NCBI GenBank assembly: GCA_949289505.1
Contig: CASEOP010000048.1
Span: 1 to 39,797, forward strand
From: an uncultured Mycoplasmatota bacterium
GTDB lineage: Bacteria > Bacillota_I > Bacilli_A > RF39 > UBA660
DNA length: 39,797 bases
Reading direction: 5' to 3'
Made by a program: the position numbers and the translations under genes
The notes under the pieces: model-generated
Databases searched by the model: none
What the model was told of the DNA's origin: nothing
Seen by the model: only the letters and a program-made list of their open reading frames with translations
In this document: positions 1-39,797 of the stretch, piece by piece
Numbering within the stretch: the first letter of the stretch is position 1
How the letters are laid out: every line of letters starts with the position of its first letter

Positions 1-2
1 TT

Positions 3-1700
3 AGCAATATATTTTCTTTTAGTACGCTTAGTTTAGCAACTAATGCTATAGATTTTAAAAATATTATTATTGATATAATTATAAAAAACATATGGATTAT
101 AATATTATATTTTATACCCCTAATTTTATTAATTATTTTTCATCAAAAATTTAGTTTTAAACGTACTAATAAAAAAAATATTATTATTTGTCTTATCCTT
201 ATAATTTTAATATACATCTTATCTTTACTAAGTTTATTATTTAATAAAAATCAAACTTACTCAGCTTATAACTTATATTATAATGTTAATAGTGAAATAA
301 AAAGTGTAGAAAAATTTGGCTTATTAACTTACACAAGATTAGATATCAAAAGGGTAATATTTGGCTTTGAAGAAAAGTTACTAACCTCACAAGAGCCAAA
401 TATTCCAGAAACTAATGAAGAAAATAAAGAGGAACAAATAGAAGAAGAAACAGTAACATATAATGAACTACAAATAGATTTTGATACTCTTATATCTAAT
501 GAATCAAATGAGACCATAAAAAATATGTTAGAATTTTTTAAAAATAGTGAATCCACCAACAAAAATGAATACACAGGATTATTTAAAGGAAAAAATTTAA
601 TCTTCATTTTAGCTGAAGGTTTTAACATGATAGCGGTTGATAAAAACTTAACTCCAACATTATATAAATTAACTAATGAAGGATTTGTTTTTAATAATTT
701 TTATTCTCCCGTATTTTTAAGTACTACTGGTGGTGAATTTCAAGCAACAACTGGTTTAATACCAACTCAATCAATATTATCTGATTGGAAAAAATATATG
801 CCAACCATTTCTTATGGCTTAGGCAACGCTTTTACAAAGATAGGATACACAGCTAATAGTTATCATAATTGGACATATACTTATTATAGTAGGCAAAAAA
901 CAATGGAAACATTAGGTTTTACTTCTTATATAGGCTGTGGCAATGGAATGGAAGATCTAATTAATTGTAATTGGTTACCAAGTGATATAGACATGATAGA
1001 TAAAACTTTACCCCTTTATAAAGATAATACTCCTTTTGTAACATATTATGTAACGGTATCTGGCCATGCTCCTTACGTTTATAATTCATCGGGTAATTCA
1101 ATTGCCTTAAAAAATAAAGATTTAGTAGCAAATTTACCATATAGTGATAATGTAAAAGCCTATTTAGCTACTCAAATAGAACTAGATAAAGCTCTAGAAA
1201 ACTTAATAGATGGTTTAAAAAATGCGAATATCCTAAATGATACAGTTATAGCTTTAGTAGGAGACCATTATCCATACACATTAACTATTGATGAAATAAA
1301 TGAGATAAGTGATTATGAAAGAGACGAAATAATTGAAGTCAATAAAAGTAACTTTATTTTATGGAACAATGACATGGAAACAATAGAAATAGATAAGGTT
1401 GGTAGCCAAATAGATGTATTACCAACTATACTCAACTTATTTGCTATAGACTATGATTCACGCTTAATAATGGGTAAAGATTTATTAAGTAATAGTGCAG
1501 GATTAGCTATCTTTTCTAATCGAAGTTGGGTAAGTGATTATGGAACGTATAAAAATGGCAAATTTACTTTAAAAGACAACATGTACTTAGAAAATGAAGC
1601 CCAATATATTACTGATATGAATAATTTAGTTGCTAACAAATTTGCTTTAAGTGCTAATATTATTAAATATGATATGTATAAATATATTTTAAACTGGTAA
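3..1700 (+). CDS. ltaS: LTA synthase family protein (LtaS-like sulfatase-fold polyglycerolphosphate transferase); 5' end cut by the window edge
   Basis: The frame of ORF 525..1700 stays open back to nt 3. The upstream part encodes hydrophobic TM segments (IIKNIWIIILYFIPLILLIIF, IIICLILIILIYILSLLSLL). An extracellular sulfatase-like domain follows (NLIFILAEGFN, TVSGHAPY, ALVGDHYPY, VGSQIDVLPT). This is the typical LtaS architecture. Confidence 0.8.
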   Translation, partial: SNIFSFSTLSLATNAIDFKNIIIDIIIKNIWIIILYFIPLILLIIFHQKFSFKRTNKKNIIICLILIILIYILSLLSLLFNKNQTYSAYNLYYNVNSEIKSVEKFGLLTYTRLDIKRVIFGFEEKLLTSQEPNIPETNEENKEEQIEEETVTYNELQIDFDTLISNESNETIKNMLEFFKNSESTNKNEYTGLFKGKNLIFILAEGFNMIAVDKNLTPTLYKLTNEGFVFNNFYSPVFLSTTGGEFQATTGLIPTQSILSDWKKYMPTISYGLGNAFTKIGYTANSYHNWTYTYYSRQKTMETLGFTSYIGCGNGMEDLINCNWLPSDIDMIDKTLPLYKDNTPFVTYYVTVSGHAPYVYNSSGNSIALKNKDLVANLPYSDNVKAYLATQIELDKALENLIDGLKNANILNDTVIALVGDHYPYTLTIDEINEISDYERDEIIEVNKSNFILWNNDMETIEIDKVGSQIDVLPTILNLFAIDYDSRLIMGKDLLSNSAGLAIFSNRSWVSDYGTYKNGKFTLKDNMYLENEAQYITDMNNLVANKFALSANIIKYDMYKYILNW

Positions 1701-1832
1701 AAAGAGGTTTAATAAAAGAACATATCTTGAATACAATATGAATATGTACTACAGATATTACTTATGTACATAATTTGCTTTGATTTCAATCTAATATTAT
1801 ATGTATTAACGATTTCAAGGAGTAATATCTAA

Positions 1833-1853
1833 AAGAAGCGCTGCTTCTTTTTT
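1833..1853 (+). terminator. Rho-independent terminator candidate downstream of ltaS
   Basis: Stem aagaagc / gcttctt with loop gct, followed by a T-run (1850-1853). Confidence 0.45.
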
Positions 1854-1944
1854 ACGTTTAAGTAAATTTTAACAAATTTTGTAATGTTTTGTCGAACATA
1901 CTGAAAATATTTTTTTAATATGATAATATGGACATGGTGATAGT

Positions 1945-2049
1945 ATGAAAGAGGAATTATTAATTAATGATGTAGTAAAAAGTGTAGATGAAGCTTTATT
2001 AAATTTAGAAATGTATTACACAATTAAAAATATTAATAGAATTGATTAA
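1945..2049 (+). CDS. Possible 34-aa small ORF (MKEELLINDVVKSVDEALLNLEMYYTIKNINRID), convergent with the XRE regulator
   Basis: ATG is preceded by a GGTGA-like RBS. A hairpin (atagtccta / taggactat) with a T-rich tail follows and overlaps the 3' end of the XRE gene. The ORF is short with no recognisable family, so it is weakly supported. Confidence 0.2.
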   Translation: MKEELLINDVVKSVDEALLNLEMYYTIKNINRID

Positions 2050-2058
2050 CTAATAGTC

Positions 2059-2511
2059 CTAACTTAAATATTTAGGACTATTTATTTTTCCTAATAAATA
2101 GTCAGCAGAAATATTATATTTTTTACATATAGTATATAAAAAAGGAGTAGCAATTAAATTTCTCCCTTTTTCATTAAAAGCAATAGAAGAAAAAGTAGTA
2201 TTTAGCATACTGGCTAATTTAACTTGAGTAATTTTATTATCTTTCCTAAACTCTTTTAGTCTCTTACCAGCTTCTATTTTATCTACATCGTGAGTACTAT
2301 CATACTGTTTTTCATCAGTTAAATTAAGAATATAATCTATTGAAACATCATAATATTTACTTAAATAAACTAAATGTTTAATCGGAATTATTTTTTCCTT
2401 TGTTTCATAATGATTATAAGTTTTTCTATCAATTTTAAGCAGATTTGCTATATCTTTTTGCCTGAGATTCTTATCCTCCCGTAAGGCTTTTAAAGTATAA
2501 TTATAGTCCAT
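2059..2511 (-). CDS. XRE-family transcriptional regulator with two tandem helix-turn-helix domains
   Basis: There are two Cro/C1-type HTH units. One is LRQKDIANLLKIDRKTYNHYETKEKIIPIKHLVYLSKYYDVSIDYILNL. The other is ITQVKLASMLNTTFSSIAFNEKGRNLIATPFLYTICKKYNISADYLLG. Confidence 0.8.
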   Translation of the reverse strand: MDYNYTLKALREDKNLRQKDIANLLKIDRKTYNHYETKEKIIPIKHLVYLSKYYDVSIDYILNLTDEKQYDSTHDVDKIEAGKRLKEFRKDNKITQVKLASMLNTTFSSIAFNEKGRNLIATPFLYTICKKYNISADYLLGKINSPKYLS

Positions 2512-2583
2512 ATTATCACCAAGTCAATTTTCTCATTATAATTTTGGCCAATAAATACAAAGCTCACTATTGTGTTATTTTTC

Positions 2584-2612
2584 TTGACTTTCCATATACC
2601 GAAGTTTATAAT
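2584..2612 (+). promoter_or_regulatory. SigA-type promoter candidate for the 2700..3920 gene, in the region divergent from the XRE gene
   Basis: TTGACT (2584-2589), 17-nt spacer, TATAAT (2607-2612). Confidence 0.5.
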
Positions 2613-2699
2613 TAATATATAAGCTAGGTAACTTTCATTATCATAGCTAATATTATTAATAATTGAAATGAAGTAGAACTTCACGGAAAGGAAAAAGGT

Positions 2700-3920
2700 A
2701 TGAAGATAGAAACACTTAAAAGAAGTCATTTAAAAAGAAACATTATCATAGGAGTATTTGCAGTAGCGGTAATAAGTGCAGCAATATTAAATTTCACAAG
2801 AGCTAAATACCGGGTAACACAAAGTATACCACTTGTAACAGGGACAATTAATTATAAGTTAGCTGACTTAAATGTTATAGCGATGTATCAAGTAAACGAA
2901 AGTGGTGGATATGATTCGATAGATACAGTGCCTGATTCAGGCTATGTTTTAAATGAAGAAGAAAGTTACTGTGAAATTGATAGAGAAAAAGATGACAGTA
3001 TTACTATGATATATGAAAATGGTGTAGTAAATATTGGTGTTAAGGAAAAAGGCACAAAATGCTATTTGTATTTTGATGAAGGTGGATTATTATCAGGAAA
3101 TTTAGCCGAATCTATTATAGCAAACGCAGGAACAGATCAAATTTTAAATGATGACACTTCTGCACAAAATCCAAGATTTGTTGGTGCAGATCCGGATAAT
3201 TATGTATACTTTAATTGTGATGATTATAATAATCCAAGTAGTAGTACATGTGAATTATGGAGAATTATTGGAGTATTTAGTGAAGATACCCATGTTAGGA
3301 GTGGTGAAAAGTTAGTTAAATTAATACGAGATGAAAGTATTGGAAGCTACGCATGGGATTCAGGAGATGTTAATGATTGGACAACGGCAAGTTTACAAAA
3401 AAGTTTAAATGGAAGTTATTTAAGTGGAACAACCTTAGGAAGTGGAAAAGGAATAACCAGTGCAACAAATAACATGATTGAGACCGTAACATGGAAATTA
3501 GGAGAAAGTAGCACCTACAATGATGTAACAGCAAGTATGTTTTATGAAAGAGAAAGAGGAACAACAACATGGAAAGGAAAGATAGGATTAATGTATCCAA
3601 GTGATTATGGATATGCAACAAGTGGAGGAAGTACAACAAATCGCTCGTCTTGTTTAGCAAAAGAACTGTTTAATTGGGATAGTTCTAGTGATTGTAAAAA
3701 TAATGATTGGTTATATGATAGTGGTACTACTCAATGGACTTTAACTCCTCTTTCTTCTAGCACCGGCTACGTGTTTGGTGTGACCAACGACGGCATTGTC
3801 GGCAACCGCCACATCGCGCTCAACCGCAATGCCGTGCGTCCATCTATCTATCTAAAATCTAATATCGCGATTTCTAGCGGAACCGGATTAAGTTCCAATC
3901 CATATACTTTGACTGACTAA
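2700..3920 (+). CDS. Membrane-anchored or secreted surface protein with a C-terminal lectin-like (DUF6273/DUF1566-like) domain
   Basis: N-terminal TM or signal anchor (NIIIGVFAVAVISAAILNF). The C-terminus shows the pattern QWTLTP...GYVFGVTNDGIVGNRHIALNRNAVRPSIYL. From memory this resembles the W-x-(S/T)-(S/T)-P ... G ... VRP(A/S)(L/I) signature of DUF6273/DUF1566-type domains. Not verified by search. Confidence 0.6.
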   Translation: MKIETLKRSHLKRNIIIGVFAVAVISAAILNFTRAKYRVTQSIPLVTGTINYKLADLNVIAMYQVNESGGYDSIDTVPDSGYVLNEEESYCEIDREKDDSITMIYENGVVNIGVKEKGTKCYLYFDEGGLLSGNLAESIIANAGTDQILNDDTSAQNPRFVGADPDNYVYFNCDDYNNPSSSTCELWRIIGVFSEDTHVRSGEKLVKLIRDESIGSYAWDSGDVNDWTTASLQKSLNGSYLSGTTLGSGKGITSATNNMIETVTWKLGESSTYNDVTASMFYERERGTTTWKGKIGLMYPSDYGYATSGGSTTNRSSCLAKELFNWDSSSDCKNNDWLYDSGTTQWTLTPLSSSTGYVFGVTNDGIVGNRHIALNRNAVRPSIYLKSNIAISSGTGLSSNPYTLTD

Positions 3921-4091
3921 CTAACAGTTTTAAGAAAAGCTAGGAGAAATTGAAGTAATTGATATAAAAGTGCGACCCAAAGTGTACGATTTTAAGTAAA
4001 TAGTATAACAATAAGTATAATTGTATATTTGCAAGGATTTAATCTACTCTTTTATTCAAAAGTATTTAATTTATTGCACTAAAAAAGCAAA

Positions 4092-4117
4092 AAATAAGTG
4101 ATGTTCACTTATTTTTT
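4092..4117 (+). terminator. Rho-independent terminator
   Basis: Stem aaataagtga / tcacttattt with loop tgt, followed by a T-run. Confidence 0.6.
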
Positions 4118-4179
4118 ATTGTGGCTGTAAATAGTAACAAGTATTTAAATGAATTAGTTTTGATGCCCTGTATCAAAGA

Positions 4180-4208
4180 TTGCAATTATCCGTTTTTATA
4201 GATATAAT
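4180..4208 (+). promoter_or_regulatory. SigA-type promoter candidate for the GT-C / GT2 / lgt / trxB gene string
   Basis: TTGCAA (4180-4185), 17-nt spacer, TATAAT (4203-4208). Confidence 0.45.
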
Positions 4209-4234
4209 ATTATTAATAAAAGGAATGATTGCAA

Positions 4235-6352
4235 ATGCACAAATTTATAAATATTTGTTTTAAAACAATGCTTCTTATTTTAATGGTTTTATTTAGTTAC
4301 ATAACAATTGTAAGCGCCTTTTATGGGTTAAATAACAAAACTTCTTTTATAATCGCTGTAATAGGTACAATTGTCACATATTATTTGTTTAAATACTTAA
4401 ATAAAAAGCTAAATAATTTAACAGGTAAACAAATTTCCATTATAGCCGGTTTATTATCTATATTATTTTTTTTAGGTTTATTATTAATAGGTCTATTTTT
4501 GCCTATATCATCTGTAACTGATTTATCACATATTATCGAATATGTTAATAGGTTATTTAGCGAATCAAGTTTAACTATAACAGGACCATATTTTTCAAAA
4601 TATACAAATCAAATACCTTTATTAATAATAGTATATGGTTTTACTAAAATAGGTAGTATTTTTAATTGTGCTAATGTCTTATTAATGGGTACTATTTTCA
4701 ATGCTATTTTTATTTCTACAACAGCTTATTTTATCTATTTAACAGCAAAAGAAATAAAATCTCCTAAAGCGGGTTTATTGTCACTAATTTTTATGATAAT
4801 AAACCCCATATTTTATTTATATACTTCCTATTTTTATACCGACACTTTATGTATGCCATTTGCTATAATAGGTTTATATTTAATAATTAAAAGCCTTAAA
4901 AGTAACAACTCTAAAAAGCAAATACTTTTATCCATATTATCAGTTTTTTCTTTTTATCTTGGTTTAAAAATAAGAGTAGTAGTCATAATTTTATTAATTG
5001 CCATACTATTATATATATTTATATCAACTAATTTAAAATATAAATTAAAAATATATACTTCACTTTTTCTTGGAATATGTCTAGGTTTATTTGGCTATAA
5101 AGCCATCACCAATTACTTTGATATTTCAATAAATAATAATCAAACATTTCCCATAACGCATTGGTTAATGATGGGCTTAAATGAGGAATATACTGGCGGA
5201 TATAATGAGCCTGATCATACTTTGACATATAATGAAGAAACATATGAAGAAAAAAAAGAAACTAATATTGCTGAAATAAAGAAAAGAATTAACGAATTAG
5301 GGCCTATTGGCTTAATTAAATTAGAAGGAATGAAAATAGCTCGAACATGGTGTAGTGGTAATTACGGAGTTTACGCCAAACTAAATAACACTAAAGATGG
5401 AACAGGACTATACCAATATTTAGGTGGCTATGGTAACACTAATATGTTTTTAAAATGTAGTTTACAAATTTTAAAAACATATATAAATTTAATAGTATTA
5501 ATAGGCCTTTATCAACTTTATAAAAATAAGAAAAAAGAATATAGTTATGATACAATAATATATATAGCTTTATTTGGAGCCATTATTTTTTATATCTTAT
5601 GGGAATCAGCCCAAAGATATAGTTTATCATTTTTACCATGGATGATTATTCCTCTAGGTATCATTTATAGTAAAATAGAGGATACAAATCTAAAAAATAA
5701 AGAGGAAATAAACACTACCAAAAAAGTAGTCGGCATCACCATATTGTTAATAAGTATTACGTTATTAACAATTAATTTCCCTAAATATGCTTTAGATATT
5801 CAAACTTATGAAGATGTAAGAATATTATCATATCGTGGTTTTGATACTATTAATATCGAAGATAATACTATAACTCAAACATTTACAGCCCAAGATTCAT
5901 TTAATCAAATTAAAATTAATTTTACTAATAACGAAACTGCCACTTCAAGTATCTACTTATTTTCTTTATATGGTGAAAACAAAGAATTATTATATTCCGA
6001 AAAATTTAACAGTAACACCATAAAAAATAATAGTAACTACAAATTTAAATTTAATACTTTAAAAAAGGGTAAATATAGTATTGAGATTACTAAACTAGAA
6101 GGTAAAAATGTTCTTGGAATTAAAACATATAATGAAGGAAAATATTACACAGTTTATAGTTTAGGCAATATTTTTATAAATAATAATAAAACTTATGGTA
6201 CATTTGTCTTTCGCGTCGATTATGTAAATGAAAGAACATACATAAAACCATTATCATATATAATAATAAGCAGTGTCTTAATTATTATAGAATTAATTAG
6301 TTTTAAAGCTATAATATTTGCAAAAAATAATAACTTGAGAAAAAATATATAG
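4235..6352 (+). CDS. Polytopic membrane glycosyltransferase, GT-C fold (ArnT/PMT-like), with a ~190-aa extracytoplasmic C-terminal domain and a terminal TM helix
   Basis: More than 10 hydrophobic segments over the first ~520 aa. A soluble beta-rich domain follows (QTFTAQDSFNQIKINFTNN...YSIEITKLEG), then a last TM (IIISSVLIIIELISF). It lies directly upstream of a GtrB/CsbB-like GT2. The ORF track starts at TTG 4229; ATG 4235 sits 10 nt after an AAAGGA RBS. Confidence 0.55.
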   Translation: MHKFINICFKTMLLILMVLFSYITIVSAFYGLNNKTSFIIAVIGTIVTYYLFKYLNKKLNNLTGKQISIIAGLLSILFFLGLLLIGLFLPISSVTDLSHIIEYVNRLFSESSLTITGPYFSKYTNQIPLLIIVYGFTKIGSIFNCANVLLMGTIFNAIFISTTAYFIYLTAKEIKSPKAGLLSLIFMIINPIFYLYTSYFYTDTLCMPFAIIGLYLIIKSLKSNNSKKQILLSILSVFSFYLGLKIRVVVIILLIAILLYIFISTNLKYKLKIYTSLFLGICLGLFGYKAITNYFDISINNNQTFPITHWLMMGLNEEYTGGYNEPDHTLTYNEETYEEKKETNIAEIKKRINELGPIGLIKLEGMKIARTWCSGNYGVYAKLNNTKDGTGLYQYLGGYGNTNMFLKCSLQILKTYINLIVLIGLYQLYKNKKKEYSYDTIIYIALFGAIIFYILWESAQRYSLSFLPWMIIPLGIIYSKIEDTNLKNKEEINTTKKVVGITILLISITLLTINFPKYALDIQTYEDVRILSYRGFDTINIEDNTITQTFTAQDSFNQIKINFTNNETATSSIYLFSLYGENKELLYSEKFNSNTIKNNSNYKFKFNTLKKGKYSIEITKLEGKNVLGIKTYNEGKYYTVYSLGNIFINNNKTYGTFVFRVDYVNERTYIKPLSYIIISSVLIIIELISFKAIIFAKNNNLRKNI

Positions 6353-6379
6353 CTTGTTATAATAATTAAGAGGTGACAT

Positions 6380-7321
6380 ATGAAAATATTATATCTAGTA
6401 ATACCGTGTTACAATGAAGAAGAGGTATTACCAATTACTAAAGAAGCTTTAAAAAAGAAAATGGAAGATTTAATAGAAAATAAGTTAATAAGTAAAGAAA
6501 GTAAAGTCATGTTTATAAATGATGGTTCTAAAGATAAAACTTGGGAATTAATTGAAAAATATAATGATGAAGATAAATTGTTTACTGGCGTAAAATTATC
6601 CCGAAATAAAGGCCATCAAAAAGCTTTATTAGCGGGTCTAATGACTGCCAAAAAATATGCTGACATAGTTATAAGTATGGATGCAGATTTACAAGATGAC
6701 ATAAATGTTATTGATAAAATGTTAGAAGAAAATAATAAAGGAAATGAAATAGTATATGGAGTACGGAGTAGTCGTAAAAAAGATAGTTGGTTTAAAAAAA
6801 CTACTGCCGAAGGTTTTTATAAATTAATGAAAATTATGGGGGTAGAAGTTGTATTTAATCATGCTGACTGCCGTCTTATGTCCAAAAAAGTTTTAGAAGA
6901 ATTAGAAAAATTCAATGAAGTTAATTTATTTTTAAGAGGAATTGTGCCTTTAATTGGTTTTAACTCGTCTATAGTTACTTATGAAAGAGATGAACGAAAA
7001 GCAGGAACTAGTAAGTATCCTCTTAAAAAAATGCTATCATTTGCTTGGGATGGCATAACCTCTTTTAGTGTAAAACCTTTAAAAATGATCACAGCTCTAG
7101 GATTCTTAACCGTCTTTATAAGTATCATAATGATTATATATACCCTAGTTGTAAAAATATTAGGAAGTACTGTTGATGGATGGGCTTTTATCATGGTATC
7201 AATTTGGTTTATTGGTGGTGTTCAATTAATATCAATTGGCCTAATTGGTGAATATATTGGTAAAATATATAATGAAACTAAACATCGTCCTCGATATATT
7301 ATTGAAAAAGAATTAAAATAA
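6380..7321 (+). CDS. Polyprenol-phosphate glycosyltransferase, GT2 family (GtrB/CsbB-like)
   Basis: Motifs LVIPCYNEEEVL, FINDGSKDKT, LSRNKGHQKAL and DADLQDD, plus two C-terminal TM helices (ITALGFLTVFISIIMIIY, FIMVSIWFIGGVQLISIGLIGEYIG). This is the classic GtrB/CsbB layout. Confidence 0.85.
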   Translation: MKILYLVIPCYNEEEVLPITKEALKKKMEDLIENKLISKESKVMFINDGSKDKTWELIEKYNDEDKLFTGVKLSRNKGHQKALLAGLMTAKKYADIVISMDADLQDDINVIDKMLEENNKGNEIVYGVRSSRKKDSWFKKTTAEGFYKLMKIMGVEVVFNHADCRLMSKKVLEELEKFNEVNLFLRGIVPLIGFNSSIVTYERDERKAGTSKYPLKKMLSFAWDGITSFSVKPLKMITALGFLTVFISIIMIIYTLVVKILGSTVDGWAFIMVSIWFIGGVQLISIGLIGEYIGKIYNETKHRPRYIIEKELK

Positions 7322-7343
7322 TTAAAAGATAAAAGGAGAAATT

Positions 7344-8168
7344 ATGAATCCAATATTAATAGACATATTTGGTATAAAAATTCACTGGTATTCATTTTTA
7401 ATATTAATAGCAATAATAATAGGAATTTACTTATTATTAAAAGAAACCAAAAAAGAAAAATACAATACAGAATTAATATTTAATTTATGCTTTTGGGCCA
7501 TTATAATTGGCATTATAGGCGCACGTATTTATTATGTTATATTTAATTTTTCTTATTATAAATCCAACTTATTAGAAATATTTGCTATATGGAATGGAGG
7601 GCTAGCAATTCATGGCGGCATTATAGCAGGCTTTCTAACTATATTATTTTTAAGTCATAAATATCATTTAAATTTTTTGAAATTACTTGACATGGCTGTA
7701 CCAAGTCTAATTTTAGCCCAAGCTATAGGAAGATGGGGCAACTTTTTTAATAGTGAAGCCCATGGTATTGCCACTACCTATAGTAATTTGCAACAATTAA
7801 TGGTGCCCGAATTTATTATTAAAGGAATGAATATAGGAGGAGTATATTACTTACCTACCTTTTATTTTGAATCTTTATGGTGTTTATTAGGCTTTATTAT
7901 ATTAATAATTGTAAGGAAATTTAAATATATAAAAATTGGTGCGACAACTTGCCTATATTTAATATGGTATAGCATAGGGCGCTTTTTTATTGAAGCATGG
8001 CGTACGGATTCTCTAATGTTAGGAGGATTTAAAGTTGCTCAAATAATATCAGTTATTTTAATTATAATTGGCATAACATATTTAATATATTTAAGTAGTA
8101 AAGGAAAATATGAAAATTTATATAACAATATAAATAATAATAGAGTAGTAAAAAAGAATAATAACTAA
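7344..8168 (+). CDS. lgt: Prolipoprotein diacylglyceryl transferase
   Basis: Motifs IHWYSFLILIAIIIG, GARIYYV, WNGGLAIHGGIIAG and GRWGNFFNSEAHG. Confidence 0.9.
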   Translation: MNPILIDIFGIKIHWYSFLILIAIIIGIYLLLKETKKEKYNTELIFNLCFWAIIIGIIGARIYYVIFNFSYYKSNLLEIFAIWNGGLAIHGGIIAGFLTILFLSHKYHLNFLKLLDMAVPSLILAQAIGRWGNFFNSEAHGIATTYSNLQQLMVPEFIIKGMNIGGVYYLPTFYFESLWCLLGFIILIIVRKFKYIKIGATTCLYLIWYSIGRFFIEAWRTDSLMLGGFKVAQIISVILIIIGITYLIYLSSKGKYENLYNNINNNRVVKKNNN

Positions 8169-8197
8169 CAAAAAGGTATAAGTAAGGAGAAATAATA

Positions 8198-9082
8198 ATG
8201 TATGATTTAATAATTATTGGCATGGGTATATCAGGAATAAGTGCAAGTATATATGCAAAAAGAGCAGGAATGAAAGTATTGCTGTTAGATGGTAGTGCTC
8301 CAGGAGGTACGATTAATAAAATTAGTAACATCGAAAATTATCCAGGCGCGTCTCCTATAACAGGACCAGATTTAGCTTACAAACTATTTTCAGAAGTTAA
8401 TAACATGGAAATAGAGTATAAATTTGAAAAAGTAACAAGCGTATCTTTAGGTAAAATAAAAAAAGTAATTACTTCTAATGGTGAATATGAAACAAAATTT
8501 ATTTTAATAGCAAGTGGAAGAAGGCCTAAAATGCTAGGTTTAGAAAATGAAGAAAAATTATTTGGAAAAGGCATAAGCACGTGTGCTTTATGTGATGGAA
8601 CTCTTTATAAAAATAAAGACATAGCTGTTGTAGGAGGTGGCTCATCAGCTTTAAGTGAAGCCTTATATTTATCAAATTTAGCAAACAAAGTTTATCTTAT
8701 TCATCGCCGAGAAGAATTTAGAGGTGAAAGCGAGTTAGAAAATCAAGTAAAAGCTAAAGAAAATATTGAATTAATATTAAACAACGAAATAACTAAATTA
8801 AAAATAGATGATGAAAAACTAACAGGAATTATCTTAAAAGATGGCAAAAGTCTAAATATAACCGGATTATTTGTCTATATTGGTTTTATTCCTAATACTG
8901 AGTTTTTAAAAGACACCAACATAAACATTGAAAATGGTTACATTTTAGTTAATAATTGCCAAGAAACAAACATAAAAAACGTATATGCAAGTGGTGATGT
9001 TACCAAAAAAGAAATATACCAAATAATTAATGCTGCTAGTGAAGGTGCTATAGCAGTTATAAACATGAATAGTAAAAGTTAA
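8198..9082 (+). CDS. trxB: Thioredoxin-disulfide reductase-like FAD/NAD(P)-dependent oxidoreductase
   Basis: FAD-binding motif YDLIIIGMGISGISASIYAKRAG, redox-active CALCDG, NADPH motif VVGGGSSALSEALYL..HRREEFR, and C-terminal ASGDV. Confidence 0.75.
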   Translation: MYDLIIIGMGISGISASIYAKRAGMKVLLLDGSAPGGTINKISNIENYPGASPITGPDLAYKLFSEVNNMEIEYKFEKVTSVSLGKIKKVITSNGEYETKFILIASGRRPKMLGLENEEKLFGKGISTCALCDGTLYKNKDIAVVGGGSSALSEALYLSNLANKVYLIHRREEFRGESELENQVKAKENIELILNNEITKLKIDDEKLTGIILKDGKSLNITGLFVYIGFIPNTEFLKDTNINIENGYILVNNCQETNIKNVYASGDVTKKEIYQIINAASEGAIAVINMNSKS

Positions 9083-9103
9083 ACTCAAAAATTGAGTTTT
9101 TTA
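9081..9103 (+). terminator. Rho-independent terminator after trxB
   Basis: Stem actcaa / ttgagt with loop aaa, followed by a T-run. Confidence 0.6.
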
Positions 9104-9132
9104 TTTCCCAAAATAACATAAAATATTAAAAT

Positions 9133-9881
9133 GTGCAATTTAAGGAGGTTGAAAAGACAAAAACAAAAAAATTTATATCAGTAGTTATAAGCATTATAAA
9201 TGAATTTAACTTAGTTCCATTATTGAATACATTAGATGTAATTTCAGAAAAAAATGGTAATGCCTCAATAATTATAGAAAATCAAGAAAATAGCGAATTA
9301 GCTTTAAATCAATTAAAAAATAATATAGATGACAAATGGCATTTTAATTGGTTTTTAGTCATATTAGACACTGATTTAAGTTCACTAATTTCTAAAATTA
9401 ACGCCAAATCACTAAGCCTATATATTAATACTGAAAAAGAAAATATTTCCTATAAAATAAATGAAGGAGTAGAAAGTTTATCACTATCCTTAACACATGA
9501 GGTGGAAACTAAAAAAATATTTATTTAGAAATACCAAACTCATTAAAAAAACTACATATTAATTGCGCCAACATTGAATCATTACAAATAGCAGATATTA
9601 AAAATGCTTACTTAGATGTTATCTCCTATAATAATTTAAATTTAGATTTTTTAATACAATCAGGTTATCTTGATTATCCTCAATTTTCTATTAACTATGC
9701 TTGGCAAAATACCATAAGAAAAGATGCTTCTACTAATTACAAGATACTAATTGAAATAAACTACCAGCCTATAGCAGAAATTAAGTTACAAAAAGATAGC
9801 AATGGTAAAACTACCGGTATAATTATAGAGCCATTAAAGGAAATTGGAGATTTAAAACTAATGCGAACAAAATCTCATTAA
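9133..9881 (+). pseudogene. Hypothetical gene split by a frameshift at an A7 homopolymer. The two frames are 9133..9528 and 9513..9881.
   Basis: ORF 9133..9528 ends at TAG 9526-9528. The -1 frame is open from 9513 to TAA 9879-9881 (about 120 codons) and has no ATG/GTG/TTG near its 5' end. The two frames overlap at the run of seven A at 9511-9517. One extra A would fuse them into a protein of about 250 aa. Confidence 0.55.
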
Positions 9882-9942
9882 TAAAAGCTATCCAAAATGT
9901 TTTTTTTATGCTATACTTATAACACATAATAGAGGTGTAGTA

Positions 9943-11001
9943 ATGAAAAAGAAGTTAAAAAAGAAAAATGTTATTATTTTATCTATAATTGCCATAATTT
10001 TAATTGTGAGTATAATATCAAGTATAATATTATTATCTAAAGATAATAAACCAAATAACTCTAAAAAAGAAAATAATGATTTGAAAGAAGAAATAAAAGA
10101 AGAAGAAAGAGTTAAAATAGTTGATTTAAATAGCACGTCAAGACCATATGCTGTAATGATTAATAATATAGGAGCAGCAAGACCTTATCACACCGGTTTA
10201 CAAGATGCTTATTTAGTTTATGAAATAGTTGTTGAAGGTGGAATTACAAGATATTTAGCACTTTTCAAAGATAAAAATAACGAAGTTGTAGGTAATATTC
10301 GTAGTGCAAGACACTACTATTTAGATTATGTTATGGAAAATGATGCATACTATGTTCATTGGGGTTGGTCACCACAAGCCCAAAGTGATATATCAACCTT
10401 AAATATAGATAATTTAAATGGACTTACATATGGTTCTCCTTATTTCTTCCGTCAAAACATAAGTGGTGTAAATATTGAGCATAAAGCATTTACCAATTTA
10501 AAAGAGTTAAGTAATTTAGTTAATAAATTAGGATACCGTACCAAAACCAATAAAGACTTACTATTAAATTATAGTGCAACTCCAATTGAAATAGAAGATG
10601 ATGCTAAAGAAGCAAATAATATTGATATAAAGTATTCTAATAGTTCTACTACAAATTATGTATATGACAGTACAAATAAAAATTATAAACAATTTGTAAA
10701 CGATAAAGAGCACACTGATTATGCTACCAAAGAACAATATGCGGTAAAAAATATAATTATTTATCAAGTAGGAAATAGTACAATTACTAATGATGATAAA
10801 GGTCGCCAAGAATTGGATAATATTGGTAATGGCAAAGGCTATTTTATAACTGAAGGCAAACAAATTCCAATAACTTGGGAGAAAAAATCTCGTTCAAGCC
10901 AAACGATATACCGCTATTTAGATGGTAAAGAAATAACTGTAAATGATGGAAACACATGGATACATATTGTACCCAAAACTGGAAACATAAGTATTTCATA
11001 A
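9943..11001 (+). CDS. DUF3048 domain protein (YerB-like), membrane-anchored
   Basis: N-terminal TM (VIILSIIAIILIVSIISSIILL) followed by RPYAVMINNIGAARPYHTGLQDAYLVYEIVVEGGITRYLALF, which is characteristic of DUF3048. Confidence 0.75.
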   Translation: MKKKLKKKNVIILSIIAIILIVSIISSIILLSKDNKPNNSKKENNDLKEEIKEEERVKIVDLNSTSRPYAVMINNIGAARPYHTGLQDAYLVYEIVVEGGITRYLALFKDKNNEVVGNIRSARHYYLDYVMENDAYYVHWGWSPQAQSDISTLNIDNLNGLTYGSPYFFRQNISGVNIEHKAFTNLKELSNLVNKLGYRTKTNKDLLLNYSATPIEIEDDAKEANNIDIKYSNSSTTNYVYDSTNKNYKQFVNDKEHTDYATKEQYAVKNIIIYQVGNSTITNDDKGRQELDNIGNGKGYFITEGKQIPITWEKKSRSSQTIYRYLDGKEITVNDGNTWIHIVPKTGNISIS

Positions 11002-11032
11002 AAAAAAGCATAATATTAAATAGGAGGTTCTA

Positions 11033-11272
11033 ATGGATACATTTATTAATTTTTTATTAAACAATTATATATGGTTTTTAGTTATTTCCTTGATATTAAT
11101 ATTTGCTTTAATTGGCTATTTAGTAGATGTCAATACTCCTAAATATAAAAAGACAAAAATAAAGCCAATAGCACCGATCAAAATGACAGAATCAAATAAT
11201 GTCCACCCTTCAGTTGAAGCGTACACAAGTGACCAATTTGACGAGCCCTTAATCAAAGATAAAAGTGCATAA
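11033..11272 (+). CDS. Small membrane protein, hypothetical
   Basis: 79-aa ORF with an AGGAGG RBS and one TM helix (IWFLVISLILIFALIGYLV). Confidence 0.5.
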   Translation: MDTFINFLLNNYIWFLVISLILIFALIGYLVDVNTPKYKKTKIKPIAPIKMTESNNVHPSVEAYTSDQFDEPLIKDKSA

Positions 11273-11322
11273 TTGCATTTTTTTAATTTCTATCTTTAAT
11301 TGTCAACACGTCCTAAAAATAT

Positions 11323-11350
11323 TTACATTTTTAAATAACTTAGCTATAAT
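11323..11350 (+). promoter_or_regulatory. Promoter candidate for rubrerythrin
   Basis: TTACAT (11323-11328), 16-nt spacer, TATAAT (11345-11350). Confidence 0.4.
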
Positions 11351-11370
11351 AAATAGCGGAGGTAATATTT

Positions 11371-11910
11371 ATGGAATTAAAAGGATCAAGAACTGAAGCT
11401 AACTTAATGGCAGCTTTTGCTGGAGAGTCTCAAGCACGAAACAAATATACATATTATGCATCTCAAGCTAAGAAAGATGGCTATGAGCAAATTGCAGCTA
11501 TTTTTGAGGAAACAGCTAATAACGAAAAAGAGCATGCTAAAATGTGGTTTAAAGAATTGCATGGAGGCAAAGTACCAGATACTTTAAGTAATCTTAAAGA
11601 TGCTGCTGAAGGTGAAAAATATGAATGGACCGAAATGTACAAAGAATTTGCTGAAGTAGCCCGTGAAGAAGGATTTGACCGTATTGCTAATTTATTTGAA
11701 GGTGTAGCTGCTATTGAAAAAACACACGAAGAAAGATACATGAAACTTGTTGGAAATATTAATGATAATCTTGTATTTGAACGTGGTGAAGAAGTAGTAT
11801 GGATTTGTCGCAACTGTGGCCACATACATGTAGGTAAAACGGCACCAAAAGTATGCCCTGTATGTGCCCATCCTCAAAGTTATATGGAACTTCGTCAAGA
11901 GAACTATTAA
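11371..11910 (+). CDS. rbr: Rubrerythrin
   Basis: Ferritin-like di-iron domain (TEANLMAAFAGESQARNKYTYYA, EKEHAKMW, AIEKTHEERY) plus a C-terminal rubredoxin-like CRNCGH...CPVCAHP. Its more GC-rich codon usage is consistent with high expression. Confidence 0.92.
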   Translation: MELKGSRTEANLMAAFAGESQARNKYTYYASQAKKDGYEQIAAIFEETANNEKEHAKMWFKELHGGKVPDTLSNLKDAAEGEKYEWTEMYKEFAEVAREEGFDRIANLFEGVAAIEKTHEERYMKLVGNINDNLVFERGEEVVWICRNCGHIHVGKTAPKVCPVCAHPQSYMELRQENY

Positions 11911-12008
11911 AAGTTCTTTTTTCTTTTTAAAAAGAATAGATAAATAAAATATAATTTTTATTGCATTTTATCTATCTTATGCTAAAATAGATGGCACGGT
12001 GATATAAA

Positions 12009-13064
12009 ATGATTTTAGAATATTTTGCTGACATAATTGAATTCTTACCCAGCGAAGTAACTGACAATTTATATTTTAAACAAATTATAACGGCACTAGA
12101 AAATGATTTAAAAGGCAAAGTAGCTGATAATAACATCTCAATAAATGTAAATAGAGAAATGTTTATCAAAATTACAACTATTTATCCAGAATTATCTAAT
12201 GCTTTAACTTTAACTAATAATCCCAATAATATTTTATATTTGCTATTTTTAACTAATGAGGGTTTAATTTCTTTAAAATTAGAAAAAACAAATGACGAAT
12301 ATAATTTAGTCACCAATGTAATTAATTATGGCAATACCAAAAAAATTAAATTAAGCATAGGAAAAACTAAAATGAGATTGGAAATAATAGAAGATGTCGA
12401 ACGCAATCAAGTTTTAGTAAGTTATAAACATAATATTAAATATTATGATCTAAATTATAACCAATTAAATATTGATACGGAAAAAGAAGTAGATGAAATA
12501 TTTGCTGAAAAATTTGGTATCCCGCTTAATAAAGCAAGATATTATCGCTTAAATTTTAAGGACAACATTGATTATTTAAATAAATCAATGATTATTAGTT
12601 TTACAAGATATTTAGAATTACATTTCGATGATATGGTATTCCATGGCCCATTAAACATTAACGATTTAGAAAAATATATATATTATTTATGTGATAGAGA
12701 AGTTGGCATTAAACACAATAAGATAGAGGACTATACTAATACTAACAAATTACAAGAAACAATTAATAATTTAAAAGCATATATAGGTGATAGTGAAGAA
12801 ATTATTATTTCTGATAATTTATATCAAAACCTAAGTTTTTATTTAATGGGATTTACCAATAATATATTGTATATAAGTGGAAAAATTATTAAAAAACTAA
12901 ATGGAATATATTATTTATATTACATACACATAGAAAACAATCAAGTATTAGGAATGACTGGTAAATTATCTGAAAATAACATAGATGCAATAATAGACAA
13001 AAATCTAACTAGCAACGACCTAGAAAATATAAGCACTTTTTTTGGCAAAGGTAGAATAATATAA
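12009..13064 (+). CDS. Hypothetical protein (351 aa, no recognisable motif)
   Basis: Long ORF with host-like composition. I recognise no family. Confidence 0.55.
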   Translation: MILEYFADIIEFLPSEVTDNLYFKQIITALENDLKGKVADNNISINVNREMFIKITTIYPELSNALTLTNNPNNILYLLFLTNEGLISLKLEKTNDEYNLVTNVINYGNTKKIKLSIGKTKMRLEIIEDVERNQVLVSYKHNIKYYDLNYNQLNIDTEKEVDEIFAEKFGIPLNKARYYRLNFKDNIDYLNKSMIISFTRYLELHFDDMVFHGPLNINDLEKYIYYLCDREVGIKHNKIEDYTNTNKLQETINNLKAYIGDSEEIIISDNLYQNLSFYLMGFTNNILYISGKIIKKLNGIYYLYYIHIENNQVLGMTGKLSENNIDAIIDKNLTSNDLENISTFFGKGRII

Positions 13065-13093
13065 TTGCAAAAAATTTATTATAGTGCTAAAAT
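13065..13093 (+). promoter_or_regulatory. SigA-type promoter candidate for the pheST T-box leader
   Basis: TTGCAA (13065-13070), 17-nt spacer ending in TGC (extended -10), TAAAAT (13088-13093). Confidence 0.5.
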
Positions 13094-13099
13094 ATGTTT

Positions 13100-13309
13100 A
13101 TAAACATTGATTAAGTTTATAGTAATAATTTTTACTTCTTTCAAGAGAAAAAGTAACGTGGCTGAAATTACTTTTAGATAAGAAAAATTATGAATTTCAA
13201 ACTTAGGAGTTTTAATAGTAAGTCGTGCTATAAACGAATTAAGTGCTAGATATTCTAGAAATTGGGTGGTACCACGGAAATATTTCGTCCCATATTCTAG
13301 AATTTTTTT
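13100..13309 (+). promoter_or_regulatory. T-box riboswitch leader (tRNA-Phe sensing) with intrinsic terminator
   Basis: Conserved T-box sequence AAATTGGGTGGTACCACGG at 13259-13277. The terminator arms are ttctagaaattggg (13253-13266) and cccatattctagaa (13289-13302), followed by T7. There is an AGAGA-like element near 13143. The candidate UUC specifier, followed by A, is at 13196-13198. The leader lies directly upstream of pheS. Confidence 0.85.
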
Positions 13310-13330
13310 AATTTAAAGGAGGAACAAATA

Positions 13331-14338
13331 ATGGAACAAAAATTAAATGAATTAAAGGAAAATTTAAAAGCAGAACTTAAAATAGCAACTAAAGAAGCGG
13401 ATTTATTAAATATTAAATCTACCTACATTGGCAAAAAAAGTGAAATATCTTTACTTTTATCAAATTTAAAAGATATGAGTATTGAAGATAAGAAAATATA
13501 TGGAAGTTTAATAAATAATACTAAAAAAGAAATGGAAAGTATTATAAATAACCGGTTAGAAGAATTAGAAAATAAAAGTAACATTACTTTTGATGATACA
13601 ATAGATTATCCAATAAACACCGGTTCATTACACCCTATAACAATTATAGCTAAAGAAATAACTGACATTTTAAAAAGAATGGGATTTACAGTTGTAACTG
13701 GTCCAGAAATGGAAAGTGAATACTACAACTTTGAAGCCTTAAATGTCCCAAAAGATCACCCTGCAAGAGATATGCAAGACACTTATTTTCTAGATAATGG
13801 AATGCTTCTTCGTACCCAAACAAGTGATAATCAAATTCATGCAATGGAAAATTACGGAGCTCCCTTAAGAATATGTGCTCCAGGAAGAGTATTTAGAAAT
13901 GAAGATTTAGACGCGAACCATGAAAATACATTTTTTCAAATTGAAGGCATGGTTATTGATAAAGGAGTGTCAATTGAAAACCTATTATATGTAATGCAAA
14001 ATTTACTTAGAGAAATATTTCAAGAAAATGTTTTAGTTCGTTTACGTCCCGGTTTCTTTCCATTTACTGAACCAAGTTATGAAATGGATATGTCATGTTT
14101 AATATGTGGCGGCAAAGGTTGTCCAACTTGTAAAAATAGTGGATGGATAGAAATGGTTGGAAGTGGAATGATACATCCAAACGTTTTAAAAGCAGGAGGT
14201 ATTAATCCTGATGAATATACTGGTTTTGCTTTTGGCTTTGGCTTAACAAGACTAGCTATGATGAAATATAAAATAAATGATATTCGCGTTTTAAATAGTG
14301 GTGATATTCGCTATTTAAAGGAATTTAATATAAATTAG
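13331..14338 (+). CDS. pheS: Phenylalanine--tRNA ligase alpha subunit
   Basis: Motifs HPITIIAKEI, PKDHPARDMQDTYF, GRVFRNE, FFQIEGMV and GFAFGFGLTRLAM. Confidence 0.95.
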   Translation: MEQKLNELKENLKAELKIATKEADLLNIKSTYIGKKSEISLLLSNLKDMSIEDKKIYGSLINNTKKEMESIINNRLEELENKSNITFDDTIDYPINTGSLHPITIIAKEITDILKRMGFTVVTGPEMESEYYNFEALNVPKDHPARDMQDTYFLDNGMLLRTQTSDNQIHAMENYGAPLRICAPGRVFRNEDLDANHENTFFQIEGMVIDKGVSIENLLYVMQNLLREIFQENVLVRLRPGFFPFTEPSYEMDMSCLICGGKGCPTCKNSGWIEMVGSGMIHPNVLKAGGINPDEYTGFAFGFGLTRLAMMKYKINDIRVLNSGDIRYLKEFNIN

Positions 14339-14347
14339 GAGGTTATT

Positions 14348-16672
14348 ATGTTAATATCATGTAATAAATTAAAAACTCATATAAAAAATCCTGAAGATAT
14401 AGATTGGCTAAATATTTGGCAAACGTTTACTCTTCGAACTGCCGAAGTAGAAAATGTAACTAAAAAAGGAACTAATTTTGATAACGTTGTTGTAGCCCAA
14501 ATAAAAGAGTGTGAGCCTCATCCCAACAGTGATCATATGCACACATTAAAAGTTGACTGTGGTGAAAGAGAATTAATAAACGTAGTATGTGGAGCGCCTA
14601 ATGTTCGTGTAGGACTTAAAACTGCATATATTAAAGTCGGAGGCCACATAGATAATATGGAAATTAAAGCCAAACCACTAAGAGGAATATTATCAAATGG
14701 TATGTGCTGTAGTGGCAAAGAATTAGGTATTAGTGATAATCATGATGGCATAATTGAATTACCAGATGACTACAAAATAGGTGAAGATATAAAAAAATAT
14801 TTACCAATTGAAGATATAATAGTAGAAATTGATAATAAATCTCTTACAAATAGACCAGACTTATGGGGCCACTATGGTATAGCAAGAGAAATATGTGCTA
14901 TAACCAGTCATGAATTATTGCCTCTTGAACTACTAGAAATAAATAATAATTTAACCGATTTAGATATAAAAATCAATGATGATAACTTATGTTACCGTTA
15001 CACAGGACTAAAAATTGATAACATCACAAACAATAATACACCCCTAGATATGCAAATATTTTTATATTATGTTGGTATGCGTTCTATATCACTATTAGTT
15101 GATTTAACCAATTATCTTATGATGGAACTTGGTCAACCAATGCATGCTTTTGATGCAAGAGTTGTAAAAAATATCGAAGTTGGCCTAGCAAATGAAAATG
15201 ACACATTTGAAACTTTAGATGGAGTAGAAAGAAAATTAACCAAAGATACTTTAATGATTAAAAATGGTAATGAATATTTTGGCATTGCAGGTATTATGGG
15301 TGGCTTAGACAGTGAAATATTAAATGACACAACATCGGTTTTTATTGAAAGTGCCTGTTTTAATGCTGCTAATATTAGAAAAAGTGCTATAAACTTAGGA
15401 CTTAGAACTGAAGCTTCAGCTCGTTATGAAAAAAGCTTAGACCCTAATATGACAGATGTAGCCATCAAAAGACTAGCTTATTTATTAAAGCAAGAAAATA
15501 AAGAAATGCACATTGCATCTAATTTAACTGACATATACAAAAATCCATTAAAAGAAAGTCAAGTAAATTTAGACAAAAAAACTTTAGAATTATATATGGG
15601 TCAAGAATTAGATGATAATCTTGTTAAAAATATATTAGAAAGTTTAGGTTTTACTATCCTAATAAAGCCTGATAGTTATGATGTAACTATTCCAACCTTT
15701 AGAGCGACTAAAGACATAAAAATAAAGGAAGATATAATTGAAGAAATAGCAAGAATATATGGTTTAGAAAATTTTGTCCCAAAACCATTAAAATTAGATC
15801 TTACTATTGTTGAGCATGAAACAGTTTACAATCAAGAGTATGAAGTAAAAAGATTATTAGCAACTAAATTTAATATGCATGAAGTAAATAGTTATATATG
15901 GTATAATACTGACTTATTAAAAGAACTAAATATAACTAAGAAAAATGTAAGTTTATTAGGCAAAGAAACCAACAATATTTTAAGAGATGATTTAAGTTTA
16001 TCATTAATGAGTATTGTTAAAGAAAACTTTAAAAATTATTCTCAATTTACTTTATTTGAAATCGGAACGGTTATAAAAAATAACGAAAATAAACGCATAT
16101 TAAGTATTATTTTAACTGATAATGAAAAAAATATAGAAAAAATTTATTTAGAAGCCAAAAGTATAATAAAATATATCTTTAAAATGTTAAAAAACAAGAA
16201 TGTTAACTTCACGGATAATATAAACGAATATTCATATTATGATGTCAATCTCGGAAAAATAATAAATATTGATAACACTAAAATTGGAACATTAAATGTT
16301 TTAGCTAAAAACTACACAAATAAAATAAGCAAGAAAAAAGCTATAGTTTGCATTGATATAGATTTTGACAAGTATGTTACCCTAACTAAAAAAAATCTAA
16401 TAGCTAAAGAAGTAAGCAAATATCCTGAAGTTGAGTTAGATTACACTATTATTTTAGAAAATAAAAAATATACTGATTTAGAAAAAGTTTTAAATACTTT
16501 CCAAAGTAAATTAATAAGAAATTATGTTTTAAAAGAAGTTTATGAAAACAAATATATGATAAGATATGTTTTAGGGAATGAGTATAAAACTTTAGAACAA
16601 AAAGATCTTCAAACTTTTAAAGATAGATTTATCAAACATATTAAAGATAATGGCCTAAATATAATAGAATAA
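14348..16672 (+). CDS. pheT: Phenylalanine--tRNA ligase beta subunit
   Basis: N-terminal tRNA-binding domain (VVAQIKECEPHPNSDHMHTLKVDCG), B3/4 and B5 regions (DNKSLTNRPDLWGHYGIAREI, GIAGIMGG), and a position right after pheS. Confidence 0.93.
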   Translation: MLISCNKLKTHIKNPEDIDWLNIWQTFTLRTAEVENVTKKGTNFDNVVVAQIKECEPHPNSDHMHTLKVDCGERELINVVCGAPNVRVGLKTAYIKVGGHIDNMEIKAKPLRGILSNGMCCSGKELGISDNHDGIIELPDDYKIGEDIKKYLPIEDIIVEIDNKSLTNRPDLWGHYGIAREICAITSHELLPLELLEINNNLTDLDIKINDDNLCYRYTGLKIDNITNNNTPLDMQIFLYYVGMRSISLLVDLTNYLMMELGQPMHAFDARVVKNIEVGLANENDTFETLDGVERKLTKDTLMIKNGNEYFGIAGIMGGLDSEILNDTTSVFIESACFNAANIRKSAINLGLRTEASARYEKSLDPNMTDVAIKRLAYLLKQENKEMHIASNLTDIYKNPLKESQVNLDKKTLELYMGQELDDNLVKNILESLGFTILIKPDSYDVTIPTFRATKDIKIKEDIIEEIARIYGLENFVPKPLKLDLTIVEHETVYNQEYEVKRLLATKFNMHEVNSYIWYNTDLLKELNITKKNVSLLGKETNNILRDDLSLSLMSIVKENFKNYSQFTLFEIGTVIKNNENKRILSIILTDNEKNIEKIYLEAKSIIKYIFKMLKNKNVNFTDNINEYSYYDVNLGKIINIDNTKIGTLNVLAKNYTNKISKKKAIVCIDIDFDKYVTLTKKNLIAKEVSKYPEVELDYTIILENKKYTDLEKVLNTFQSKLIRNYVLKEVYENKYMIRYVLGNEYKTLEQKDLQTFKDRFIKHIKDNGLNIIE

Positions 16673-16677
16673 AAAAT

Positions 16678-16706
16678 TTGACAAGTCGTCCAAAATGTGC
16701 TAAGAT
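16678..16706 (+). promoter_or_regulatory. SigA-type promoter candidate
   Basis: TTGACA (16678-16683), 17-nt spacer ending in TGC, TAAGAT (16701-16706). Confidence 0.45.
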
Positions 16707-16735
16707 AATACACATCTTTAGGAAGGGGGATAAAA

Positions 16736-17107
16736 ATGGTATATAATTTTATAAATGATGATGAAATTAAATACACTGAAGAGGTAAGGAAATATGTTGA
16801 TGGTGCAATATTACCATCTCTATCAATGGGTTATGATTTAGATACTGCAAGGGAACAAAGTAATTTAGTGCTTTTAAGAACTCTTTTAGAAAATGCTGAT
16901 TTACGTAGCCAAGTAGTTAATAAAATTGTAGAGTATGGCATTCAATTTTCGATGTTATCATACAAAAATACTTTATCAGACAATTTAAGACAACAAGTAT
17001 TTATGAAAAGAATTTATTCATTCTTAGACTACAATCAAATTTCTTTACTAGTTAAAATGTTTATGCAAAAAATTGCATTAGAAGAAAACCAAAAACATTC
17101 AAGATAG
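16736..17107 (+). CDS. Hypothetical protein (123 aa)
   Basis: ORF with a GGAAGGGGG RBS. No recognisable family. Confidence 0.5.
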   Translation: MVYNFINDDEIKYTEEVRKYVDGAILPSLSMGYDLDTAREQSNLVLLRTLLENADLRSQVVNKIVEYGIQFSMLSYKNTLSDNLRQQVFMKRIYSFLDYNQISLLVKMFMQKIALEENQKHSR

Positions 17108-17118
17108 AATGTTTTTTT
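17095..17118 (+). terminator. Weak rho-independent terminator candidate
   Basis: Stem acattc / gaatgt with loop aagata, followed by T7. It overlaps the stop codon. Confidence 0.4.
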
Positions 17119-17153
17119 ATATCTAAATTTACATTATTTAAACACAAAGGTAC

Positions 17154-17182
17154 TTGCTTTAAAGAAAAAATTTTAGTATAAT
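17154..17182 (+). promoter_or_regulatory. Promoter candidate for the orphan TasA-like gene
   Basis: TTGCTT (17154-17159), 17-nt spacer, TATAAT (17177-17182). Confidence 0.4.
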
Positions 17183-17206
17183 TAAAACTAGAATAGGGTG
17201 ACAAAT

Positions 17207-17794
17207 ATGGAAACAAAAGATACTACTAAAAAAAGATTAGTATTAGCATCTTTAATAATTGTAATGTCAATCGTTATAATTGGTATAAGCATTTCATACG
17301 CATACTTTTTAAATACAATTGAAGAAGTAAATAGTTCTAATCAAGGTCTAAATATTACTAGTGGAGAATTGACTATGAATTTTACTACTGAAAGATATAT
17401 AAAAACTAATAGTGCTTCACTAATAAATGATGCTGAAATAACTAGTAAAGCAGATTATACTTCTTTTAGTGTAACTATGCCTAGCTCATCATCTGCTGAT
17501 TCAGCCACATATAATTTATACTTGACGGAACTAAATATAAGTGATAATTTAAAAAATGGTTATGTTAAATGGGCATTATATGATGGCTCTGGTTCAAATC
17601 AAATAGCTAATGGTAATTTTGCTAGTGCAACAACAGGAACAAATTTAACATTAAAAAATAATATAACTATTAGTAAAGGCAATACTAATTCATATCGTTT
17701 ATACATATGGTTAAGTAATGATCCAAATAATAATCAAATTGATTTATTAAATGGCACGTTAAGTGCTAAAGTAGGATTTACCGCAACAACATAG
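17207..17794 (+). CDS. Secreted TasA/camelysin-like protein with a SipW-type signal peptide (paralog 1, orphan location)
   Basis: Signal peptide KKRLVLASLIIVMSIVIIGISISYAYF ends in the (G/S)x(F/Y)AYF motif of SipW-cognate signals. The body aligns by eye with the 34811 and 33321 proteins: SATYNLYLTELNIS against SATYAIVLDISNNTF, and NSYRLYIWLSNDPNNNQIDLLNGTLSAKVGF against TYNYTLEINYVDTNANQNHNANKTFNGNVKVEF. The ORF track starts at GTG 17198, but ATG 17207 has the better RBS spacing. Confidence 0.7.
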   Translation: METKDTTKKRLVLASLIIVMSIVIIGISISYAYFLNTIEEVNSSNQGLNITSGELTMNFTTERYIKTNSASLINDAEITSKADYTSFSVTMPSSSSADSATYNLYLTELNISDNLKNGYVKWALYDGSGSNQIANGNFASATTGTNLTLKNNITISKGNTNSYRLYIWLSNDPNNNQIDLLNGTLSAKVGFTATT

Positions 17795-17820
17795 CTTAGA
17801 AGCAATTCTAAGTTTTATTT
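17795..17820 (+). terminator. Rho-independent terminator
   Basis: Stem cttagaa / ttctaag with loop gcaa, followed by ttttatttt. Confidence 0.6.
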
Positions 17821-17835
17821 TGGTAATTTTTAGTA

Positions 17836-17864
17836 TTTAAACCAAAGATAAAATGTGATATAAT
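17836..17864 (+). promoter_or_regulatory. Promoter candidate for ftsEX
   Basis: TTTAAA, 17-nt spacer, extended -10 TGATATAAT (17856-17864). Confidence 0.4.
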
Positions 17865-17889
17865 ACCCATATACTAGTAGGAGGTATTC

Positions 17890-18591
17890 ATGAGATTTAT
17901 TGAAATAAAACATTGTTACAAAGTATATAAAAATGGTGTAGCAGCCGTTGCCGATTTATCCCTTAATATTAATAAGGGGGAATTTGTTTTTGTAATAGGA
18001 GCAAGTGGCTCAGGCAAGTCTACTTTAATTAAAATGTTATATCGTGAAGAAAAACCAACTAAAGGAATTGTCGAAATAGGTGGTATAAACGTTGGTAAAT
18101 TACGTAATCGAACTGTATATAAATTAAGACGTAAATTAGGAATAGTTTTTCAAGATTTTAAACTATTACCTAAGCTAACTGTATATGAAAACGTTGCTTT
18201 TGCACTAGAATGTTTAGGCATGAAGGGTAAAGAAATCAGACCAAAAGTAATAAAAGCTTTAGAACATGTTGGCTTAAAAGAAAAAATTCGTAGTTTTCCC
18301 AATGAGTTATCAGGTGGCGAACAGCAAAGAGTATGTATTGCTAGAGCAATAGTTAATAATCCCAAATTATTAATATGTGATGAGCCGACAGGAAATCTTG
18401 ATCCTAAAACATCAAAAGGTATAATGGAAGTGTTAGAAACAATCAATAAAGAATTAGGCACAACTATTATCATGGCTACTCATGATAAAGAAATAGTAAA
18501 CCGTATGAAGAAAAGAGTAATTGTTTTAGAAAATGGCCTTTTAGTTCAAGATCATGAGAAAGGAAGTTATAAAGCTAGTGAAAGTATTTAG
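17890..18591 (+). CDS. ftsE: Cell division ATP-binding protein FtsE
   Basis: Walker A GASGSGKST, ABC signature LSGGEQQRV, Walker B LLICDEPT. It is followed by ftsX. Confidence 0.92.
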   Translation: MRFIEIKHCYKVYKNGVAAVADLSLNINKGEFVFVIGASGSGKSTLIKMLYREEKPTKGIVEIGGINVGKLRNRTVYKLRRKLGIVFQDFKLLPKLTVYENVAFALECLGMKGKEIRPKVIKALEHVGLKEKIRSFPNELSGGEQQRVCIARAIVNNPKLLICDEPTGNLDPKTSKGIMEVLETINKELGTTIIMATHDKEIVNRMKKRVIVLENGLLVQDHEKGSYKASESI

Positions 18592-19471
18592 AATATTAGG
18601 AAGAAGTATTAGAGACTCTTTTAAAAGCGTCTTTAGAAACTTTAGTTTAAGTATCGCAAGTATACTATGTACAACAATAACTTTAATTTTAGTTGCCATT
18701 GCCATTGTTTTAACTCTTAATGTCAATTACATAACCAAAGACTTAGAAGAAGAATTAACAATTGTAGTATATGCTAAAAATGAAACAAGTGACGAAGATT
18801 TAAAAATAATTGAAAATAAAATTAATAACATTAATGCTGTAGCAAATGTGGAAGTAAAAAGTAAAGAAGAATGGCGCTTAGAAATGCAAAGTTATTCTGA
18901 TACATTAAATACAACTTTAGAATATTTAGAAGAAAATCCATTATTAGATTCATACATTGTAACAGTTAAAAATGTTGATGACTTAAAACCAGTAGCGCTA
19001 GAAATAAGAGAGTTAGATAATATAGAAAGTGCCAATTATGGTGAAGGAATGGTTGAGGATATAATATCAGTCTTTGATATAATTAAAACGGTAACTTTCT
19101 CAATAGTTATAGCTCTAATTGTTGTAACAGCCTTTTTAATTAGTAATACAATTAAACTAACTATATTCTCTCGAAGAAATGAAATAGAAATTATGAGACT
19201 AGTTGGAAGCAGTAATACATCAATAAAATTACCTTTTGTATTTGAAGGCTTTTTATTAGGAGTTTTAGGTTCAATTATCCCTATTATCATAACTATATAT
19301 GGCTATTTAATAATGTATGAACAAATTAGTACTTCCCCATCATTTAGTATTATAAGCTTATTAAAACCAATGCCTTTTGTATTATACATATCCGTTGCCT
19401 TATTACTAATCGGCTCTATTGTTGGTATGTTTGGTTCCGCAAGAGCAGTAAGGAAGTATTTGAAGATATGA
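18554..19471 (+). CDS. ftsX: Cell division permease-like protein FtsX
   Basis: The layout is TM1, a large extracellular loop, then three C-terminal TMs. The signature IEIMRLVGSSNTSIKLPFVFEG is present. It overlaps the ftsE end, so the true start could be GTG 18578. Confidence 0.88.
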   Translation: MRKEVIKLVKVFRILGRSIRDSFKSVFRNFSLSIASILCTTITLILVAIAIVLTLNVNYITKDLEEELTIVVYAKNETSDEDLKIIENKINNINAVANVEVKSKEEWRLEMQSYSDTLNTTLEYLEENPLLDSYIVTVKNVDDLKPVALEIRELDNIESANYGEGMVEDIISVFDIIKTVTFSIVIALIVVTAFLISNTIKLTIFSRRNEIEIMRLVGSSNTSIKLPFVFEGFLLGVLGSIIPIIITIYGYLIMYEQISTSPSFSIISLLKPMPFVLYISVALLLIGSIVGMFGSARAVRKYLKI

Positions 19472-20706
19472 TAAAAAAAATTATAAATTATACTTTAAAT
19501 ATAGTATTAATTTTTGCTATATTAATTAGTTATTATGTTAGTCCTGAAATTGTTAATGCTTCTAACCCAGAAACATTAGGCGATCTTAGAAAGGAATATG
19601 AAAACTTATTAGCTGAAAAACGAGCTAATGACAATAAAACTGAAGCTGCAAAAGCCGAGATTGCTCGCAAAGAAGCCGCTATAAATGAAGCAAACGAAGG
19701 AATTAGTGATGCTGAAGATCAATATGAAGAAGCGGAACTTGCCATTTCTTTATCTAATGAAAAGATTGCCTCATTAGAAGAAGAAACTAAAAAAGTTTTA
19801 TTATATATGCAACAAATGCAAGGCCAAAATGCGTACGTTGAATATGTAACAGGAGCATCAAGCATGACTGAATTAATCATGCGAGCTCAAGCTGTAAACC
19901 AAGTAACGGGCTATATTCAAACAACAACCAAAAATTTAGAAGAAGAAATCAAGAAAAATGAACAATTAAAAATCGAGTTAAAAGAAAAAAAGGTTCAATT
20001 AGAAAATCAAATAGTTGCCTATCAAGCCGCAATAAGTGAACAGTATGGTAACATAGAAGAATATTCTAAATTTTCTGAAAGCATTGAAGAAAAAGTTACA
20101 AGTGCTAAAAATTTATATGAAAATTATAAAGGATTATGTAGTGAGAATGCTGGAAGCACAGCAGATAGTGTTTTACTTAGCAGTTGTACAAATGTGCCAG
20201 TAAATTCAGGGTGGTTAAAACCTTTAAATAGTGGTGTTATAAGTAGCCCCAAAGGATATCGTACCCATCCTACAACCGGTCAAGTCTATAGCTTTCATAA
20301 TGCAGTTGATATTGCCGTATCTGAAGGTACTAAAATATATGCCGCAGCAGCAGGGGTAGTAAAGGGAATATACGAAAAAACCAAATGTGGGGGAAATAAA
20401 GTTTATATCCAAGTATCAGTAGGAGGAAAAAATTATACGACCTATTACTATCACTTATTAAATATTTATGTAAAAGAAGGAGACGTAGTAACGCAAAACA
20501 CCGTTATAGGAACAGTAGGTGGCTATTCTACCTCAAGTCTTCATGGTGGATATGACACATGTTCAACTGGAGCTCACCTCCATTTTGGCGTTGCTGAAGG
20601 TTGGTATAAAAGCTCACCACCTAACTCTAAAGTTATAGTTCCCCCAGGATTTAAAAATTCCGTGGGCTATCGCTTTTATTCGCGAACTGATTATTATGGA
20701 AATTAG
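19468..20706 (+). CDS. Coiled-coil M23 (LytM-type) peptidoglycan DD-endopeptidase or hydrolase activator, EnvC-like partner of FtsEX
   Basis: A signal or anchor segment is followed by about 200 aa of heptad-rich coiled coil (LRKEYENLLAEKRAND...). The M23 motifs are HNAVDIAV and GAHLHFGV. The ATGA start overlaps the ftsX stop. Confidence 0.85.
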   Translation: MIKKIINYTLNIVLIFAILISYYVSPEIVNASNPETLGDLRKEYENLLAEKRANDNKTEAAKAEIARKEAAINEANEGISDAEDQYEEAELAISLSNEKIASLEEETKKVLLYMQQMQGQNAYVEYVTGASSMTELIMRAQAVNQVTGYIQTTTKNLEEEIKKNEQLKIELKEKKVQLENQIVAYQAAISEQYGNIEEYSKFSESIEEKVTSAKNLYENYKGLCSENAGSTADSVLLSSCTNVPVNSGWLKPLNSGVISSPKGYRTHPTTGQVYSFHNAVDIAVSEGTKIYAAAAGVVKGIYEKTKCGGNKVYIQVSVGGKNYTTYYYHLLNIYVKEGDVVTQNTVIGTVGGYSTSSLHGGYDTCSTGAHLHFGVAEGWYKSSPPNSKVIVPPGFKNSVGYRFYSRTDYYGN

Positions 20707-20730
20707 CATTCTACAAATGAATGCTTTTTT
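20706..20730 (+). terminator. Rho-independent terminator
   Basis: Stem gcattc / gaatgc with loop tacaaat, followed by T6. Confidence 0.65.
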
Positions 20731-20784
20731 CTATCTATACAAATATTAAAAAATAATATATAATTTAAATAATAGAGGGATTAT

Positions 20785-21186
20785 ATGATAAGTTATAAAA
20801 AAGCCAAATTAAAAGATAAACCAATGTTAATAAAATACAAGTTATTAACAATATTACCTTTTATAAAAGATGATGCCCAAAAATTACAAGTCATAGCATA
20901 CGTTAACAATTTTGTTGCCCACAACTATTTACATTTTAAAATAATACATCAAAATTTTAAAAAAATAGGGATTTATTGCTTACTAGACAATGAATTAGAT
21001 ACTTTATATATAAAAGATAAATATCAAAAGAAAGGATATGGTACCAAAATTTTAAATAACATAAAAATTAATATCAACACTATAAAAATTAACCCCAATA
21101 ATAGCCAAGCTTTAAAATTTTATCAAAAAAATGGTTTTACCAAAGTAGAAGTAGATAAAAATTATATAATTTTAAGAAAGGAATAA
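20785..21186 (+). CDS. GNAT family N-acetyltransferase
   Basis: Acetyl-CoA binding motif YQKKGYGTKILN and C-terminal ALKFYQKNGF. Confidence 0.75.
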   Translation: MISYKKAKLKDKPMLIKYKLLTILPFIKDDAQKLQVIAYVNNFVAHNYLHFKIIHQNFKKIGIYCLLDNELDTLYIKDKYQKKGYGTKILNNIKININTIKINPNNSQALKFYQKNGFTKVEVDKNYIILRKE

Positions 21187-21190
21187 TTAT

Positions 21191-21952
21191 ATGAAAATGA
21201 ATGATTTTTTAAAACAAATAGCAAGTGATATAAAAACCACCAACAAAGAGTTAACAAGCCAAGACTTTTACTATATTTTAAAATATTTAGGAATAAAAAA
21301 AGATGAATCTTTAAGCGAAGATATAGAAAATTTTTACCAAAGTTTCCTAGAAAGTCTTAATAATTCTTTAGTACGAAACATAACTAAAAAAACCGGTCAA
21401 AAAAATAACACTACCCACTACATAGCATTTTACACTAATAAAAGAGCAAGTTATAAAGAAGCTCTTAAAGTATATTTTCCTGTAAAATATGAATATATGA
21501 TAAGTTCACTAAAAACTGTATTTGCTTATTTAATACGTAACAATATAGAATCAGTCGTAAAATTCCATTTAAAAGCCACCAATGAAAATATTGTTATACG
21601 TTTTTATCATGAAGAAGATGTATTACCATTTATAAATTATTGTAATAACTTTTTCATATTAGATGACCTTTTAGAAAAAACAAATCCATTTATAGCAACC
21701 ATATATAAAATAGGAGTAGTAAAAGATGATAATACACTTAATACATATAATGGTACTTTAAGTGAACTTTTAGCAAGCTATTTTACTTTCTTAAAAGATA
21801 ATAATGCTTTAGACAAAATAAGTGATCTTCATTTTTTAAATTACATCATTGAAAAAGAAAATATTGAAGATAATGAAATTATCAAATTTAATTTAAAGGC
21901 TATAGAAAATAATATAAAAGCAATTTTAACCCATACTAATCCACTTACTTAA
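21191..21952 (+). CDS. Hypothetical protein (253 aa)
   Basis: Long ORF tightly packed after the GNAT gene. No recognisable family. Confidence 0.55.
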   Translation: MKMNDFLKQIASDIKTTNKELTSQDFYYILKYLGIKKDESLSEDIENFYQSFLESLNNSLVRNITKKTGQKNNTTHYIAFYTNKRASYKEALKVYFPVKYEYMISSLKTVFAYLIRNNIESVVKFHLKATNENIVIRFYHEEDVLPFINYCNNFFILDDLLEKTNPFIATIYKIGVVKDDNTLNTYNGTLSELLASYFTFLKDNNALDKISDLHFLNYIIEKENIEDNEIIKFNLKAIENNIKAILTHTNPLT

Positions 21953-22006
21953 AAACACTTGATATAAATTAAATAGTGCGTTAAAATAATATGGCATGGA
22001 GATATT

Positions 22007-23329
22007 ATGAAAAAAGTTTTAATATATTTAGAAAATTTATTAAGCAAAGATGACTGTATAGTTGTAGCAACTAGTGGAGGACCTGATTCAATGTGTCTTC
22101 TTCATTTATTGTGTGATTTAAAAGATAAATTTAATTTAAAGCTAATAGTAGCTCATGTTAATCATAAATTAAGAATTGAAAGTGAAGAAGAAGCTGATTT
22201 TGTTAAAGAAGTAGCAACTAAAAACAATTTAATTTATGAATATATGGAAATACTAGAATATAATGATGATAATTTAGAAAATGATGCTAGAACAAAAAGG
22301 TATGAATTTTTTAATAAACTAGCAAGTATTTATCAAGCTAAATATTTAATGACTGCCCATCATGGTGATGATTTAATGGAAACCATTTTAATGCGCTTAA
22401 CTAGAGGAAGTAGCTTAAAGGGTTATAGTGGCTTTAAAAAAGAATACAGGCTAGATAATTATACTATTATAAGACCTTTAATAACTGAAACTAAAAAAAA
22501 TATTGAACAGTTTATGATTGATCACCATTATAAATATTATATTGATCAAAGTAATTTTTCATTTAAATATACAAGAAATAGATATCGACTAAAAGTACTA
22601 CCTTTTCTTAAAGAGGAGGACAAAAATGTTCATCAAAAATTTTTAAAATTTAGTGAAGAATTAATTGCTACCAATAACTTTATCGAAAAATATATAAAAG
22701 AATTAATAGCTAACATAAGTGATAAAAATGGTATAAAAATAAATGAGTTAAGAAAGTTAGATAAATTTTTATTAAAGAAAGTAATTGAATATACTTTAAC
22801 TAAAATATATATTGATGATTTATTTTTAATAAATGATAAGCACACTAATTTAATAATAGGTATTATAAGAAATGATAAAAGTAATAATAAAGTAAATTTA
22901 CCAAATGGTTATGAAGCTATAAAAAGTTATAATTATTATAAAATTGTCAAAATTAATAATGAAGATAATTATGAATATACGTTAGAAGAAAGTATAACTT
23001 TACCTAATCATAATACTATTAAAAAAATTAAGGAGTCTAATCTTAAATCAAATTATATAATAAGGTTAAATAGTAAAGAAATTAAACTACCAATAAAAGT
23101 AAGAAGTCGCCAAAACGGTGATAAAATGTTTGTAAAAAACTTAGGAGGTAGCAAAAAAATAAAAGACATTTACATAGATGAAAAAATTCCAATCGAAAAA
23201 AGGAAAGAAATTCCAATTGTAACTGATAGTAATAACACCATTCTTTGGCTACCAGGTGTAAAAAAGTCAAAATTTGATGTAGAAACTACTGGAATATATG
23301 ATATAATACTTAAATATGAGGAGGAATAA
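22007..23329 (+). CDS. tilS: tRNA(Ile)-lysidine synthase
   Basis: PP-loop VVATSGGPDSMCLLHLL, AHVNHKLR, TAHHGDD, and C-terminal TilS domain (RSRQNGDKM...GGSKKIKDIYID). The tilS-ftsH arrangement matches known synteny. Confidence 0.92.
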   Translation: MKKVLIYLENLLSKDDCIVVATSGGPDSMCLLHLLCDLKDKFNLKLIVAHVNHKLRIESEEEADFVKEVATKNNLIYEYMEILEYNDDNLENDARTKRYEFFNKLASIYQAKYLMTAHHGDDLMETILMRLTRGSSLKGYSGFKKEYRLDNYTIIRPLITETKKNIEQFMIDHHYKYYIDQSNFSFKYTRNRYRLKVLPFLKEEDKNVHQKFLKFSEELIATNNFIEKYIKELIANISDKNGIKINELRKLDKFLLKKVIEYTLTKIYIDDLFLINDKHTNLIIGIIRNDKSNNKVNLPNGYEAIKSYNYYKIVKINNEDNYEYTLEESITLPNHNTIKKIKESNLKSNYIIRLNSKEIKLPIKVRSRQNGDKMFVKNLGGSKKIKDIYIDEKIPIEKRKEIPIVTDSNNTILWLPGVKKSKFDVETTGIYDIILKYEEE

Positions 23330-23330
23330 A

Positions 23331-25295
23331 ATGAATATTAAAGATGTAAGGAAGAATAATACTGTAAGAAACTTTTTTCCCTATTTAGTTTTATTTATAA
23401 TAATTATTGCAACCTTATTTATATTAAACTTAGGAGGAAAAAAGGTAAATGAATTAACAACTGGAGAATTAATTACAGCATTACAAAAAAATGAAGTAAC
23501 AGAAATTACCATTATGCCTAAAAGTAGTGAATCAATATATTACATAAAAGGAAAAATAGATGGATATAAAAATAATGAATCTTTTGAAGCAAAAGTTGTT
23601 GAAGCTGAAGTAGACAATATCTTAGCTTTAACCTTAGAAAATGAAATAGCAGAATATGAAACAGAAGCTGATCCAGGTTCTAGTCCAGTTTTGTATATAA
23701 TTGTAAATGTTTTACCATTAGTAATATTAGTAATAATATCATATATATTATTTTCTAAATTAGCAAGTACTAATAAAGGTTCAATGGATTTTGGCAAGAG
23801 TAGAGCTAAACTAAGCGATGATAAACATCAAGCAAAATTTGCTGATGTAGCCGGTTTAAAAGAAGAAAAGGAAGAAGTAAAAGAATTAATAGACTTCTTA
23901 AAAAATCCTAAAAAGTTTCAAAAATTAGGAGCTAGAATACCAAAAGGTGTTCTACTAGTAGGCCCTCCAGGAACAGGTAAAACGCTTTTAGCAAGAGCAG
24001 TAGCAGGTGAAGCTAACGTTCCATTTTTCTATATCAGTGGTTCTGATTTCGTTGAATTATTTGTTGGTGTTGGAGCTTCTCGTGTACGTGAGATGTTTAA
24101 AGATGCTAAAAGAAATGCCCCATGCTTAATATTTATAGATGAAATAGATGCAGTAGGACGTCAAAGAGGAACAGGCCTAGGAGGAGGTCACGATGAACGT
24201 GAACAAACTCTAAACCAATTATTAACCGAAATGGACGGATTTGGAGAAAATGAAGGCATTATAATTATGGCTGCCACCAATAGACCTGATGTATTAGATC
24301 CAGCCCTACTTCGTCCAGGCCGTTTTGACCGTCAAGTTACTGTAAGCTTGCCTGATGCTAATGAAAGGGAAGCAATATTAAAAGTTCATGCTCGTAACAA
24401 AATATTAGCAAGTGATGTTAACATTAAAAATTTAAGTTTAAGAACACCAGGATTTAGTGGCGCAGACCTAGAGAATCTTCTTAATGAAGCAGCATTACTA
24501 GCCGTAAGAAGAAATAAAGATGCAATAACAATGGATGAAATAGATGAAGCAACTGATCGTGTATTAATGGGACCTGCCAAAGTAAGTCGAAAAATTACGG
24601 ATAAAGAAAAGAAATTAGTAGCTATTCATGAATCAGGTCATGCCGTAATTGGTTTAAAACTTGAAGATGCAAATGAAGTTCATAAAATAACTATAATTCC
24701 TAGAGGTGTAGCAGGTGGTTACACAATGATGTTACCAAAAGAAGAAAAAATAGGCATAATGACCAAAAAGGAATTAGAAGCTCAAATTACCGGTTTACTA
24801 GCCGGAAGAGTTAGTGAAGAAATGTATCTAGGTGAAATTACAACAGGAGCATCTGATGATTTCAAAAGAGCAACTAATATTGCTCGCGCAATGGTTACTG
24901 AATATGGTATGAGTGACTTAGGCCCAGTAGAATATGAAGAAAAAACTGGTGGAGTGTTCTTAGGTCGAGATTATGGTAAAGCTAAAAATTTCTCTGATAA
25001 AGTAGCTCATGAAATAGATGAAGAAGTACGAAAAATAATAAATGAATGCTATGAAAAAGCTAAAAATATATTAAAAGCTAACAAAGATTTAGTAATGTTA
25101 TTAGCTGATGCTTTAATTGAAAATGAAACACTAACCAAAGAACAAATAGATTCATTAGTAAAAACTGGAAAAATGAGTTCAAGTGAATCATCAGAAAAAA
25201 CAATAACTGAACTTAGAGAAGAAGCTAAAATAAAAGGAATTAAAGGCTATACCAAAATGACTAAAGAAGAATTAGAAGAAGCATTAAAAGACTAA
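23331..25295 (+). CDS. ftsH: ATP-dependent zinc metalloprotease FtsH
   Basis: Walker A GPPGTGKT, Walker B IIFIDEID, SRH region, Zn motif HESGHA. The ORF track starts at 23316, but ATG 23331 follows GAGGAGG by 6 nt. Confidence 0.95.
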
Positions 25296-25304
25296 TGCTT
25301 TTTT
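25281..25304 (+). terminator. Rho-independent terminator after ftsH
   Basis: Stem gcatta / taatgc with loop aaagac, followed by T6. It spans the stop codon. Confidence 0.55.
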
Positions 25305-25360
25305 AAATTAGCTTGAAAGAGCAAACATGATTTGTTAAAATAAATTAGGGAAGTGAAAAA

Positions 25361-25849
25361 ATGAAAAGAGTAGACAAAATAAACTATTATTTAGACTTAG
25401 CCGAAGTAGCTTTAGAACGATCTACATGTTTAAGAAAAAAATGGGGAGCCATTATTGTTAAAAATGATGAGATAATAGCTACAGGTTATAATGGTGCTCC
25501 AAGAGGAAGAAAAAATTGCATTGATTTAAACTTTTGTCAAAGAGAAGAAATGCACATTCCAAGAGGTGAGCGCTATGAATTATGCCGCAGTGTTCATGCT
25601 GAGGCCAATGCAATTATAAGCGCCTCAAGAAAAGATTGCTTAGATTCAACTTTATATATGGTTGGAGTTGAAGCTAAAGATAATAGTTATGTATCGCATG
25701 CAAGACCATGTGCAATGTGTAAAAGAATGATTATTAATGCTGGAATAAAAAATATTATAGTGAGAAATACTAAAAAAGAATATGAAATAATTGAAGTTAA
25801 AGAATTTATTGATAATGACGAATCACTAGAAAAAGTAATGGGATATTAA
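25361..25849 (+). CDS. comEB: dCMP deaminase family (ComEB-like) zinc deaminase
   Basis: Motifs HAEANAI and PCAMCKRMIINAGI. Confidence 0.85.
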   Translation: MKRVDKINYYLDLAEVALERSTCLRKKWGAIIVKNDEIIATGYNGAPRGRKNCIDLNFCQREEMHIPRGERYELCRSVHAEANAIISASRKDCLDSTLYMVGVEAKDNSYVSHARPCAMCKRMIINAGIKNIIVRNTKKEYEIIEVKEFIDNDESLEKVMGY

Positions 25850-25860
25850 TTCCATTTTTT
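25837..25860 (+). terminator. Rho-independent terminator candidate
   Basis: Stem aatggga / ttccatt (one G-U pair) with a 6-nt loop, followed by a T-run. Confidence 0.45.
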
Positions 25861-25943
25861 AAATTAACTAAATAATAACATCTAGCAATTTTAAATAAAA
25901 CATGGTAATATTAAGTAGAAATAAAATAAGGATGTGAATAACC

Positions 25944-27593
25944 TTGAAAAAAAGATTTATATTTGATGAAAATTATATAAAAAAATATGCTAAAAGAGGT
26001 CGTTTAAGATGGTTAATTATTGGTTTATCAACTCTTGTATTAATTACTATAATCATAATAGTATTATTAGCAAACAAAAATAAACCTAAAAATCCTACTG
26101 AACCAGCTCTTCCCGTATTCGAAATAAAAGAAGAATTAAAAATAGAAGCAGGAAGTAAATTACCAGCTAAAATAGACTATTTTGATAAATTAGAAAACAT
26201 AGACGAGGCTGAAATAGAAATAATTTATCCTGATGAATTCGAACTAAGTTATGATACTTCATTATGCGAAAAAGAAGTAATTGAAGAAATATATAGTAGT
26301 GAAAACCCTAATTATGAAGAATATGAATGTGTTATCAATTATTTGATAACTCCTGCTAGTTATGGTATTACAGTTAAAATTCAAAATGAAGAATATACCG
26401 TTAATTTAATAGTAGAGGATACAAAGCCACCAGTTTTAATAACTCAAGACTTAGAAATATTTGAAAATGAGAAATATGAAGCAACTAATTTTGTAAGTTC
26501 TTGTCTAGATACTACTAGTGAATGTACTATTTCATATTATAGTGATGATAAAGATGAAAATGATAATCCAATAGATTATGCAAACATAACTGAAGTTGGT
26601 GAACACAAAATTAAAATAGTTGCAACTGATGAATATGGTAATACTACTAGTCCAACTGAAGCTAAATTAACTATCTTAAAAAATGATGGAACGTATTACA
26701 CGATTACTTTTAACTCTGATGGTGGTTCTCAAGTAAATGATAAAAATGTTATAGAAAATGGCATAGTTATTAAACCCACAACTCCAACTAAAGAAGGCTA
26801 TGAATTTATAGGTTGGTATTTAAATGATGAATTATTTGACTTTAATACGAAAATAACTAGTGATATTAATTTGATAGCAAAATGGAAATTAGTTGAATCA
26901 GAAAATAGTGGAGGTGGTAATAGTGGAAATGGTAGTACACCGGAAAAACCTTCAATAATAAATGTCACAAGTATATCATTAAATTACAAAACTATCTATT
27001 TAACAATGGGTCAAACCAAAACAGTCACTGCAAGTATATATCCTGCTAATGCAACTAATAAAACGATTACATGGAGTAGTTCTAATAATAATATAGCTCA
27101 AGTATCTAATGGTAATATAACCGCAGTAGGAATTGGAAATGCAACCATTACAGCTACTGTAGGGGGAAAAACTGCTAGTGTCCAAGTAATAGTCAATGAC
27201 ACAAGTAGTAGTCCAACATGTAAATATGGTGATACAGTTTATAATAAAAGCTACATATTATCAGTAAATTTAACCCAAAATAATTGTGCAATAGACCCTA
27301 ATAGCAACCCTAGTGAAACTTTATCTTTAACTGATCGTTCAAGATTAGTCAATAATTTAGGTTCAATGGGTATAAATGCTTCAAATAATATAGCTCATGA
27401 GGCCACAATTCAAAAAGTTAAAAATACTAGTGGCCTAGGTTTAGTTGGCTATCAAATAACCATCAAAGCAAGTGTAATAGATACTAACAATCCGTATGTA
27501 GTCATGACTAGCGAATACATCTTAAATCCAGATGGTTCAAGAAAATTTATAACTAATAACATATGTAAAAACAATGTATGTTTATACCCATAA
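25944..27593 (+). CDS. Membrane-anchored surface protein with a Listeria-Bacteroides (Flg_new) repeat and a Big_2 domain
   Basis: TTG start and N-terminal TM (WLIIGLSTLVLITIIIIVLL). The Flg_new-like unit is YTITFNSDGGSQV...PTKEGYEFIGWYLNDELFDFNTKITSDINLIAKW. The Big_2-like unit is VTSISLNYKTIYLTMGQTKTVTASIYPANATNKTITWSSSNNNIAQVSNGNITAVGIGNATITATVGGKTASVQV. Confidence 0.75.
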   Translation: MKKRFIFDENYIKKYAKRGRLRWLIIGLSTLVLITIIIIVLLANKNKPKNPTEPALPVFEIKEELKIEAGSKLPAKIDYFDKLENIDEAEIEIIYPDEFELSYDTSLCEKEVIEEIYSSENPNYEEYECVINYLITPASYGITVKIQNEEYTVNLIVEDTKPPVLITQDLEIFENEKYEATNFVSSCLDTTSECTISYYSDDKDENDNPIDYANITEVGEHKIKIVATDEYGNTTSPTEAKLTILKNDGTYYTITFNSDGGSQVNDKNVIENGIVIKPTTPTKEGYEFIGWYLNDELFDFNTKITSDINLIAKWKLVESENSGGGNSGNGSTPEKPSIINVTSISLNYKTIYLTMGQTKTVTASIYPANATNKTITWSSSNNNIAQVSNGNITAVGIGNATITATVGGKTASVQVIVNDTSSSPTCKYGDTVYNKSYILSVNLTQNNCAIDPNSNPSETLSLTDRSRLVNNLGSMGINASNNIAHEATIQKVKNTSGLGLVGYQITIKASVIDTNNPYVVMTSEYILNPDGSRKFITNNICKNNVCLYP

Positions 27594-27624
27594 AAAAATA
27601 GAGAAACCAAATTCTCTATTTTTT
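27592..27624. terminator. Bidirectional rho-independent terminator between convergent genes
   Basis: Stem atagagaa / ttctctat, flanked by an A-run on the left and a T-run on the right. Confidence 0.65.
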
Positions 27625-29428
27625 ATCTATTACCTCTAAAACGATCTTTAGGATCAAGTATTTTTTTTCTAAGTCTAATATCAGTAGGTGTTACTTCAAC
27701 TAATTCATCATCTTCAATAAATTCTAATGCTTCTTCTAAAGTAAATTTTTTAGGTTTAGTAAGATTTATAGCTTCATCACTACCACTAGCTCTTGTGTTA
27801 GTTAAATTTTTATTTTTACAAGGATTTACATCTAAATCATTGTCTCTATTATGAATACCAATAATCATACCCACATAAACTTCTGTCGCTGGCTCAATAA
27901 TTAAAGTTCCTCTATCTTCTAAATTCCATAGTGAATAACCTAAAGCTTTACCATTTTCCATAGAAACTAAAACACCATTTTTTCTTCTAGCTATAGCTCC
28001 TACATAAGGCTTATAGTCATAAAAACTTCTAACCATAACTCCCTCACCTTTAGTGTTAGTAATAAAAGAACTACGATATCCAATTAAACCTCTAGTAGGT
28101 GCTAAAAACTCTAAATGAACATAACTATTTTCATCATTATTTGTAATAACTTCCAAAAGAGCTTTTCTCTCTTGTAAATCATTAATAACTGTTCCTGAAT
28201 AATCACTAGGAACATTTATAATTACTTTTTCAAAAGGTTCATATTTTTTACCATCACGTTCTTCAAATAAAACTTCAGGTTTAGAAACCGAAAGTTCATA
28301 TCCTTCTCTACGCATATTTTCGAGTAAAATAGATAAATGTAATTCTCCACGACCACTAACCTTAAAGCCATCAGTACCATCTAATTCTTCTACTACTAGC
28401 CCAACGTTAGTTTGTAATTCTTTAAGAAGTCTATCTTTAATATGACGCGTAGTTAAAAACTTACCACTTTTACCTGCAAACGGAGATGAGTTAACTAAGA
28501 AATTCATTGCTAAAGTAGGCTTTTCAATATGAATAGGTGGCAGAGGATTAATAACTCCCTTTTCACAAATAGTATCACCAATTGAAATATCAGCACAACC
28601 TGCAATCGTAACAATATCACCAAAATAAGCAATATCTTTTTCTACTCTTTTAATACCTTCATTAACAAATAATTTGCTAATTCTAAATGACTCTTCTTTA
28701 CCATCATTTTTTATCAAAGTTACATATTCACCATTTTTAATTTTCCCTTTATTAATTCTACCAACCCCAAGTCTACCAATATATTCATCATAATCAAGAT
28801 TAGATATTTGAAGTTGTAAAGAATCATTTTCACTACCTTTAAATGGTTCCACTTGTTTTAAAATAATTTCTAATAAAGGTTCGATACTATTACTTTCACT
28901 AGTCATATCTAATTTAGCAATACCATCTTTAGCAATACCATAAACAATAGGGAAATCTAATTGTTCATCAGTAGCATTAAGCTCCATAAACAAATTAAAA
29001 GTCATATCAACTACTTCTAAAGGTCTAGCGTCTTTTTTATCAATTTTATTAATAAATAAAATTGGTTTTAAATTTTGCTCTAAAGCTTTACTTAAAACAA
29101 AACGAGTTTGAGGCATAGGCCCCTCTGAAGCATCTACAAGTAAAATAACCGTATCAACTGTTTTCATAATACGTTCAACTTCACTAGAAAAATCAGCATG
29201 TCCTGGAGTATCAACAATATTAATTTTGTAATCTTTATAACGTATAGCACAATTCTTTGAATAAATAGTAATACCACGTTCTTTTTCTAAGTCATTACTA
29301 TCCATAACTCTTTCTTGCATAACTTCATGTTCACTAAAAACTCCATTTTGTTCCAGCAAAGCATCAACTAAAGTAGATTTACCAGCATCAACATGAGCAA
29401 CCACAGCAATATTTATAATTTTCTCCAT
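27623..29428 (-). CDS. typA: Translational GTPase TypA/BipA
   Basis: G motifs [17 protein letters not shown] and NKID, with an EF-G-like domain order and a length of 601 aa. Confidence 0.93.
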
Positions 29429-29498
29429 AAAAATTGCTCCTTTCTTTTTAAAAGCTAGTATAGTTTACCACAAACTTATTTGTTTAACAAGACTCGAA

Positions 29499-30770
29499 TT
29501 AATAATTCCTTTGCAAATTAAATCCTTTTTCCCCAAATACAATATCATCGATCAAACTAGTAACAATAGTACAAGTTTGATTTTTATAAAACCCATAACT
29601 AATAATCTCATTTACTATTTCATCTTTAGCCTTTTCATTAACACATAAATCTAAAAAACTTCTGATAAAAACGCTACCTATAATCATATCTGCATATCTT
29701 TCTTCATTTACTTCACTATCTTTATAATTAAAACAATCAATTGTATCCCAAACAGTCAAATATAAAGCCATAAAAGAAGTATCAGTAAATTTATGTTGTT
29801 CTGGCATATTAATAGTAAAATCATCTATAGTACCATTTGCTAAAAAATATTCTTCAACCGAAGGCTGTATCGCCACCAACAAATATTTTTTCTTAATAAG
29901 TATATCTTTAATTCCCGTTTCACTAAAACGCTGAATAGTTTTATTAAATAAAATAGTAAAATATTTTAAAAAGAAACTAATTTCATCAAATAATTCTTCA
30001 TTATCCCTTACTTCAAAATCTATATCATCATCATATATATAATCATCAGGCATATAATCTAATAAACTATCATCATCAACATATTCCATATCTTCATTAA
30101 CTAATTGAAATAATTTTTCATACAACAAAGAATTAACTTGCTTTTTATTCTTTGAAAATAAAACAATATACCAATCAGCATTAATAAAATCACTATCATC
30201 ATCTAAAAGAAACATATTATTATAATAAGAAAAAATAACTTTTATTCTAGGCAAATCCTCCTGTCCCAAGCCAGAATATAACTTATCAAAGTAATTAATA
30301 AATTCTTTTAAAAATATAAAAGAAACCATATTATAACTTCCATTATTAACTTCTTGCTCAGCTAAAATCATATAATTTTTTATAATAGTCGCATTATAAT
30401 CAAACAAATCTTTATAATCACTAATTGGTACAGGTATATCTAAATCATTATATATATTAATGTTTTGTACTAAAGTATCTAAATTGTATATATCATCTTC
30501 GTCTAAATCCTTTTGTTTCAAACAATTAATATTTTCAATTGAATAAGATAATACACCATTATCAACCATAAAAATATCACCAAATTCAACTTCTATATTA
30601 TCTATTTCTTCTAAAAAAACCAAATCAGAAGTAATATCATAATTATTGCATACTAATTCTTGAAGAGTATAAAAAGCCTTTTCTAATTTATCATATTCAA
30701 TACTTAAACTTCCTGTACAATCATAATATAACTTAATAAGTTCATAAATCATAACTCCACTTTTCAACAT
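29499..30770 (-). CDS. Hypothetical, strongly acidic cytoplasmic protein (~423 aa)
   Basis: Long ORF with no TM segment and D/E-rich stretches (DDDSLLDYMPDDYIYDDDIDFEVRDNEELFDE). The ORF track starts at GTG 30779; ATG 30770 follows an AGGTGA RBS by 5 nt. Confidence 0.55.
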   Translation of the reverse strand: MLKSGVMIYELIKLYYDCTGSLSIEYDKLEKAFYTLQELVCNNYDITSDLVFLEEIDNIEVEFGDIFMVDNGVLSYSIENINCLKQKDLDEDDIYNLDTLVQNINIYNDLDIPVPISDYKDLFDYNATIIKNYMILAEQEVNNGSYNMVSFIFLKEFINYFDKLYSGLGQEDLPRIKVIFSYYNNMFLLDDDSDFINADWYIVLFSKNKKQVNSLLYEKLFQLVNEDMEYVDDDSLLDYMPDDYIYDDDIDFEVRDNEELFDEISFFLKYFTILFNKTIQRFSETGIKDILIKKKYLLVAIQPSVEEYFLANGTIDDFTINMPEQHKFTDTSFMALYLTVWDTIDCFNYKDSEVNEERYADMIIGSVFIRSFLDLCVNEKAKDEIVNEIISYGFYKNQTCTIVTSLIDDIVFGEKGFNLQRNY

Positions 30771-30810
30771 CTCAATCACCTATAAAAACATATTATAGCA
30801 GTGCCCTAAC

Positions 30811-30833
30811 AAAAAGTCCAGCCTAAGCTGGAC
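30811..30833 (-). terminator. Rho-independent terminator on the minus strand
   Basis: On the minus strand the sequence reads gtccagc-ttag-gctggac followed by ttttt (a plus-strand A-run at 30811-30815). Confidence 0.6.
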
Positions 30834-30960
30834 AAATAATGCCATAGTTTCTAGTACCAGAAAAGAAACGTCATTATCATATGTTTAGATAAATCAAGGA
30901 ATTAAACCGTTAAGAGTGGTGAGGAGACTTCTTATTAGTGTGAAAATATCTAATCCCTAC
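30811..30960 (-). ncRNA. Candidate ~150-nt small RNA or cis-regulatory leader of unknown family
   Basis: Minus-strand extended -10 TGTTATACT at about 30969-30977. The terminator hairpin lies about 150 nt downstream. A separate extended -10 TGCTATAAT (plus coordinates 30792-30800) sits between that terminator and the 426-aa gene. No known riboswitch or RNA family motif was recognised. Confidence 0.3.
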
Positions 30961-31092
30961 TATAAATAGTATAACACATAAAAATAATCTTGCATATCTA
31001 TACTAATGCATTTTTACTATAAAAATCAAATAGATAAACTATTGTTTTATCTATTAAAATATGCTATATTTAAAACCTAGGAGTGTAGAAAA

Positions 31093-33228
31093 ATGAATGA
31101 AGTAATTATTAAAAATATATGTCAAGAATTAAATATTAAAGAATACCAAGTAAAAAATACATTAGAATTATTAAGTGAAGGAGCAACTATACCTTTTATT
31201 GCTAGATACCGTAAAGAAAGAACTGGTGCCTTAGATGAAAATGAAATTAATAAAATAAACGAAGTATATACTTATGGCATAAACTTATTAAAAAGAAAAG
31301 AAGATGTTATCAGGTTAATAGATGAAAAAGGCTTACTTACTGACGAATTAAAAGAAAGTATAATGAATGCCCAAAAACTAATAGATGTAGAAGATTTATA
31401 TCGACCATTTAAGGAAAAGAAAAAAACAAAAGCAACGGAAGCTATAAAATTGGGTTTAGAGCCATTAGCTAAAGAAATATTTAGAGAAAATGCTAATATT
31501 TTAGAAGTTGCTAAAAAATATTTAAACGAAAAAGTAACAAGCCTAGATTTTGCCTTAGAGCAAGCCTGTTACATAGTAGCAGAAAATATTTCAGATAATG
31601 CTTATTTTCGTAAATATATAAGAAATAATATGTATAAAAATAGTATTTTAAAATCAAGTATAAAAAAGAATGCTAGTGATGAAACTAAAACTTATGAAAT
31701 ATACTACAATTATGAAATGAAATTCAAATGGATAAAACCACATCAATTATTAGCTATAAATCGTGGTGAAAAAGAAGGAATATTAAAAGTAAATTTAGAA
31801 AATCCAACTGATGAAATACCAAAGTATTTAGAAACAAAACTTATTCATAAAAATAATATAGAAACAACTAAACTATTAAAAGCTAGTATCAATGATGCTT
31901 TAAAAAGATTAATATTACCAAGTATTGAAAGAGAACTTAGAAGTGAAGCTACAGAAAAAGCTGAAGAACAAGCAATTCACAATTTTGGCATTAATCTAAG
32001 AAATTTATTAATGCAACCTCCAATTAAAAGCAAAACAGTTCTAGGTTTTGACCCAGCATTTAGAACAGGTTGCAAACTAGCTGTAATATCACCTACTGGA
32101 GAGCTATTACATATTGATGTTATATATCCCCATGAACCTAAAAATGATTATGTAGGTTCCAAAAATAAAATATTAGACTTAATAACTAAATATAATATTG
32201 ATATCATAGCCATAGGTAATGGAACAGCATCAAGAGAAAGTGAAGCATTTATAGCTAAAGTAATTAAGGAGGCAAATAAGTCCGTATCATATATAATAGT
32301 AAATGAAGCAGGTGCTAGTGTATATTCAGCCTCAAAACTTGCTCAAGAAGAATTTCCAAGCTTACATGTTGAAGAACGTAGTGCTGTATCTATTGCAAGA
32401 CGTTTAATCGACCCATTAAGTGAGTTAGTAAAAATTGATCCCAAAAGTATAGGGGTAGGTATGTATCAACATGATGTAACGCCAAAAAAACTTGATAGTG
32501 AACTAGAATTTGTTGTTTCAACTGCCGTAAACCAAGTAGGAGTAAATGTTAATACGGCCTCACGAGAGTTATTATCATATATTTCTGGCTTAAATAAAAA
32601 AATGATAGATAAATTAATAGAGTACAAAGAAAAAGCTGGCAAAATTCTTACTAGAAGTGAATTAGCTAAAGTATTTAGTGAGAAAGTATACGAGCAATCA
32701 ATAGGCTTTTTAAGAATACCTGATGCTAAAAATAATCTTGATAAAACAAGTATTCACCCCGAAAGTTATAATATAGCTAAAGAATTACTAAAAAAATATA
32801 ATTTAGAAGAAACTGACATAGGAACAGCCAAAATAAAAGAAATTCTTGAACCAATAAATGTTGAGGAAACATCAAAAGAACTAAACACTGACATATACAC
32901 CTTAGAAGATATCATAAAATCTTTAATAGCTCCATTAAGAGACCCAAGAGATGAATTAAATGCCCCAATACTTAAAAGTGATATCTTAACACTTGATGAT
33001 TTACGTATTGGTATGGAACTTGAAGGAACAGTTAGAAATGTTATTGACTTTGGAGCATTTATTGATATAGGACTAAAAAATGATGCTTTAGTTCACATAT
33101 CTGAGATAACAAACCAATTTATTAAACACCCTAGTGAAGTATTAAGTGTAGGGGATATTGTAAAATGTTATGTTTTAGGTATTGACAAAGACAAAAAAAG
33201 AGTATCCTTGACACTAAAAAATAATTAA
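31093..33228 (+). CDS. tex: Tex-like transcription accessory protein with S1 RNA-binding domain
   Basis: N-terminal Tex motif TIPFIARYRKERTGALDE, YqgF/RuvX-like core (VLGFDPAFRTGCKLAV), HhH region, and C-terminal S1 domain (GMELEGTVRNVIDFGAFIDIG...VHISE). Confidence 0.93.
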   Translation: MNEVIIKNICQELNIKEYQVKNTLELLSEGATIPFIARYRKERTGALDENEINKINEVYTYGINLLKRKEDVIRLIDEKGLLTDELKESIMNAQKLIDVEDLYRPFKEKKKTKATEAIKLGLEPLAKEIFRENANILEVAKKYLNEKVTSLDFALEQACYIVAENISDNAYFRKYIRNNMYKNSILKSSIKKNASDETKTYEIYYNYEMKFKWIKPHQLLAINRGEKEGILKVNLENPTDEIPKYLETKLIHKNNIETTKLLKASINDALKRLILPSIERELRSEATEKAEEQAIHNFGINLRNLLMQPPIKSKTVLGFDPAFRTGCKLAVISPTGELLHIDVIYPHEPKNDYVGSKNKILDLITKYNIDIIAIGNGTASRESEAFIAKVIKEANKSVSYIIVNEAGASVYSASKLAQEEFPSLHVEERSAVSIARRLIDPLSELVKIDPKSIGVGMYQHDVTPKKLDSELEFVVSTAVNQVGVNVNTASRELLSYISGLNKKMIDKLIEYKEKAGKILTRSELAKVFSEKVYEQSIGFLRIPDAKNNLDKTSIHPESYNIAKELLKKYNLEETDIGTAKIKEILEPINVEETSKELNTDIYTLEDIIKSLIAPLRDPRDELNAPILKSDILTLDDLRIGMELEGTVRNVIDFGAFIDIGLKNDALVHISEITNQFIKHPSEVLSVGDIVKCYVLGIDKDKKRVSLTLKNN

Positions 33229-33262
33229 AATAATTTTTTTCACAAAAAACACAAAAAAGTAT

Positions 33263-33291
33263 TGAAATAATAAAATTTTTTTGATATTATT
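33263..33291 (+). promoter_or_regulatory. Strong SigA-type promoter candidate for TasA-like paralog 2
   Basis: TTGAAA (33263-33268), 17-nt spacer ending in TGA (extended -10), TATTAT (33286-33291). The architecture is nearly identical to the promoter at 34756. Confidence 0.55.
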
Positions 33292-33320
33292 TTTACAGTA
33301 AAGGAGGTAAGACAATAGTT

Positions 33321-34034
33321 ATGGAAAAGAAGAACACAATTCTTTTGACAGTTATCGCTGTAGCAACATTATTAGTAGCAGTAGTAGGTGCAACATTTGC
33401 ATACTTCACAGCAACAAGTGCTCCTAATGATCCAAGCAATGCTAGTGCCGATGCTACGACTGCAAATATAGCATCAGTTAATGTAACTTCATCTGCTAAT
33501 CAAAAGGCTTACTTAGAATATCCGGGTGGTATTGCTGTATTAGGCGCTGGCGTACAAATTAAAAAAGACGCTGCATCAGCAGGAAGCACATCTACAGTAG
33601 CTTATAATGTAAATTTAACTTACACAAATGAGACTGCAACTAATTTGCAATACACAATTTATAGAGCTGAAAAAAATAATGAAGATTCAATAGCATTAGC
33701 TGATTTGGATGCATTATGCAGTTTAAGTGTATCTAATGTTGGAGGAGAAGACCAATATTCTTATACATGTACAAAAAATGCTGCCGCATTAGCCGCAAAC
33801 TATGGTACTAAAGTAGGAGAAACTGGTACACTAACAGCAGGTCAAACATCTCAAGAAATTTCAGTAAAAGCAGAAAGCTTTGATCTTGACAGTGAAGCTG
33901 CTATAAATAATTCATACTATTATTATGTAGTTGTAGAGTATCCTAATTCTGGTGACCAAAACGCAGATATGGGCGATGCAATAACATTAGATTTAGATGT
34001 AACACAAGCAACTGTTAGTACTGCAAAAGACTAA
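33321..34034 (+). CDS. Secreted TasA/camelysin-like protein with a SipW-type signal peptide (paralog 2, probable major subunit)
   Basis: Signal peptide KKNTILLTVIAVATLLVAVVGATFAYFTATS. The end of the body, YYYYVVVEYPNSGDQNADMGDAITLDLDVTQA, parallels the TasA C-terminal pattern ...QG....L.F.FEATQ. The gene has an AGGAGG RBS, its own promoter and its own terminator. Ala-rich composition and more GC-rich codons suggest high expression. Confidence 0.75.
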   Translation: MEKKNTILLTVIAVATLLVAVVGATFAYFTATSAPNDPSNASADATTANIASVNVTSSANQKAYLEYPGGIAVLGAGVQIKKDAASAGSTSTVAYNVNLTYTNETATNLQYTIYRAEKNNEDSIALADLDALCSLSVSNVGGEDQYSYTCTKNAAALAANYGTKVGETGTLTAGQTSQEISVKAESFDLDSEAAINNSYYYYVVVEYPNSGDQNADMGDAITLDLDVTQATVSTAKD

Positions 34035-34064
34035 AACTAATAATAGAAAAACTATTGAAAACCT

Positions 34065-34092
34065 AAAATCTATCATAAGATAGATTTTTTTT
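34065..34092 (+). terminator. Rho-independent terminator
   Basis: Stem aaaatctatc / gatagatttt with loop ataa, followed by a T-run. Confidence 0.7.
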
Positions 34093-34160
34093 GCAATAAA
34101 ATACTTTACAACCAAAAAGCTAGATATTTATAATTAAATGAATGAGGAGAAGAAGAAAAA

Positions 34161-34721
34161 ATGATATTTAACGATTATAATAATGCGTATGACGAATTTA
34201 TTGGTTCTTATCCACTAAATAATTGTAATAAAATAAGTGGTAACATTTTTGCACAAACATTAAGAAAATACATAAAAAATATTATAAATAATACCTATGA
34301 AGTAAGTGAACTTAATGTCTATATTAAAGGAAGTAATATAGAATGGGATATGTTAATACTAAAGAAAAATATAAGCAATAAAGAAAAAGCATATAATATT
34401 TTTAATCCTGAAAATGTAGTATGTGCTATAGAATTTAAAACTAGTGGATTAATGACTAGTAATATTACCTTTGTTCAAAATTATTTTAAAACGCGAATAG
34501 AAGAGTTGGAAAATTTAAACAAAGAAATAAAATTTGCTTATATATCTCTATGTGAAATACCAAAAATAATTGAATATTTAAAACTTAATTATAAGGATAA
34601 TTGTTTTTGGTTAATAGAAGGATATTATAGAAGTAGGAATAAATCAGATACTAAATTAAATGATTATATGGAATTAGAAATATATTTAAAAAATCTACTA
34701 TTAAATGTTGTTAAAATATAA
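34161..34721 (+). CDS. Hypothetical protein with a possible PD-(D/E)xK nuclease-like core
   Basis: 186-aa cytoplasmic-looking ORF. The candidate motif pair is IEWDMLIL (Asp on a hydrophobic strand) and, about 28 aa later, VCAIEFKTSG (E-x-K). The gene is extremely AT-rich compared with both flanking genes. Confidence 0.35.
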   Translation: MIFNDYNNAYDEFIGSYPLNNCNKISGNIFAQTLRKYIKNIINNTYEVSELNVYIKGSNIEWDMLILKKNISNKEKAYNIFNPENVVCAIEFKTSGLMTSNITFVQNYFKTRIEELENLNKEIKFAYISLCEIPKIIEYLKLNYKDNCFWLIEGYYRSRNKSDTKLNDYMELEIYLKNLLLNVVKI

Positions 34722-34755
34722 CATATAATTTTTTTATAAAAGAATTAAAAAGATA

Positions 34756-34784
34756 TTGAAAATAAGCTAATAATTTGATATGAT
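34756..34784 (+). promoter_or_regulatory. SigA-type promoter candidate for TasA-like paralog 3 plus the giant repeat protein
   Basis: TTGAAA (34756-34761), 17-nt spacer ending in TGA, TATGAT (34779-34784). It shares ATATTGAAAATAA...AATTTGATAT with the promoter at 33263. Confidence 0.5.
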
Positions 34785-34810
34785 TAAAACATAATATGGA
34801 GGTCTTATTA

Positions 34811-35383
34811 ATGAGCGTAACAAAGAAGAATATAATTTTATCAACCGTATTATGCTTTAGTATAGCTTTAATAGGTGTATCTTTTGCTTATTTTGCAAGT
34901 AGTGTTAACATTACAGGTAATGGTGCCTCAGTATCAGGCTCAACTGCCGATTTGATTAAAGTATCTTATGATGCTGGAAGTAGTATTCTAAGTTTAAATA
35001 ATGCAATTCCTGGGGATTTAGCATCTAAAGAGTTTAGTGTTAAAATCACCCCAACGGCTAACGAAAACAGTGCAACATATGCTATAGTATTAGATATTAG
35101 TAATAATACTTTTGAAAAATGTACAAATGCCACAAATGGTTGTATATTAAATGCAAACGAATTAACTTATACTTTAAAAGGTTCAGATGGTAGTACTTTA
35201 GCTAGTGGTGATTTAACTACTGCAAACGGAAAAATTACCCTTTTAAAAGAGACTAAAACTACTAGTGTTGAAACAACTTATAATTATACATTAGAAATTA
35301 ATTATGTAGATACAAATGCTAATCAAAATCATAATGCAAACAAAACTTTTAATGGTAATGTAAAGGTAGAATTTGCTGATTAA
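34811..35383 (+). CDS. Secreted TasA/camelysin-like protein with a SipW-type signal peptide (paralog 3)
   Basis: Signal peptide KKNIILSTVLCFSIALIGVSFAYFASS. The body carries NAIPGDLASKEFSVKIT (compare TasA PGD...F.F.N) and ends in NANQNHNANKTFNGNVKVEFAD. ATG 34811 follows GGAGG by 7 nt; the ATG at 34796 in the ORF track overlaps that RBS. Confidence 0.75.
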   Translation: MSVTKKNIILSTVLCFSIALIGVSFAYFASSVNITGNGASVSGSTADLIKVSYDAGSSILSLNNAIPGDLASKEFSVKITPTANENSATYAIVLDISNNTFEKCTNATNGCILNANELTYTLKGSDGSTLASGDLTTANGKITLLKETKTTSVETTYNYTLEINYVDTNANQNHNANKTFNGNVKVEFAD

Positions 35384-35416
35384 AACAATTAAATACAAAA
35401 GTAGGGAGTGTTCCAA

Positions 35417-37537
35417 ATGAACGATAGTAATTTACAAGAACAATATGCTTTATTAGAAGAAGAGGAAAGAGAGAATAAAAAGAAAACCATCATAATTATT
35501 ATATTATGCTTATTAATTATATTGACAACTCTTTTAGGAATTTTCTTCTCTATTTCCGGTAATAAAAAATGCAATTTAAACTGCGATACCGATGGCGATG
35601 GTGTATGCGATTTGAATTGTGATACTAACGGTGATGGTATATGTGATGTTAATTGTGATACCGATGGTGATGGCAAACCTGATATTAATATTGATTATAA
35701 TGGTGATTTAATACCTCACTTTAATATTCAAGTAGATGGTGAAATTATAAATCAATTAAATAAGGATATTGATGGCGATGGCAAATGCGATTTGAATTGT
35801 GATATTGATGGTGATGGCTGGCCTGATATTAATATAGACTTCGATAATACTAACACTTGTGATATAAATTGTGATTCAAACGGTGATAATAAGCCTGATT
35901 ACAATATAGATACTGATGGCGATGGCAAACCAGATATTAATATAGACATTGATGGTGATAATAAACCGGATATAAACATCGACATTGATGGTGATAATAA
36001 ACCTGATATAAACATTGACACTGATGGTGATAATAAACCGGATATAAACATCGACACTGATGGTGATAATAAACCTGATATAAACATCGACACTGATGGC
36101 GATGGCAAACCTGATGTTAACATTGATTATGATGGCGATGGCAAACCTGACTATAATATAGATACTGATAGTGATGGCAAACCAGATGATAACCTAATAA
36201 ATCAAGATACAAATAACGATGGTAAATGCGATATAAATTGTGATACAAATAACGATGGTGTGCCTGATATAAACATCGACATTGATGGTGATGGCAAACC
36301 TGATATTAATATAGACACTGATGGCGATGGCAAACCAGATATTAACTTAGATATTGACAAAGATAAAGAGCCTGATATTAATATAGATACCGATGGTGAT
36401 GGCAAACCTGATGAAAACCTTATGAATCAAGATACAAATAACGATGGCAAATGTGACATAAACTGCGATACTGATGGTGATGGCTGGCCTGACATAAACA
36501 TTGATATAGATAATGATGGCAAACCAGATATTAATATAGATACTGATGGTGATGGCAAATGTGATGTCAATTGTGATACAGATAATGATGGCAAACCAGA
36601 TATCAATATTGATATAAATAAAGATGGCAAACCAGATGTCAATATAGATACTGATGACGATGGCAAACCAGATGACAATTTAATAAATCAAGATACCGAT
36701 GGTGATGGTGTTTGCAACATAAATTGTGATACAAACGGTGATGGCGTGCCTGATACCAATATAGATATTGATGGCGATGGTAAACCTGATATTAATATTG
36801 ATGAAGATAATGATGGAGCGTGTGACTACAATTGTTATGATGATTTATATTATGATGCTAATTTAAGTGGAATTAAAGTTGGTAATTATAATTTAAAACC
36901 TAATTTTAATAATAAAATCACTAATTATACTGTAAATGTAGAAAAGAATTTAAATAGTATTGTTGTTGAAGCAACTGCTTTAAATCCTAAAGCGAAAATT
37001 ACAGGAACAGGAGTAATTAATTTAACCGAAGAAAGTACACGGGTAGCAATTACTGTAACTGCTGAAAATGGAAGTACAAAGACTTACTATGTAACTATTA
37101 TAAAATCAGTTGAACCTTCAACTTCTGACGAAGGAGAAGGAAGTTACGAAATTAGCAATGATTCATTAATGGTAAGTTTTACGAAGGCCATGAACGCAAC
37201 AAATATTATTCCTGGATGGGAAGGAACACATGCTTTTACAGTTACTAACAAATCTGATCAAACTTTAGTTTACAATATTAATTTAGTAAAAGTATCAAAC
37301 ACATTTAAAAATAACGAATTTGTCTTTAATTTAGTAAAAGATGGTAAAGTTTTAATTGAAGAAACACCAGCTTTAACTAGTGACAAAACAGTATATAGCA
37401 ACCTCGTAATTGCTCCTGGCGAAACTGCTACATTCCAGATGAATTACAAATTTATTTATCACGATTATAGCCAAGATTATAATCAAGGAGTAAGATATAC
37501 AGGAACCGTTGAAATAACTTTTGATGCTATTCAATAA
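35417..37537 (+). CDS. N-terminally membrane-anchored giant surface protein with Asp-rich Ca-binding (TSP type-3-like) repeats, a cadherin-like beta-sandwich and a C-terminal TasA-like domain
   Basis: An acidic cytoplasmic head is followed by a TM helix (TIIIIILCLLIILTTLLGIFFSI). About 35 units of the D-x-N-x-D-x-D-G-D-G-K-P type follow, some with Cys (CDLNCDTNGDGICD). The cadherin-like motif is LSGIKVGNYNLKPNFNNKITNYTVNV...ITVTAENGSTKTYYVTI. The C-terminal ~150 aa align with the small TasA-like paralogs and end in DYNQGVRYTGTVEITFDAIQ (compare TasA NKYQGNSIKLQFSFEATQ). The ORF track starts at GTG 35408; ATG 35417 follows an AGGGAG RBS. Confidence 0.8.
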   Translation: MNDSNLQEQYALLEEEERENKKKTIIIIILCLLIILTTLLGIFFSISGNKKCNLNCDTDGDGVCDLNCDTNGDGICDVNCDTDGDGKPDINIDYNGDLIPHFNIQVDGEIINQLNKDIDGDGKCDLNCDIDGDGWPDINIDFDNTNTCDINCDSNGDNKPDYNIDTDGDGKPDINIDIDGDNKPDINIDIDGDNKPDINIDTDGDNKPDINIDTDGDNKPDINIDTDGDGKPDVNIDYDGDGKPDYNIDTDSDGKPDDNLINQDTNNDGKCDINCDTNNDGVPDINIDIDGDGKPDINIDTDGDGKPDINLDIDKDKEPDINIDTDGDGKPDENLMNQDTNNDGKCDINCDTDGDGWPDINIDIDNDGKPDINIDTDGDGKCDVNCDTDNDGKPDINIDINKDGKPDVNIDTDDDGKPDDNLINQDTDGDGVCNINCDTNGDGVPDTNIDIDGDGKPDINIDEDNDGACDYNCYDDLYYDANLSGIKVGNYNLKPNFNNKITNYTVNVEKNLNSIVVEATALNPKAKITGTGVINLTEESTRVAITVTAENGSTKTYYVTIIKSVEPSTSDEGEGSYEISNDSLMVSFTKAMNATNIIPGWEGTHAFTVTNKSDQTLVYNINLVKVSNTFKNNEFVFNLVKDGKVLIEETPALTSDKTVYSNLVIAPGETATFQMNYKFIYHDYSQDYNQGVRYTGTVEITFDAIQ
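35570..36844 (+). repeat. Coding repeat region made of degenerate 36-bp (12-codon) Asp-rich units, with three ~75-85-aa super-repeats
   Basis: Periodic GATGG(T/C)GATGGCAAACC(T/A)GATATTAATATAGA-type units run throughout. The super-repeat marker NQDT(N/D)(N/G)DG(K/V)C(D/N)INCDT occurs three times, at about 36195, 36425 and 36685. Confidence 0.9.
35933..36112 (+). repeat. Five near-identical 36-bp tandem repeats
   Basis: Units start at 35933, 35969, 36005, 36041 and 36077. The consensus is gatataaacatcgacactgatggtgataataaacc(g/t). The four units starting at 35969-36077 differ at about 2-7 positions (mostly 2-3). The first unit (35933) is more divergent, at about 6-11 positions. Confidence 0.9.
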
Positions 37538-37548
37538 AAATAATTTTT

Positions 37549-37572
37549 ACCTATCATATTGATAGGTTTTTT
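37549..37572 (+). terminator. Rho-independent terminator after the giant repeat protein gene
   Basis: Stem acctatca / tgataggt with loop tat, followed by a T-run. Confidence 0.7.
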
Positions 37573-37582
37573 CATAATAATA

Positions 37583-37611
37583 TTGTAATTTCAAAACAAT
37601 TAGGCTATAAT
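37583..37611 (+). promoter_or_regulatory. Promoter candidate for the SipW-like peptidase gene
   Basis: TTGTAA (37583-37588), 17-nt spacer, TATAAT (37606-37611). Confidence 0.45.
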
Positions 37612-37636
37612 ATATAGTAGAATAGGAAGGGTCAAA

Positions 37637-38413
37637 ATGAAAGATAATAAAACTTTATGGCGTAAAATCATACACATTATATCAAAAATATTATCATGGA
37701 CCCTATTTGTTATTTTACTTTTAATCGCAGCATTTCTAATATATTATTACATAGCTAACCAAAATTATATAAAAAAGGGTAGTGGTTATGAACCAAAATT
37801 TTCAATATACACCATAGCAACTGGTTCAATGGTTCCGAACATAAATGTTTTAGATGCAGTTATTAATAAAAAAGTTGAAAGTCCCAATGATTTAAAAGTT
37901 GGTGATGTAATTACGTTTAGATCAACAAGTGTATTAACAGCAAATATGACTATAACTCATCGTATAAAAGCGATAGAAACTGATGAAGAAGGAAATATTT
38001 GTTACATTACCAAAGGTGATGCTAATAATGTAGAAGATGATTCATGTACAAAACTAAATAATATTATAGGTAAAGTTATAATAAGAATACCAGGCCTAGG
38101 ACACATTCAAAAATTCTTAGCATCTAAAGCAGGATGGTTATTATGTATTTTAATTCCCGCATTATTTATAATAGGAAAAGACATAATGAAATTAACAAGA
38201 TTATCTAGTATAAACGAAAATGCAAGCAAGATGGGTGAAAAAAAGAAAAAAGACCCAAGAAAGGTAATGGCCGAAAAAAAACGTAAAGAACAAATAAAAA
38301 GAAATTTATTAAATGAAAGTAAAGAACCAAAAAGCTATTATAAAGATCCTAACATAAGAGTAATAGAAAAGAAAAAACCAAATAAAGTCAAAGAAAAACG
38401 AAAGAAAAAATAA
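37637..38413 (+). CDS. sipW: Signal peptidase I, archaeal/ER type (S26B, SipW-like), with a C-terminal TM and a Lys-rich tail
   Basis: N-terminal TM. The catalytic Ser context is IATGSMVPNINVLDAVI and the His context is MTITHRIKAIE. The GDAN motif is YITKGDANNVEDD. A second TM follows (AGWLLCILIPALFIIG), then a ~65-aa K/E-rich tail. Confidence 0.85.
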   Translation: MKDNKTLWRKIIHIISKILSWTLFVILLLIAAFLIYYYIANQNYIKKGSGYEPKFSIYTIATGSMVPNINVLDAVINKKVESPNDLKVGDVITFRSTSVLTANMTITHRIKAIETDEEGNICYITKGDANNVEDDSCTKLNNIIGKVIIRIPGLGHIQKFLASKAGWLLCILIPALFIIGKDIMKLTRLSSINENASKMGEKKKKDPRKVMAEKKRKEQIKRNLLNESKEPKSYYKDPNIRVIEKKKPNKVKEKRKKK

Positions 38414-39655
38414 TTATTTATCTTTCGTTTTTTTATTAAATTCTTTAGCTAATAATCCCTTTTTAATTAAACTACGATAATTATGTTCGTTTATAATAAA
38501 ATCAAATTCACCAATAAATTCATAAAAATGTGGCTTAAATCCTAACTTAAATTTATTTAAACCTTTATAAGGATTATTATCACTAAAATCTCCTGTTAAA
38601 CCATTTAAATCCATAAACTTATAATCATTTTTATAATATTCTAACAATTGATAATGAAGAAAATAATTAGGGTTAAAATGTTTATATTTTTTATCAAATC
38701 CACTTATAACAATATGAACTCTATTTAAATATTTAATAACAAAAGCTCCACCAACATAAACATATTTATGTTCATTTAAACCTTTACTAGCAATTTCAAT
38801 ATCATTTTTATAAGATAACAAATTTTTATCCGAATTCATTTTTTCTTTTATAAATAATTCACTTGAACTTTCAATTAATTTTTTAGATATAATATTATTT
38901 TTAATTAATTCCTCATCATATAATTTTTTACTATTTATTAAATATTTTTCATAATCTAATTTTATTAAGAAAATATCTGCTGCCATATCTTTATCAAACA
39001 CATTAAAATAATTCTTATAATAAACAGCATCATTATTTTTCTTTCTTTTTACAAAATCAAATAAAACATCAATATTTTCTCTACCCGACTTTTCGAAAAC
39101 TAATCCTTTTTTTAAAGCTTTTCTAATCTTATTTTTTGTGTTCTTACTTAAGTTATCAAAATTATATTCCTTTAAATTAACAATCCCGTTATAACGCGGA
39201 AATAAACTTTCAAAGTATTTATTATCCCTAAGTTTTAAAAAGCCTAATTGCCTCAAATAATCTCTAACTACAATATTTTGATTATAATTAGTTATTTGTG
39301 ATAGTGGATTAATTTCACCAATTGCTATTTCCGGATTAATTTTAATAAAAGTTAACTTTTTCTCATAATATTTTCTTAATAATTCCACAAAACTTTTTAA
39401 CAAATCAAAATTCATATAATCAATTAAAAAACCTTTAGGGCAATAACCATATTTACAAGATAAACTTATTTTTTTTATTAAAATTAATGATGCAGCTTTA
39501 ATTACCCCTAATTCATCAACTAAACCTACAAACTCATAGTCAAATCCCATTTCTGCCATAAAAAGTGCGTAATTAGAGCTTTGATAATAAGAGCTTATAG
39601 GAAAACTTTTAGCAAAGCCATCAAATTCAGCTATAGAAAGTTCTTTTAAGTGCAT
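38414..39655 (-). CDS. FemAB-family peptidoglycan interpeptide-bridge aminoacyltransferase (FemX/MurM-like)
   Basis: 413 aa. The N-terminal domain shows FAKSFPISSYYQSSNYALFMAEMGF...YGYCPKGFLID. A central helical insertion lies at about aa 235-290. The C-terminal region shows GGAFVIKYLNRVHIVISGFDKKY...GLNKFKLGFKP. Confidence 0.75.
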   Translation of the reverse strand: MHLKELSIAEFDGFAKSFPISSYYQSSNYALFMAEMGFDYEFVGLVDELGVIKAASLILIKKISLSCKYGYCPKGFLIDYMNFDLLKSFVELLRKYYEKKLTFIKINPEIAIGEINPLSQITNYNQNIVVRDYLRQLGFLKLRDNKYFESLFPRYNGIVNLKEYNFDNLSKNTKNKIRKALKKGLVFEKSGRENIDVLFDFVKRKKNNDAVYYKNYFNVFDKDMAADIFLIKLDYEKYLINSKKLYDEELIKNNIISKKLIESSSELFIKEKMNSDKNLLSYKNDIEIASKGLNEHKYVYVGGAFVIKYLNRVHIVISGFDKKYKHFNPNYFLHYQLLEYYKNDYKFMDLNGLTGDFSDNNPYKGLNKFKLGFKPHFYEFIGEFDFIINEHNYRSLIKKGLLAKEFNKKTKDK

Positions 39656-39785
39656 AAAATTTCCCCCTTTGAATATTGGTTATTATAGCACAATGTTTAA
39701 AGTATGTCCACGGGTGTAAATTTTTTTCGCAGGTAATTTTTGAAAATATGATATACTAATTATTAAGATAGGAGTGATAATTAGT

Positions 39786-39797
39786 ATGAATAATAAA
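39786..39797 (+). CDS. Possible start of a CDS running off the window (MNNK...)
   Basis: ATG at 39786 preceded by AGGAGTG. Only 4 codons are visible. Confidence 0.2.

Follow-up and report, generated by a model that had tools for sequence, protein, structure and literature searches.

Among the diversity-generating retroelements (DGRs) described so far, those closest to the locus considered here are the system of Treponema denticola, in which TvpA is accompanied by as many as seven remote targets, and, more generally, the cellular DGRs of the Lineage 4 type that have non-adjacent targets (Wu et al. 2018, PMC5758913; PMC4891356). The mechanistic model is the DGR of the Bordetella phage BPP-1 (Mtd, bAvd, TR, bRT), in which adenine-specific mutagenesis is the work of bAvd and the reverse transcriptase (RT). 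Targets that are not adjacent to the cassette, changes at positions other than adenine and length differences opposite runs of AAC between template repeat (TR) and variable region (VR) are documented for other DGRs (PMC5758913), and the largest metagenome survey states that remote targets lie beyond its detection (PMC8144416). In phages, DUF6273 domains have been published as targets of DGRs (PMC10743442).

The locus examined here lies in a 39.8-kb stretch of DNA, the whole of which was analysed and which is hereafter called the window. An intact ORF on the plus strand (2700–3920; 406 aa), present as a sole copy in the window, carries near its 3′ end an 84-nt island (3759–3842) with a G+C content of 61.9%, as compared with 27.3% for the window as a whole. 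Sliding windows of 84 nt have a mean G+C of 27.3% with a standard deviation of 6.7%, which places the island ~5 standard deviations higher; it is the most G+C-rich 84-nt stretch of the window, the next peak reaching 51%. NNC codons account for 18 of its 28 codons and codons ending in G or C for 22, while in the remainder of the gene C-ending codons make up 8.4% and G- or C-ending codons 17%; the island ends 25 codons before the stop. A sequence-only reading of this DNA had called attention to the island, crediting it with ~60% G+C over some 80 nt, 18 NNC codons out of 28 and no counterpart in the window, and all of this proved accurate, down to the letters of 3759–3842, which agree exactly with the window sequence. 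The same reading had proposed that the island might be the VR, or the relic of a VR, of a DGR whose RT and template are not at the locus. The evidence presented below leads us to conclude, with a probability of about 0.9, that the 96 nt at 3747–3842 are indeed the VR of a non-adjacent DGR target gene.

Species-representative genomes were scanned with the invariant scaffold GCGNNCNNCNGCNNTGCCGTGCGTCCA, and matches were obtained in two MAGs classified as “uncultured Bacilli”, along with unrelated chance matches in GC-rich genomes. Four of the matches in the two MAGs correspond to VRs in homologous genes, whereas one (L015, which shares its contig with L026) represents a TR. At this latter locus the AAC-rich TR starts ~10 nt past the stop codon of an RT ORF having an RVT_1 domain, a YMDD motif and the DGR-typical IGNLTSQ motif, and is flanked by bAvd upstream and by an ORF of 82 aa downstream, the order of the genes in the cassette being accessory ORF, bAvd, RT, TR, 82-aa ORF. 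The identification of bAvd relies on a Pfam match marked as weak and on NCBIfam DivGenRetAVD, with E = 7e-9 and a score below the curated cut-off. In a more distant relative (L001), the homolog of the target is succeeded by an AAC-rich TR and by the genes for bAvd and RT. The scaffold pattern had 0 matches in viral contigs, and the TR pattern 0 matches in JGI metagenomes.

The TR found in this way is 96 nt long and has an identical sequence in eight contigs from different samples, all belonging to related uncultured Bacilli (L026–L031, L035 and L039). Its first part reads CCT AAT TCT TCT AAC AGC AAC AAC GTG TTT AAT GTG and its second part AAC AAC AAC GGC TAT GTC (AAC)5 GCG AAC AAC AGC AAT GCC GTG CGT CCA. 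This repeat, which derives from related genomes and not from the genome of the window, can be aligned without gaps to positions 3747–3842 of the plus strand, corresponding to aa 350–381. The window VR differs from it at 20 of its 36 adenines and at only 2 of the 60 other positions (Fisher p = 5e-9), the 20 changed adenines having become G in nine cases, C in six and T in five. Thus, the proposal that the island is a DGR VR is borne out by a template that lies beside bAvd and RT in related genomes and that differs from the VR almost exclusively at its adenines. As to its extent, the span 3759–3842 originally proposed is the core of the feature, but the functional unit is the 96-nt segment 3747–3842, since homology to the TR begins 12 nt earlier. 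The visible island begins at 3759, and not at 3747, because the first four VR codons (CCT CTT TCT TCT) are AT-rich, as they are in the template.

The composition of the island can be explained on the same grounds. The 96-nt TR has a G+C content of 44% overall and of 70% at its non-adenine positions, and the VR one of 59%; the island results from this GC-rich non-adenine scaffold and from the conversion of 15 of the 20 changed adenines into G or C. The scaffold stands out in a gene with 17% GC3 because it is copied from a template and is therefore outside the AT pressure of the host.

The two differences between window VR and TR that do not involve template adenines are a G>C change at 3763 and a T>A change at 3795. 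A TR variant that would account for them, with AAC at codon 6 and AAT at the Tyr codon, was not present among the TRs retrieved, the variants recovered being repeats of 90 nt and 93 nt together with a mosaic repeat that carries GGT AAC TTG ... CGC CTG. The 90- and 93-nt templates fit shorter classes of VR; for instance, the L004 VR differs from the 90-nt TR at 12 adenines and one other position. Occasional non-adenine differences are also seen when TR and VR are on the same contig, the six pairs available having adenine/non-adenine differences of 14/0, 14/1, 13/1, 10/2, 14/2 and 13/3. The non-adenine mismatch rate of the window VR scaffold is 3.3%, as against a divergence of 4–15% for the flanking domain among members of the family. 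An attempt to date the last rewriting event from the non-adenine mismatches was abandoned, the divergence of the flanking domain (4–15%) being no lower than 3.3%. In other samples this DGR lineage has been active recently: over 2.5 kb the L027 and L035 sequences share 97.2% identity, but a comparison of their VRs reveals differences at 20 of the 96 positions, and all but one of these 20 are TR adenines.

The imprint of the template is seen not only in the window gene but throughout the family to which it belongs, for which at least 7,930 significant homologs were found among 8,000 candidates scored. The homologs are strongly conserved save for one C-terminal stretch, which can be written as LTPxSSxSxxVFxVxxxGYVxx..xxxAxxSxxVRPS. 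In an alignment of 120 homologs, every position with an entropy ≥2.7 bits falls within aa 344–377, no position elsewhere in the protein being above 2.4 bits, and these high-entropy columns coincide with the AAC/AAT codons of the TR, with the sole exception of aa 344, which lies just upstream of the VR. The TR codons AGC and TAT, each containing a single A, show lower variability (0.9 and 2.4 bits, respectively): the former column consists of S with rare R or G, whereas the latter has Y, F, S or C in 85% of the sequences. The residues at the high-entropy columns fit the repertoire of NNC/NNT codons, and K, E, Q, M and W, which these codons cannot encode, together represent 0.8% of the residues at these columns as compared to 14.8% outside them. 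Comparison across the family has disclosed hypervariability that, aa 344 apart, is limited to the AAY codons of the TR, with a choice of residues restricted to that of NNC codons.

The sequence-only reading had also considered that the island might stem from gene conversion with a GC-rich donor or from an assembly chimera, and to these one may add a codon-usage island arisen by chance or selection. The abrupt jump in raw composition, taken by itself, is what an origin outside a DGR would have to offer, but the reading frame runs through the island without interruption, homologs that come from independent assemblies carry the same scaffold at the corresponding place, the differences from the TR are concentrated at adenines with p = 5e-9, and in GC-rich genomes the scaffold pattern met with nothing but unrelated chance matches. 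The two alternatives first envisaged are rejected on account of the adenine-specific differences, of the recurrence of the scaffold in independent assemblies and of the family-wide hypervariability with its NNC-limited residues, and the probability left to an origin of this general kind is negligible.

A further element in support of a DGR origin is the fold of the protein that carries the VR. A first full-length model, built with 34 close homologs, reached a pLDDT of 48 and was discarded in favor of a model of the C-terminal domain only (aa 150–406; 3147–3917, plus strand), for which 35 diverse homologs from a representative search were used and which has an AlphaFold2 pLDDT of 94. The best match of this model in the PDB, obtained with Foldseek, is 9qa6, the IgAse of Thomasclavelia ramosa (E = 5e-9, TM 0.56 on the query, 17% sequence identity), and the size of the domain, together with the annotation of 9qa6, points to the N-terminal domain of the latter as the matching part. 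This N-terminal domain bears the annotation DUF6273, and its published description is that of a novel domain of the C-type-lectin-like kind, similar to Legionella Lcl (PMC12402451, PMC12237041). The next match, a weak one, is in fact the C-terminal domain of Lcl, and the best matches among viral structures are DUF6273 phage proteins. At the level of sequence, the window protein scores 12.7 bits (E = 0.12) against Pfam DUF6273, for which the cut-off is 23.5, and is thus below the gathering threshold; among its relatives, 20 of 34 match DUF6273 weakly, the best with E = 6e-4, and sequence profiles gave no meaningful match against the PDB. Membership in DUF6273 rests on structure because the sequence score is below the curated threshold, and it is by structure that the C-type-lectin-like DUF6273 domain suggested from the sequence has found its confirmation. 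The VR, at aa 350–381 of 406, is near the C-terminal end of this C-type-lectin-like fold. The diversity of the domain is considerable, as its sequences form 4,476 clusters at 50% identity.

The 3′ end of the VR and the DNA beyond it are of interest in relation to the mechanism by which the template would be delivered. The last 12 nt of the VR (3831–3842, plus strand) form a GC-rich block, GCCGTGCGTCCA, that is the same in VR and TR and does not vary among the eight contigs having the 96-nt TR, the variants of 90 and 93 nt and six of six VRs compared; directly 3′ of it VR and TR part company. By analogy with the Bordetella model (PMC5758913), this block is presumed to be the start of an IMH-like homing signal. 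It is followed by a 33-nt flank, TCTATCTATCTAAAATCTAATATCGCGATTTCT (3843–3875, plus strand), that alignment among targets reveals to be conserved in DNA: over the alignment block 3841–3870 the window gene is 96% identical to five target genes of other assemblies, synonymous sites included, and directly past this block the identity drops to 54%. This flank may represent the sequence by which targets are recognized. Since both the 12-nt block and the 33-nt flank are intact, and match those of a target adjacent to its cassette, the window locus looks competent for receiving cDNA. No inverted repeat and no hairpin or cruciform was found 3′ of the window VR (fold z-score 0.13), and on inspection the cassette-adjacent target is likewise devoid of a hairpin; a GC-rich inverted repeat in this position is present in just 34% of DGRs (PMC5758913). 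From the window VR it is predicted that the local TR would be 96 nt long and would extend from CCTAATTCTTCTAAC to GCCGTGCGTCCA, conforming to the pattern CCTAATTCTTCTAAC-N6-AAC GTGTTTAAT GTG (AAC)3 GGC-NAT-GTC (AAC)5 GCG AACAAC AGC AAT GCCGTGCGTCCA.

Within the window there is no donor for this VR. The repeat search detected no other copy of the island, and a scan for template-like sequences (VR base or A at every position), carried out on both strands with the whole VR and with its halves, gave nothing above background. An RT could not be found in the window either through YxDD motifs or through Pfam analysis of 20 ORFs, tblastn queries taken from the related cassettes (RT, Avd, 82-aa ORF) had no match in it, and the 308-nt spacer downstream of the gene (3921–4228), where a remnant of a cassette was looked for, has no similarity to any cassette locus. 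As had been anticipated from the sequence alone, RT and template are therefore not at the locus and, in the 39.8 kb available, neither RT nor Avd nor TR accompanies gene 2700–3920, which is thus a non-adjacent target. Such an arrangement is common in these gut Bacilli, where the majority of copies lie apart from the cassette. Three homologous targets (L003, L004 and L005) have no cassette within the 2–10 kb of flank that was read; one of these (L003) is on the contig of the L001 cassette, at a distance of ~45–55 kb.

It seems fairly probable that a live cassette exists elsewhere in the genome from which the window derives. Its absence from the contig might also mean that the VR was written by a DGR at an earlier time and is now a frozen coding sequence, the cassette having been lost or never inherited together with this copy of the gene, and we regard this latter situation as unlikely, albeit to be reckoned with. 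It would agree with the lack of a cassette not only on the 39.8-kb contig but also among the ~30 contigs with close relatives of RT or Avd, none of which comes from the assembly of the window (ERZ16268284), and the two non-adenine mismatches with the best TR are compatible with some drift since the last homing event. A possible parallel is offered by the sample BRZ_V, whose MAG (bin2) contains three targets with VRs that lack a fitting TR, no match to the TR pattern being found in it, while the one cassette found in the sample (L045), on a 1.9-kb contig, has a non-fitting TR. Against a relic it must be considered that the cassettes of this lineage are nearly always found on contigs of 1–6 kb, which binning drops, so that the absence of a cassette from a contig or a MAG is weak evidence and says little; that the T>A mismatch in the Tyr codon is also seen in the L027 VR, which shares a contig with its own TR; and that, in a gene with 17% GC3, the reading frame and its GC-rich scaffold codons are intact, as are the 3′ block and the flank of 33 nt.

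The window gene's C-terminal domain is a mosaic, 85–96% identical in DNA to the targets of other MAGs with a best partner that varies from block to block, whereas identity amounts to ~70% for the gene's 5′ portion and for the regulator next to it. This raises the question of whether the VR, or the entire C-terminal domain, could have been acquired by homologous recombination with a member of the family that had been diversified elsewhere. The window VR is, however, unlike each of the VRs retrieved, and the exact 84-nt island has 0 matches in the species-representative genomes; furthermore, recombination would account for the source of the VR but not for its adenine-specific pattern, for which a DGR would still be needed. 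Import of a finished VR is accordingly considered improbable, and diversification of the window gene by a cassette located elsewhere in its genome is favored here as the more probable reading.

The gene so diversified is accompanied by a regulator of its own. On the minus strand, and divergently transcribed, a gene at 2059–2511 encodes an XRE-type protein of 150 aa with two HTH domains (two Pfam HTH_19/HTH_3 matches; RstR-like in NCBIfam). A consensus scan places a promoter-like site, TTGACT-17-TATAAT, at 2584–2612 on the plus strand for the target gene and a mirror site at 2527–2500 on the minus strand for the regulator; each matches 11 of 12 consensus positions, and both are putative promoters recognized by pattern matching. 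The same pair, HTH gene on the minus and target gene on the plus strand, is found in L001, L003, L004 and L005, and a DNA match to window positions 2084–2266 suggests its existence in L006 as well. The target protein consists of an N-terminal hydrophobic helix, a β-rich middle part and the C-terminal lectin-like domain bearing the VR. The position of the helix, aa 8–36, is taken from the low-confidence full-length model (pLDDT 48), and the layout is that of a protein that is probably anchored to the membrane and displayed on the surface. The protein is recorded twice in the collections, the two records having the same sequence and representing one sequence of the locus. As to the surroundings, the window ORFs that can be assigned by Pfam have housekeeping and cell-envelope functions only, and include LTA-synthase-like, glycosyltransferases, Lgt, thioredoxin reductase, PheS/T and FtsEX in addition to PcsB-like, TilS, FtsH, BipA, Tex and FemAB.

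In light of these data, the events leading to the window VR can be envisaged as follows. A cassette elsewhere would encode the small accessory ORF, bAvd, the RT, the 96-nt TR and the 82-aa ORF. The TR would be transcribed and the RT–Avd complex would convert the transcript into cDNA, misincorporating nucleotides opposite the template adenines. The cDNA would then replace the VR, guided presumably by the GC-rich 3′ block shared with the TR and by the conserved flank. In this process the 17 AAC/AAT codons of the template would turn into NNC/NNT codons and, in a membrane-anchored surface protein of the DUF6273 lectin-like type, randomize the face that binds the ligand, while the scaffold codons (GTG TTT, GGC, GTC, GCG and GCC GTG CGT CCA) would be copied faithfully.

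The mechanism is that of a standard DGR and no new mechanism is revealed by this locus; what is new is the protein family, the dispersed organization with a dedicated regulator for each copy and the detection through a composition island alone. With the present findings a large unannotated protein family enters the class of DGR targets, the dispersed members of which, in these gut Bacilli, are invisible to surveys that require RT and VR to be on one contig; the class of remote or orphan targets is missed by large surveys according to their own statement (PMC8144416). One may tentatively picture, although we would sooner doubt than assert it, a dispersed receptor repertoire in which many membrane-anchored DUF6273 copies, each with its double-HTH repressor, are diversified in trans by one small cassette. 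If so, the copies might be switched on individually through their own double-HTH repressors, and the 90-, 93- and 96-nt length alleles of the template would set the length classes of the VRs. On the practical side, the 96-nt template and the conserved flank are concrete queries with which the cassette can be sought in the source sample. In an AT-rich genome an island of deviant composition is able by itself to point to a DGR target and, as a corollary, a sharp G+C/NNC island in an AT-rich gene may suffice to find remote or orphan targets in the absence of both RT and TR.

When the locus is placed next to the known systems, the T. ramosa IgA peptidase has in its N-terminal domain a C-type-lectin-like DUF6273 domain from gut Bacilli, like that of the window protein, but is a seven-domain metallopeptidase that, unlike the window protein, is not known to be diversified by a DGR. 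With BPP-1 the locus shares the positioning of the variable residues on a lectin-like fold, and its GC-rich 3′ block may correspond to the GC-rich start of the 3′ homing signal of BPP-1; unlike the window gene, the BPP-1 target is adjacent to its DGR, which is phage-borne, the sequences of the two targets are not detectably similar, and the GC-rich inverted repeat that BPP-1 has past the IMH is missing from the window locus. The DUF6273 targets of phages (tentaclins, Faecalibacterium prophage; PMC10743442, PMC11792537) belong to the same domain family diversified by DGRs, but are receptor-binding proteins whose genes form part of DGR cassettes and whose VR is in some cases close to the N-terminus, whereas the window protein is cellular and membrane-anchored and has no cassette on its contig. 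From the T. denticola and Lineage-4-type DGRs, finally, the window system is distinguished by its host, an uncultured ~27% G+C member of the gut Bacilli, by a target domain that is DUF6273 on a membrane-anchored protein, by the divergent double-HTH regulator that each target has of its own, by the gene order accessory ORF, bAvd, RT, TR, 82-aa ORF and by the circumstance that the window target is known apart from any cassette, cassettes being seen in relatives. It is nonetheless these DGRs that it most closely resembles, having in common with them one small cassette that serves several dispersed chromosomal targets, a C-type-lectin-type fold that has the VR at its C-terminal end, an AAC-rich template with A-to-N substitutions, and occasional non-adenine changes and length differences opposite AAC runs.

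The template repeats (TRs) found downstream of the RT genes in the cassette contigs of related uncultured Bacilli (L026–L045) occur as length alleles of 90, 93 and 96 nt, with AAC codons varying in number between them, and the variable regions (VRs) of the target family fall into classes of 28, 29 and 30 residues matching these alleles. A mosaic TR variant (GGT AAC TTG ... GGT GTG CGC CTG) also exists, and the cassettes carrying it encode Avd proteins of the same 90%-identity cluster. On contig L001, whose cassette is more distant, the adjacent VR exceeds its TR by one codon within the run of AAC codons (9325–9425 vs. 9868–9965); L003, a second target on this contig, displays several differences from the L001 TR at positions other than A.

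A non-adenine change recurs at the Tyr codon of the template, where TAT of the TR is found as AAT or ATT in the VR; the same change is present at position 3795 of the window and at position 133 of L027 (position 49 of the L027 VR), a contig on which VR and TR occur together. In approximately 15% of the family members the residue at this position is one that cannot be produced from a TAT template. The change stems either from an AAT template allele that has escaped detection or from non-canonical mutagenesis at T.

The RT/Avd/TR cassettes reside mostly on contigs of 1–6 kb, whose coverage is often higher than that of the target contigs. The 1.9-kb contig L045 (ERZ24773559) has 13x coverage vs. 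7–8x for the target contigs L008, L016 and L018 of MAG BRZ_V bin2; its cassette is missing among the matches in this MAG, though the latter derives from the same sample, and none of the VRs of these three targets is matched by the L045 TR. In some contigs a phage-type integrase or a sortase flanks the cassette (L043, 3461–3686, minus strand; L022, 4411–5250, minus strand), whereas other cassettes adjoin PcrA/UvrD and DNA ligase genes; the cassette may thus be mobile within the chromosome.

The target on L006 is not a remote one: at its 3′ end, in gene orientation, this contig stops in a long poly-G run that lies within the small accessory ORF ahead of Avd. The L006 target hence belongs next to the cassette of L026, from which the assembly has separated it.

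Between targets of different MAGs the C-terminal domain is 85–96% identical at the DNA level (window 3370–3880 vs. L004–L018), compared with ~70% for the 5′ part of the target gene and the adjacent regulator; the best partner switches block by block along the aligned sequences, which suggests recombination between family members. Some proteins with this lectin-like domain, among them P0316 (2,446 aa), contain as many as six to eight copies of it. Elsewhere in the window, a plus-strand ORF (35408–37537) encodes a 709-aa product, probably a surface protein that binds calcium. It has a cadherin-like beta-sandwich domain and a long tandem array (35541–36834) whose diverged repeats, of 36 nt or 12 aa each, are rich in D-x-D-N-D-G-K-P-D.

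Divergently from the target gene of the window, the minus strand encodes at 2059–2511 an RstR-like protein of ~150 aa with two XRE-type HTH domains, and the 190-nt spacer separating the two genes contains strong promoter-like sites in both directions. A divergent, RstR-like double-HTH partner also accompanies the targets in L001, L003, L004 and L005, a DNA match suggests an equivalent pairing in L006, and this arrangement suggests that the diversified receptors are regulated copy by copy.

Follow-up and report, generated by a model that had tools for sequence, protein, structure and literature searches.

Donor-strand complementation underlies the assembly of all TasA-superfamily filaments whose structures have been characterised, namely TasA, AbpA, AbpX, Tafi and the cannulae (PMC9674648, PMC9245690, PMC12337348, 10.64898/2026.01.04.697558), and a similar mode of assembly has been predicted by modelling for BsaA (PMC11580942). 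The donor strand of TasA comprises residues 28-38, the first strand being supplied by TapA (PMC9674648, PMC10151520), and a TasA subunit extends its own strand only after its own groove has been filled (PMC9674648). SipW-type signal peptidases are associated with TasA-family genes across the Bacillota and archaea (PMC9245690; 10.64898/2026.01.04.697558). Potential anchors include TafF, which consists of a transmembrane (TM) helix and a jelly-roll domain (PMC12337348), and the accessory anchors of AbpX clusters, which, according to AF3 predictions, are incorporated into the fibre via donor-strand complementation (10.64898/2026.01.04.697558).

Here we describe a conserved gene cluster of an uncultured, mycoplasma-related gut bacterium, located within a stretch of 39,797 nucleotides (the window), that encodes a SipW-type peptidase, TasA-like subunits and a stalk protein. 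It is probably a novel variant of the biofilm and pilus fibres that Bacillus and archaea assemble by strand donation, and the fibre system is probably confined to one clade of gut Bacilli, uncultured organisms of which representatives are deposited as "Mycoplasma sp. CAG:776" or as Tenericutes or Bacilli MAGs.

Organisation and conservation of the locus

All features described below are on the forward (+) strand. The order Tex, subunit A, a variable insert, subunit B, the stalk protein (designated G) and SipW is retained in approximately 15 species-level genomes, taken from GTDB species representatives, and a survey of related genomes for co-occurrence thus revealed that the gene set is co-conserved. 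B, G and SipW are encoded side by side in all 14 loci with enough sequence, and A is found upstream in 15 loci, directly downstream of Tex in each.

Re-examination upheld the statements made from the sequence in the preliminary description of this SipW/TasA-like locus, with two corrections. The first concerns the variable insert, which had been listed in the gene organisation as a PD-(D/E)xK-like ORF: its sole match is a sub-threshold one to DUF6602, and the ORF is missing at this position in all related loci, so we regard it as a non-conserved insert and have discarded it as a member of the system. The second concerns the promoters. Sites with an extended -10 element are present 5' of A (TTGAAA, 17 nt, TG-n-TATTAT; 33262..33290) and 5' of B (TTGAAA, 17 nt, TG-n-TATGAT; 34756..34784), but constitute weak evidence because such matches are no commoner than in shuffled sequence (35 observed versus 38 +/- 6.4 expected). 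Terminator-like hairpins followed by T-runs are found 3' of both A and G. That of A (34065..34092) is AT-rich, lies below the G+C criterion of the scanner and was read directly (aaaatctatc-ataa-gatagatttt-tttt); that of G (37549..37567) was detected by the scan.

Secreted subunits and the TasA-like domain

Two small secreted proteins are encoded by ORFs within the locus, A (237 aa; 33321..34034; signal MEKKNTILLTVIAVATLLVAVVGATFA|YF) and B (190 aa; 34811..35383; signal ending GVSFA|YF), the latter with GGAGG located 8 nt 5' of the ATG at 34811. The ORF of a third paralogue, C (195 aa; 17207..17794; signal ending ISYA|YF), is unlinked. The ATFAYF, VSFAYF and SYAYF signals reported earlier are present, as GATFAYF in A, GVSFAYF in B and ISYAYF in C, in each case after an N-terminal hydrophobic stretch, and when all six frames of the entire window were scanned for hydrophobic signals that terminate in [ST][FY]AYF, exactly these three ORFs were returned. 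Positions -1/+1 at the signal end (A|Y) are invariant in A, B and C. The body pattern which the three proteins had been said to share reflects homology that is weak but real: in hhalign comparisons of sequences stripped of their signal peptides, the B family gave E-values of 2.9e-5 with the A family and 2.7e-5 with C (reversed control 0.095), against 0.1-0.36 for the reversed-sequence controls.

Residues 1-31 of A show 98% identity over 16 orthologues, compared with 29% for the mature part. Since A would be transcribed between a promoter and a terminator of its own, and its mature part is hypervariable, it is a candidate for the major fibre subunit; no direct Pfam or NCBIfam match was found for it. 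The conserved subunit B is a candidate adaptor or minor subunit, because its gene would share a transcript with that of G and no other protein is as closely related to the C-terminal domain of G. The AlphaFold model of B has an overall pLDDT of 83, with values above 90 for residues 60-190, and its first 15 or so mature residues (30-43) are disordered, as would be expected for a free donor segment.

The occurrence of this domain at the C-terminus of G, also proposed in the preliminary description, is borne out by profile-profile comparison, in which the last ~140 residues of G align with the mature domain of the B family over 132 columns (hhalign P 96.7%, E 4e-10). In addition, tblastn with the G domain found a 185-aa protein with a FAYF signal in locus L036. 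Exhaustive searching with a profile of the G domain recovered 746 protein clusters. In 52 of the 149 clusters listed the TasA-like domain is an N-terminal module, and complete proteins in the clusters with this arrangement mostly begin with a G-x-[ST]-[YF]-A-[YFW]-F signal; the domains located C-terminally in the 93 proteins that were scanned include LRR/BspA, DUF285, RCC1, DUF6273 and Gli349-like ones.

None of the four window proteins directly reaches Peptidase_M73, TIGR04088 or other TasA-related models, so that the profile comparison suggested previously succeeds through homologues only. Of the 58 homologues of B that were found, 32 were tested, with matches to PF12389 in six (the best at 26.5 bits, gathering threshold 22.5, profile positions 17-179 of 196) and to TIGR04088 in 18. 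Amongst relatives of the G domain, 45 of 93 tested match PF12389, 14 of 93 match TIGR04090 (BsaA) weakly and 5 of 93 match the NCBIfam TasA model. Comparison of the B-family profile with the single TasA sequence gave just E 0.015 over 31 columns. The motif NKYQGNSIKLQFSFEATQW, previously taken as the end of TasA, is present in that protein (PDB 8aur_A), although not at its extreme C-terminus.

In Foldseek comparisons, the best 50 matches were listed for each of two AlphaFold models. With the B model, the TasA fibre (8aur_A) has the top query TM-score (0.38) among the matches listed, the best of which are dominated by donor-strand pilins and include many chaperone-usher pilins; with the C-terminal model of G, TasA structures 5of2 and 5of1 rank fourth and ninth and have the top TM-scores among the matches listed. 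The two models are not independent, because the alignment behind the G model contained the B family. The TM-scores are modest (0.34-0.40), E-values are weak (1e-4 to 4e-3) and generic beta-sandwiches are comparable. Taken together, the sequence and structure comparisons support assignment of A, B, C and the C-terminal part of G to one domain family, which branches off remotely within the TasA/camelysin superfamily; the link of the four window proteins to TasA is transitive and their structural similarity to it modest.

The stalk protein, the signal peptidase and a proposed mode of fibre assembly

The ORF encoding G (706 aa; 35417..37537) ends in YNQGVRYTGTVEITFDAIQ, and the start at ATG 35417 is considered right because an AGGGAG ribosome-binding site is located 8 nt upstream. 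Residues 1-23 (35417..35485) form an acidic tail, MNDSNLQEQYALLEEEERENKKK, which is predicted to be cytoplasmic and is nearly invariant in 16 orthologues. It is followed by a TM segment (residues 24-47; 35486..35557) ending in LLGIFFSIS, which may be a signal-anchor or else a SipW-type signal that has diverged. The Asp-rich stalk (residues 52-479; 35570..36853) comprises around 35 copies of the 12-residue unit [IC]-D-x-[DN]-G-D-x-K-P-D-[IV]-N, and Tandem Repeats Finder detects 21 copies with a period of 36 nt in the DNA, plus higher-order periods. Stalk length varies, the orthologues ranging from 482 to 924 aa. Some units contain paired Cys residues; the stalk matches neither Pfam TSP_3 nor solved structures, and is putatively calcium-binding on account of the DxDxDG motif within the unit. 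Residues ~481-565 (36857..37111) form a cadherin-like beta-sandwich domain (PF12733 at aa 494-562; E 1.7e-7; 32 bits versus a cut-off of 24.2), modelled with pLDDT 84-97 as residues 1-85 of the AlphaFold model of the C-terminal part. Finally, residues ~567-706 (37115..37537, stop codon included) form the jelly-roll identified as TasA-like by hhalign and Foldseek, which has no free N-terminal donor segment and is hence a candidate acceptor-only fibre module. Such a domain copy, lacking the donor extension, is retained beside the subunits and peptidase in every genome examined.

From the homologies, motifs and conserved synteny, and from a second peptidase in a related genome (see below), we infer the following scheme. 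A, B and C would be exported through Sec and cut by the SipW-type peptidase of the locus after the invariant [FY]-A, giving mature N-termini that begin with Y-F; these flexible segments would serve as donor strands completing the jelly-roll of the neighbouring subunit, with A as the likely major subunit and B the likely adaptor. G would be inserted N-in, with its conserved acidic tail in the cytoplasm, and its TasA-like domain carried to or beyond the wall on the variable-length Asp-repeat stalk, presumed to bind calcium, and the cadherin-like domain. As this domain is without a free N-terminus, it could accept a donor strand but give none, which would place it, as a pure acceptor, at the end of the fibre nearest the cell. 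If the extension rule of TasA applies (PMC9674648), an acceptor-only base would not nucleate growth. We consider that there is an even chance that the locus specifies a SipW-dependent surface-fibre system, either pilus or matrix, of the TasA superfamily, with G at its cell-proximal end.

It is conceivable, although rather unlikely, that the fibre system is as proposed but that G is cut immediately past its hydrophobic segment, by SipW or another peptidase, and released as the distal terminal subunit. The layout would then be FimH-like, the Asp-repeat stalk and cadherin-like part acting as an adhesin or calcium-dependent matrix cross-linker and the C-terminal acceptor-only, pilin-like domain capping the strand-donating end of the fibre, a domain order matching the two-domain chaperone-usher tip adhesins, several of which are among the Foldseek matches listed for B. 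The preliminary description had noted an uncleaved-looking TM segment without an AYF motif, which is only partly so. The segment ends in GIFFSIS in G itself and in SLSG, SISK or, in four cases (L022, L023, L030 and P0063), GLYFAYS in orthologues, whilst GATYSYY, GATFSFY or FFTRS is found in related proteins. Since some of these ends resemble the substrate motif, cleavage of G by SipW may occur, and the small residues at -3/-1 (SIS|G, SLS|G, SLA|G), together with YFAYS in some orthologues, suggest that G may be released; the signal of TapA is likewise long (43 aa) and is cleaved by SipW (PMC10151520). On the other hand, -1/+1 vary in G orthologues (S|I, S|G, A|G, T|R) in contrast to the invariant A|Y of A, B and C, and the hydrophobic segment, at ~23 residues, has a typical TM length. 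A G-type C-terminal domain is combined with an N-terminal TM helix in 21 clusters, of which 20, all divergent, also carry the acidic tail and the remaining one has a prepilin-type signal; this recurrence and the near-invariance of the 23-residue tail are unlike a disposable signal n-region.

A further reading, which we judge unlikely, dispenses with the fibre. The TasA-like domain, either secreted or displayed on the surface, would be a beta-sandwich that remains monomeric and acts as a handle or in binding, as was once assumed for camelysin, with G a calcium-binding surface adhesin having a ligand-binding C-terminal domain and the SipW-type peptidase merely processing this class of protein. 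The modest likeness to TasA, matched in score by carbohydrate-binding modules and other sandwiches, is compatible with this, and the N-terminal position of the domain ahead of varied C-terminal parts could indicate a general surface-protein module. Against it, donor-strand complementation is common to all structurally characterised filaments of the superfamily, the residues after the predicted cleavage site (Y-F) are conserved and modelled as a free extension, and the domain copy that all the genomes examined keep alongside the subunits and peptidase lacks precisely such an extension.

The peptidase itself (37637..38413; 258 aa) is of the ER/archaeal type, as first described from its Ser (GSM), His and GDAN motifs, scoring 91.6 bits against TIGR02228 (sigpep_I_arch; cut-off 51.85), with GSM, THR and GD.N invariant across 17 homologues. 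It has two TM segments and a Lys-rich C-terminal tail of ~70 aa. The window contains no second signal peptidase, yet encodes proteins with ordinary signal peptides, such as the M23 peptidase at 19468..20706; nevertheless, it is very improbable that the SipW-type enzyme is the general housekeeping peptidase of the lineage, with its position beside TasA-like genes functionally meaningless, as its gene is directly 3' of G in all 14 loci that extend far enough, distant relatives (SipW 41% identical) are adjacent to TasA-like genes in L054 and ~7 kb away in L045, SipW-type enzymes are tied to TasA-family genes more widely, and a P-type (LepB-type) signal peptidase I (TIGR02227, 95 bits) is found in at least one MAG holding the G locus, to which it is assigned solely via metagenomic binning.

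Relationship to known fibre systems

The locus resembles tapA-sipW-tasA of B. subtilis (PDB 5OF1, 5OF2, 8AUR) in that a dedicated ER/archaeal-type peptidase is encoded with its substrates and an accessory protein, the hydrophobic signals end in aromatic-Ala | x-Phe (TWA|AF in TasA, SFA|YF here) and the subunits have a jelly-roll/sandwich domain assigned to the Peptidase_M73 superfamily. The second mature residue is aromatic in TasA (A-F) and AbpX (W2), as it would be in A, B and C (Y-F). In contrast, mature TasA has 234 aa compared with ~160 aa here, and the window subunits are too divergent to match PF12389; the gene order is unlike, a TapA homologue is absent and, against NF046067, the equivalog model for Bacillus SipW, the peptidase stays below the cut-off (80 bits versus 190). 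The sipW-bsaA-bsaB-bsaC cluster of C. perfringens also encodes SipW with remote TasA homologues, and its BsaA oligomers are attached to the membrane and not to peptidoglycan (PMC11580942), a further likeness, as are the weak TIGR04090 matches noted above. However, intermolecular isopeptide bonds have been predicted in BsaA from modelling and mutants (PMC11580942), the accessory BsaC has a von Willebrand A domain and no description exists there of a stalk protein that ends in a TasA-like domain.

The preliminary description knew of no precedent for the architecture of G, but anchors that resemble fibre subunits have already been proposed, as TafF (PMC12337348) and as LPXTG or SLH proteins in AbpX clusters (10.64898/2026.01.04.697558). 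Haloarchaeal Tafi pili are likewise built by strand donation (PMC12337348, PMC11821415), although they are archaeal and their subunits Tat-exported; TafF (also TafF1 and TafF2), whose anchor role is itself only proposed, is comparable to G by layout and lacks the Asp-repeat stalk and cadherin-like domain. AbpX-type clusters combine a TasA-superfamily fibre with a dedicated signal peptidase (10.64898/2026.01.04.697558), which differs in having ten TM helices. Calcium is implicated in AbpX assembly, and the G stalk putatively binds it, but the AbpX sites are at the strand-groove interface and none is in a separate repeat stalk; moreover, AbpX anchors attach to the wall through sortase or SLH domains, unlike the N-terminal TM helix of G.

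In the tip adhesins FimH and PapG, an N-terminal functional part similarly precedes a C-terminal pilin-type domain that has no donor strand of its own and is completed by the next subunit, and chaperone-usher pilins are prominent among the Foldseek matches listed for B. These are nevertheless Gram-negative systems with unrelated machinery (periplasmic chaperone and outer-membrane usher), and FimH occupies the far end of the pilus, unlike G, for which insertion into the membrane is predicted. G had been likened functionally to TapA, but this is mechanistically inverted: TapA donates an N-terminal strand, whereas G bears a C-terminal TasA-like domain which could merely accept one (PMC9674648, PMC10151520), and would thus occupy the opposite end of the fibre, like the FimH pilin domain. 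If the inferred anchor role is correct, G is the mirror image of TapA, accepting a strand instead of donating it, and resembles the pilin domain of FimH or the archaeal TafF.

Organisation and conservation of the locus

The DNA has a G+C content of about 27% and is closely related to metagenome-assembled genomes of animal and human gut origin, which were deposited under the names 'Mycoplasma sp. CAG:776', 'uncultured Tenericutes', 'uncultured Bacilli' and Candidatus Caccenecus (Bacilli incertae sedis). A gene encoding Tex (31093..33228, + strand) is followed on the same strand by genes for a small secreted protein, A (33321..34034), an ORF termed X (34161..34721), a second small secreted protein, B (34811..35383), the 706-aa protein G (35417..37537) and a SipW-type peptidase (37637..38413), and then on the minus strand by a FemAB-family gene (38414..39655). 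The starts at 34811 (B) and 35417 (G) are backed by ribosome-binding sites. A third paralogue of the small proteins, C (17207..17794), is located just upstream of an ABC-type ATPase ORF (17890..18591) that resembles ftsE by eye.

In a scan that took a single genome from each GTDB species, 54 loci encoding relatives of B were identified. The order B, G, SipW-type peptidase and FemAB-family gene (minus strand) is kept in each of the 14 loci with enough sequence to show it, so that the co-conservation anticipated in the preliminary description is borne out for B, G and the peptidase. Tex and A are found upstream in 15 loci. In more distant genomes a SipW homologue adjoins a B-like gene (L054) or lies within approximately 7 kb of one (L045). 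X had been counted as a PD-(D/E)xK-like member of the gene set, an assignment that we abandon: it shows only a sub-threshold match to DUF6602 and no match in PADLOC, and none of the related loci has it at this position. The gap between A and B appears instead as a variable insertion spot that is occupied by different, unassignable ORFs in other genomes; in locus L004 it contains four unrelated ORFs, none of which could be assigned.

The promoter and terminator layout first proposed for the locus is retained in part. Elements consisting of a hairpin and a T-run are located 3' of A and 3' of G, but promoter-like matches are no more frequent in the window than expected by chance from shuffled sequence, although extended -10 sites are present upstream of A and of B. 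Four minus-strand ORFs of 67-95 aa within 35389..36678, which have LPSPSVS-type repeats, are the antisense of the Asp-repeat DNA of G and are almost certainly not genes. Elsewhere in the window, 25944..27593 (+ strand) codes for a protein of 549 aa that has a TM helix at its N-terminus and appears to be a further surface protein with repeats.

A domain family of the small secreted proteins and G, and its transitive link to TasA

The hydrophobic N-termini of A, B and C end in GATFAYF, GVSFAYF and ISYAYF, respectively, and inspection by eye shows the motif G-x-[ST]-[FY]-A-Y-F in each. When all six frames of the window were scanned for this type of signal, exactly these three proteins and no others were returned, in agreement with the initial reading. 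None of the three matches the signal-region model TIGR04088 at E <= 1, nor does G match it, but 18 of 32 B homologues do so (best E 3.8e-5). In A, residues 1-31, comprising the signal peptide plus YFTA (33321..33413, + strand), are 98% identical among 16 species-level orthologues (L001-L030), and the mature part is only 29% identical across the same 16. This is the pattern that would be expected of an exposed, diversifying major subunit with constrained processing and donor regions.

Pairwise BLASTP comparisons between the paralogues are weak (E 1e-5 to 0.2) and mainly reflect the signal peptides. Profile comparisons with hhalign from which the signal peptides had been removed relate B to A (E 2.9e-5) and B to C (E 2.7e-5), with reversed controls at 0.1-0.36, and thus uphold, as genuine though weak homology, the body pattern that the three proteins had been said to share. 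There are 58 homologues of B, and an alignment of 32 sequences (B and 31 homologues) matches the last 150 residues of G with a probability of 96.7% and an E value of 4e-10 over 132 columns; the G set in this comparison comprised 16 sequences (the window protein and 15 orthologues) and the match includes no signal peptide. The claim that the 706-aa protein carries the same domain at its C-terminus is hence confirmed. The comparisons of the A family with G and of C with G did not reach significance, and B is therefore the hub of the family evidence. The C-terminal domain of G is also linked independently, by tblastn, to a 185-aa protein with a FAYF signal in locus L036.

The relationship to TasA and camelysin is less direct. 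PF12389 (Peptidase_M73) is not matched at E <= 1 by A, B, C or G, sequence searches of the PDB with B and with the B-family profile returned nothing relevant, and the best hhalign match of the four sets to a single TasA sequence (100% identical to 8aur_A) reached only E 0.015, for the B profile, and was confined to the NLKPGD region. Homologues provide the connection. Six of 32 B homologues match PF12389 at E <= 1; when four B homologues were scanned singly, three exceeded the gathering threshold of 22.5 bits (26.5, 25.3 and 22.9 bits), and one of those above threshold spans profile positions 17-179 of 196. The first protein search with the C-terminal part of G gave only three matches, and an alignment from the related loci was used to obtain more. 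An exhaustive profile search based on three sequences of this domain retrieved 746 clusters (50% identity) at E <= 1e-3, and among 93 proteins scanned from these, 45 match PF12389 (best E 4.2e-13), 14 the BsaA model TIGR04090 and five the NCBIfam TasA model NF046066. Where the domain is N-terminal in the listed clusters, the complete proteins mostly open with a signal of the G-x-[ST]-[YF]-A-[YFW]-F type. The profile check proposed in the preliminary description is consequently negative for the window proteins themselves and positive for their homologues, and the B family and the C-terminal domain of G are linked to TasA transitively, though not by direct match.

AlphaFold models of both proteins are all-beta and confident (pLDDT 83 for B, with the body above 90, and 86.5 for the C-terminal part of G), although the two are not independent of each other, as the alignment for G was padded with B-family sequences. 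In a Foldseek search with B, the TasA fibre structure 8aur_A ranks 25th by E-value and has the highest query TM-score (0.38) among the 50 matches listed, and approximately 15 of the top 35 matches are donor-strand-complemented pilins, among them FimF, FimA, CupB6 and CS20. With G, the TasA monomers 5of2 (rank 4) and 5of1 (rank 9) have the top TM-scores among the 50 matches listed (0.34 by query and 0.40 by target for 5of2). The scores are modest: E-values lie between 2e-4 and 4e-3, and other sandwich folds come close. The models are compatible with, but not diagnostic of, a TasA-like jelly-roll.

The SipW-type peptidase and the predicted membrane protein G

Signal peptidases I of the ER/archaeal type have catalytic Ser and His boxes in place of the Ser-Lys dyad. 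The peptidase of the locus matches the model for this type, TIGR02228, with 91.6 bits (cut-off 51.85; E 4.4e-26), and its catalytic Ser (GSM), His (THR) and GDxN boxes are invariant in 17 homologues with identities down to 41%, as its initial classification from the Ser, His and GDAN motifs would predict. It does not reach the cut-off of the Bacillus SipW equivalog NF046067 (80.3 bits versus 190). Judged from its sequence, it is the same type of enzyme as Bacillus SipW, with no orthologue-level match. A P-type signal peptidase I fragment containing KRIIGLPGE...GDNRxxSxDSR is encoded at L012:1-339 (TIGR02227, 95 bits, cut-off 47) and corresponds to the C-terminal part of a LepB-type enzyme. The MAG CALVQO01 holds this contig in addition to an A-B locus (L005) and a G-SipW locus (L033), an assignment made by binning and open to binning error. 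Because a P-type enzyme is present in the same MAG, the SipW-type enzyme would, subject to that error, be a second, specialised peptidase, which favours a dedicated role over that of a generic housekeeping enzyme.

G starts with an acidic stretch of 23 residues, followed by a hydrophobic segment of about 24 residues. The stalk that follows comprises approximately 35 copies of the 12-residue unit [IC]-D-x-[DN]-G-D-x-K-P-D-[IV]-N, and orthologues range from 482 to 924 aa, the length differences being due to repeat number. The stalk had been described as TSP3-like, a label that we do not retain: G has no match to Pfam TSP_3 at E <= 1, and comparison of the stalk with solved structures in the PDB gave only marginal filamin matches and no TSP3 structure. 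Calcium binding by the stalk is plausible from the DxDxDG motif that occurs in most units. The cadherin-like domain, in contrast, is substantiated (PF12733, residues 494-562, 32 bits against a gathering threshold of 24.2, E 1.7e-7), and precedes the C-terminal TasA-like domain of about 140 residues.

It is conceivable that G is itself cleaved after the TM segment, since this segment ends in a degenerate form of the substrate motif (in some orthologues it reads GLYFAYS) and has small residues at -3 and -1. The would-be cleavage site nevertheless differs between orthologues in its residues, in contrast to the invariant site of A, B and C. Retention of G in the membrane is favoured as a prediction since, in addition to this variability, the acidic tail is nearly invariant in orthologues and the arrangement of acidic tail and TM recurs in 20 divergent clusters. 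The original view of an uncleaved TM without an AYF motif is therefore kept as the likelier reading as regards the TM and qualified as regards the motif.

The start of G (35417..35485, + strand) contains the conserved acidic tail LQEQYALLEEE. The peptidase has a tail of about 70 residues following its second TM (38192..38413, + strand); this tail is rich in Lys and Arg, terminates in KRKKK and holds the conserved motif YY-x-[DE]-P-x-[IV]-K. The two tails are expected to lie in the cytoplasm, with opposite charges, which hints at direct contact between the peptidase and G.

Proposed fibre assembly, possible surface display and relation to known systems

The mature N-terminus of TasA (its first 11 residues, 28-38) inserts into the following subunit, and TapA is proposed to initiate the chain with a strand from its own N-terminus (PMC9674648, PMC10151520). 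As in TasA, AbpX has an aromatic residue at mature position 2 (bioRxiv 10.64898/2026.01.04.697558). Alignment of TWA|AF of TasA with SFA|YF would give A, B and C mature N-termini beginning Y-F, which would keep an aromatic residue at this position. The Y-F start is conserved among B homologues and the mature N-terminal residues of B are disordered in its AlphaFold model; these are indirect signs that the subunits may polymerise by donor-strand exchange of this kind. In TasA, deletion of residues 28-38 abolishes fibres. The domain copy in G would only accept a strand, because the cadherin-like domain rather than a free N-terminus precedes it, and G would for this reason sit at the end of the fibre opposite to that of TapA. 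The earlier suggestion that G is functionally like TapA is thus superseded: its TasA-like domain is C-terminal, its N-terminus is occupied by tail and TM and offers no free donor strand of the TapA type, and no TapA-related match was found in Pfam and NCBIfam scans. G could still act as an anchor, in a manner other than TapA.

The 406-aa product of 2700..3920 (+ strand) is secreted or anchored, with a hydrophobic N-terminus that ends in ILNFTRAKY and a weak DUF6273-like C-terminal part. In L012 and L017 homologues of it are encoded immediately downstream of a B-like gene; in L032, L034, L035, L037, L042, L043 and L050 they are fused to such a gene, giving proteins of about 590 aa. The TM of the G-like proteins P0064, P0228, P0254 and P0280 likewise ends in 'FTR[SA]'. 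The 2700..3920 protein is probably a further component or cargo of the same system. On the L012 contig the LepB-type fragment is followed by ORFs resembling ylqF/rbgA and rnhB by eye, and the B-like paralogue and homologue of 2700..3920 are located 8 kb downstream of it. Outside the window, P0241, a 290-aa relative, has a type IV prepilin-like N-terminus, MMKSKGFTLVEIIV, and a C-terminal TasA-like domain, and would thereby fuse two distinct principles of fibre subunits.

A wider role, in which the TasA-like module is the basis of general, sortase-independent surface retention in this clade, seems to us rather unlikely. G-type acceptor-only membrane proteins could then capture any SipW-processed protein that has an N-terminal donor strand and a TasA-like domain, and the captured set would include the many fusions to LRR/BspA, DUF285, RCC1, DUF6273 and Gli349-like adhesin domains. 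The degenerate FAYF-like TM end and acidic tail of G might dock on the peptidase and on the Lys-rich tail that it has in the cytoplasm, in which case cleavage and capture would be spatially coupled.

TasA-type donor-strand fibres are a principal protein scaffold in the biofilms of Gram-positive bacteria and archaea. Their attachment to the cell is less well understood: TapA has a debated role, BsaA is attached to the membrane, and the TafF and AbpX-cluster anchors are only predicted. The locus offers a compact, strongly conserved test case and a tractable model for fibre tethering to the cell. In it, a peptidase dedicated to the system, one hypervariable and one conserved subunit, and a protein linking an acceptor-only copy of the subunit domain to a membrane helix are encoded together. 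Wall-bearing, uncultured mycoplasma-related gut bacteria encode a large and diverse family of the module (746 clusters, many fused to adhesin domains), which is nameless in current annotation and whose members are likely to be major surface antigens and colonisation factors.

Our literature searches found no account of SipW/TasA-type systems in mycoplasma-related gut Bacilli, of a large radiation of the minimal ~140-aa module as the N-terminal part of multi-domain surface proteins, or of the architecture of G (acidic tail, TM, Asp-repeat stalk, cadherin-like domain and acceptor-only TasA-like domain). To that extent the architecture is undescribed, as first supposed, but earlier proposals, for archaea and for AbpX clusters, already include anchors that are fibre-like subunits in their own right. 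The locus belongs to a known kind, the SipW-associated fibre of the TasA superfamily. G resembles the pilin domain of FimH, and it resembles the LPXTG and SLH anchor proteins proposed for AbpX clusters (bioRxiv 10.64898/2026.01.04.697558). TafF, a proposed archaeal anchor (PMC12337348), combines a single TM helix with a pilin-related jelly-roll domain and is encoded in the pilus locus; the architecture of G resembles it in layout.

Follow-up and report, generated by a model that had tools for sequence, protein, structure and literature searches.

An array of candidate Ca2+-binding loops as a putative extracellular stalk in a membrane-anchored protein of an uncultured Mycoplasmatota bacterium

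A 39,797-nucleotide contig of an uncultured Mycoplasmatota bacterium (hereafter the window) encodes a protein in which 425 consecutive residues follow a 12-residue, aspartate-rich pattern. What kind of repeat is this, and what does it do between the membrane anchor on one side of it and the two beta-sandwich domains on the other? A sequence-only reading of the locus had proposed thrombospondin (TSP) type-3-like repeats that form a calcium-stiffened stalk of variable length.

Gene and domain organization

The gene for this protein, which we call the stalk protein, lies on the forward strand at 35417..37537 and encodes 706 amino acids from an ATG at 35417. The mechanically called open reading frame opens at a GTG at 35408 (35408..37537, 709 amino acids); the ATG appears to be the likelier start, because a GGGAG motif is found 8 nt upstream of it and because the ENA gene call, whose 706-residue product is identical in sequence to that of the window, begins there. 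Two minus-strand open reading frames (35389-35676 and 36427-36678) were rejected as genes, being low-complexity SPS/LPS read-throughs of the opposite strand of the repeat.

From the N-terminus, the stalk protein consists of a membrane anchor, the repeat array, a cadherin-like domain, and a putatively TasA-like beta-sandwich, an architecture that suits the term stalk used in the sequence-only reading. A hydropathy scan places the transmembrane helix at residues 25-43 (35489..35545, forward strand), following a charged cytoplasmic segment (EEEERENKKK), and AlphaFold2 (AF2) puts a helix at residues 6-47. The helix is predicted to be a signal-anchor with N-in/C-out topology, and the SipW-type FAYF motif of the neighbouring cargo proteins is absent from the N-terminus. 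The first regular array unit begins 14 residues past the transmembrane helix. Beyond the array, residues 494-562 (36896..37102, forward strand) form a cadherin-like beta-sandwich belonging to Pfam PF12733 (E 1.7e-7, 32 bits against a gathering cutoff of 24.2 bits), also present in 11 of 40 family members. The C-terminal beta-sandwich, at residues ~584-706 (37166..37534, forward strand), ends in the family motif QDYNQG...

Anatomy of the array

The array covers residues 52-476 (35570..36844, forward strand; consensus DTDGDGKPDINI) and parses into 32 units in a 12-residue register plus two irregular insertions, close to the roughly 35 units originally estimated for this interval. Asp1, Asp5, Asn11, and either Asp or Asn at position 3 are present in 32 of 32 units each, Asp9 in 30, Gly6 in 25, and Pro8 in 24, while position 12 is Ile (20 units), Cys (8), or Leu (4) and never Asp. 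The composition is 30% Asp, 15% Asn, 13% Ile, and 11% Gly, for a net charge of -105, and the motif Dx[DN]xDG occurs 25 times in the 425 residues, compared with 1.8 +/- 1.3 (maximum 8) in 2000 composition-preserving shuffles of the array. The codons of the invariant residues vary synonymously (Asp1, 24 GAT and 7 GAC; Asn11, 20 AAT and 11 AAC); judged by its sequence, the array is under constraint.

The cysteines are strictly paired, with both Cys8 and Cys12 in eight units, neither in 24, and one without the other in none (P ~1e-7). Pro8/Ile12 and Cys8/Cys12 covary strictly, and the residues at these two positions are probably in contact. Together with CNLNC and CDINC, the eight Cys units give 10 C-x3-C pairs, and no other cysteine follows the membrane helix. 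Disulfide formation cannot be taken for granted in a gut bacterium that lives anaerobically.

Superimposed on the 12-residue register are super-repeats of 75 and 87 residues (TRF periods of 225 and 261 bp, 74-78% identity), delimited by three 15-residue units ending in ..DNLINQ or ..ENLMNQ, each of which is followed by a Cys unit. The first junction (36161..36241, forward strand, like the two others) consists of DTDSDGKPDDNLINQ and the Cys unit DTNNDGKCDINC, the second (36386..36466; TRF period 225 bp) of ..ENLMNQ and again DTNNDGKCDINC, and the third (36647..36727; TRF period 261 bp) of ..DNLINQ and DTDGDGVCNINC. Cys-bearing variants had been placed at the start of the array and in three super-repeats marked by N(Q), and this is where they are found.

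Relationship to known calcium-binding repeats

TSP type-3 repeats (PF02412; the TSP-1/COMP 'calcium wire', PDB 1ux6) resemble the array in being tandem, Asp-rich DxDxDG loops with no flanking helices, in their interspersed cysteines and the N-x-x-Q element before some Cys-bearing units, and in being extracellular, with folding expected around many Ca2+ ions. The family membership suggested by this resemblance was not borne out by profile searches. TSP_3 gave no match to the whole stalk protein at E <= 1, to four native segments at E <= 10, or to six other array-bearing proteins, and an idealised threefold consensus reached 14.3 bits (E 0.033), short of the 25-bit gathering threshold. Of the proposed DxDxDGxxDxxD unit, Asp1, Asp/Asn3, Asp5, and Asp9 are present, but none of the 32 units has Asp at position 12, which is Ile, Leu, or Cys. 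The inter-repeat disulfide pattern of TSP type-3 repeats is likewise missing: their cysteines occur in the contexts D-x-C-D and N-C-P, whereas those of the array form C-D-x-N-C within one unit, at positions 8 and 12. Unit lengths alternate in TSP type-3 repeats, in contrast to the uniform 12-residue period of the array. TSP structures were absent from the results of PDB sequence and fold searches with the array and the stalk-protein model.

The solved sequences nearest to the unit profile are polcalcin EF-hand loops (IDTDGDGFIDFN aligned to IDIDGDGKPDIN, E 0.023), and positions 1-11 of the unit (DTDGDGxxDxN) correspond nearly residue for residue to EF-hand loops such as that of polcalcin Phl p 7. 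The array is not a canonical EF-hand, however, as the AF2 model contains no helices in it, entering or exiting, and position 12 is hydrophobic or Cys in place of Glu; also in contrast to EF-hands, some 34 loops run head to tail, with Asp1 of the next unit directly after position 12. Pfam models of FG-GAP, TSP_3, and EF-hand align to the array solely at the Ca-loop positions, those of EF-hand below threshold, and Pfam and NCBIfam searches with the whole protein and with segments gave no TSP3_bac, dockerin, RTX, or EF-hand membership. NCBIfam matches to ClfA/Sdr were rejected as compositional and far below cutoff, and a PDB sequence search with the array returned chance matches to filamin and designed proteins only.

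The sequence of the unit is that of a generic Dx[DN]xDG loop, with the linear motif present 25 times and accompanied by an additional acidic ligand position (Asp9, 30 of 32 units) and by Asn11 (32 of 32). Twelve or more unrelated folds bind Ca2+ through this motif in a near-identical manner (Rigden et al. 2011, PMC3123361). We infer that the array binds Ca2+ and stiffens with it, with an affinity and stoichiometry that are uncertain because the canonical bidentate Glu/Asp12 is replaced by Ile, Leu, or Cys.

The same repeat in other surface proteins

Similar arrays were found in ~1,578 protein clusters, including Clostridioides difficile CbpA; the repeat type is widespread yet unnamed in domain databases. 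The array lies within 40 residues of a transmembrane segment in 55 of 121 array-bearing proteins, and 10-35 residues before the anchor in 17 of 20 C-terminally anchored proteins, CbpA among them. In ~17 array-bearing proteins, it is separated by ~200-250 residues from the only predicted hydrophobic segment; adjacency to an anchor is common, not universal. The arrays are combined with surface modules of diverse kinds (MucBP, lectin, Ig, Flg_new, transglutaminase).

The C-terminal repeats of CbpA (CD3145) have nearly the same 12-residue unit (DINIDTDGDGKP) in ~14 copies immediately before the NVQTG/transmembrane anchor, and the copy number differs among isolates. CbpA differs from the stalk protein in its C-terminal anchoring, its other passenger domains, and its lack of Cys-bearing units. 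The literature covered, which took in reviews of CbpA, contained no published description or functional test of the CbpA repeat, and the repeat string was found in none of the literature searched.

Wall-spanning or extender regions are known from Gram-positive and RTX adhesins, among them the Ser-Asp R region of ClfA, the Ca2+-binding B repeats of SdrD, and the extender of Marinomonas MpIBP, which Ca2+ makes rigid. Like the array, all three are repetitive acidic segments that lie between an anchor and functional domains. Their copy number varies among strains, as that of this array type does among close relatives, and in SdrD and MpIBP, Ca2+ stiffens the stalk. They are built from dipeptides or from 100-residue Ig-like domains rather than from 12-residue loops, and the stalk protein is set apart from them by an N-terminal transmembrane helix instead of a sortase signal and by its putatively TasA-like cargo.

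The array could instead be a functional Ca2+-dependent binding or sensing module that bridges to teichoic acids or matrix polysaccharide, or whose Ca2+ supply or sensing triggers the assembly of TasA-like fibres. Its position coincides with the cell wall and the polyanions there, its repeat is shared with adhesins such as CbpA, and Ca2+ prompts the assembly of some matrix proteins of the TasA superfamily (AbpX; preprint 10.64898/2026.01.04.697558). We nevertheless consider this reading unlikely, given that the partner domains are so diverse, that consistent adjacency to an anchor at either terminus fits a generic spacer better, and that the 32 units found here compare with 5-16 in orthologues, a two- to six-fold difference that would be unusual for a specific binding site.

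Predicted structure

In the full-length AF2 model, built from a 40-sequence alignment, residues ~55-225 have pLDDT values of 82-95 and contain no helices; a pair of beta-bridges recurs every 12 residues, at positions 10 and 12 of the unit. Confidence is low at the first super-repeat junction (residues 242-259) and below 50 at the second (309-333) and third (416-431). The array modeled alone with a shallow 12-sequence alignment has a pLDDT of 46.7, showing that the high confidence of the full-length model depends on the alignment.

These values bear on whether the array folds at all. An intrinsically disordered polyanionic spacer, comparable to the Ser-Asp region of staphylococcal ClfA/Sdr, would act through length and charge only and lack both specific Ca2+ sites and a defined fold; the 30% Asp content and net charge of -105 would suit such a spacer, as would the poor model of the array alone, the low pLDDT at the super-repeat junctions, and NCBIfam matches that are confined to the SD repeats of ClfA and SdrC/D and score far under the cutoffs. 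Length and charge would not account for conservation that is specific to position (Asp1, Asp5, and Asn11 invariant, Pro8 and Gly6 strongly preferred) and that is kept despite synonymous codon variation and across >1,000 proteins. The strict covariation of Pro8/Ile12 with Cys8/Cys12 implies contact in a fold, and the full-length model is confident and regular over ~170 residues. We therefore judge a disordered spacer to be quite unlikely.

The array matched no solved structure in a Foldseek search with the full model, the best matches all falling on the C-terminal beta-sandwiches. The C-terminal domain itself is modeled with pLDDT 82-94 and matches the TasA fibre structure 8aur_A (E 2.5e-4, probability 1.0, TM-score normalized to the target 0.31), which ranks ninth, behind generic beta-sandwiches. 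It has no Pfam match, Peptidase_M73 included, and PDB sequence searches with the C-terminal region, as a single sequence or as a profile, found nothing. An hhalign comparison with the neighbouring cargo family gave a weak match (E 0.001, probability 21%) with a shared NQNxDxGK. The resemblance of this last domain to TasA is a weak one.

DNA repeats and length variation

According to TRF, the interval 35894-36673 contains 21.2 copies of a 36-bp period, with only 71% of positions matching. Four units are near-identical at the DNA level (units 9-12, DIDGDNKPDINI / DTDGDNKPDINI; 35945..36088, forward strand), differing pairwise at 1-3 positions per 36 nt, compared with 3-23 per 36 positions for the remaining unit pairs, and no exact direct repeat in the array exceeds 35 bp, the length of the pair at 35950 and 36022 (spacing 72 bp). 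The sequence-only reading had described near-perfect 36-bp repeats, which is true of about four units and not of the rest of the array; of the five near-identical units it listed at 35933-36112, the last four are indeed close (1-6 pairwise differences, given as 2-7) and the first is more divergent (4-9). Units 9-12 would be the youngest duplicates, and units would most likely be gained or lost there.

Variation in array length, which had been proposed for this stalk, is observed for this type of array in close relatives and in CbpA. Alleles of a sister species encode proteins of 452, 527 (in three arrangements), and 542 residues with identical ends, making five allele structures, and near-isogenic alleles of this species differ by a 225-bp in-frame indel that ends in an imperfect direct repeat. 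The proteins P0003 and P0376 are 490 and 579 residues long, and C. difficile CbpA alleles differ by indels of 12 and 36 residues. Array length variation is occasional rather than rampant, because three related species-level clusters each have a single length (3-5 sequences per cluster).

For the species of the window itself, protein, genome-contig, and metagenome-contig searches found no second assembly. The exact stalk protein was absent from a collection of 15 billion proteins; the genome-contig scan yielded one 50%-identical metagenome-assembled genome and the metagenome-contig scan nothing. An identical neighbour gene occurs only on the window's own scaffold (ENA ERZ16268284 scaffold_665), where the stalk gene is identical as well.

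Assembly from short metagenomic reads can collapse repeats or join them wrongly; both the window and the sister-species alleles come from metagenome assemblies, and units 9-12 are near-identical. It is nevertheless very unlikely that the unit count here and some of the relatives' alleles are assembly artefacts, since typical final k-mers and reads are longer than the longest exact repeat (35 bp), the exact matches at the ends of the 225-bp indel are only 10-11 nt long and make a k-mer mis-join unlikely, each of these alleles is found again in 2-4 independent contigs, and one CbpA variant lies on a 4.13-Mb contig of an isolate genome.

A gene cluster with a SipW-type signal peptidase

All of the neighbouring genes described here are on the forward strand. 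A putative fibre subunit of 237 residues with a predicted SipW-type signal peptide (..VGATFAYFTA) is encoded at 33321..34034; one of its 2025 homologues is named 'SipW-dependent-type signal peptide-containing protein' by NCBI. A second secreted protein, of 195 residues and likewise with a SipW-type signal (..GVSFAYFAS), is encoded at 34796..35383 (190 residues from the ENA start at 34811), and its C-terminal motif aligns with the last domain of the stalk protein (BLASTP E 0.05). The profile TIGR04088 matches 21 of 26 homologues of the putative fibre subunit at E <= 0.1 (best E 1.3e-4) and neither of the window's own two proteins at E <= 1, while the FAYF[TA] motif is visible in both. A PDB sequence search with the two proteins found nothing.

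Downstream of the stalk gene, a consensus scan alone places a terminator-like hairpin at 37549..37567, before the gene for a SipW-type (archaeal/ER-type) signal peptidase I at 37637..38413. The peptidase scores 91.6 bits on TIGR02228 (cutoff 51.85 bits, E 4.4e-26) and 80 bits on NF046067, the B. subtilis SipW equivalog (cutoff 190 bits); by these profiles it is of the SipW type and not the SipW equivalog. The gene order Tex, cargo, stalk, SipW, FemAB is kept at loci L001, L002, and L005, and PADLOC gave no match for an inserted 186-residue open reading frame.

The cluster invites comparison with tapA-sipW-tasA of B. subtilis, in which TasA fibres form through donor-strand exchange, with TapA as the anchoring and assembly protein (PMC9674648, PMC10151520). 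Each cluster has a SipW-type peptidase of its own and small secreted subunits whose signal peptides are of the SipW type (putatively so in the window), and in each an accessory protein contains a beta-sandwich, putatively related in the window, and could anchor or nucleate the fibre. The gene order differs, the homology to TasA and TapA is at a weak fold or profile level only, and TapA has neither a repeat stalk nor a cadherin-like domain and is a SipW substrate rather than transmembrane-anchored.

A model for the stalk protein

The explanation that we favour, with moderate confidence, is that the array strings together helix-less, EF-hand-like Dx[DN]xDG loops, with one loop in every 12 residues, and forms the extracellular stalk of a membrane-anchored, fibre-holding protein. 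Each unit would coordinate Ca2+ through Asp1, Asp/Asn3, Asp5, the backbone carbonyl of residue 7, and Asp9, with the invariant Asn11 alongside. Since these positions match those of the canonical Ca2+ loop, the array would bind roughly 25-32 Ca2+ and fold as a regular rod instead of a floppy polyanion. The substitution of Cys8 and Cys12 in ten places for the Pro and Ile/Leu of most units is probably a local disulfide staple.

Such a rod would begin ~10 residues past the transmembrane helix and carry the cadherin-like domain and the TasA-like beta-sandwich at its far end. The protein may thereby position a TasA-family fibre, or the nucleating or terminal subunit of one, a fixed distance away from the membrane, across the cell wall. 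This fibre-holding role, which would be analogous to that of TapA, is the most likely one, because the gene is set among two genes for proteins with SipW-type signals and a gene for a SipW-type signal peptidase. The stalk would lengthen and shorten as its repeats recombine unequally or slip against one another, by 12 residues or by a super-unit of ~75 residues at a time.

A more far-reaching version, which we regard as possible but doubtful, is that the unit represents an undescribed Ca2+-dependent rod fold of head-to-tail, helix-less EF-hand loops, in which a Cys8-Cys12 staple can take the place of the Pro8/Ile12 contact, that this rod serves Firmicutes as a modular, length-tunable 'ruler' beside the membrane or wall anchors of many surface proteins, and that the fused TasA-like domain is here an acceptor tethering a TasA-superfamily fibre, making the stalk protein a membrane-anchored analogue of TapA in uncultured gut Bacilli.

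Neither version involves a new principle, as repeats of Ca2+ loops and stalks of variable length are each familiar. If the inference holds, the repeat would be a compact, genetically expandable, Ca2+-dependent spacer in many Firmicute surface proteins, CbpA included. Such regions are now left as 'low complexity' or 'disordered' and are named by no domain database, and defining the repeat would improve the annotation of ~1,500 protein clusters. Defining it would also make it possible to test how far adhesins and matrix fibres are made to extend through the wall of Gram-positive cells, and its operon context here suggests how TasA-like fibres might be anchored without a recognisable TapA.

Anatomy of the repeat array

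The stalk protein is encoded by a + strand reading frame running from a GTG at 35408 to 37537 (709 aa), with the repeat array wholly within it. ATG 35417, which would give 706 aa, is the likelier start, since it has a GGGAG motif 8 nt upstream and is also the start of the public gene call on the scaffold; residues are numbered from this ATG. The Asp-rich 12-residue array proposed from the sequence alone was confirmed at 35570-36844 (+), where residues 52-476 (425 aa) comprise 32 units in strict 12-residue register (split by anchoring on the Asp core) and two irregular insertions, by which unit 4 (DYNGDLIPHFNIQVDGEIINQLNK) and unit 6 (..DFDNTNTCDINC) are extended. The Dx[DN]xDG motif occurs 25 times in the array, compared with 1.8 ± 1.3 times in 2000 same-residue shuffles. 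The unit consensus is D-T-D-G-D-G-K-P-D-I-N-I, with D1, D5, N11 and [DN]3 each present in 32/32 units, followed by D9 (30/32), G6 (25/32) and P8 (24/32), and the array has a net charge of -105 (127 Asp, 4 Glu, 26 Lys). Three longer units of 15 residues (..DNLINQ, ..ENLMNQ and ..DNLINQ), each with a Cys-bearing unit after it, bound super-repeats of 75 and 87 aa (TRF periods 225 and 261 bp).

At the DNA level, the proposal of near-perfect 36-bp tandem repeats holds for four units only: units 9-12 (35945-36088) show 1-3 differences per 36 nt, whereas the remaining units show 3-23 per 36 positions and the 36-bp period as a whole (21 copies in TRF) has only 71% matches. The five units at 35933-36112 described as near-identical differ by a measured 1-9 nt. 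No exact direct repeat in the array exceeds 35 bp, the length of the one with copies at 35950 and 36022. Invariant residues use differing synonymous codons (D1, 24 GAT and 7 GAC; N11, 20 AAT and 11 AAC), which argues that most of the array is ancient and maintained by selection at the protein level; CCT, CCA and CCG all occur at P8. Judged from the sequence, units 9-12 are evidently a recent local expansion. Two minus-strand reading frames wholly inside the array, 35389-35676 (95 aa) and 36427-36678 (83 aa), have SPS/LPS-rich low-complexity translations and are most likely opposite-strand by-products of the repeat rather than genes.

Relationship to known calcium-binding loops

The sequence-only reading had likened the repeats to thrombospondin type-3 (TSP3) repeats, but membership in that family was not supported. 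The Pfam TSP_3 model matched neither the whole stalk protein (E <= 1) nor four native array segments (E <= 10), and an idealised triple consensus reached 14.3 bits where the cutoff is 25. Scores of that consensus were 22.1 bits for FG-GAP, 23.2 for FG-GAP_3 and 13 for EF-hand_5, and all four matches fell on the models' Ca-loop positions. When a three-unit profile was searched against all PDB sequences, only polcalcin EF-hand loops were found, IDTDGDGFIDFN pairing with the polcalcin loop IDIDGDGKPDIN (E 0.023). Together, these matches point to the unit being a generic Dx[DN]xDG loop, a motif that binds Ca2+ near-identically in at least 12 unrelated contexts, thrombospondin among them (PMC3123361). 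The array unit differs from the EF-hand in having neither the helices nor Glu12, and from TSP3 in having no Asp12 and a different Cys pattern. An analogy with TSP3 in how the array works is reasonable; its classification as a TSP3 repeat is unsupported. We consider it unlikely that such an array serves as a Ca2+-dependent binding or sensing module rather than a stalk.

Repeats of Ca2+ loops, TSP3-like 'wires' and variable-length stalks are established principles. Pfam and NCBIfam contain no model for the 12-residue repeat family, and a literature search for the repeat motif string found no paper containing it. Several features appear to be undescribed: the 12-residue family itself, the variant in which Cys/Cys replaces Pro/Ile, the repeated occurrence of the array beside an anchor, and the joining of the repeat to a TasA-like domain within a SipW cluster.

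Cysteine pairs and predicted structure

Cysteine replaces Pro8 and Ile/Leu12 jointly, with both replaced in 8 units, neither in 24 and no mixed units (chance ~1e-7). The array has ten C-x3-C pairs, one of which, CNLNC, precedes unit 1 while another, CDINC, lies in unit 6, and the stalk protein has no other Cys on the C-terminal side of the membrane helix. The covariation of Cys8/Cys12 with loss of Pro8 and Ile/Leu12 is best explained if positions 8 and 12 of the unit touch in a defined fold. That the array is instead a disordered polyanionic spacer seems distinctly improbable, given this covariation and the position-specific conservation of the unit.

An AF2 model of the full-length stalk protein, built on a 40-sequence alignment of family members, has a mean pLDDT of 76.9. 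Residues 6-47 form a long N-terminal helix, and array residues ~55-225 (pLDDT 82-95) are predicted to be free of helices, with isolated beta-bridges recurring as a pair every 12 residues, at unit positions 10 and 12; confidence drops at all three 15-aa junctions. Modelled alone with a shallow alignment, the array was not confidently predicted (pLDDT 46.7), and a Foldseek search of the stalk model against the PDB found nothing like the array. The C-terminal part is modelled as two confident beta-sandwiches. Residues 494-562 match the Cadherin-like beta sandwich (PF12733, 32 bits, cutoff 24.2), and the predicted sandwich of the last ~120 residues matched, amid generic sandwiches, the TasA fibre 8aur_A (Foldseek E 2.5e-4, probability 1.0, TM-score 0.31). 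A profile of this C-terminal domain weakly matched the family of a 237-aa protein encoded upstream (E 0.001, probability 21%), with a C-terminal NQNxDxGK common to both.

Length variation

The array had been proposed to be able to change in length, and such changes were found in relatives of the window's species. The exact stalk protein was absent from a collection of 15 billion proteins, the sole contig with an identical neighbour gene was the window's own scaffold, carrying an identical stalk gene, and no conspecific turned up when genome and metagenome collections were scanned. Orthologues that share the N- and C-terminal parts have 5-16 strict units, compared with 32 in the window. Two alleles of the closest species (58% identity) are separated by a single 225-bp in-frame indel, which ends in the imperfect direct repeat AATAATGATGGyAAACCAGATA and has flanks differing at 1/2000 and 0/1300 nt; three samples yielded identical assemblies of the short allele. 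This species additionally has a 542-aa allele and two more arrangements of 527 aa, one of which has a 75-aa duplication. In Clostridioides difficile CbpA, a surface protein with similar repeats, proteins ~99% identical differ by 12-aa indels and a more divergent allele (~90% identical) by a 36-aa indel as well; one of the compared alleles sits on a 4.13-Mb contig. Each of three other species-level clusters (3-5 sequences per cluster) has one length, which argues against rampant variation. The possibility that unit number is an assembly artefact is very unlikely, as exact repeats are short and alleles recur.

The N-terminal GDTNAGNAE-type repeats of CbpA vary between isolates as well, by 18- and 45-aa indels (P0041, P0046, P0071 and P0101; alignment columns 65-109), so that length varies independently in two repeat regions of CbpA.

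Distribution of the repeat

At least 1,298 proteins were recovered by a word-indexed search that used the whole stalk protein as query, and phmmer, run exhaustively with the array over 1.84 billion cluster representatives, gave 1,578 matches at E <= 1e-3, of which 536 reached <= 1e-10 and 142 reached <= 1e-30. Many of the phmmer matches are long proteins (1,000-7,000 aa) whose array lies close to the C-terminus. The array is accompanied by domains such as MucBP, L-type lectin, Ig-like, Flg_new and transglutaminase, and Pfam labelled the array in none of the array-bearing proteins. In 55/121 array-bearing proteins no more than 40 aa separate the array from a TM segment, and in 17/20 C-terminally anchored ones the array ends 10-35 aa before the anchor; in CbpA, ~14 almost perfect DINIDTDGDGKP units directly precede, on the N-terminal side, the NVQTG/TM anchor. 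A minority of ~17 proteins have the array ~200-250 aa from their sole hydrophobic segment.

Among array-bearing proteins P0001-P0120, those with C-x3-C pairs are all TM-anchored with a TasA-like C-terminus, and C-terminally anchored proteins such as CbpA have none, so the repeat family has two sub-types that track architecture. An abundant sister family (P0010, P0025, P0033 and relatives; clusters of 135-281 sequences) shares the repeat stalk and TasA-like C-terminal domain, has an extra ~95-aa cytoplasmic domain before the TM helix and has no cadherin-like domain.

Gene neighbourhood and proposed function

Upstream of the stalk gene, two small secreted cargo proteins, of 237 aa (33321-34034) and 195 aa (34796-35383), have ..FAYF[TA].. 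signal peptides. The SipW-dependent-type signal peptide model TIGR04088 matched 21/26 homologues of the 237-aa protein, and NCBI names one homologue as a SipW-dependent-type signal peptide protein. A SipW-type signal peptidase gene lies downstream of the stalk gene (TIGR02228, 91.6 bits). Loci of a sister species (L001, L002) and of an uncultured Bacilli MAG from the Hadza gut (L005) are syntenic, with the genes again arranged as Tex, cargo, stalk, SipW, FemAB (minus strand).

Between the cargo genes, a 186-aa reading frame (34161-34721, +) appears to have been inserted into the cluster, being absent from L001, L002 and L005; it has a weak, sub-threshold match to Pfam DUF6602 (E 0.0024), no match in PADLOC or NCBIfam, and a strong promoter-like site (11/12 matches) just 5' of it at 34105-34134. 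A terminator-like hairpin (8-bp stem and T run) at 37549-37567 (+), between the stalk stop codon and sipW, suggests that sipW and the structural genes may differ in their level of transcription. About 6 kb upstream, 25944-27593 (+) encodes a protein of 549 aa containing Flg_new and Big_2 domains (gene call in L006, the ENA copy of the scaffold), a pair fused to the Asp-rich repeat in other proteins (P0017, P0018). The window and L006 differ at six clustered positions (24473-24794) in an FtsH-like gene (AAA and Peptidase_M41, 23316-25295) and are identical over the rest of the shared 16.5 kb, stalk gene included, so that two contig versions, or two strains, are on record.

TasA fibres polymerise by donor-strand exchange, with TapA as an anchoring/assembly factor (PMC9674648, PMC10151520). 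The best-supported reading is that the stalk protein, encoded within a SipW/TasA-type matrix-fibre cluster, is membrane-anchored and has an extracellular stalk made of a chain of Ca2+-loop units, with the cadherin-like and TasA-like domains at the tip of the stalk. Ca2+ would order the stalk, which would cross the cell wall, and by analogy with TapA its tip may nucleate or terminate a fibre of the two neighbouring secreted proteins.

What the first reader, a model, noticed from the sequence alone, without database searches (positions are those of the whole stretch)
36857..37537. The TasA-like domain is fused behind a cadherin-like beta-sandwich instead of behind a SipW signal peptide
**Seen in the sequence**
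- Residues encoded at about 36857-37110 match the cadherin-like beta-sandwich pattern: L.G.kV....L.P.F....t.Y.v.V, then a.i.g.G.inL.e.....i.VtAedGstktY.v.i.
- The last ~150 aa then align with the three free paralogs. Examples are NIIPGWEGTHAFTVTNKS against NAIPGDLASKEFSVKIT, LVYNINLVKVSNTFKNNEFVFNL against ATYAIVLDISNNTF...LTYTL, and ATFQMNYKFIYHDYSQDYNQGVRYTGTVEITF against TYNYTLEINYVDTNANQNHNANKTFNGNVKVEF.

**Inference**
The fused copy has no signal-peptidase-generated N-terminal strand. It could therefore act only as a strand acceptor, that is a fibre base or cap. That would give the polymer a defined polarity and attachment point.
Basis: inference. Interest (0 to 1): 0.65.

Follow-up and report, generated by a model that had tools for sequence, protein, structure and literature searches.

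The report
Anchored stalk protein with TasA-like end
A membrane-anchored, aspartate-rich stalk protein of an uncultured gut bacterium ends in a copy of the biofilm-fibre (TasA-type) subunit fold that lacks the N-terminal strand the free subunits use to link up, so it probably ties the end of such a fibre to the cell; similar anchors have been predicted elsewhere but none has been tested.

Summary
ORF 35408-37537 (709 aa; the real start is probably ATG 35417) has these parts in order:
- an acidic N-terminus and one TM helix;
- 31 twelve-residue DxDxDG units;
- a Cadherin-like domain (PF12733, E 1.7e-7);
- a C-terminal ~125-aa beta-sandwich.

Pairwise BLASTP against the small paralogs is not significant. 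Profile methods are:
- Fused-only profile against the family of the adjacent 195-aa gene: hhalign 96.8 %, E 2.6e-10.
- phmmer of the fused domain: 264 relatives, mostly with the domain directly behind a TM + [YF]A[YF]F signal.
- Many of these relatives pass Pfam's own cutoff for PF12389 (TasA/camelysin).

The other two paralogs (198 and 237 aa) are linked only weakly.

The order free subunit, fused protein, SipW-type peptidase recurs in at least 12 species-level gut MAGs (uncultured Bacilli, "Mycoplasma sp. CAG:776").

The conserved donor segment YFxSxV is replaced in the fused copy by an acidic, proline-containing linker, which AF2 leaves disordered.

"Acceptor-only anchor or terminator" is therefore plausible. 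It is untested: no co-fold was possible, and TasA-type monomers are themselves self-complemented. Its concept has precedents in predicted anchors (TafF, LPXTG/SLH AbpX-like proteins).

Verdict: a new variant of a known kind, of moderate interest.

The parts
35408..37537 (+). ORF of the fused protein (709 aa from GTG 35408; probable true start ATG 35417, giving 706 aa)
   Evidence: ORF list. Orthologues begin MND/MNN-SNLQEQYALLEEE and the closest one is 706 aa.
35417..35485 (+). Cytoplasmic N-terminal segment, acidic then KKK (MNDSNLQEQYALLEEEERENKKK)
   Evidence: Read from the sequence. Together with the TM helix it is the most conserved part of the protein: 74-89 % identity, against 43-60 % for the C-terminal domain.
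35486..35554 (+). Single TM helix (aa 27-49) ending in GIFFSIS, a degenerate form of the G-x-S-[FY]-A-[YF]-F motif of the free subunits
   Evidence: Read from the sequence and compared with paralogue signals. The family signal region matches only weakly (A1 domain 1, iE 0.093). Topology (N-in) is inferred from the KKK preceding the helix.
35570..36856 (+). Stalk of 31 twelve-residue DxDxDG units (e.g. NIDTDGDGKPDI / NCDTDGDGKCDL); 30 % Asp, net charge about -106, ten C-x3-C pairs. Presumed Ca2+-binding.
   Evidence: Motif count and composition. No Pfam family matches. The NCBIfam MSCRAMM hits are far below cutoff and reflect composition. Length varies between species, with whole proteins of 493-867 aa.
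36896..37102 (+). Cadherin-like beta-sandwich domain (aa 497-565)
   Evidence: PF12733, E 1.7e-7, 32 bits against a cutoff of 24.2. AF2 gives beta strands at modest confidence, without alignment depth.
37103..37156 (+). Acidic, proline-containing linker (KSVEPSTSDEGEGSYEIS) at the position of the donor strand of the free subunits
   Evidence: Alignments A1 and A6 and the 14-species alignment. AF2 pLDDT < 50 and no strand.
37157..37534 (+). Donor-less TasA/camelysin-superfamily beta-sandwich (aa 584-709)
   Evidence: hhalign against the p195 family: 96.8 %, E 2.6e-10. phmmer: 264 relatives. AF2 core pLDDT 78-97 with 8 strands. Foldseek hit to TasA 5of2 is only weak (E 1.6e-2).
34796..35383 (+). 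Free subunit p195 (probable start ATG 34811, 190 aa), with signal ..IGVSFA|YFASSVNITG
   Evidence: 58 homologues, some passing the PF12389 cutoff. AF2 pLDDT 89, with the first 20 mature residues unstructured. Always lies directly upstream of the fused gene.
33321..34034 (+). Divergent free paralogue p237, with signal ..VGATFA|YFTAT
   Evidence: A1 profile E 1e-10, mostly N-terminal; core not significant. Conserved upstream in orthologous loci.
17198..17794 (+). Distant free paralogue p198, with signal ..GISISYA|YFLNT, encoded 17 kb away
   Evidence: A1 profile E 1e-11, A2 profile E 1.5e-8. Core-only E 3e-4 to 6e-4.
37637..38413 (+). SipW-type (archaeal/ER-type) signal peptidase I with a 73-aa Lys/Arg-rich C-terminal tail
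   Evidence: TIGR02228, 91.6 bits against a cutoff of 51.85; Bacillus SipW model 80 bits, below its equivalog cutoff. GSM / THR / GDAN motifs read from the sequence. Tail composition. Conserved downstream in 13 loci.

Best explanation
**Shown**
- The gene encodes a type-II (N-in) membrane protein.
- Its extracellular part is a long, very acidic stalk of DxDxDG repeats, then a cadherin-like domain, then a C-terminal beta-sandwich.
- That sandwich is homologous to the SipW-processed TasA/camelysin-type subunits encoded next to it, above all p195.
- It retains the family's invariant core residues but lacks the conserved mature N-terminal segment that serves as donor strand in TasA-type fibres.
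- The order free subunit(s), fused protein, SipW is conserved across a clade of uncultured gut Bacilli.

**Inferred**
- The free subunits polymerise by donor-strand complementation after SipW cleavage.
- The fused domain can take up a subunit's donor strand but cannot pass one on. It therefore occupies one unique end of the fibre.
- In the published TasA and BsaA models the growing end presents the donor strand to a newly secreted, membrane-proximal acceptor. Under that scheme the fused protein would act as a terminator and anchor: it captures the last donor strand and holds the fibre on the cell through stalk and TM helix. This matches the role proposed for TafF in haloarchaeal tafi and for PapH in P pili.
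- The stalk would set the distance from the membrane through the wall, probably depending on Ca2+.
For: **Architecture:**

**Homology**
- hhalign A3 against A2: 96.8 %, E 2.6e-10.
- A3 HMM against p195: E 3e-10, and E 2e-10 on the core alone.
- phmmer: 264 relatives. At least 87 of the top 150 have the domain directly behind a TM + [YF]A[YF]F signal.
- PF12389 matches 25 of 40 family members, and separately scanned relatives score above the Pfam cutoff.
- TasA and AbpX are among the best PDB sequence matches of the family profile, at E 0.02-0.06.

**Missing donor segment**
- Alignments.
- AF2: linker pLDDT < 50, core about 90.
- In free p195 the conserved N-terminal 20 residues are also unstructured in the monomer, as expected of a donor strand awaiting a partner (conservation).

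**Functional coupling:** conserved synteny with the free subunit and SipW in L001, L005, L007, L009 and L011-L024.

**Mechanistic precedents**
- TasA donor strand, residues 28-38, and TapA as donor-only nucleator (PMC9674648, PMC10151520).
- Membrane-anchored BsaA oligomers with addition at the base (PMC11580942).
- TafF as a TM-anchored terminal acceptor (PMC11821415).
- LPXTG/SLH-anchored AbpX-like proteins predicted to join the fibre (bioRxiv 10.64898/2026.01.04.697558).
Against: - There is no direct test of strand acceptance. Co-folding was not possible and model coordinates could not be inspected.
- Structural similarity to TasA is weak: Foldseek E 1.6e-2 for the fused model and 7.7e-3 (TMq 0.42) for p195, with no PDB hit at E <= 1e-3 for p195.
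- The fold also occurs as an internal or tandem module that needs no partner.
  - P0064 has 23 matched stretches, which Pfam calls DUF7507/DUF11.
  - P0071 has a second, internal copy.
- The linker is moderately conserved (P..[ED][ED]G.G.[VIFY][DE]I) and might complement the domain in cis.
- The TM helix ends in a degenerate SipW-like motif, and relatives have canonical ones. The protein might therefore be cleaved and released, which would remove the anchor.
- Fibres have never been observed in these uncultured organisms.
Confidence: 0.45

Rival explanations
1. The protein is an independent surface adhesin or stalk protein. Its C-terminal sandwich is a self-sufficient Ig-like module that has lost any role in polymerisation. 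It sits next to SipW and the free subunits only because of shared regulation or secretion, or shared ancestry.
For: - The fold is detectably related to autonomous tandem repeats of the DUF7507/DUF11 type.
- It occurs as an internal second copy in P0071.
- AF2 models the domain as a confident closed 8-strand sandwich without any partner.
- In distant relatives the donor-less domain is found without a nearby SipW (L025-L027).
- It is also found behind a type IV pilin-like N-terminus (P0146).
- Foldseek gives only generic beta-sandwich matches.
Against: - Gene order with a free subunit upstream and SipW downstream is strictly conserved in at least 12 species.
- All residues invariant in the donor-bearing subunits are retained.
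- The nearest relatives by sequence are donor-bearing SipW-type subunits, not DUF7507 repeats.
- AF2 also gives a closed core for the free subunit, so a closed model does not argue for autonomy.
Confidence: 0.3
2. The N-terminal helix is a SipW-cleaved signal peptide with an unusually long cytoplasmic n-region. The mature protein is released and acts as a Ca2+-dependent matrix component, cap or cross-linker rather than as a membrane anchor. It may still accept a donor strand.
For: - The helix ends in a degenerate SipW-type motif, and S-I-S|G would satisfy the small -1/-3 rule.
- P0116 has the same acidic N-terminus, a canonical TYS|YF site and the domain directly behind it.
- P0171 has STYS|YIKTYIKT ahead of the repeats.
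- Signal peptides of the free subunits are just as strongly conserved, so conservation of the N-terminus does not prove that it is retained.
- A calcium-responsive matrix role is described for the related AbpX family (bioRxiv 10.64898/2026.01.04.697558).
Against: - The -3/-1 pattern is not conserved among close orthologues (FSLL|G, FSYK|R, FSYT|T).
- At the position aligned with the free subunits' site, -3 is Phe.
- No donor-like aromatic or hydrophobic residues follow the putative site in this clade.
- The cytoplasmic segment is 74-89 % identical across species, more than any ectodomain.
Confidence: 0.15
3. The similarity to the small paralogues is convergent or compositional: a generic 'PG...F.V.N' Ig-like motif in low-GC, Asn/Thr-rich proteins. 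There is no specific relationship.
For: - Pairwise BLASTP is not significant.
- The window's sequences do not hit PF12389.
- p237 and p198 cores are at or below significance against the fused-only profile.
Against: - Profile-profile E 2.6e-10 over 125 columns, running end to end through the domain.
- phmmer of the single sequence against 1.84 billion proteins gives E down to 1e-10 for donor-bearing subunits.
- Direct phmmer P of about 4e-9 to p195-family members P0054, P0036 and P0055.
Confidence: 0.03

Closest known systems
TasA / camelysin family (Pfam PF12389) with SipW, Bacillus subtilis tapA-sipW-tasA
   Same: - Free subunits with a SipW-type signal, next to an archaeal-type signal peptidase.
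- The N-terminal motif pattern (..A|[AY]F.. then G-T-L-x-L .. PG.. F.v.N.G) matches (alignment).
- Relatives pass the PF12389 cutoff.
   Different: - The domain here is a minimal ~125-140 aa sandwich, against ~230 aa in TasA.
- Structural match to TasA is weak.
- The fused copy lacks signal and donor segment and is not recognised by PF12389.
- No TapA homologue was found in the locus (no TapA-type family match).
TapA (B. subtilis) and AbpB (Pyrobaculum), accessory nucleator/anchor proteins
   Same: A minor, operon-encoded accessory protein thought to define one end of the fibre and its link to the cell (PMC9674648, PMC10151520, PMC9245690).
   Different: - TapA is proposed to be donor-only, with a complete Ig fold of a different type. 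It gives its N-terminal strand to the first TasA.
- The protein here would be the mirror image: acceptor-only, homologous to the subunit itself, and at the opposite fibre end.
TafF of haloarchaeal Tat-fimbriae (tafi), PMC11821415
   Same: - A subunit-like beta-sandwich joined to a membrane-spanning region.
- AlphaFold predicts that it receives the last donor strand and 'finalises' and anchors the chain.
- A TafF homologue is annotated 'MSCRAMM adhesin SdrC' in the database, the same family name that the stalk here attracts.
   Different: - TafF has the subunit-like domain at the N-terminus and TM helices at the C-terminus. Here the order is reversed: N-terminal signal-anchor, C-terminal domain.
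- The organisms differ (archaeal against gut Bacilli).
- No sequence relationship was tested.
- TafF's role is itself only modelled.
LPXTG- or SLH-anchored AbpX-like proteins and LPXTG BsaB homologues in TasA-superfamily loci (bioRxiv 10.64898/2026.01.04.697558; PMC11580942)
   Same: A subunit-like domain fused to a cell-envelope anchor and encoded beside fibre subunits and a dedicated signal peptidase. AF3 predicts that the LPXTG-anchored AbpX-like protein forms donor-strand oligomers with the fibre subunit.
   Different: - Here the anchor is a TM helix plus a DxDxDG stalk and a cadherin-like domain, not a sortase or SLH wall anchor.
- The donor-less state is inferred here from sequence.
Terminal subunits of chaperone-usher pili (FimH/PapG pilin domains, PapH/FimI terminators)
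   Same: - The logic that a subunit lacking one half of the donor/acceptor pair fixes the polarity and the end of the polymer.
- Chaperone-usher pilins are among the top (weak) Foldseek matches of p195.
   Different: There is no evolutionary relationship, no chaperone or usher, and the envelope is Gram-positive-type. Similarity scores are weak (E >= 1.6e-3, TM about 0.3).

Membership tests
Pfam PF12389 Peptidase_M73 (TasA/camelysin) | Sequence matches the family HMM at or above the gathering score (22.5 bits) | tested here: not met
   - The fused protein and the three window paralogues give no PF12389 hit at E <= 1. The fused domain alone gives none at E <= 0.1.
- Homologues do pass: P0226 40.7, P0237 35.6, P0098 32.1, P0118 27.9, P0046 26.5 and P0054 25.3 bits.
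- Most of the score comes from profile positions 8-79 (signal, donor and first strands), which the fused copy lacks.
Pfam PF12389 Peptidase_M73 (TasA/camelysin) | Homology to bona fide family members shown transitively or by profile-profile comparison | tested here: met
   - hhalign fused-only profile against the p195 family: 96.8 %, E 2.6e-10. The p195 family includes members that pass PF12389.
- 25 of 40 members of the joint alignment hit PF12389.
Pfam PF12389 Peptidase_M73 (TasA/camelysin) | N-terminal SipW-type signal peptide immediately before the domain | tested here: not met
   - The fused domain starts at aa ~584, behind repeats, a cadherin-like domain and a linker.
- The free paralogues do have it.
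- The fused protein's own TM helix ends in a degenerate motif, GIFFSIS.
Pfam PF12389 Peptidase_M73 (TasA/camelysin) | Encoded next to a SipW-type (archaeal/ER-type) signal peptidase I | tested here: met
   Gene 37637-38413: TIGR02228, 91.6 bits against a cutoff of 51.85. Conserved in 13 related loci.
Pfam PF12389 Peptidase_M73 (TasA/camelysin) | Jelly-roll / beta-sandwich fold superposable on TasA (5OF1/5OF2, 8AUR) | tested here: inconclusive
   - Foldseek, fused model against 5of2: E 1.6e-2, TM about 0.31-0.36, rank 44.
- Foldseek, p195 model against 8aur: E 7.7e-3, TMq 0.42 (the highest TMq in the list), rank 25.
- No hit at E <= 1e-3 for p195.
Pfam PF12389 Peptidase_M73 (TasA/camelysin) | Polymerisation by N-terminal donor-strand complementation | not testable with these tools
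- Indirect evidence only: the conserved but unstructured N-terminus of free p195, and its absence from the fused copy.
Pfam PF12733 Cadherin-like beta sandwich | HMM match above the gathering score | tested here: met
   aa 497-565, E 1.7e-7, 32 bits against a cutoff of 24.2, covering profile positions 7-87 of 89.
TapA/YqxM-type nucleator | SipW-processed protein whose mature N-terminus mimics the subunit donor strand; a separate Ig fold | tested here: not met
   - No TapA-type family hit in NCBIfam or Pfam.
- Residues after the TM helix (ISGNKKCNLNCD) do not resemble YFxSxV.
- The C-terminal domain is subunit-like, not TapA-like.
Anchor/terminator subunit of donor-strand fibres (TafF-like, functional class) | Subunit-like domain lacking its own donor strand, joined to a membrane or wall anchor, encoded with the subunits | tested here: met
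   Donor segment absent. TM helix and stalk present. Synteny conserved. Whether the helix stays uncleaved was not tested.
Anchor/terminator subunit of donor-strand fibres (TafF-like, functional class) | Accepts the donor strand of the major subunit | not testable with these tools
   Needs a multimer prediction or an experiment.
MSCRAMM Sdr/Clf adhesins (NCBIfam hits) | Score at the family's cutoff; A-domain and LPXTG anchor | tested here: not met
   80-90 bits against cutoffs of 999-2500. The matches fall only on the Asp-rich repeat region. There is no LPXTG motif in the sequence.

The most novel reading that the evidence does not exclude
The fused protein is a dedicated, uncleaved base subunit of a chaperone-free donor-strand fibre.
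- Its acidic cytoplasmic N-terminus docks onto the 73-residue Lys/Arg-rich cytoplasmic tail of the cognate SipW. Subunits would then be cleaved right next to a membrane-tethered acceptor domain held at wall-spanning distance by a Ca2+-stiffened DxDxDG stalk.
- This would be a minimal two-protein assembly-and-anchoring platform for TasA-type fibres in reduced-genome gut Bacilli.
- The same donor-less module would have been re-used on other anchors, for example type IV pilin-like N-termini (P0146).
Probability: 0.12. Interest if true: 0.75.

Novelty: new variant of a known kind. Interest (0 to 1): 0.5.

Why it matters
How TasA-type fibres are started, ended and held on the cell is still unsettled, even in Bacillus subtilis and Clostridium perfringens.

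- TapA is thought to be a donor-only nucleator.
- BsaA oligomers are membrane-bound by an unknown link.
- The only 'acceptor-only anchor' proposals (TafF, LPXTG/SLH AbpX-like proteins) rest on AlphaFold models.

A conserved operon in which the subunit fold is naturally split into donor-bearing free copies and a donor-less, membrane-tethered copy gives a clean natural experiment on fibre polarity and anchoring. It could be tested by heterologous expression.

It also points to surface-fibre or biofilm capacity in an uncultured, reduced-genome lineage of gut Bacilli ("Mycoplasma sp. CAG:776"-like MAGs). If the domain proves to be a self-sufficient Ig module, the finding is an ordinary mosaic surface protein.

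Tried and rejected
- **Pairwise BLASTP** of the C-terminal 226 aa against each small paralogue: not significant. Profiles were needed.
- **phmmer of the fused domain and of p195 against PDB sequences:** nothing significant. The fused-only profile A3 and the p195 profile A2 against PDB also gave nothing. Only the mixed profile A1 put TasA and AbpX near the top, at borderline E 0.02-0.06.
- **The search for homologous proteins with the 145-aa domain alone:** no hit, not even the window's own protein, although orthologues exist. I take this as a gap of the word index for these low-complexity proteins, not as absence.
- **Foldseek with the two-domain model:** dominated by high-rmsd two-sandwich matches and uninformative.
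- **First genome scan with the 14-sequence alignment:** It was repeated with 7 closer sequences.
- **Pfam on the repeat region alone at E <= 10:** no TSP3, Excalibur, dockerin or other Ca-binding family. 'Ca2+-binding' rests only on the DxDxDG motif.
- **Fused-only profile against p237 and p198:** 52 % over 35 columns, and 0.2 %, respectively. I do not claim a direct relationship for these two.
- **Search for RNA-seq runs:** only gut metagenome DNA runs hold the locus, so there is no expression evidence.
- **Promoter/terminator scan:** promoter-like sites were fewer than in shuffles. One terminator-like hairpin lies after the fused gene. Operon structure is unresolved.
- **Conservation of the N-terminus as evidence that it is retained:** considered and rejected, because the cleaved signals of the free subunits are equally conserved.


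Full report
**What is at the coordinates.**
The finding lies in the last third of ORF 35408-37537 (+ strand, 709 aa from a GTG). Orthologues start MND/MNN-SNLQEQYALLEEE, and the closest is 706 aa. The real start is therefore probably ATG 35417. The parts, read from the sequence, are:
- an acidic N-terminal segment ending in KKK;
- one hydrophobic helix (aa 27-49), giving an N-in, C-out signal-anchor topology;
- 429 residues made of 31 twelve-residue DxDxDG units (30 % Asp, net charge about -106, ten C-x3-C pairs);
- a Cadherin-like beta-sandwich (PF12733, aa 497-565, E 1.7e-7, above the Pfam cutoff);
- a roughly 20-residue acidic linker;
- a C-terminal domain of about 125 residues.

The next gene (37637-38413) is an archaeal/ER-type, SipW-like signal peptidase I (TIGR02228, 91.6 bits against a cutoff of 51.85). 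Three small ORFs carry a TM helix followed by [FY]A[YF]F: p237 (33321-34034), p195 (34796-35383) and p198 (17198-17794).

**Is the similarity more than chance?**
Pairwise BLASTP says no (E 0.17-0.42). Neither the fused protein nor the small ORFs hit PF12389. Profile-level evidence says yes.
- A single-sequence phmmer search of the 144 C-terminal residues against 1.84 billion representatives found 264 proteins at E <= 1e-3.
  - After the orthologous fused proteins, the hits are mostly proteins of about 175-220 aa in which the domain follows a TM helix and a [YF]A[YF]F motif directly. At least 87 of the top 150 are of this kind.
- A profile built only from fused-type domains (A3) aligns with the p195 family (A2) at 96.8 % probability, E 2.6e-10, over 125 columns.
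- The A3 HMM picks p195 out of all 139 six-frame ORFs of the window at E 3e-10. It still does so when the signal and first 15 mature residues are removed (E 2e-10).
- Direct phmmer gives P of about 4e-9 to p195-family members.
- For p198 and p237 the link is weaker.
  - A mixed family profile finds both at E 1e-11 and 1e-10.
  - Core-only, p198 reaches 3e-4 to 6e-4 and p237 is not significant.
  - hhalign of A3 against a p237 family gives 52 % over 35 columns.

**Is it 'TasA-like'?**
- By sequence family, yes.
  - 25 of 40 members of the joint alignment hit PF12389 (best 6.5e-11).
  - Individually scanned relatives exceed Pfam's cutoff, including two members of the p195 family, one of them over nearly the whole profile.
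  - The family profile places TasA (8AUR, 5OF1) and AbpX among its best PDB sequence matches, though only at E 0.02-0.06.
- By structure, the evidence is weak.
  - AF2 models are confident: fused core pLDDT 78-97; mature p195 pLDDT 89.
  - Foldseek gives TasA only at E 1.6e-2 for the fused model and 7.7e-3 (TMq 0.42) for p195. Chaperone-usher pilins and an archaeal thread subunit score at similar levels.
- The domain is a minimal version (about 125-140 aa) of a fold that is about 230 aa in TasA.
- It is also detectably related to autonomous tandem Ig-like repeats. P0064 has 23 matched stretches, which Pfam calls DUF7507/DUF11.

**What is missing in the fused copy.**
- In the free family the mature N-terminus is strongly conserved: YF-x-S/A-x-V...G.G, with Y32, S35, G41 and G43 invariant or nearly so in the p195 family.
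- AF2 nevertheless leaves it unstructured in the monomer (pLDDT 52-63). That is the behaviour expected of a donor strand.
- In TasA the corresponding residues 28-38 are the donor strand. The monomer's groove is temporarily filled by residues 48-61 (PMC9674648).
- In the fused protein the aligned stretch is K-x-E/N-P-S-T-S-[DE]-[DE]-G-x-G. It is polar, acidic and proline-containing, and AF2 gives it pLDDT < 50 with no strand.
- Everything downstream is retained, including the family-invariant P37, G38, N49, Y57, N66, F68, I103 and Q124.
- The statement 'no donor strand in front of this copy' is therefore supported at the sequence level.

**Context elsewhere.**
- The order p237-like, p195-like, fused protein (493-867 aa, differing mainly in stalk length), SipW, with FemAB on the opposite strand, recurs in metagenomic contigs.
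- It also recurs in at least 12 species-representative MAGs labelled uncultured Bacilli, Tenericutes or 'Mycoplasma sp. CAG:776', all from gut samples.
- The fused architecture is widespread and old. Many representatives join the DxDxDG repeats directly to the domain without a cadherin-like module.
- The fused domain is closer to 'PGW'-type free subunits of other genomes (about 30-35 % identity) than to its own neighbour p195 (22 %).
- Three relatives change the picture.
  - P0116 has the same acidic N-terminus and TM helix, a canonical TYS|YF site, and the domain directly behind it.
  - P0171 has STYS|YIKTYIKT, then repeats, then the domain. It may keep a donor strand at the far end of the stalk.
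  - P0146 carries the donor-less domain behind a type IV pilin-like N-terminus.
- The fused protein's helix ends in GIFFSIS, a degenerate form of GVSFAYF. Cleavage by SipW cannot be excluded.
- The strong conservation of the N-terminus (74-89 % against 43-60 % for the C-terminal domain) does not settle this. The cleaved signals of the free subunits are just as conserved.

**Most likely mechanism.**
- Shown: architecture, homology, absence of the donor segment, and conserved linkage to free subunits and SipW.
- Inferred: the free subunits polymerise by donor-strand complementation, and the fused domain can receive a strand but cannot pass one on, so it marks one end of the fibre.
- In the TasA and BsaA models the complemented subunit extends its donor strand into a new, membrane-proximal monomer (PMC9674648, PMC11580942).
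- Under that scheme a donor-less, membrane-tethered acceptor would terminate growth and fix the fibre to the cell. This is the mirror image of donor-only TapA (PMC10151520). It is the same role as AlphaFold-based proposals give to TafF in haloarchaeal tafi (PMC11821415) and to LPXTG/SLH-anchored AbpX-like proteins (bioRxiv 10.64898/2026.01.04.697558).
- I give this 0.45.
- The main rival (0.3) is that the domain is a self-sufficient Ig-like end module of an adhesin.
- A further 0.15 goes to a SipW-cleaved, released Ca2+-dependent matrix protein or cap.
The free subunit is predicted with the same closed core, and TasA monomers are self-complemented before assembly.

**Limits.**
- No multimer prediction was possible.
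- The fused model had no alignment depth for the linker and the cadherin-like domain.
- No transcript data exist.
- The organisms are uncultured.

**Verdict.**
It is a new variant of a known kind, of moderate interest (0.5).

Noticed in passing
window 37637-38413 (aa 186-258 of the peptidase) and 35417-35485: The SipW-type peptidase carries a 73-residue C-terminal tail with 28 Lys/Arg, also present in orthologues (L005, L007, L009). The fused protein's cytoplasmic N-terminus is acidic (EQYALLEEEERE). The two could pair on the cytoplasmic face; this is pure inference.
   Followed up: partly
window 33321-34034 and orthologues in L004, L006, L007, L012, L013, L015, L018, L023, L024: The signal peptide of p237 (MEKKNTILLTVIAVATLLVAVVGATFAYFTA) is almost identical in ten species. 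The following ~30 residues are hypervariable and rich in Thr/Ser/Gly/Ala.
   Followed up: partly
window 34161-34721: A 186-aa ORF without a signal (weak DUF6602, E 0.0024) sits between p237 and p195. Orthologous loci L001 and L007 have no gene there, and L004 has two other small ORFs. It looks like a local insertion into the operon.
   Followed up: partly
window 2700-3920: The C-terminus (aa 324-401) of this 406-aa ORF with an N-terminal TM helix resembles the C-terminal 'cargo' domain of P0088 (BLASTP E 1e-4; weak DUF6273). P0088 starts with a SipW-type signal and a TasA-like domain. The ORF's own N-terminus is not detected by the family profiles.
   Followed up: partly
P0146 (290 aa, metagenomic relative): The donor-less TasA-like domain also occurs behind a type IV pilin-like N-terminus (KGFTLVEIIVSVAL...) and one DxDxDG unit. 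This recalls the link between type IV pilus genes and secretion of TasA-like matrix proteins reported for C. perfringens (PMC11580942).
   Followed up: no
window 35408 vs 35417: The mechanical ORF starts at GTG 35408 (MFQM...). All orthologues start at the Met that corresponds to ATG 35417. Likewise p195 probably starts at ATG 34811; the database version is 190 aa.
   Followed up: yes
window 37549-37567: A terminator-like hairpin (8 bp stem, T-run) lies 12 nt after the stop of the fused gene, with promoter-like hexamers ahead of the peptidase gene. The peptidase may be transcribed partly on its own. Promoter-like sites are not enriched over shuffles.
   Followed up: partly
L001, L005, L007, L009 (large genes): The large fused proteins have no precomputed Pfam entry ('-') although they contain a clear Cadherin-like domain. 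The word-index protein search did not return even the window's own protein. Such Asp-rich repeat proteins seem under-represented in that index, so 'no homologues' from it should not be trusted for them.
   Followed up: partly
window 35570-36856: The stalk has ten C-x3-C pairs embedded in N-C-D-x-[DN]-G-D-G-x-C-D units, alternating with Cys-free INIDTDGDGKPD units. No Pfam family matches. Stalk length differs by up to about 370 residues between species.
   Followed up: partly
alignment A1, window aa 614, 631, 689 of the fused protein: N49, N66 (in NTF) and Q124 (in Q-x-x-[DN]-x-G-K) are invariant or nearly so in both free and fused copies. Related BsaA fibres are locked by Asn-Lys isopeptide bonds (PMC11580942). 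Whether these residues do something similar was not examined.
   Followed up: no
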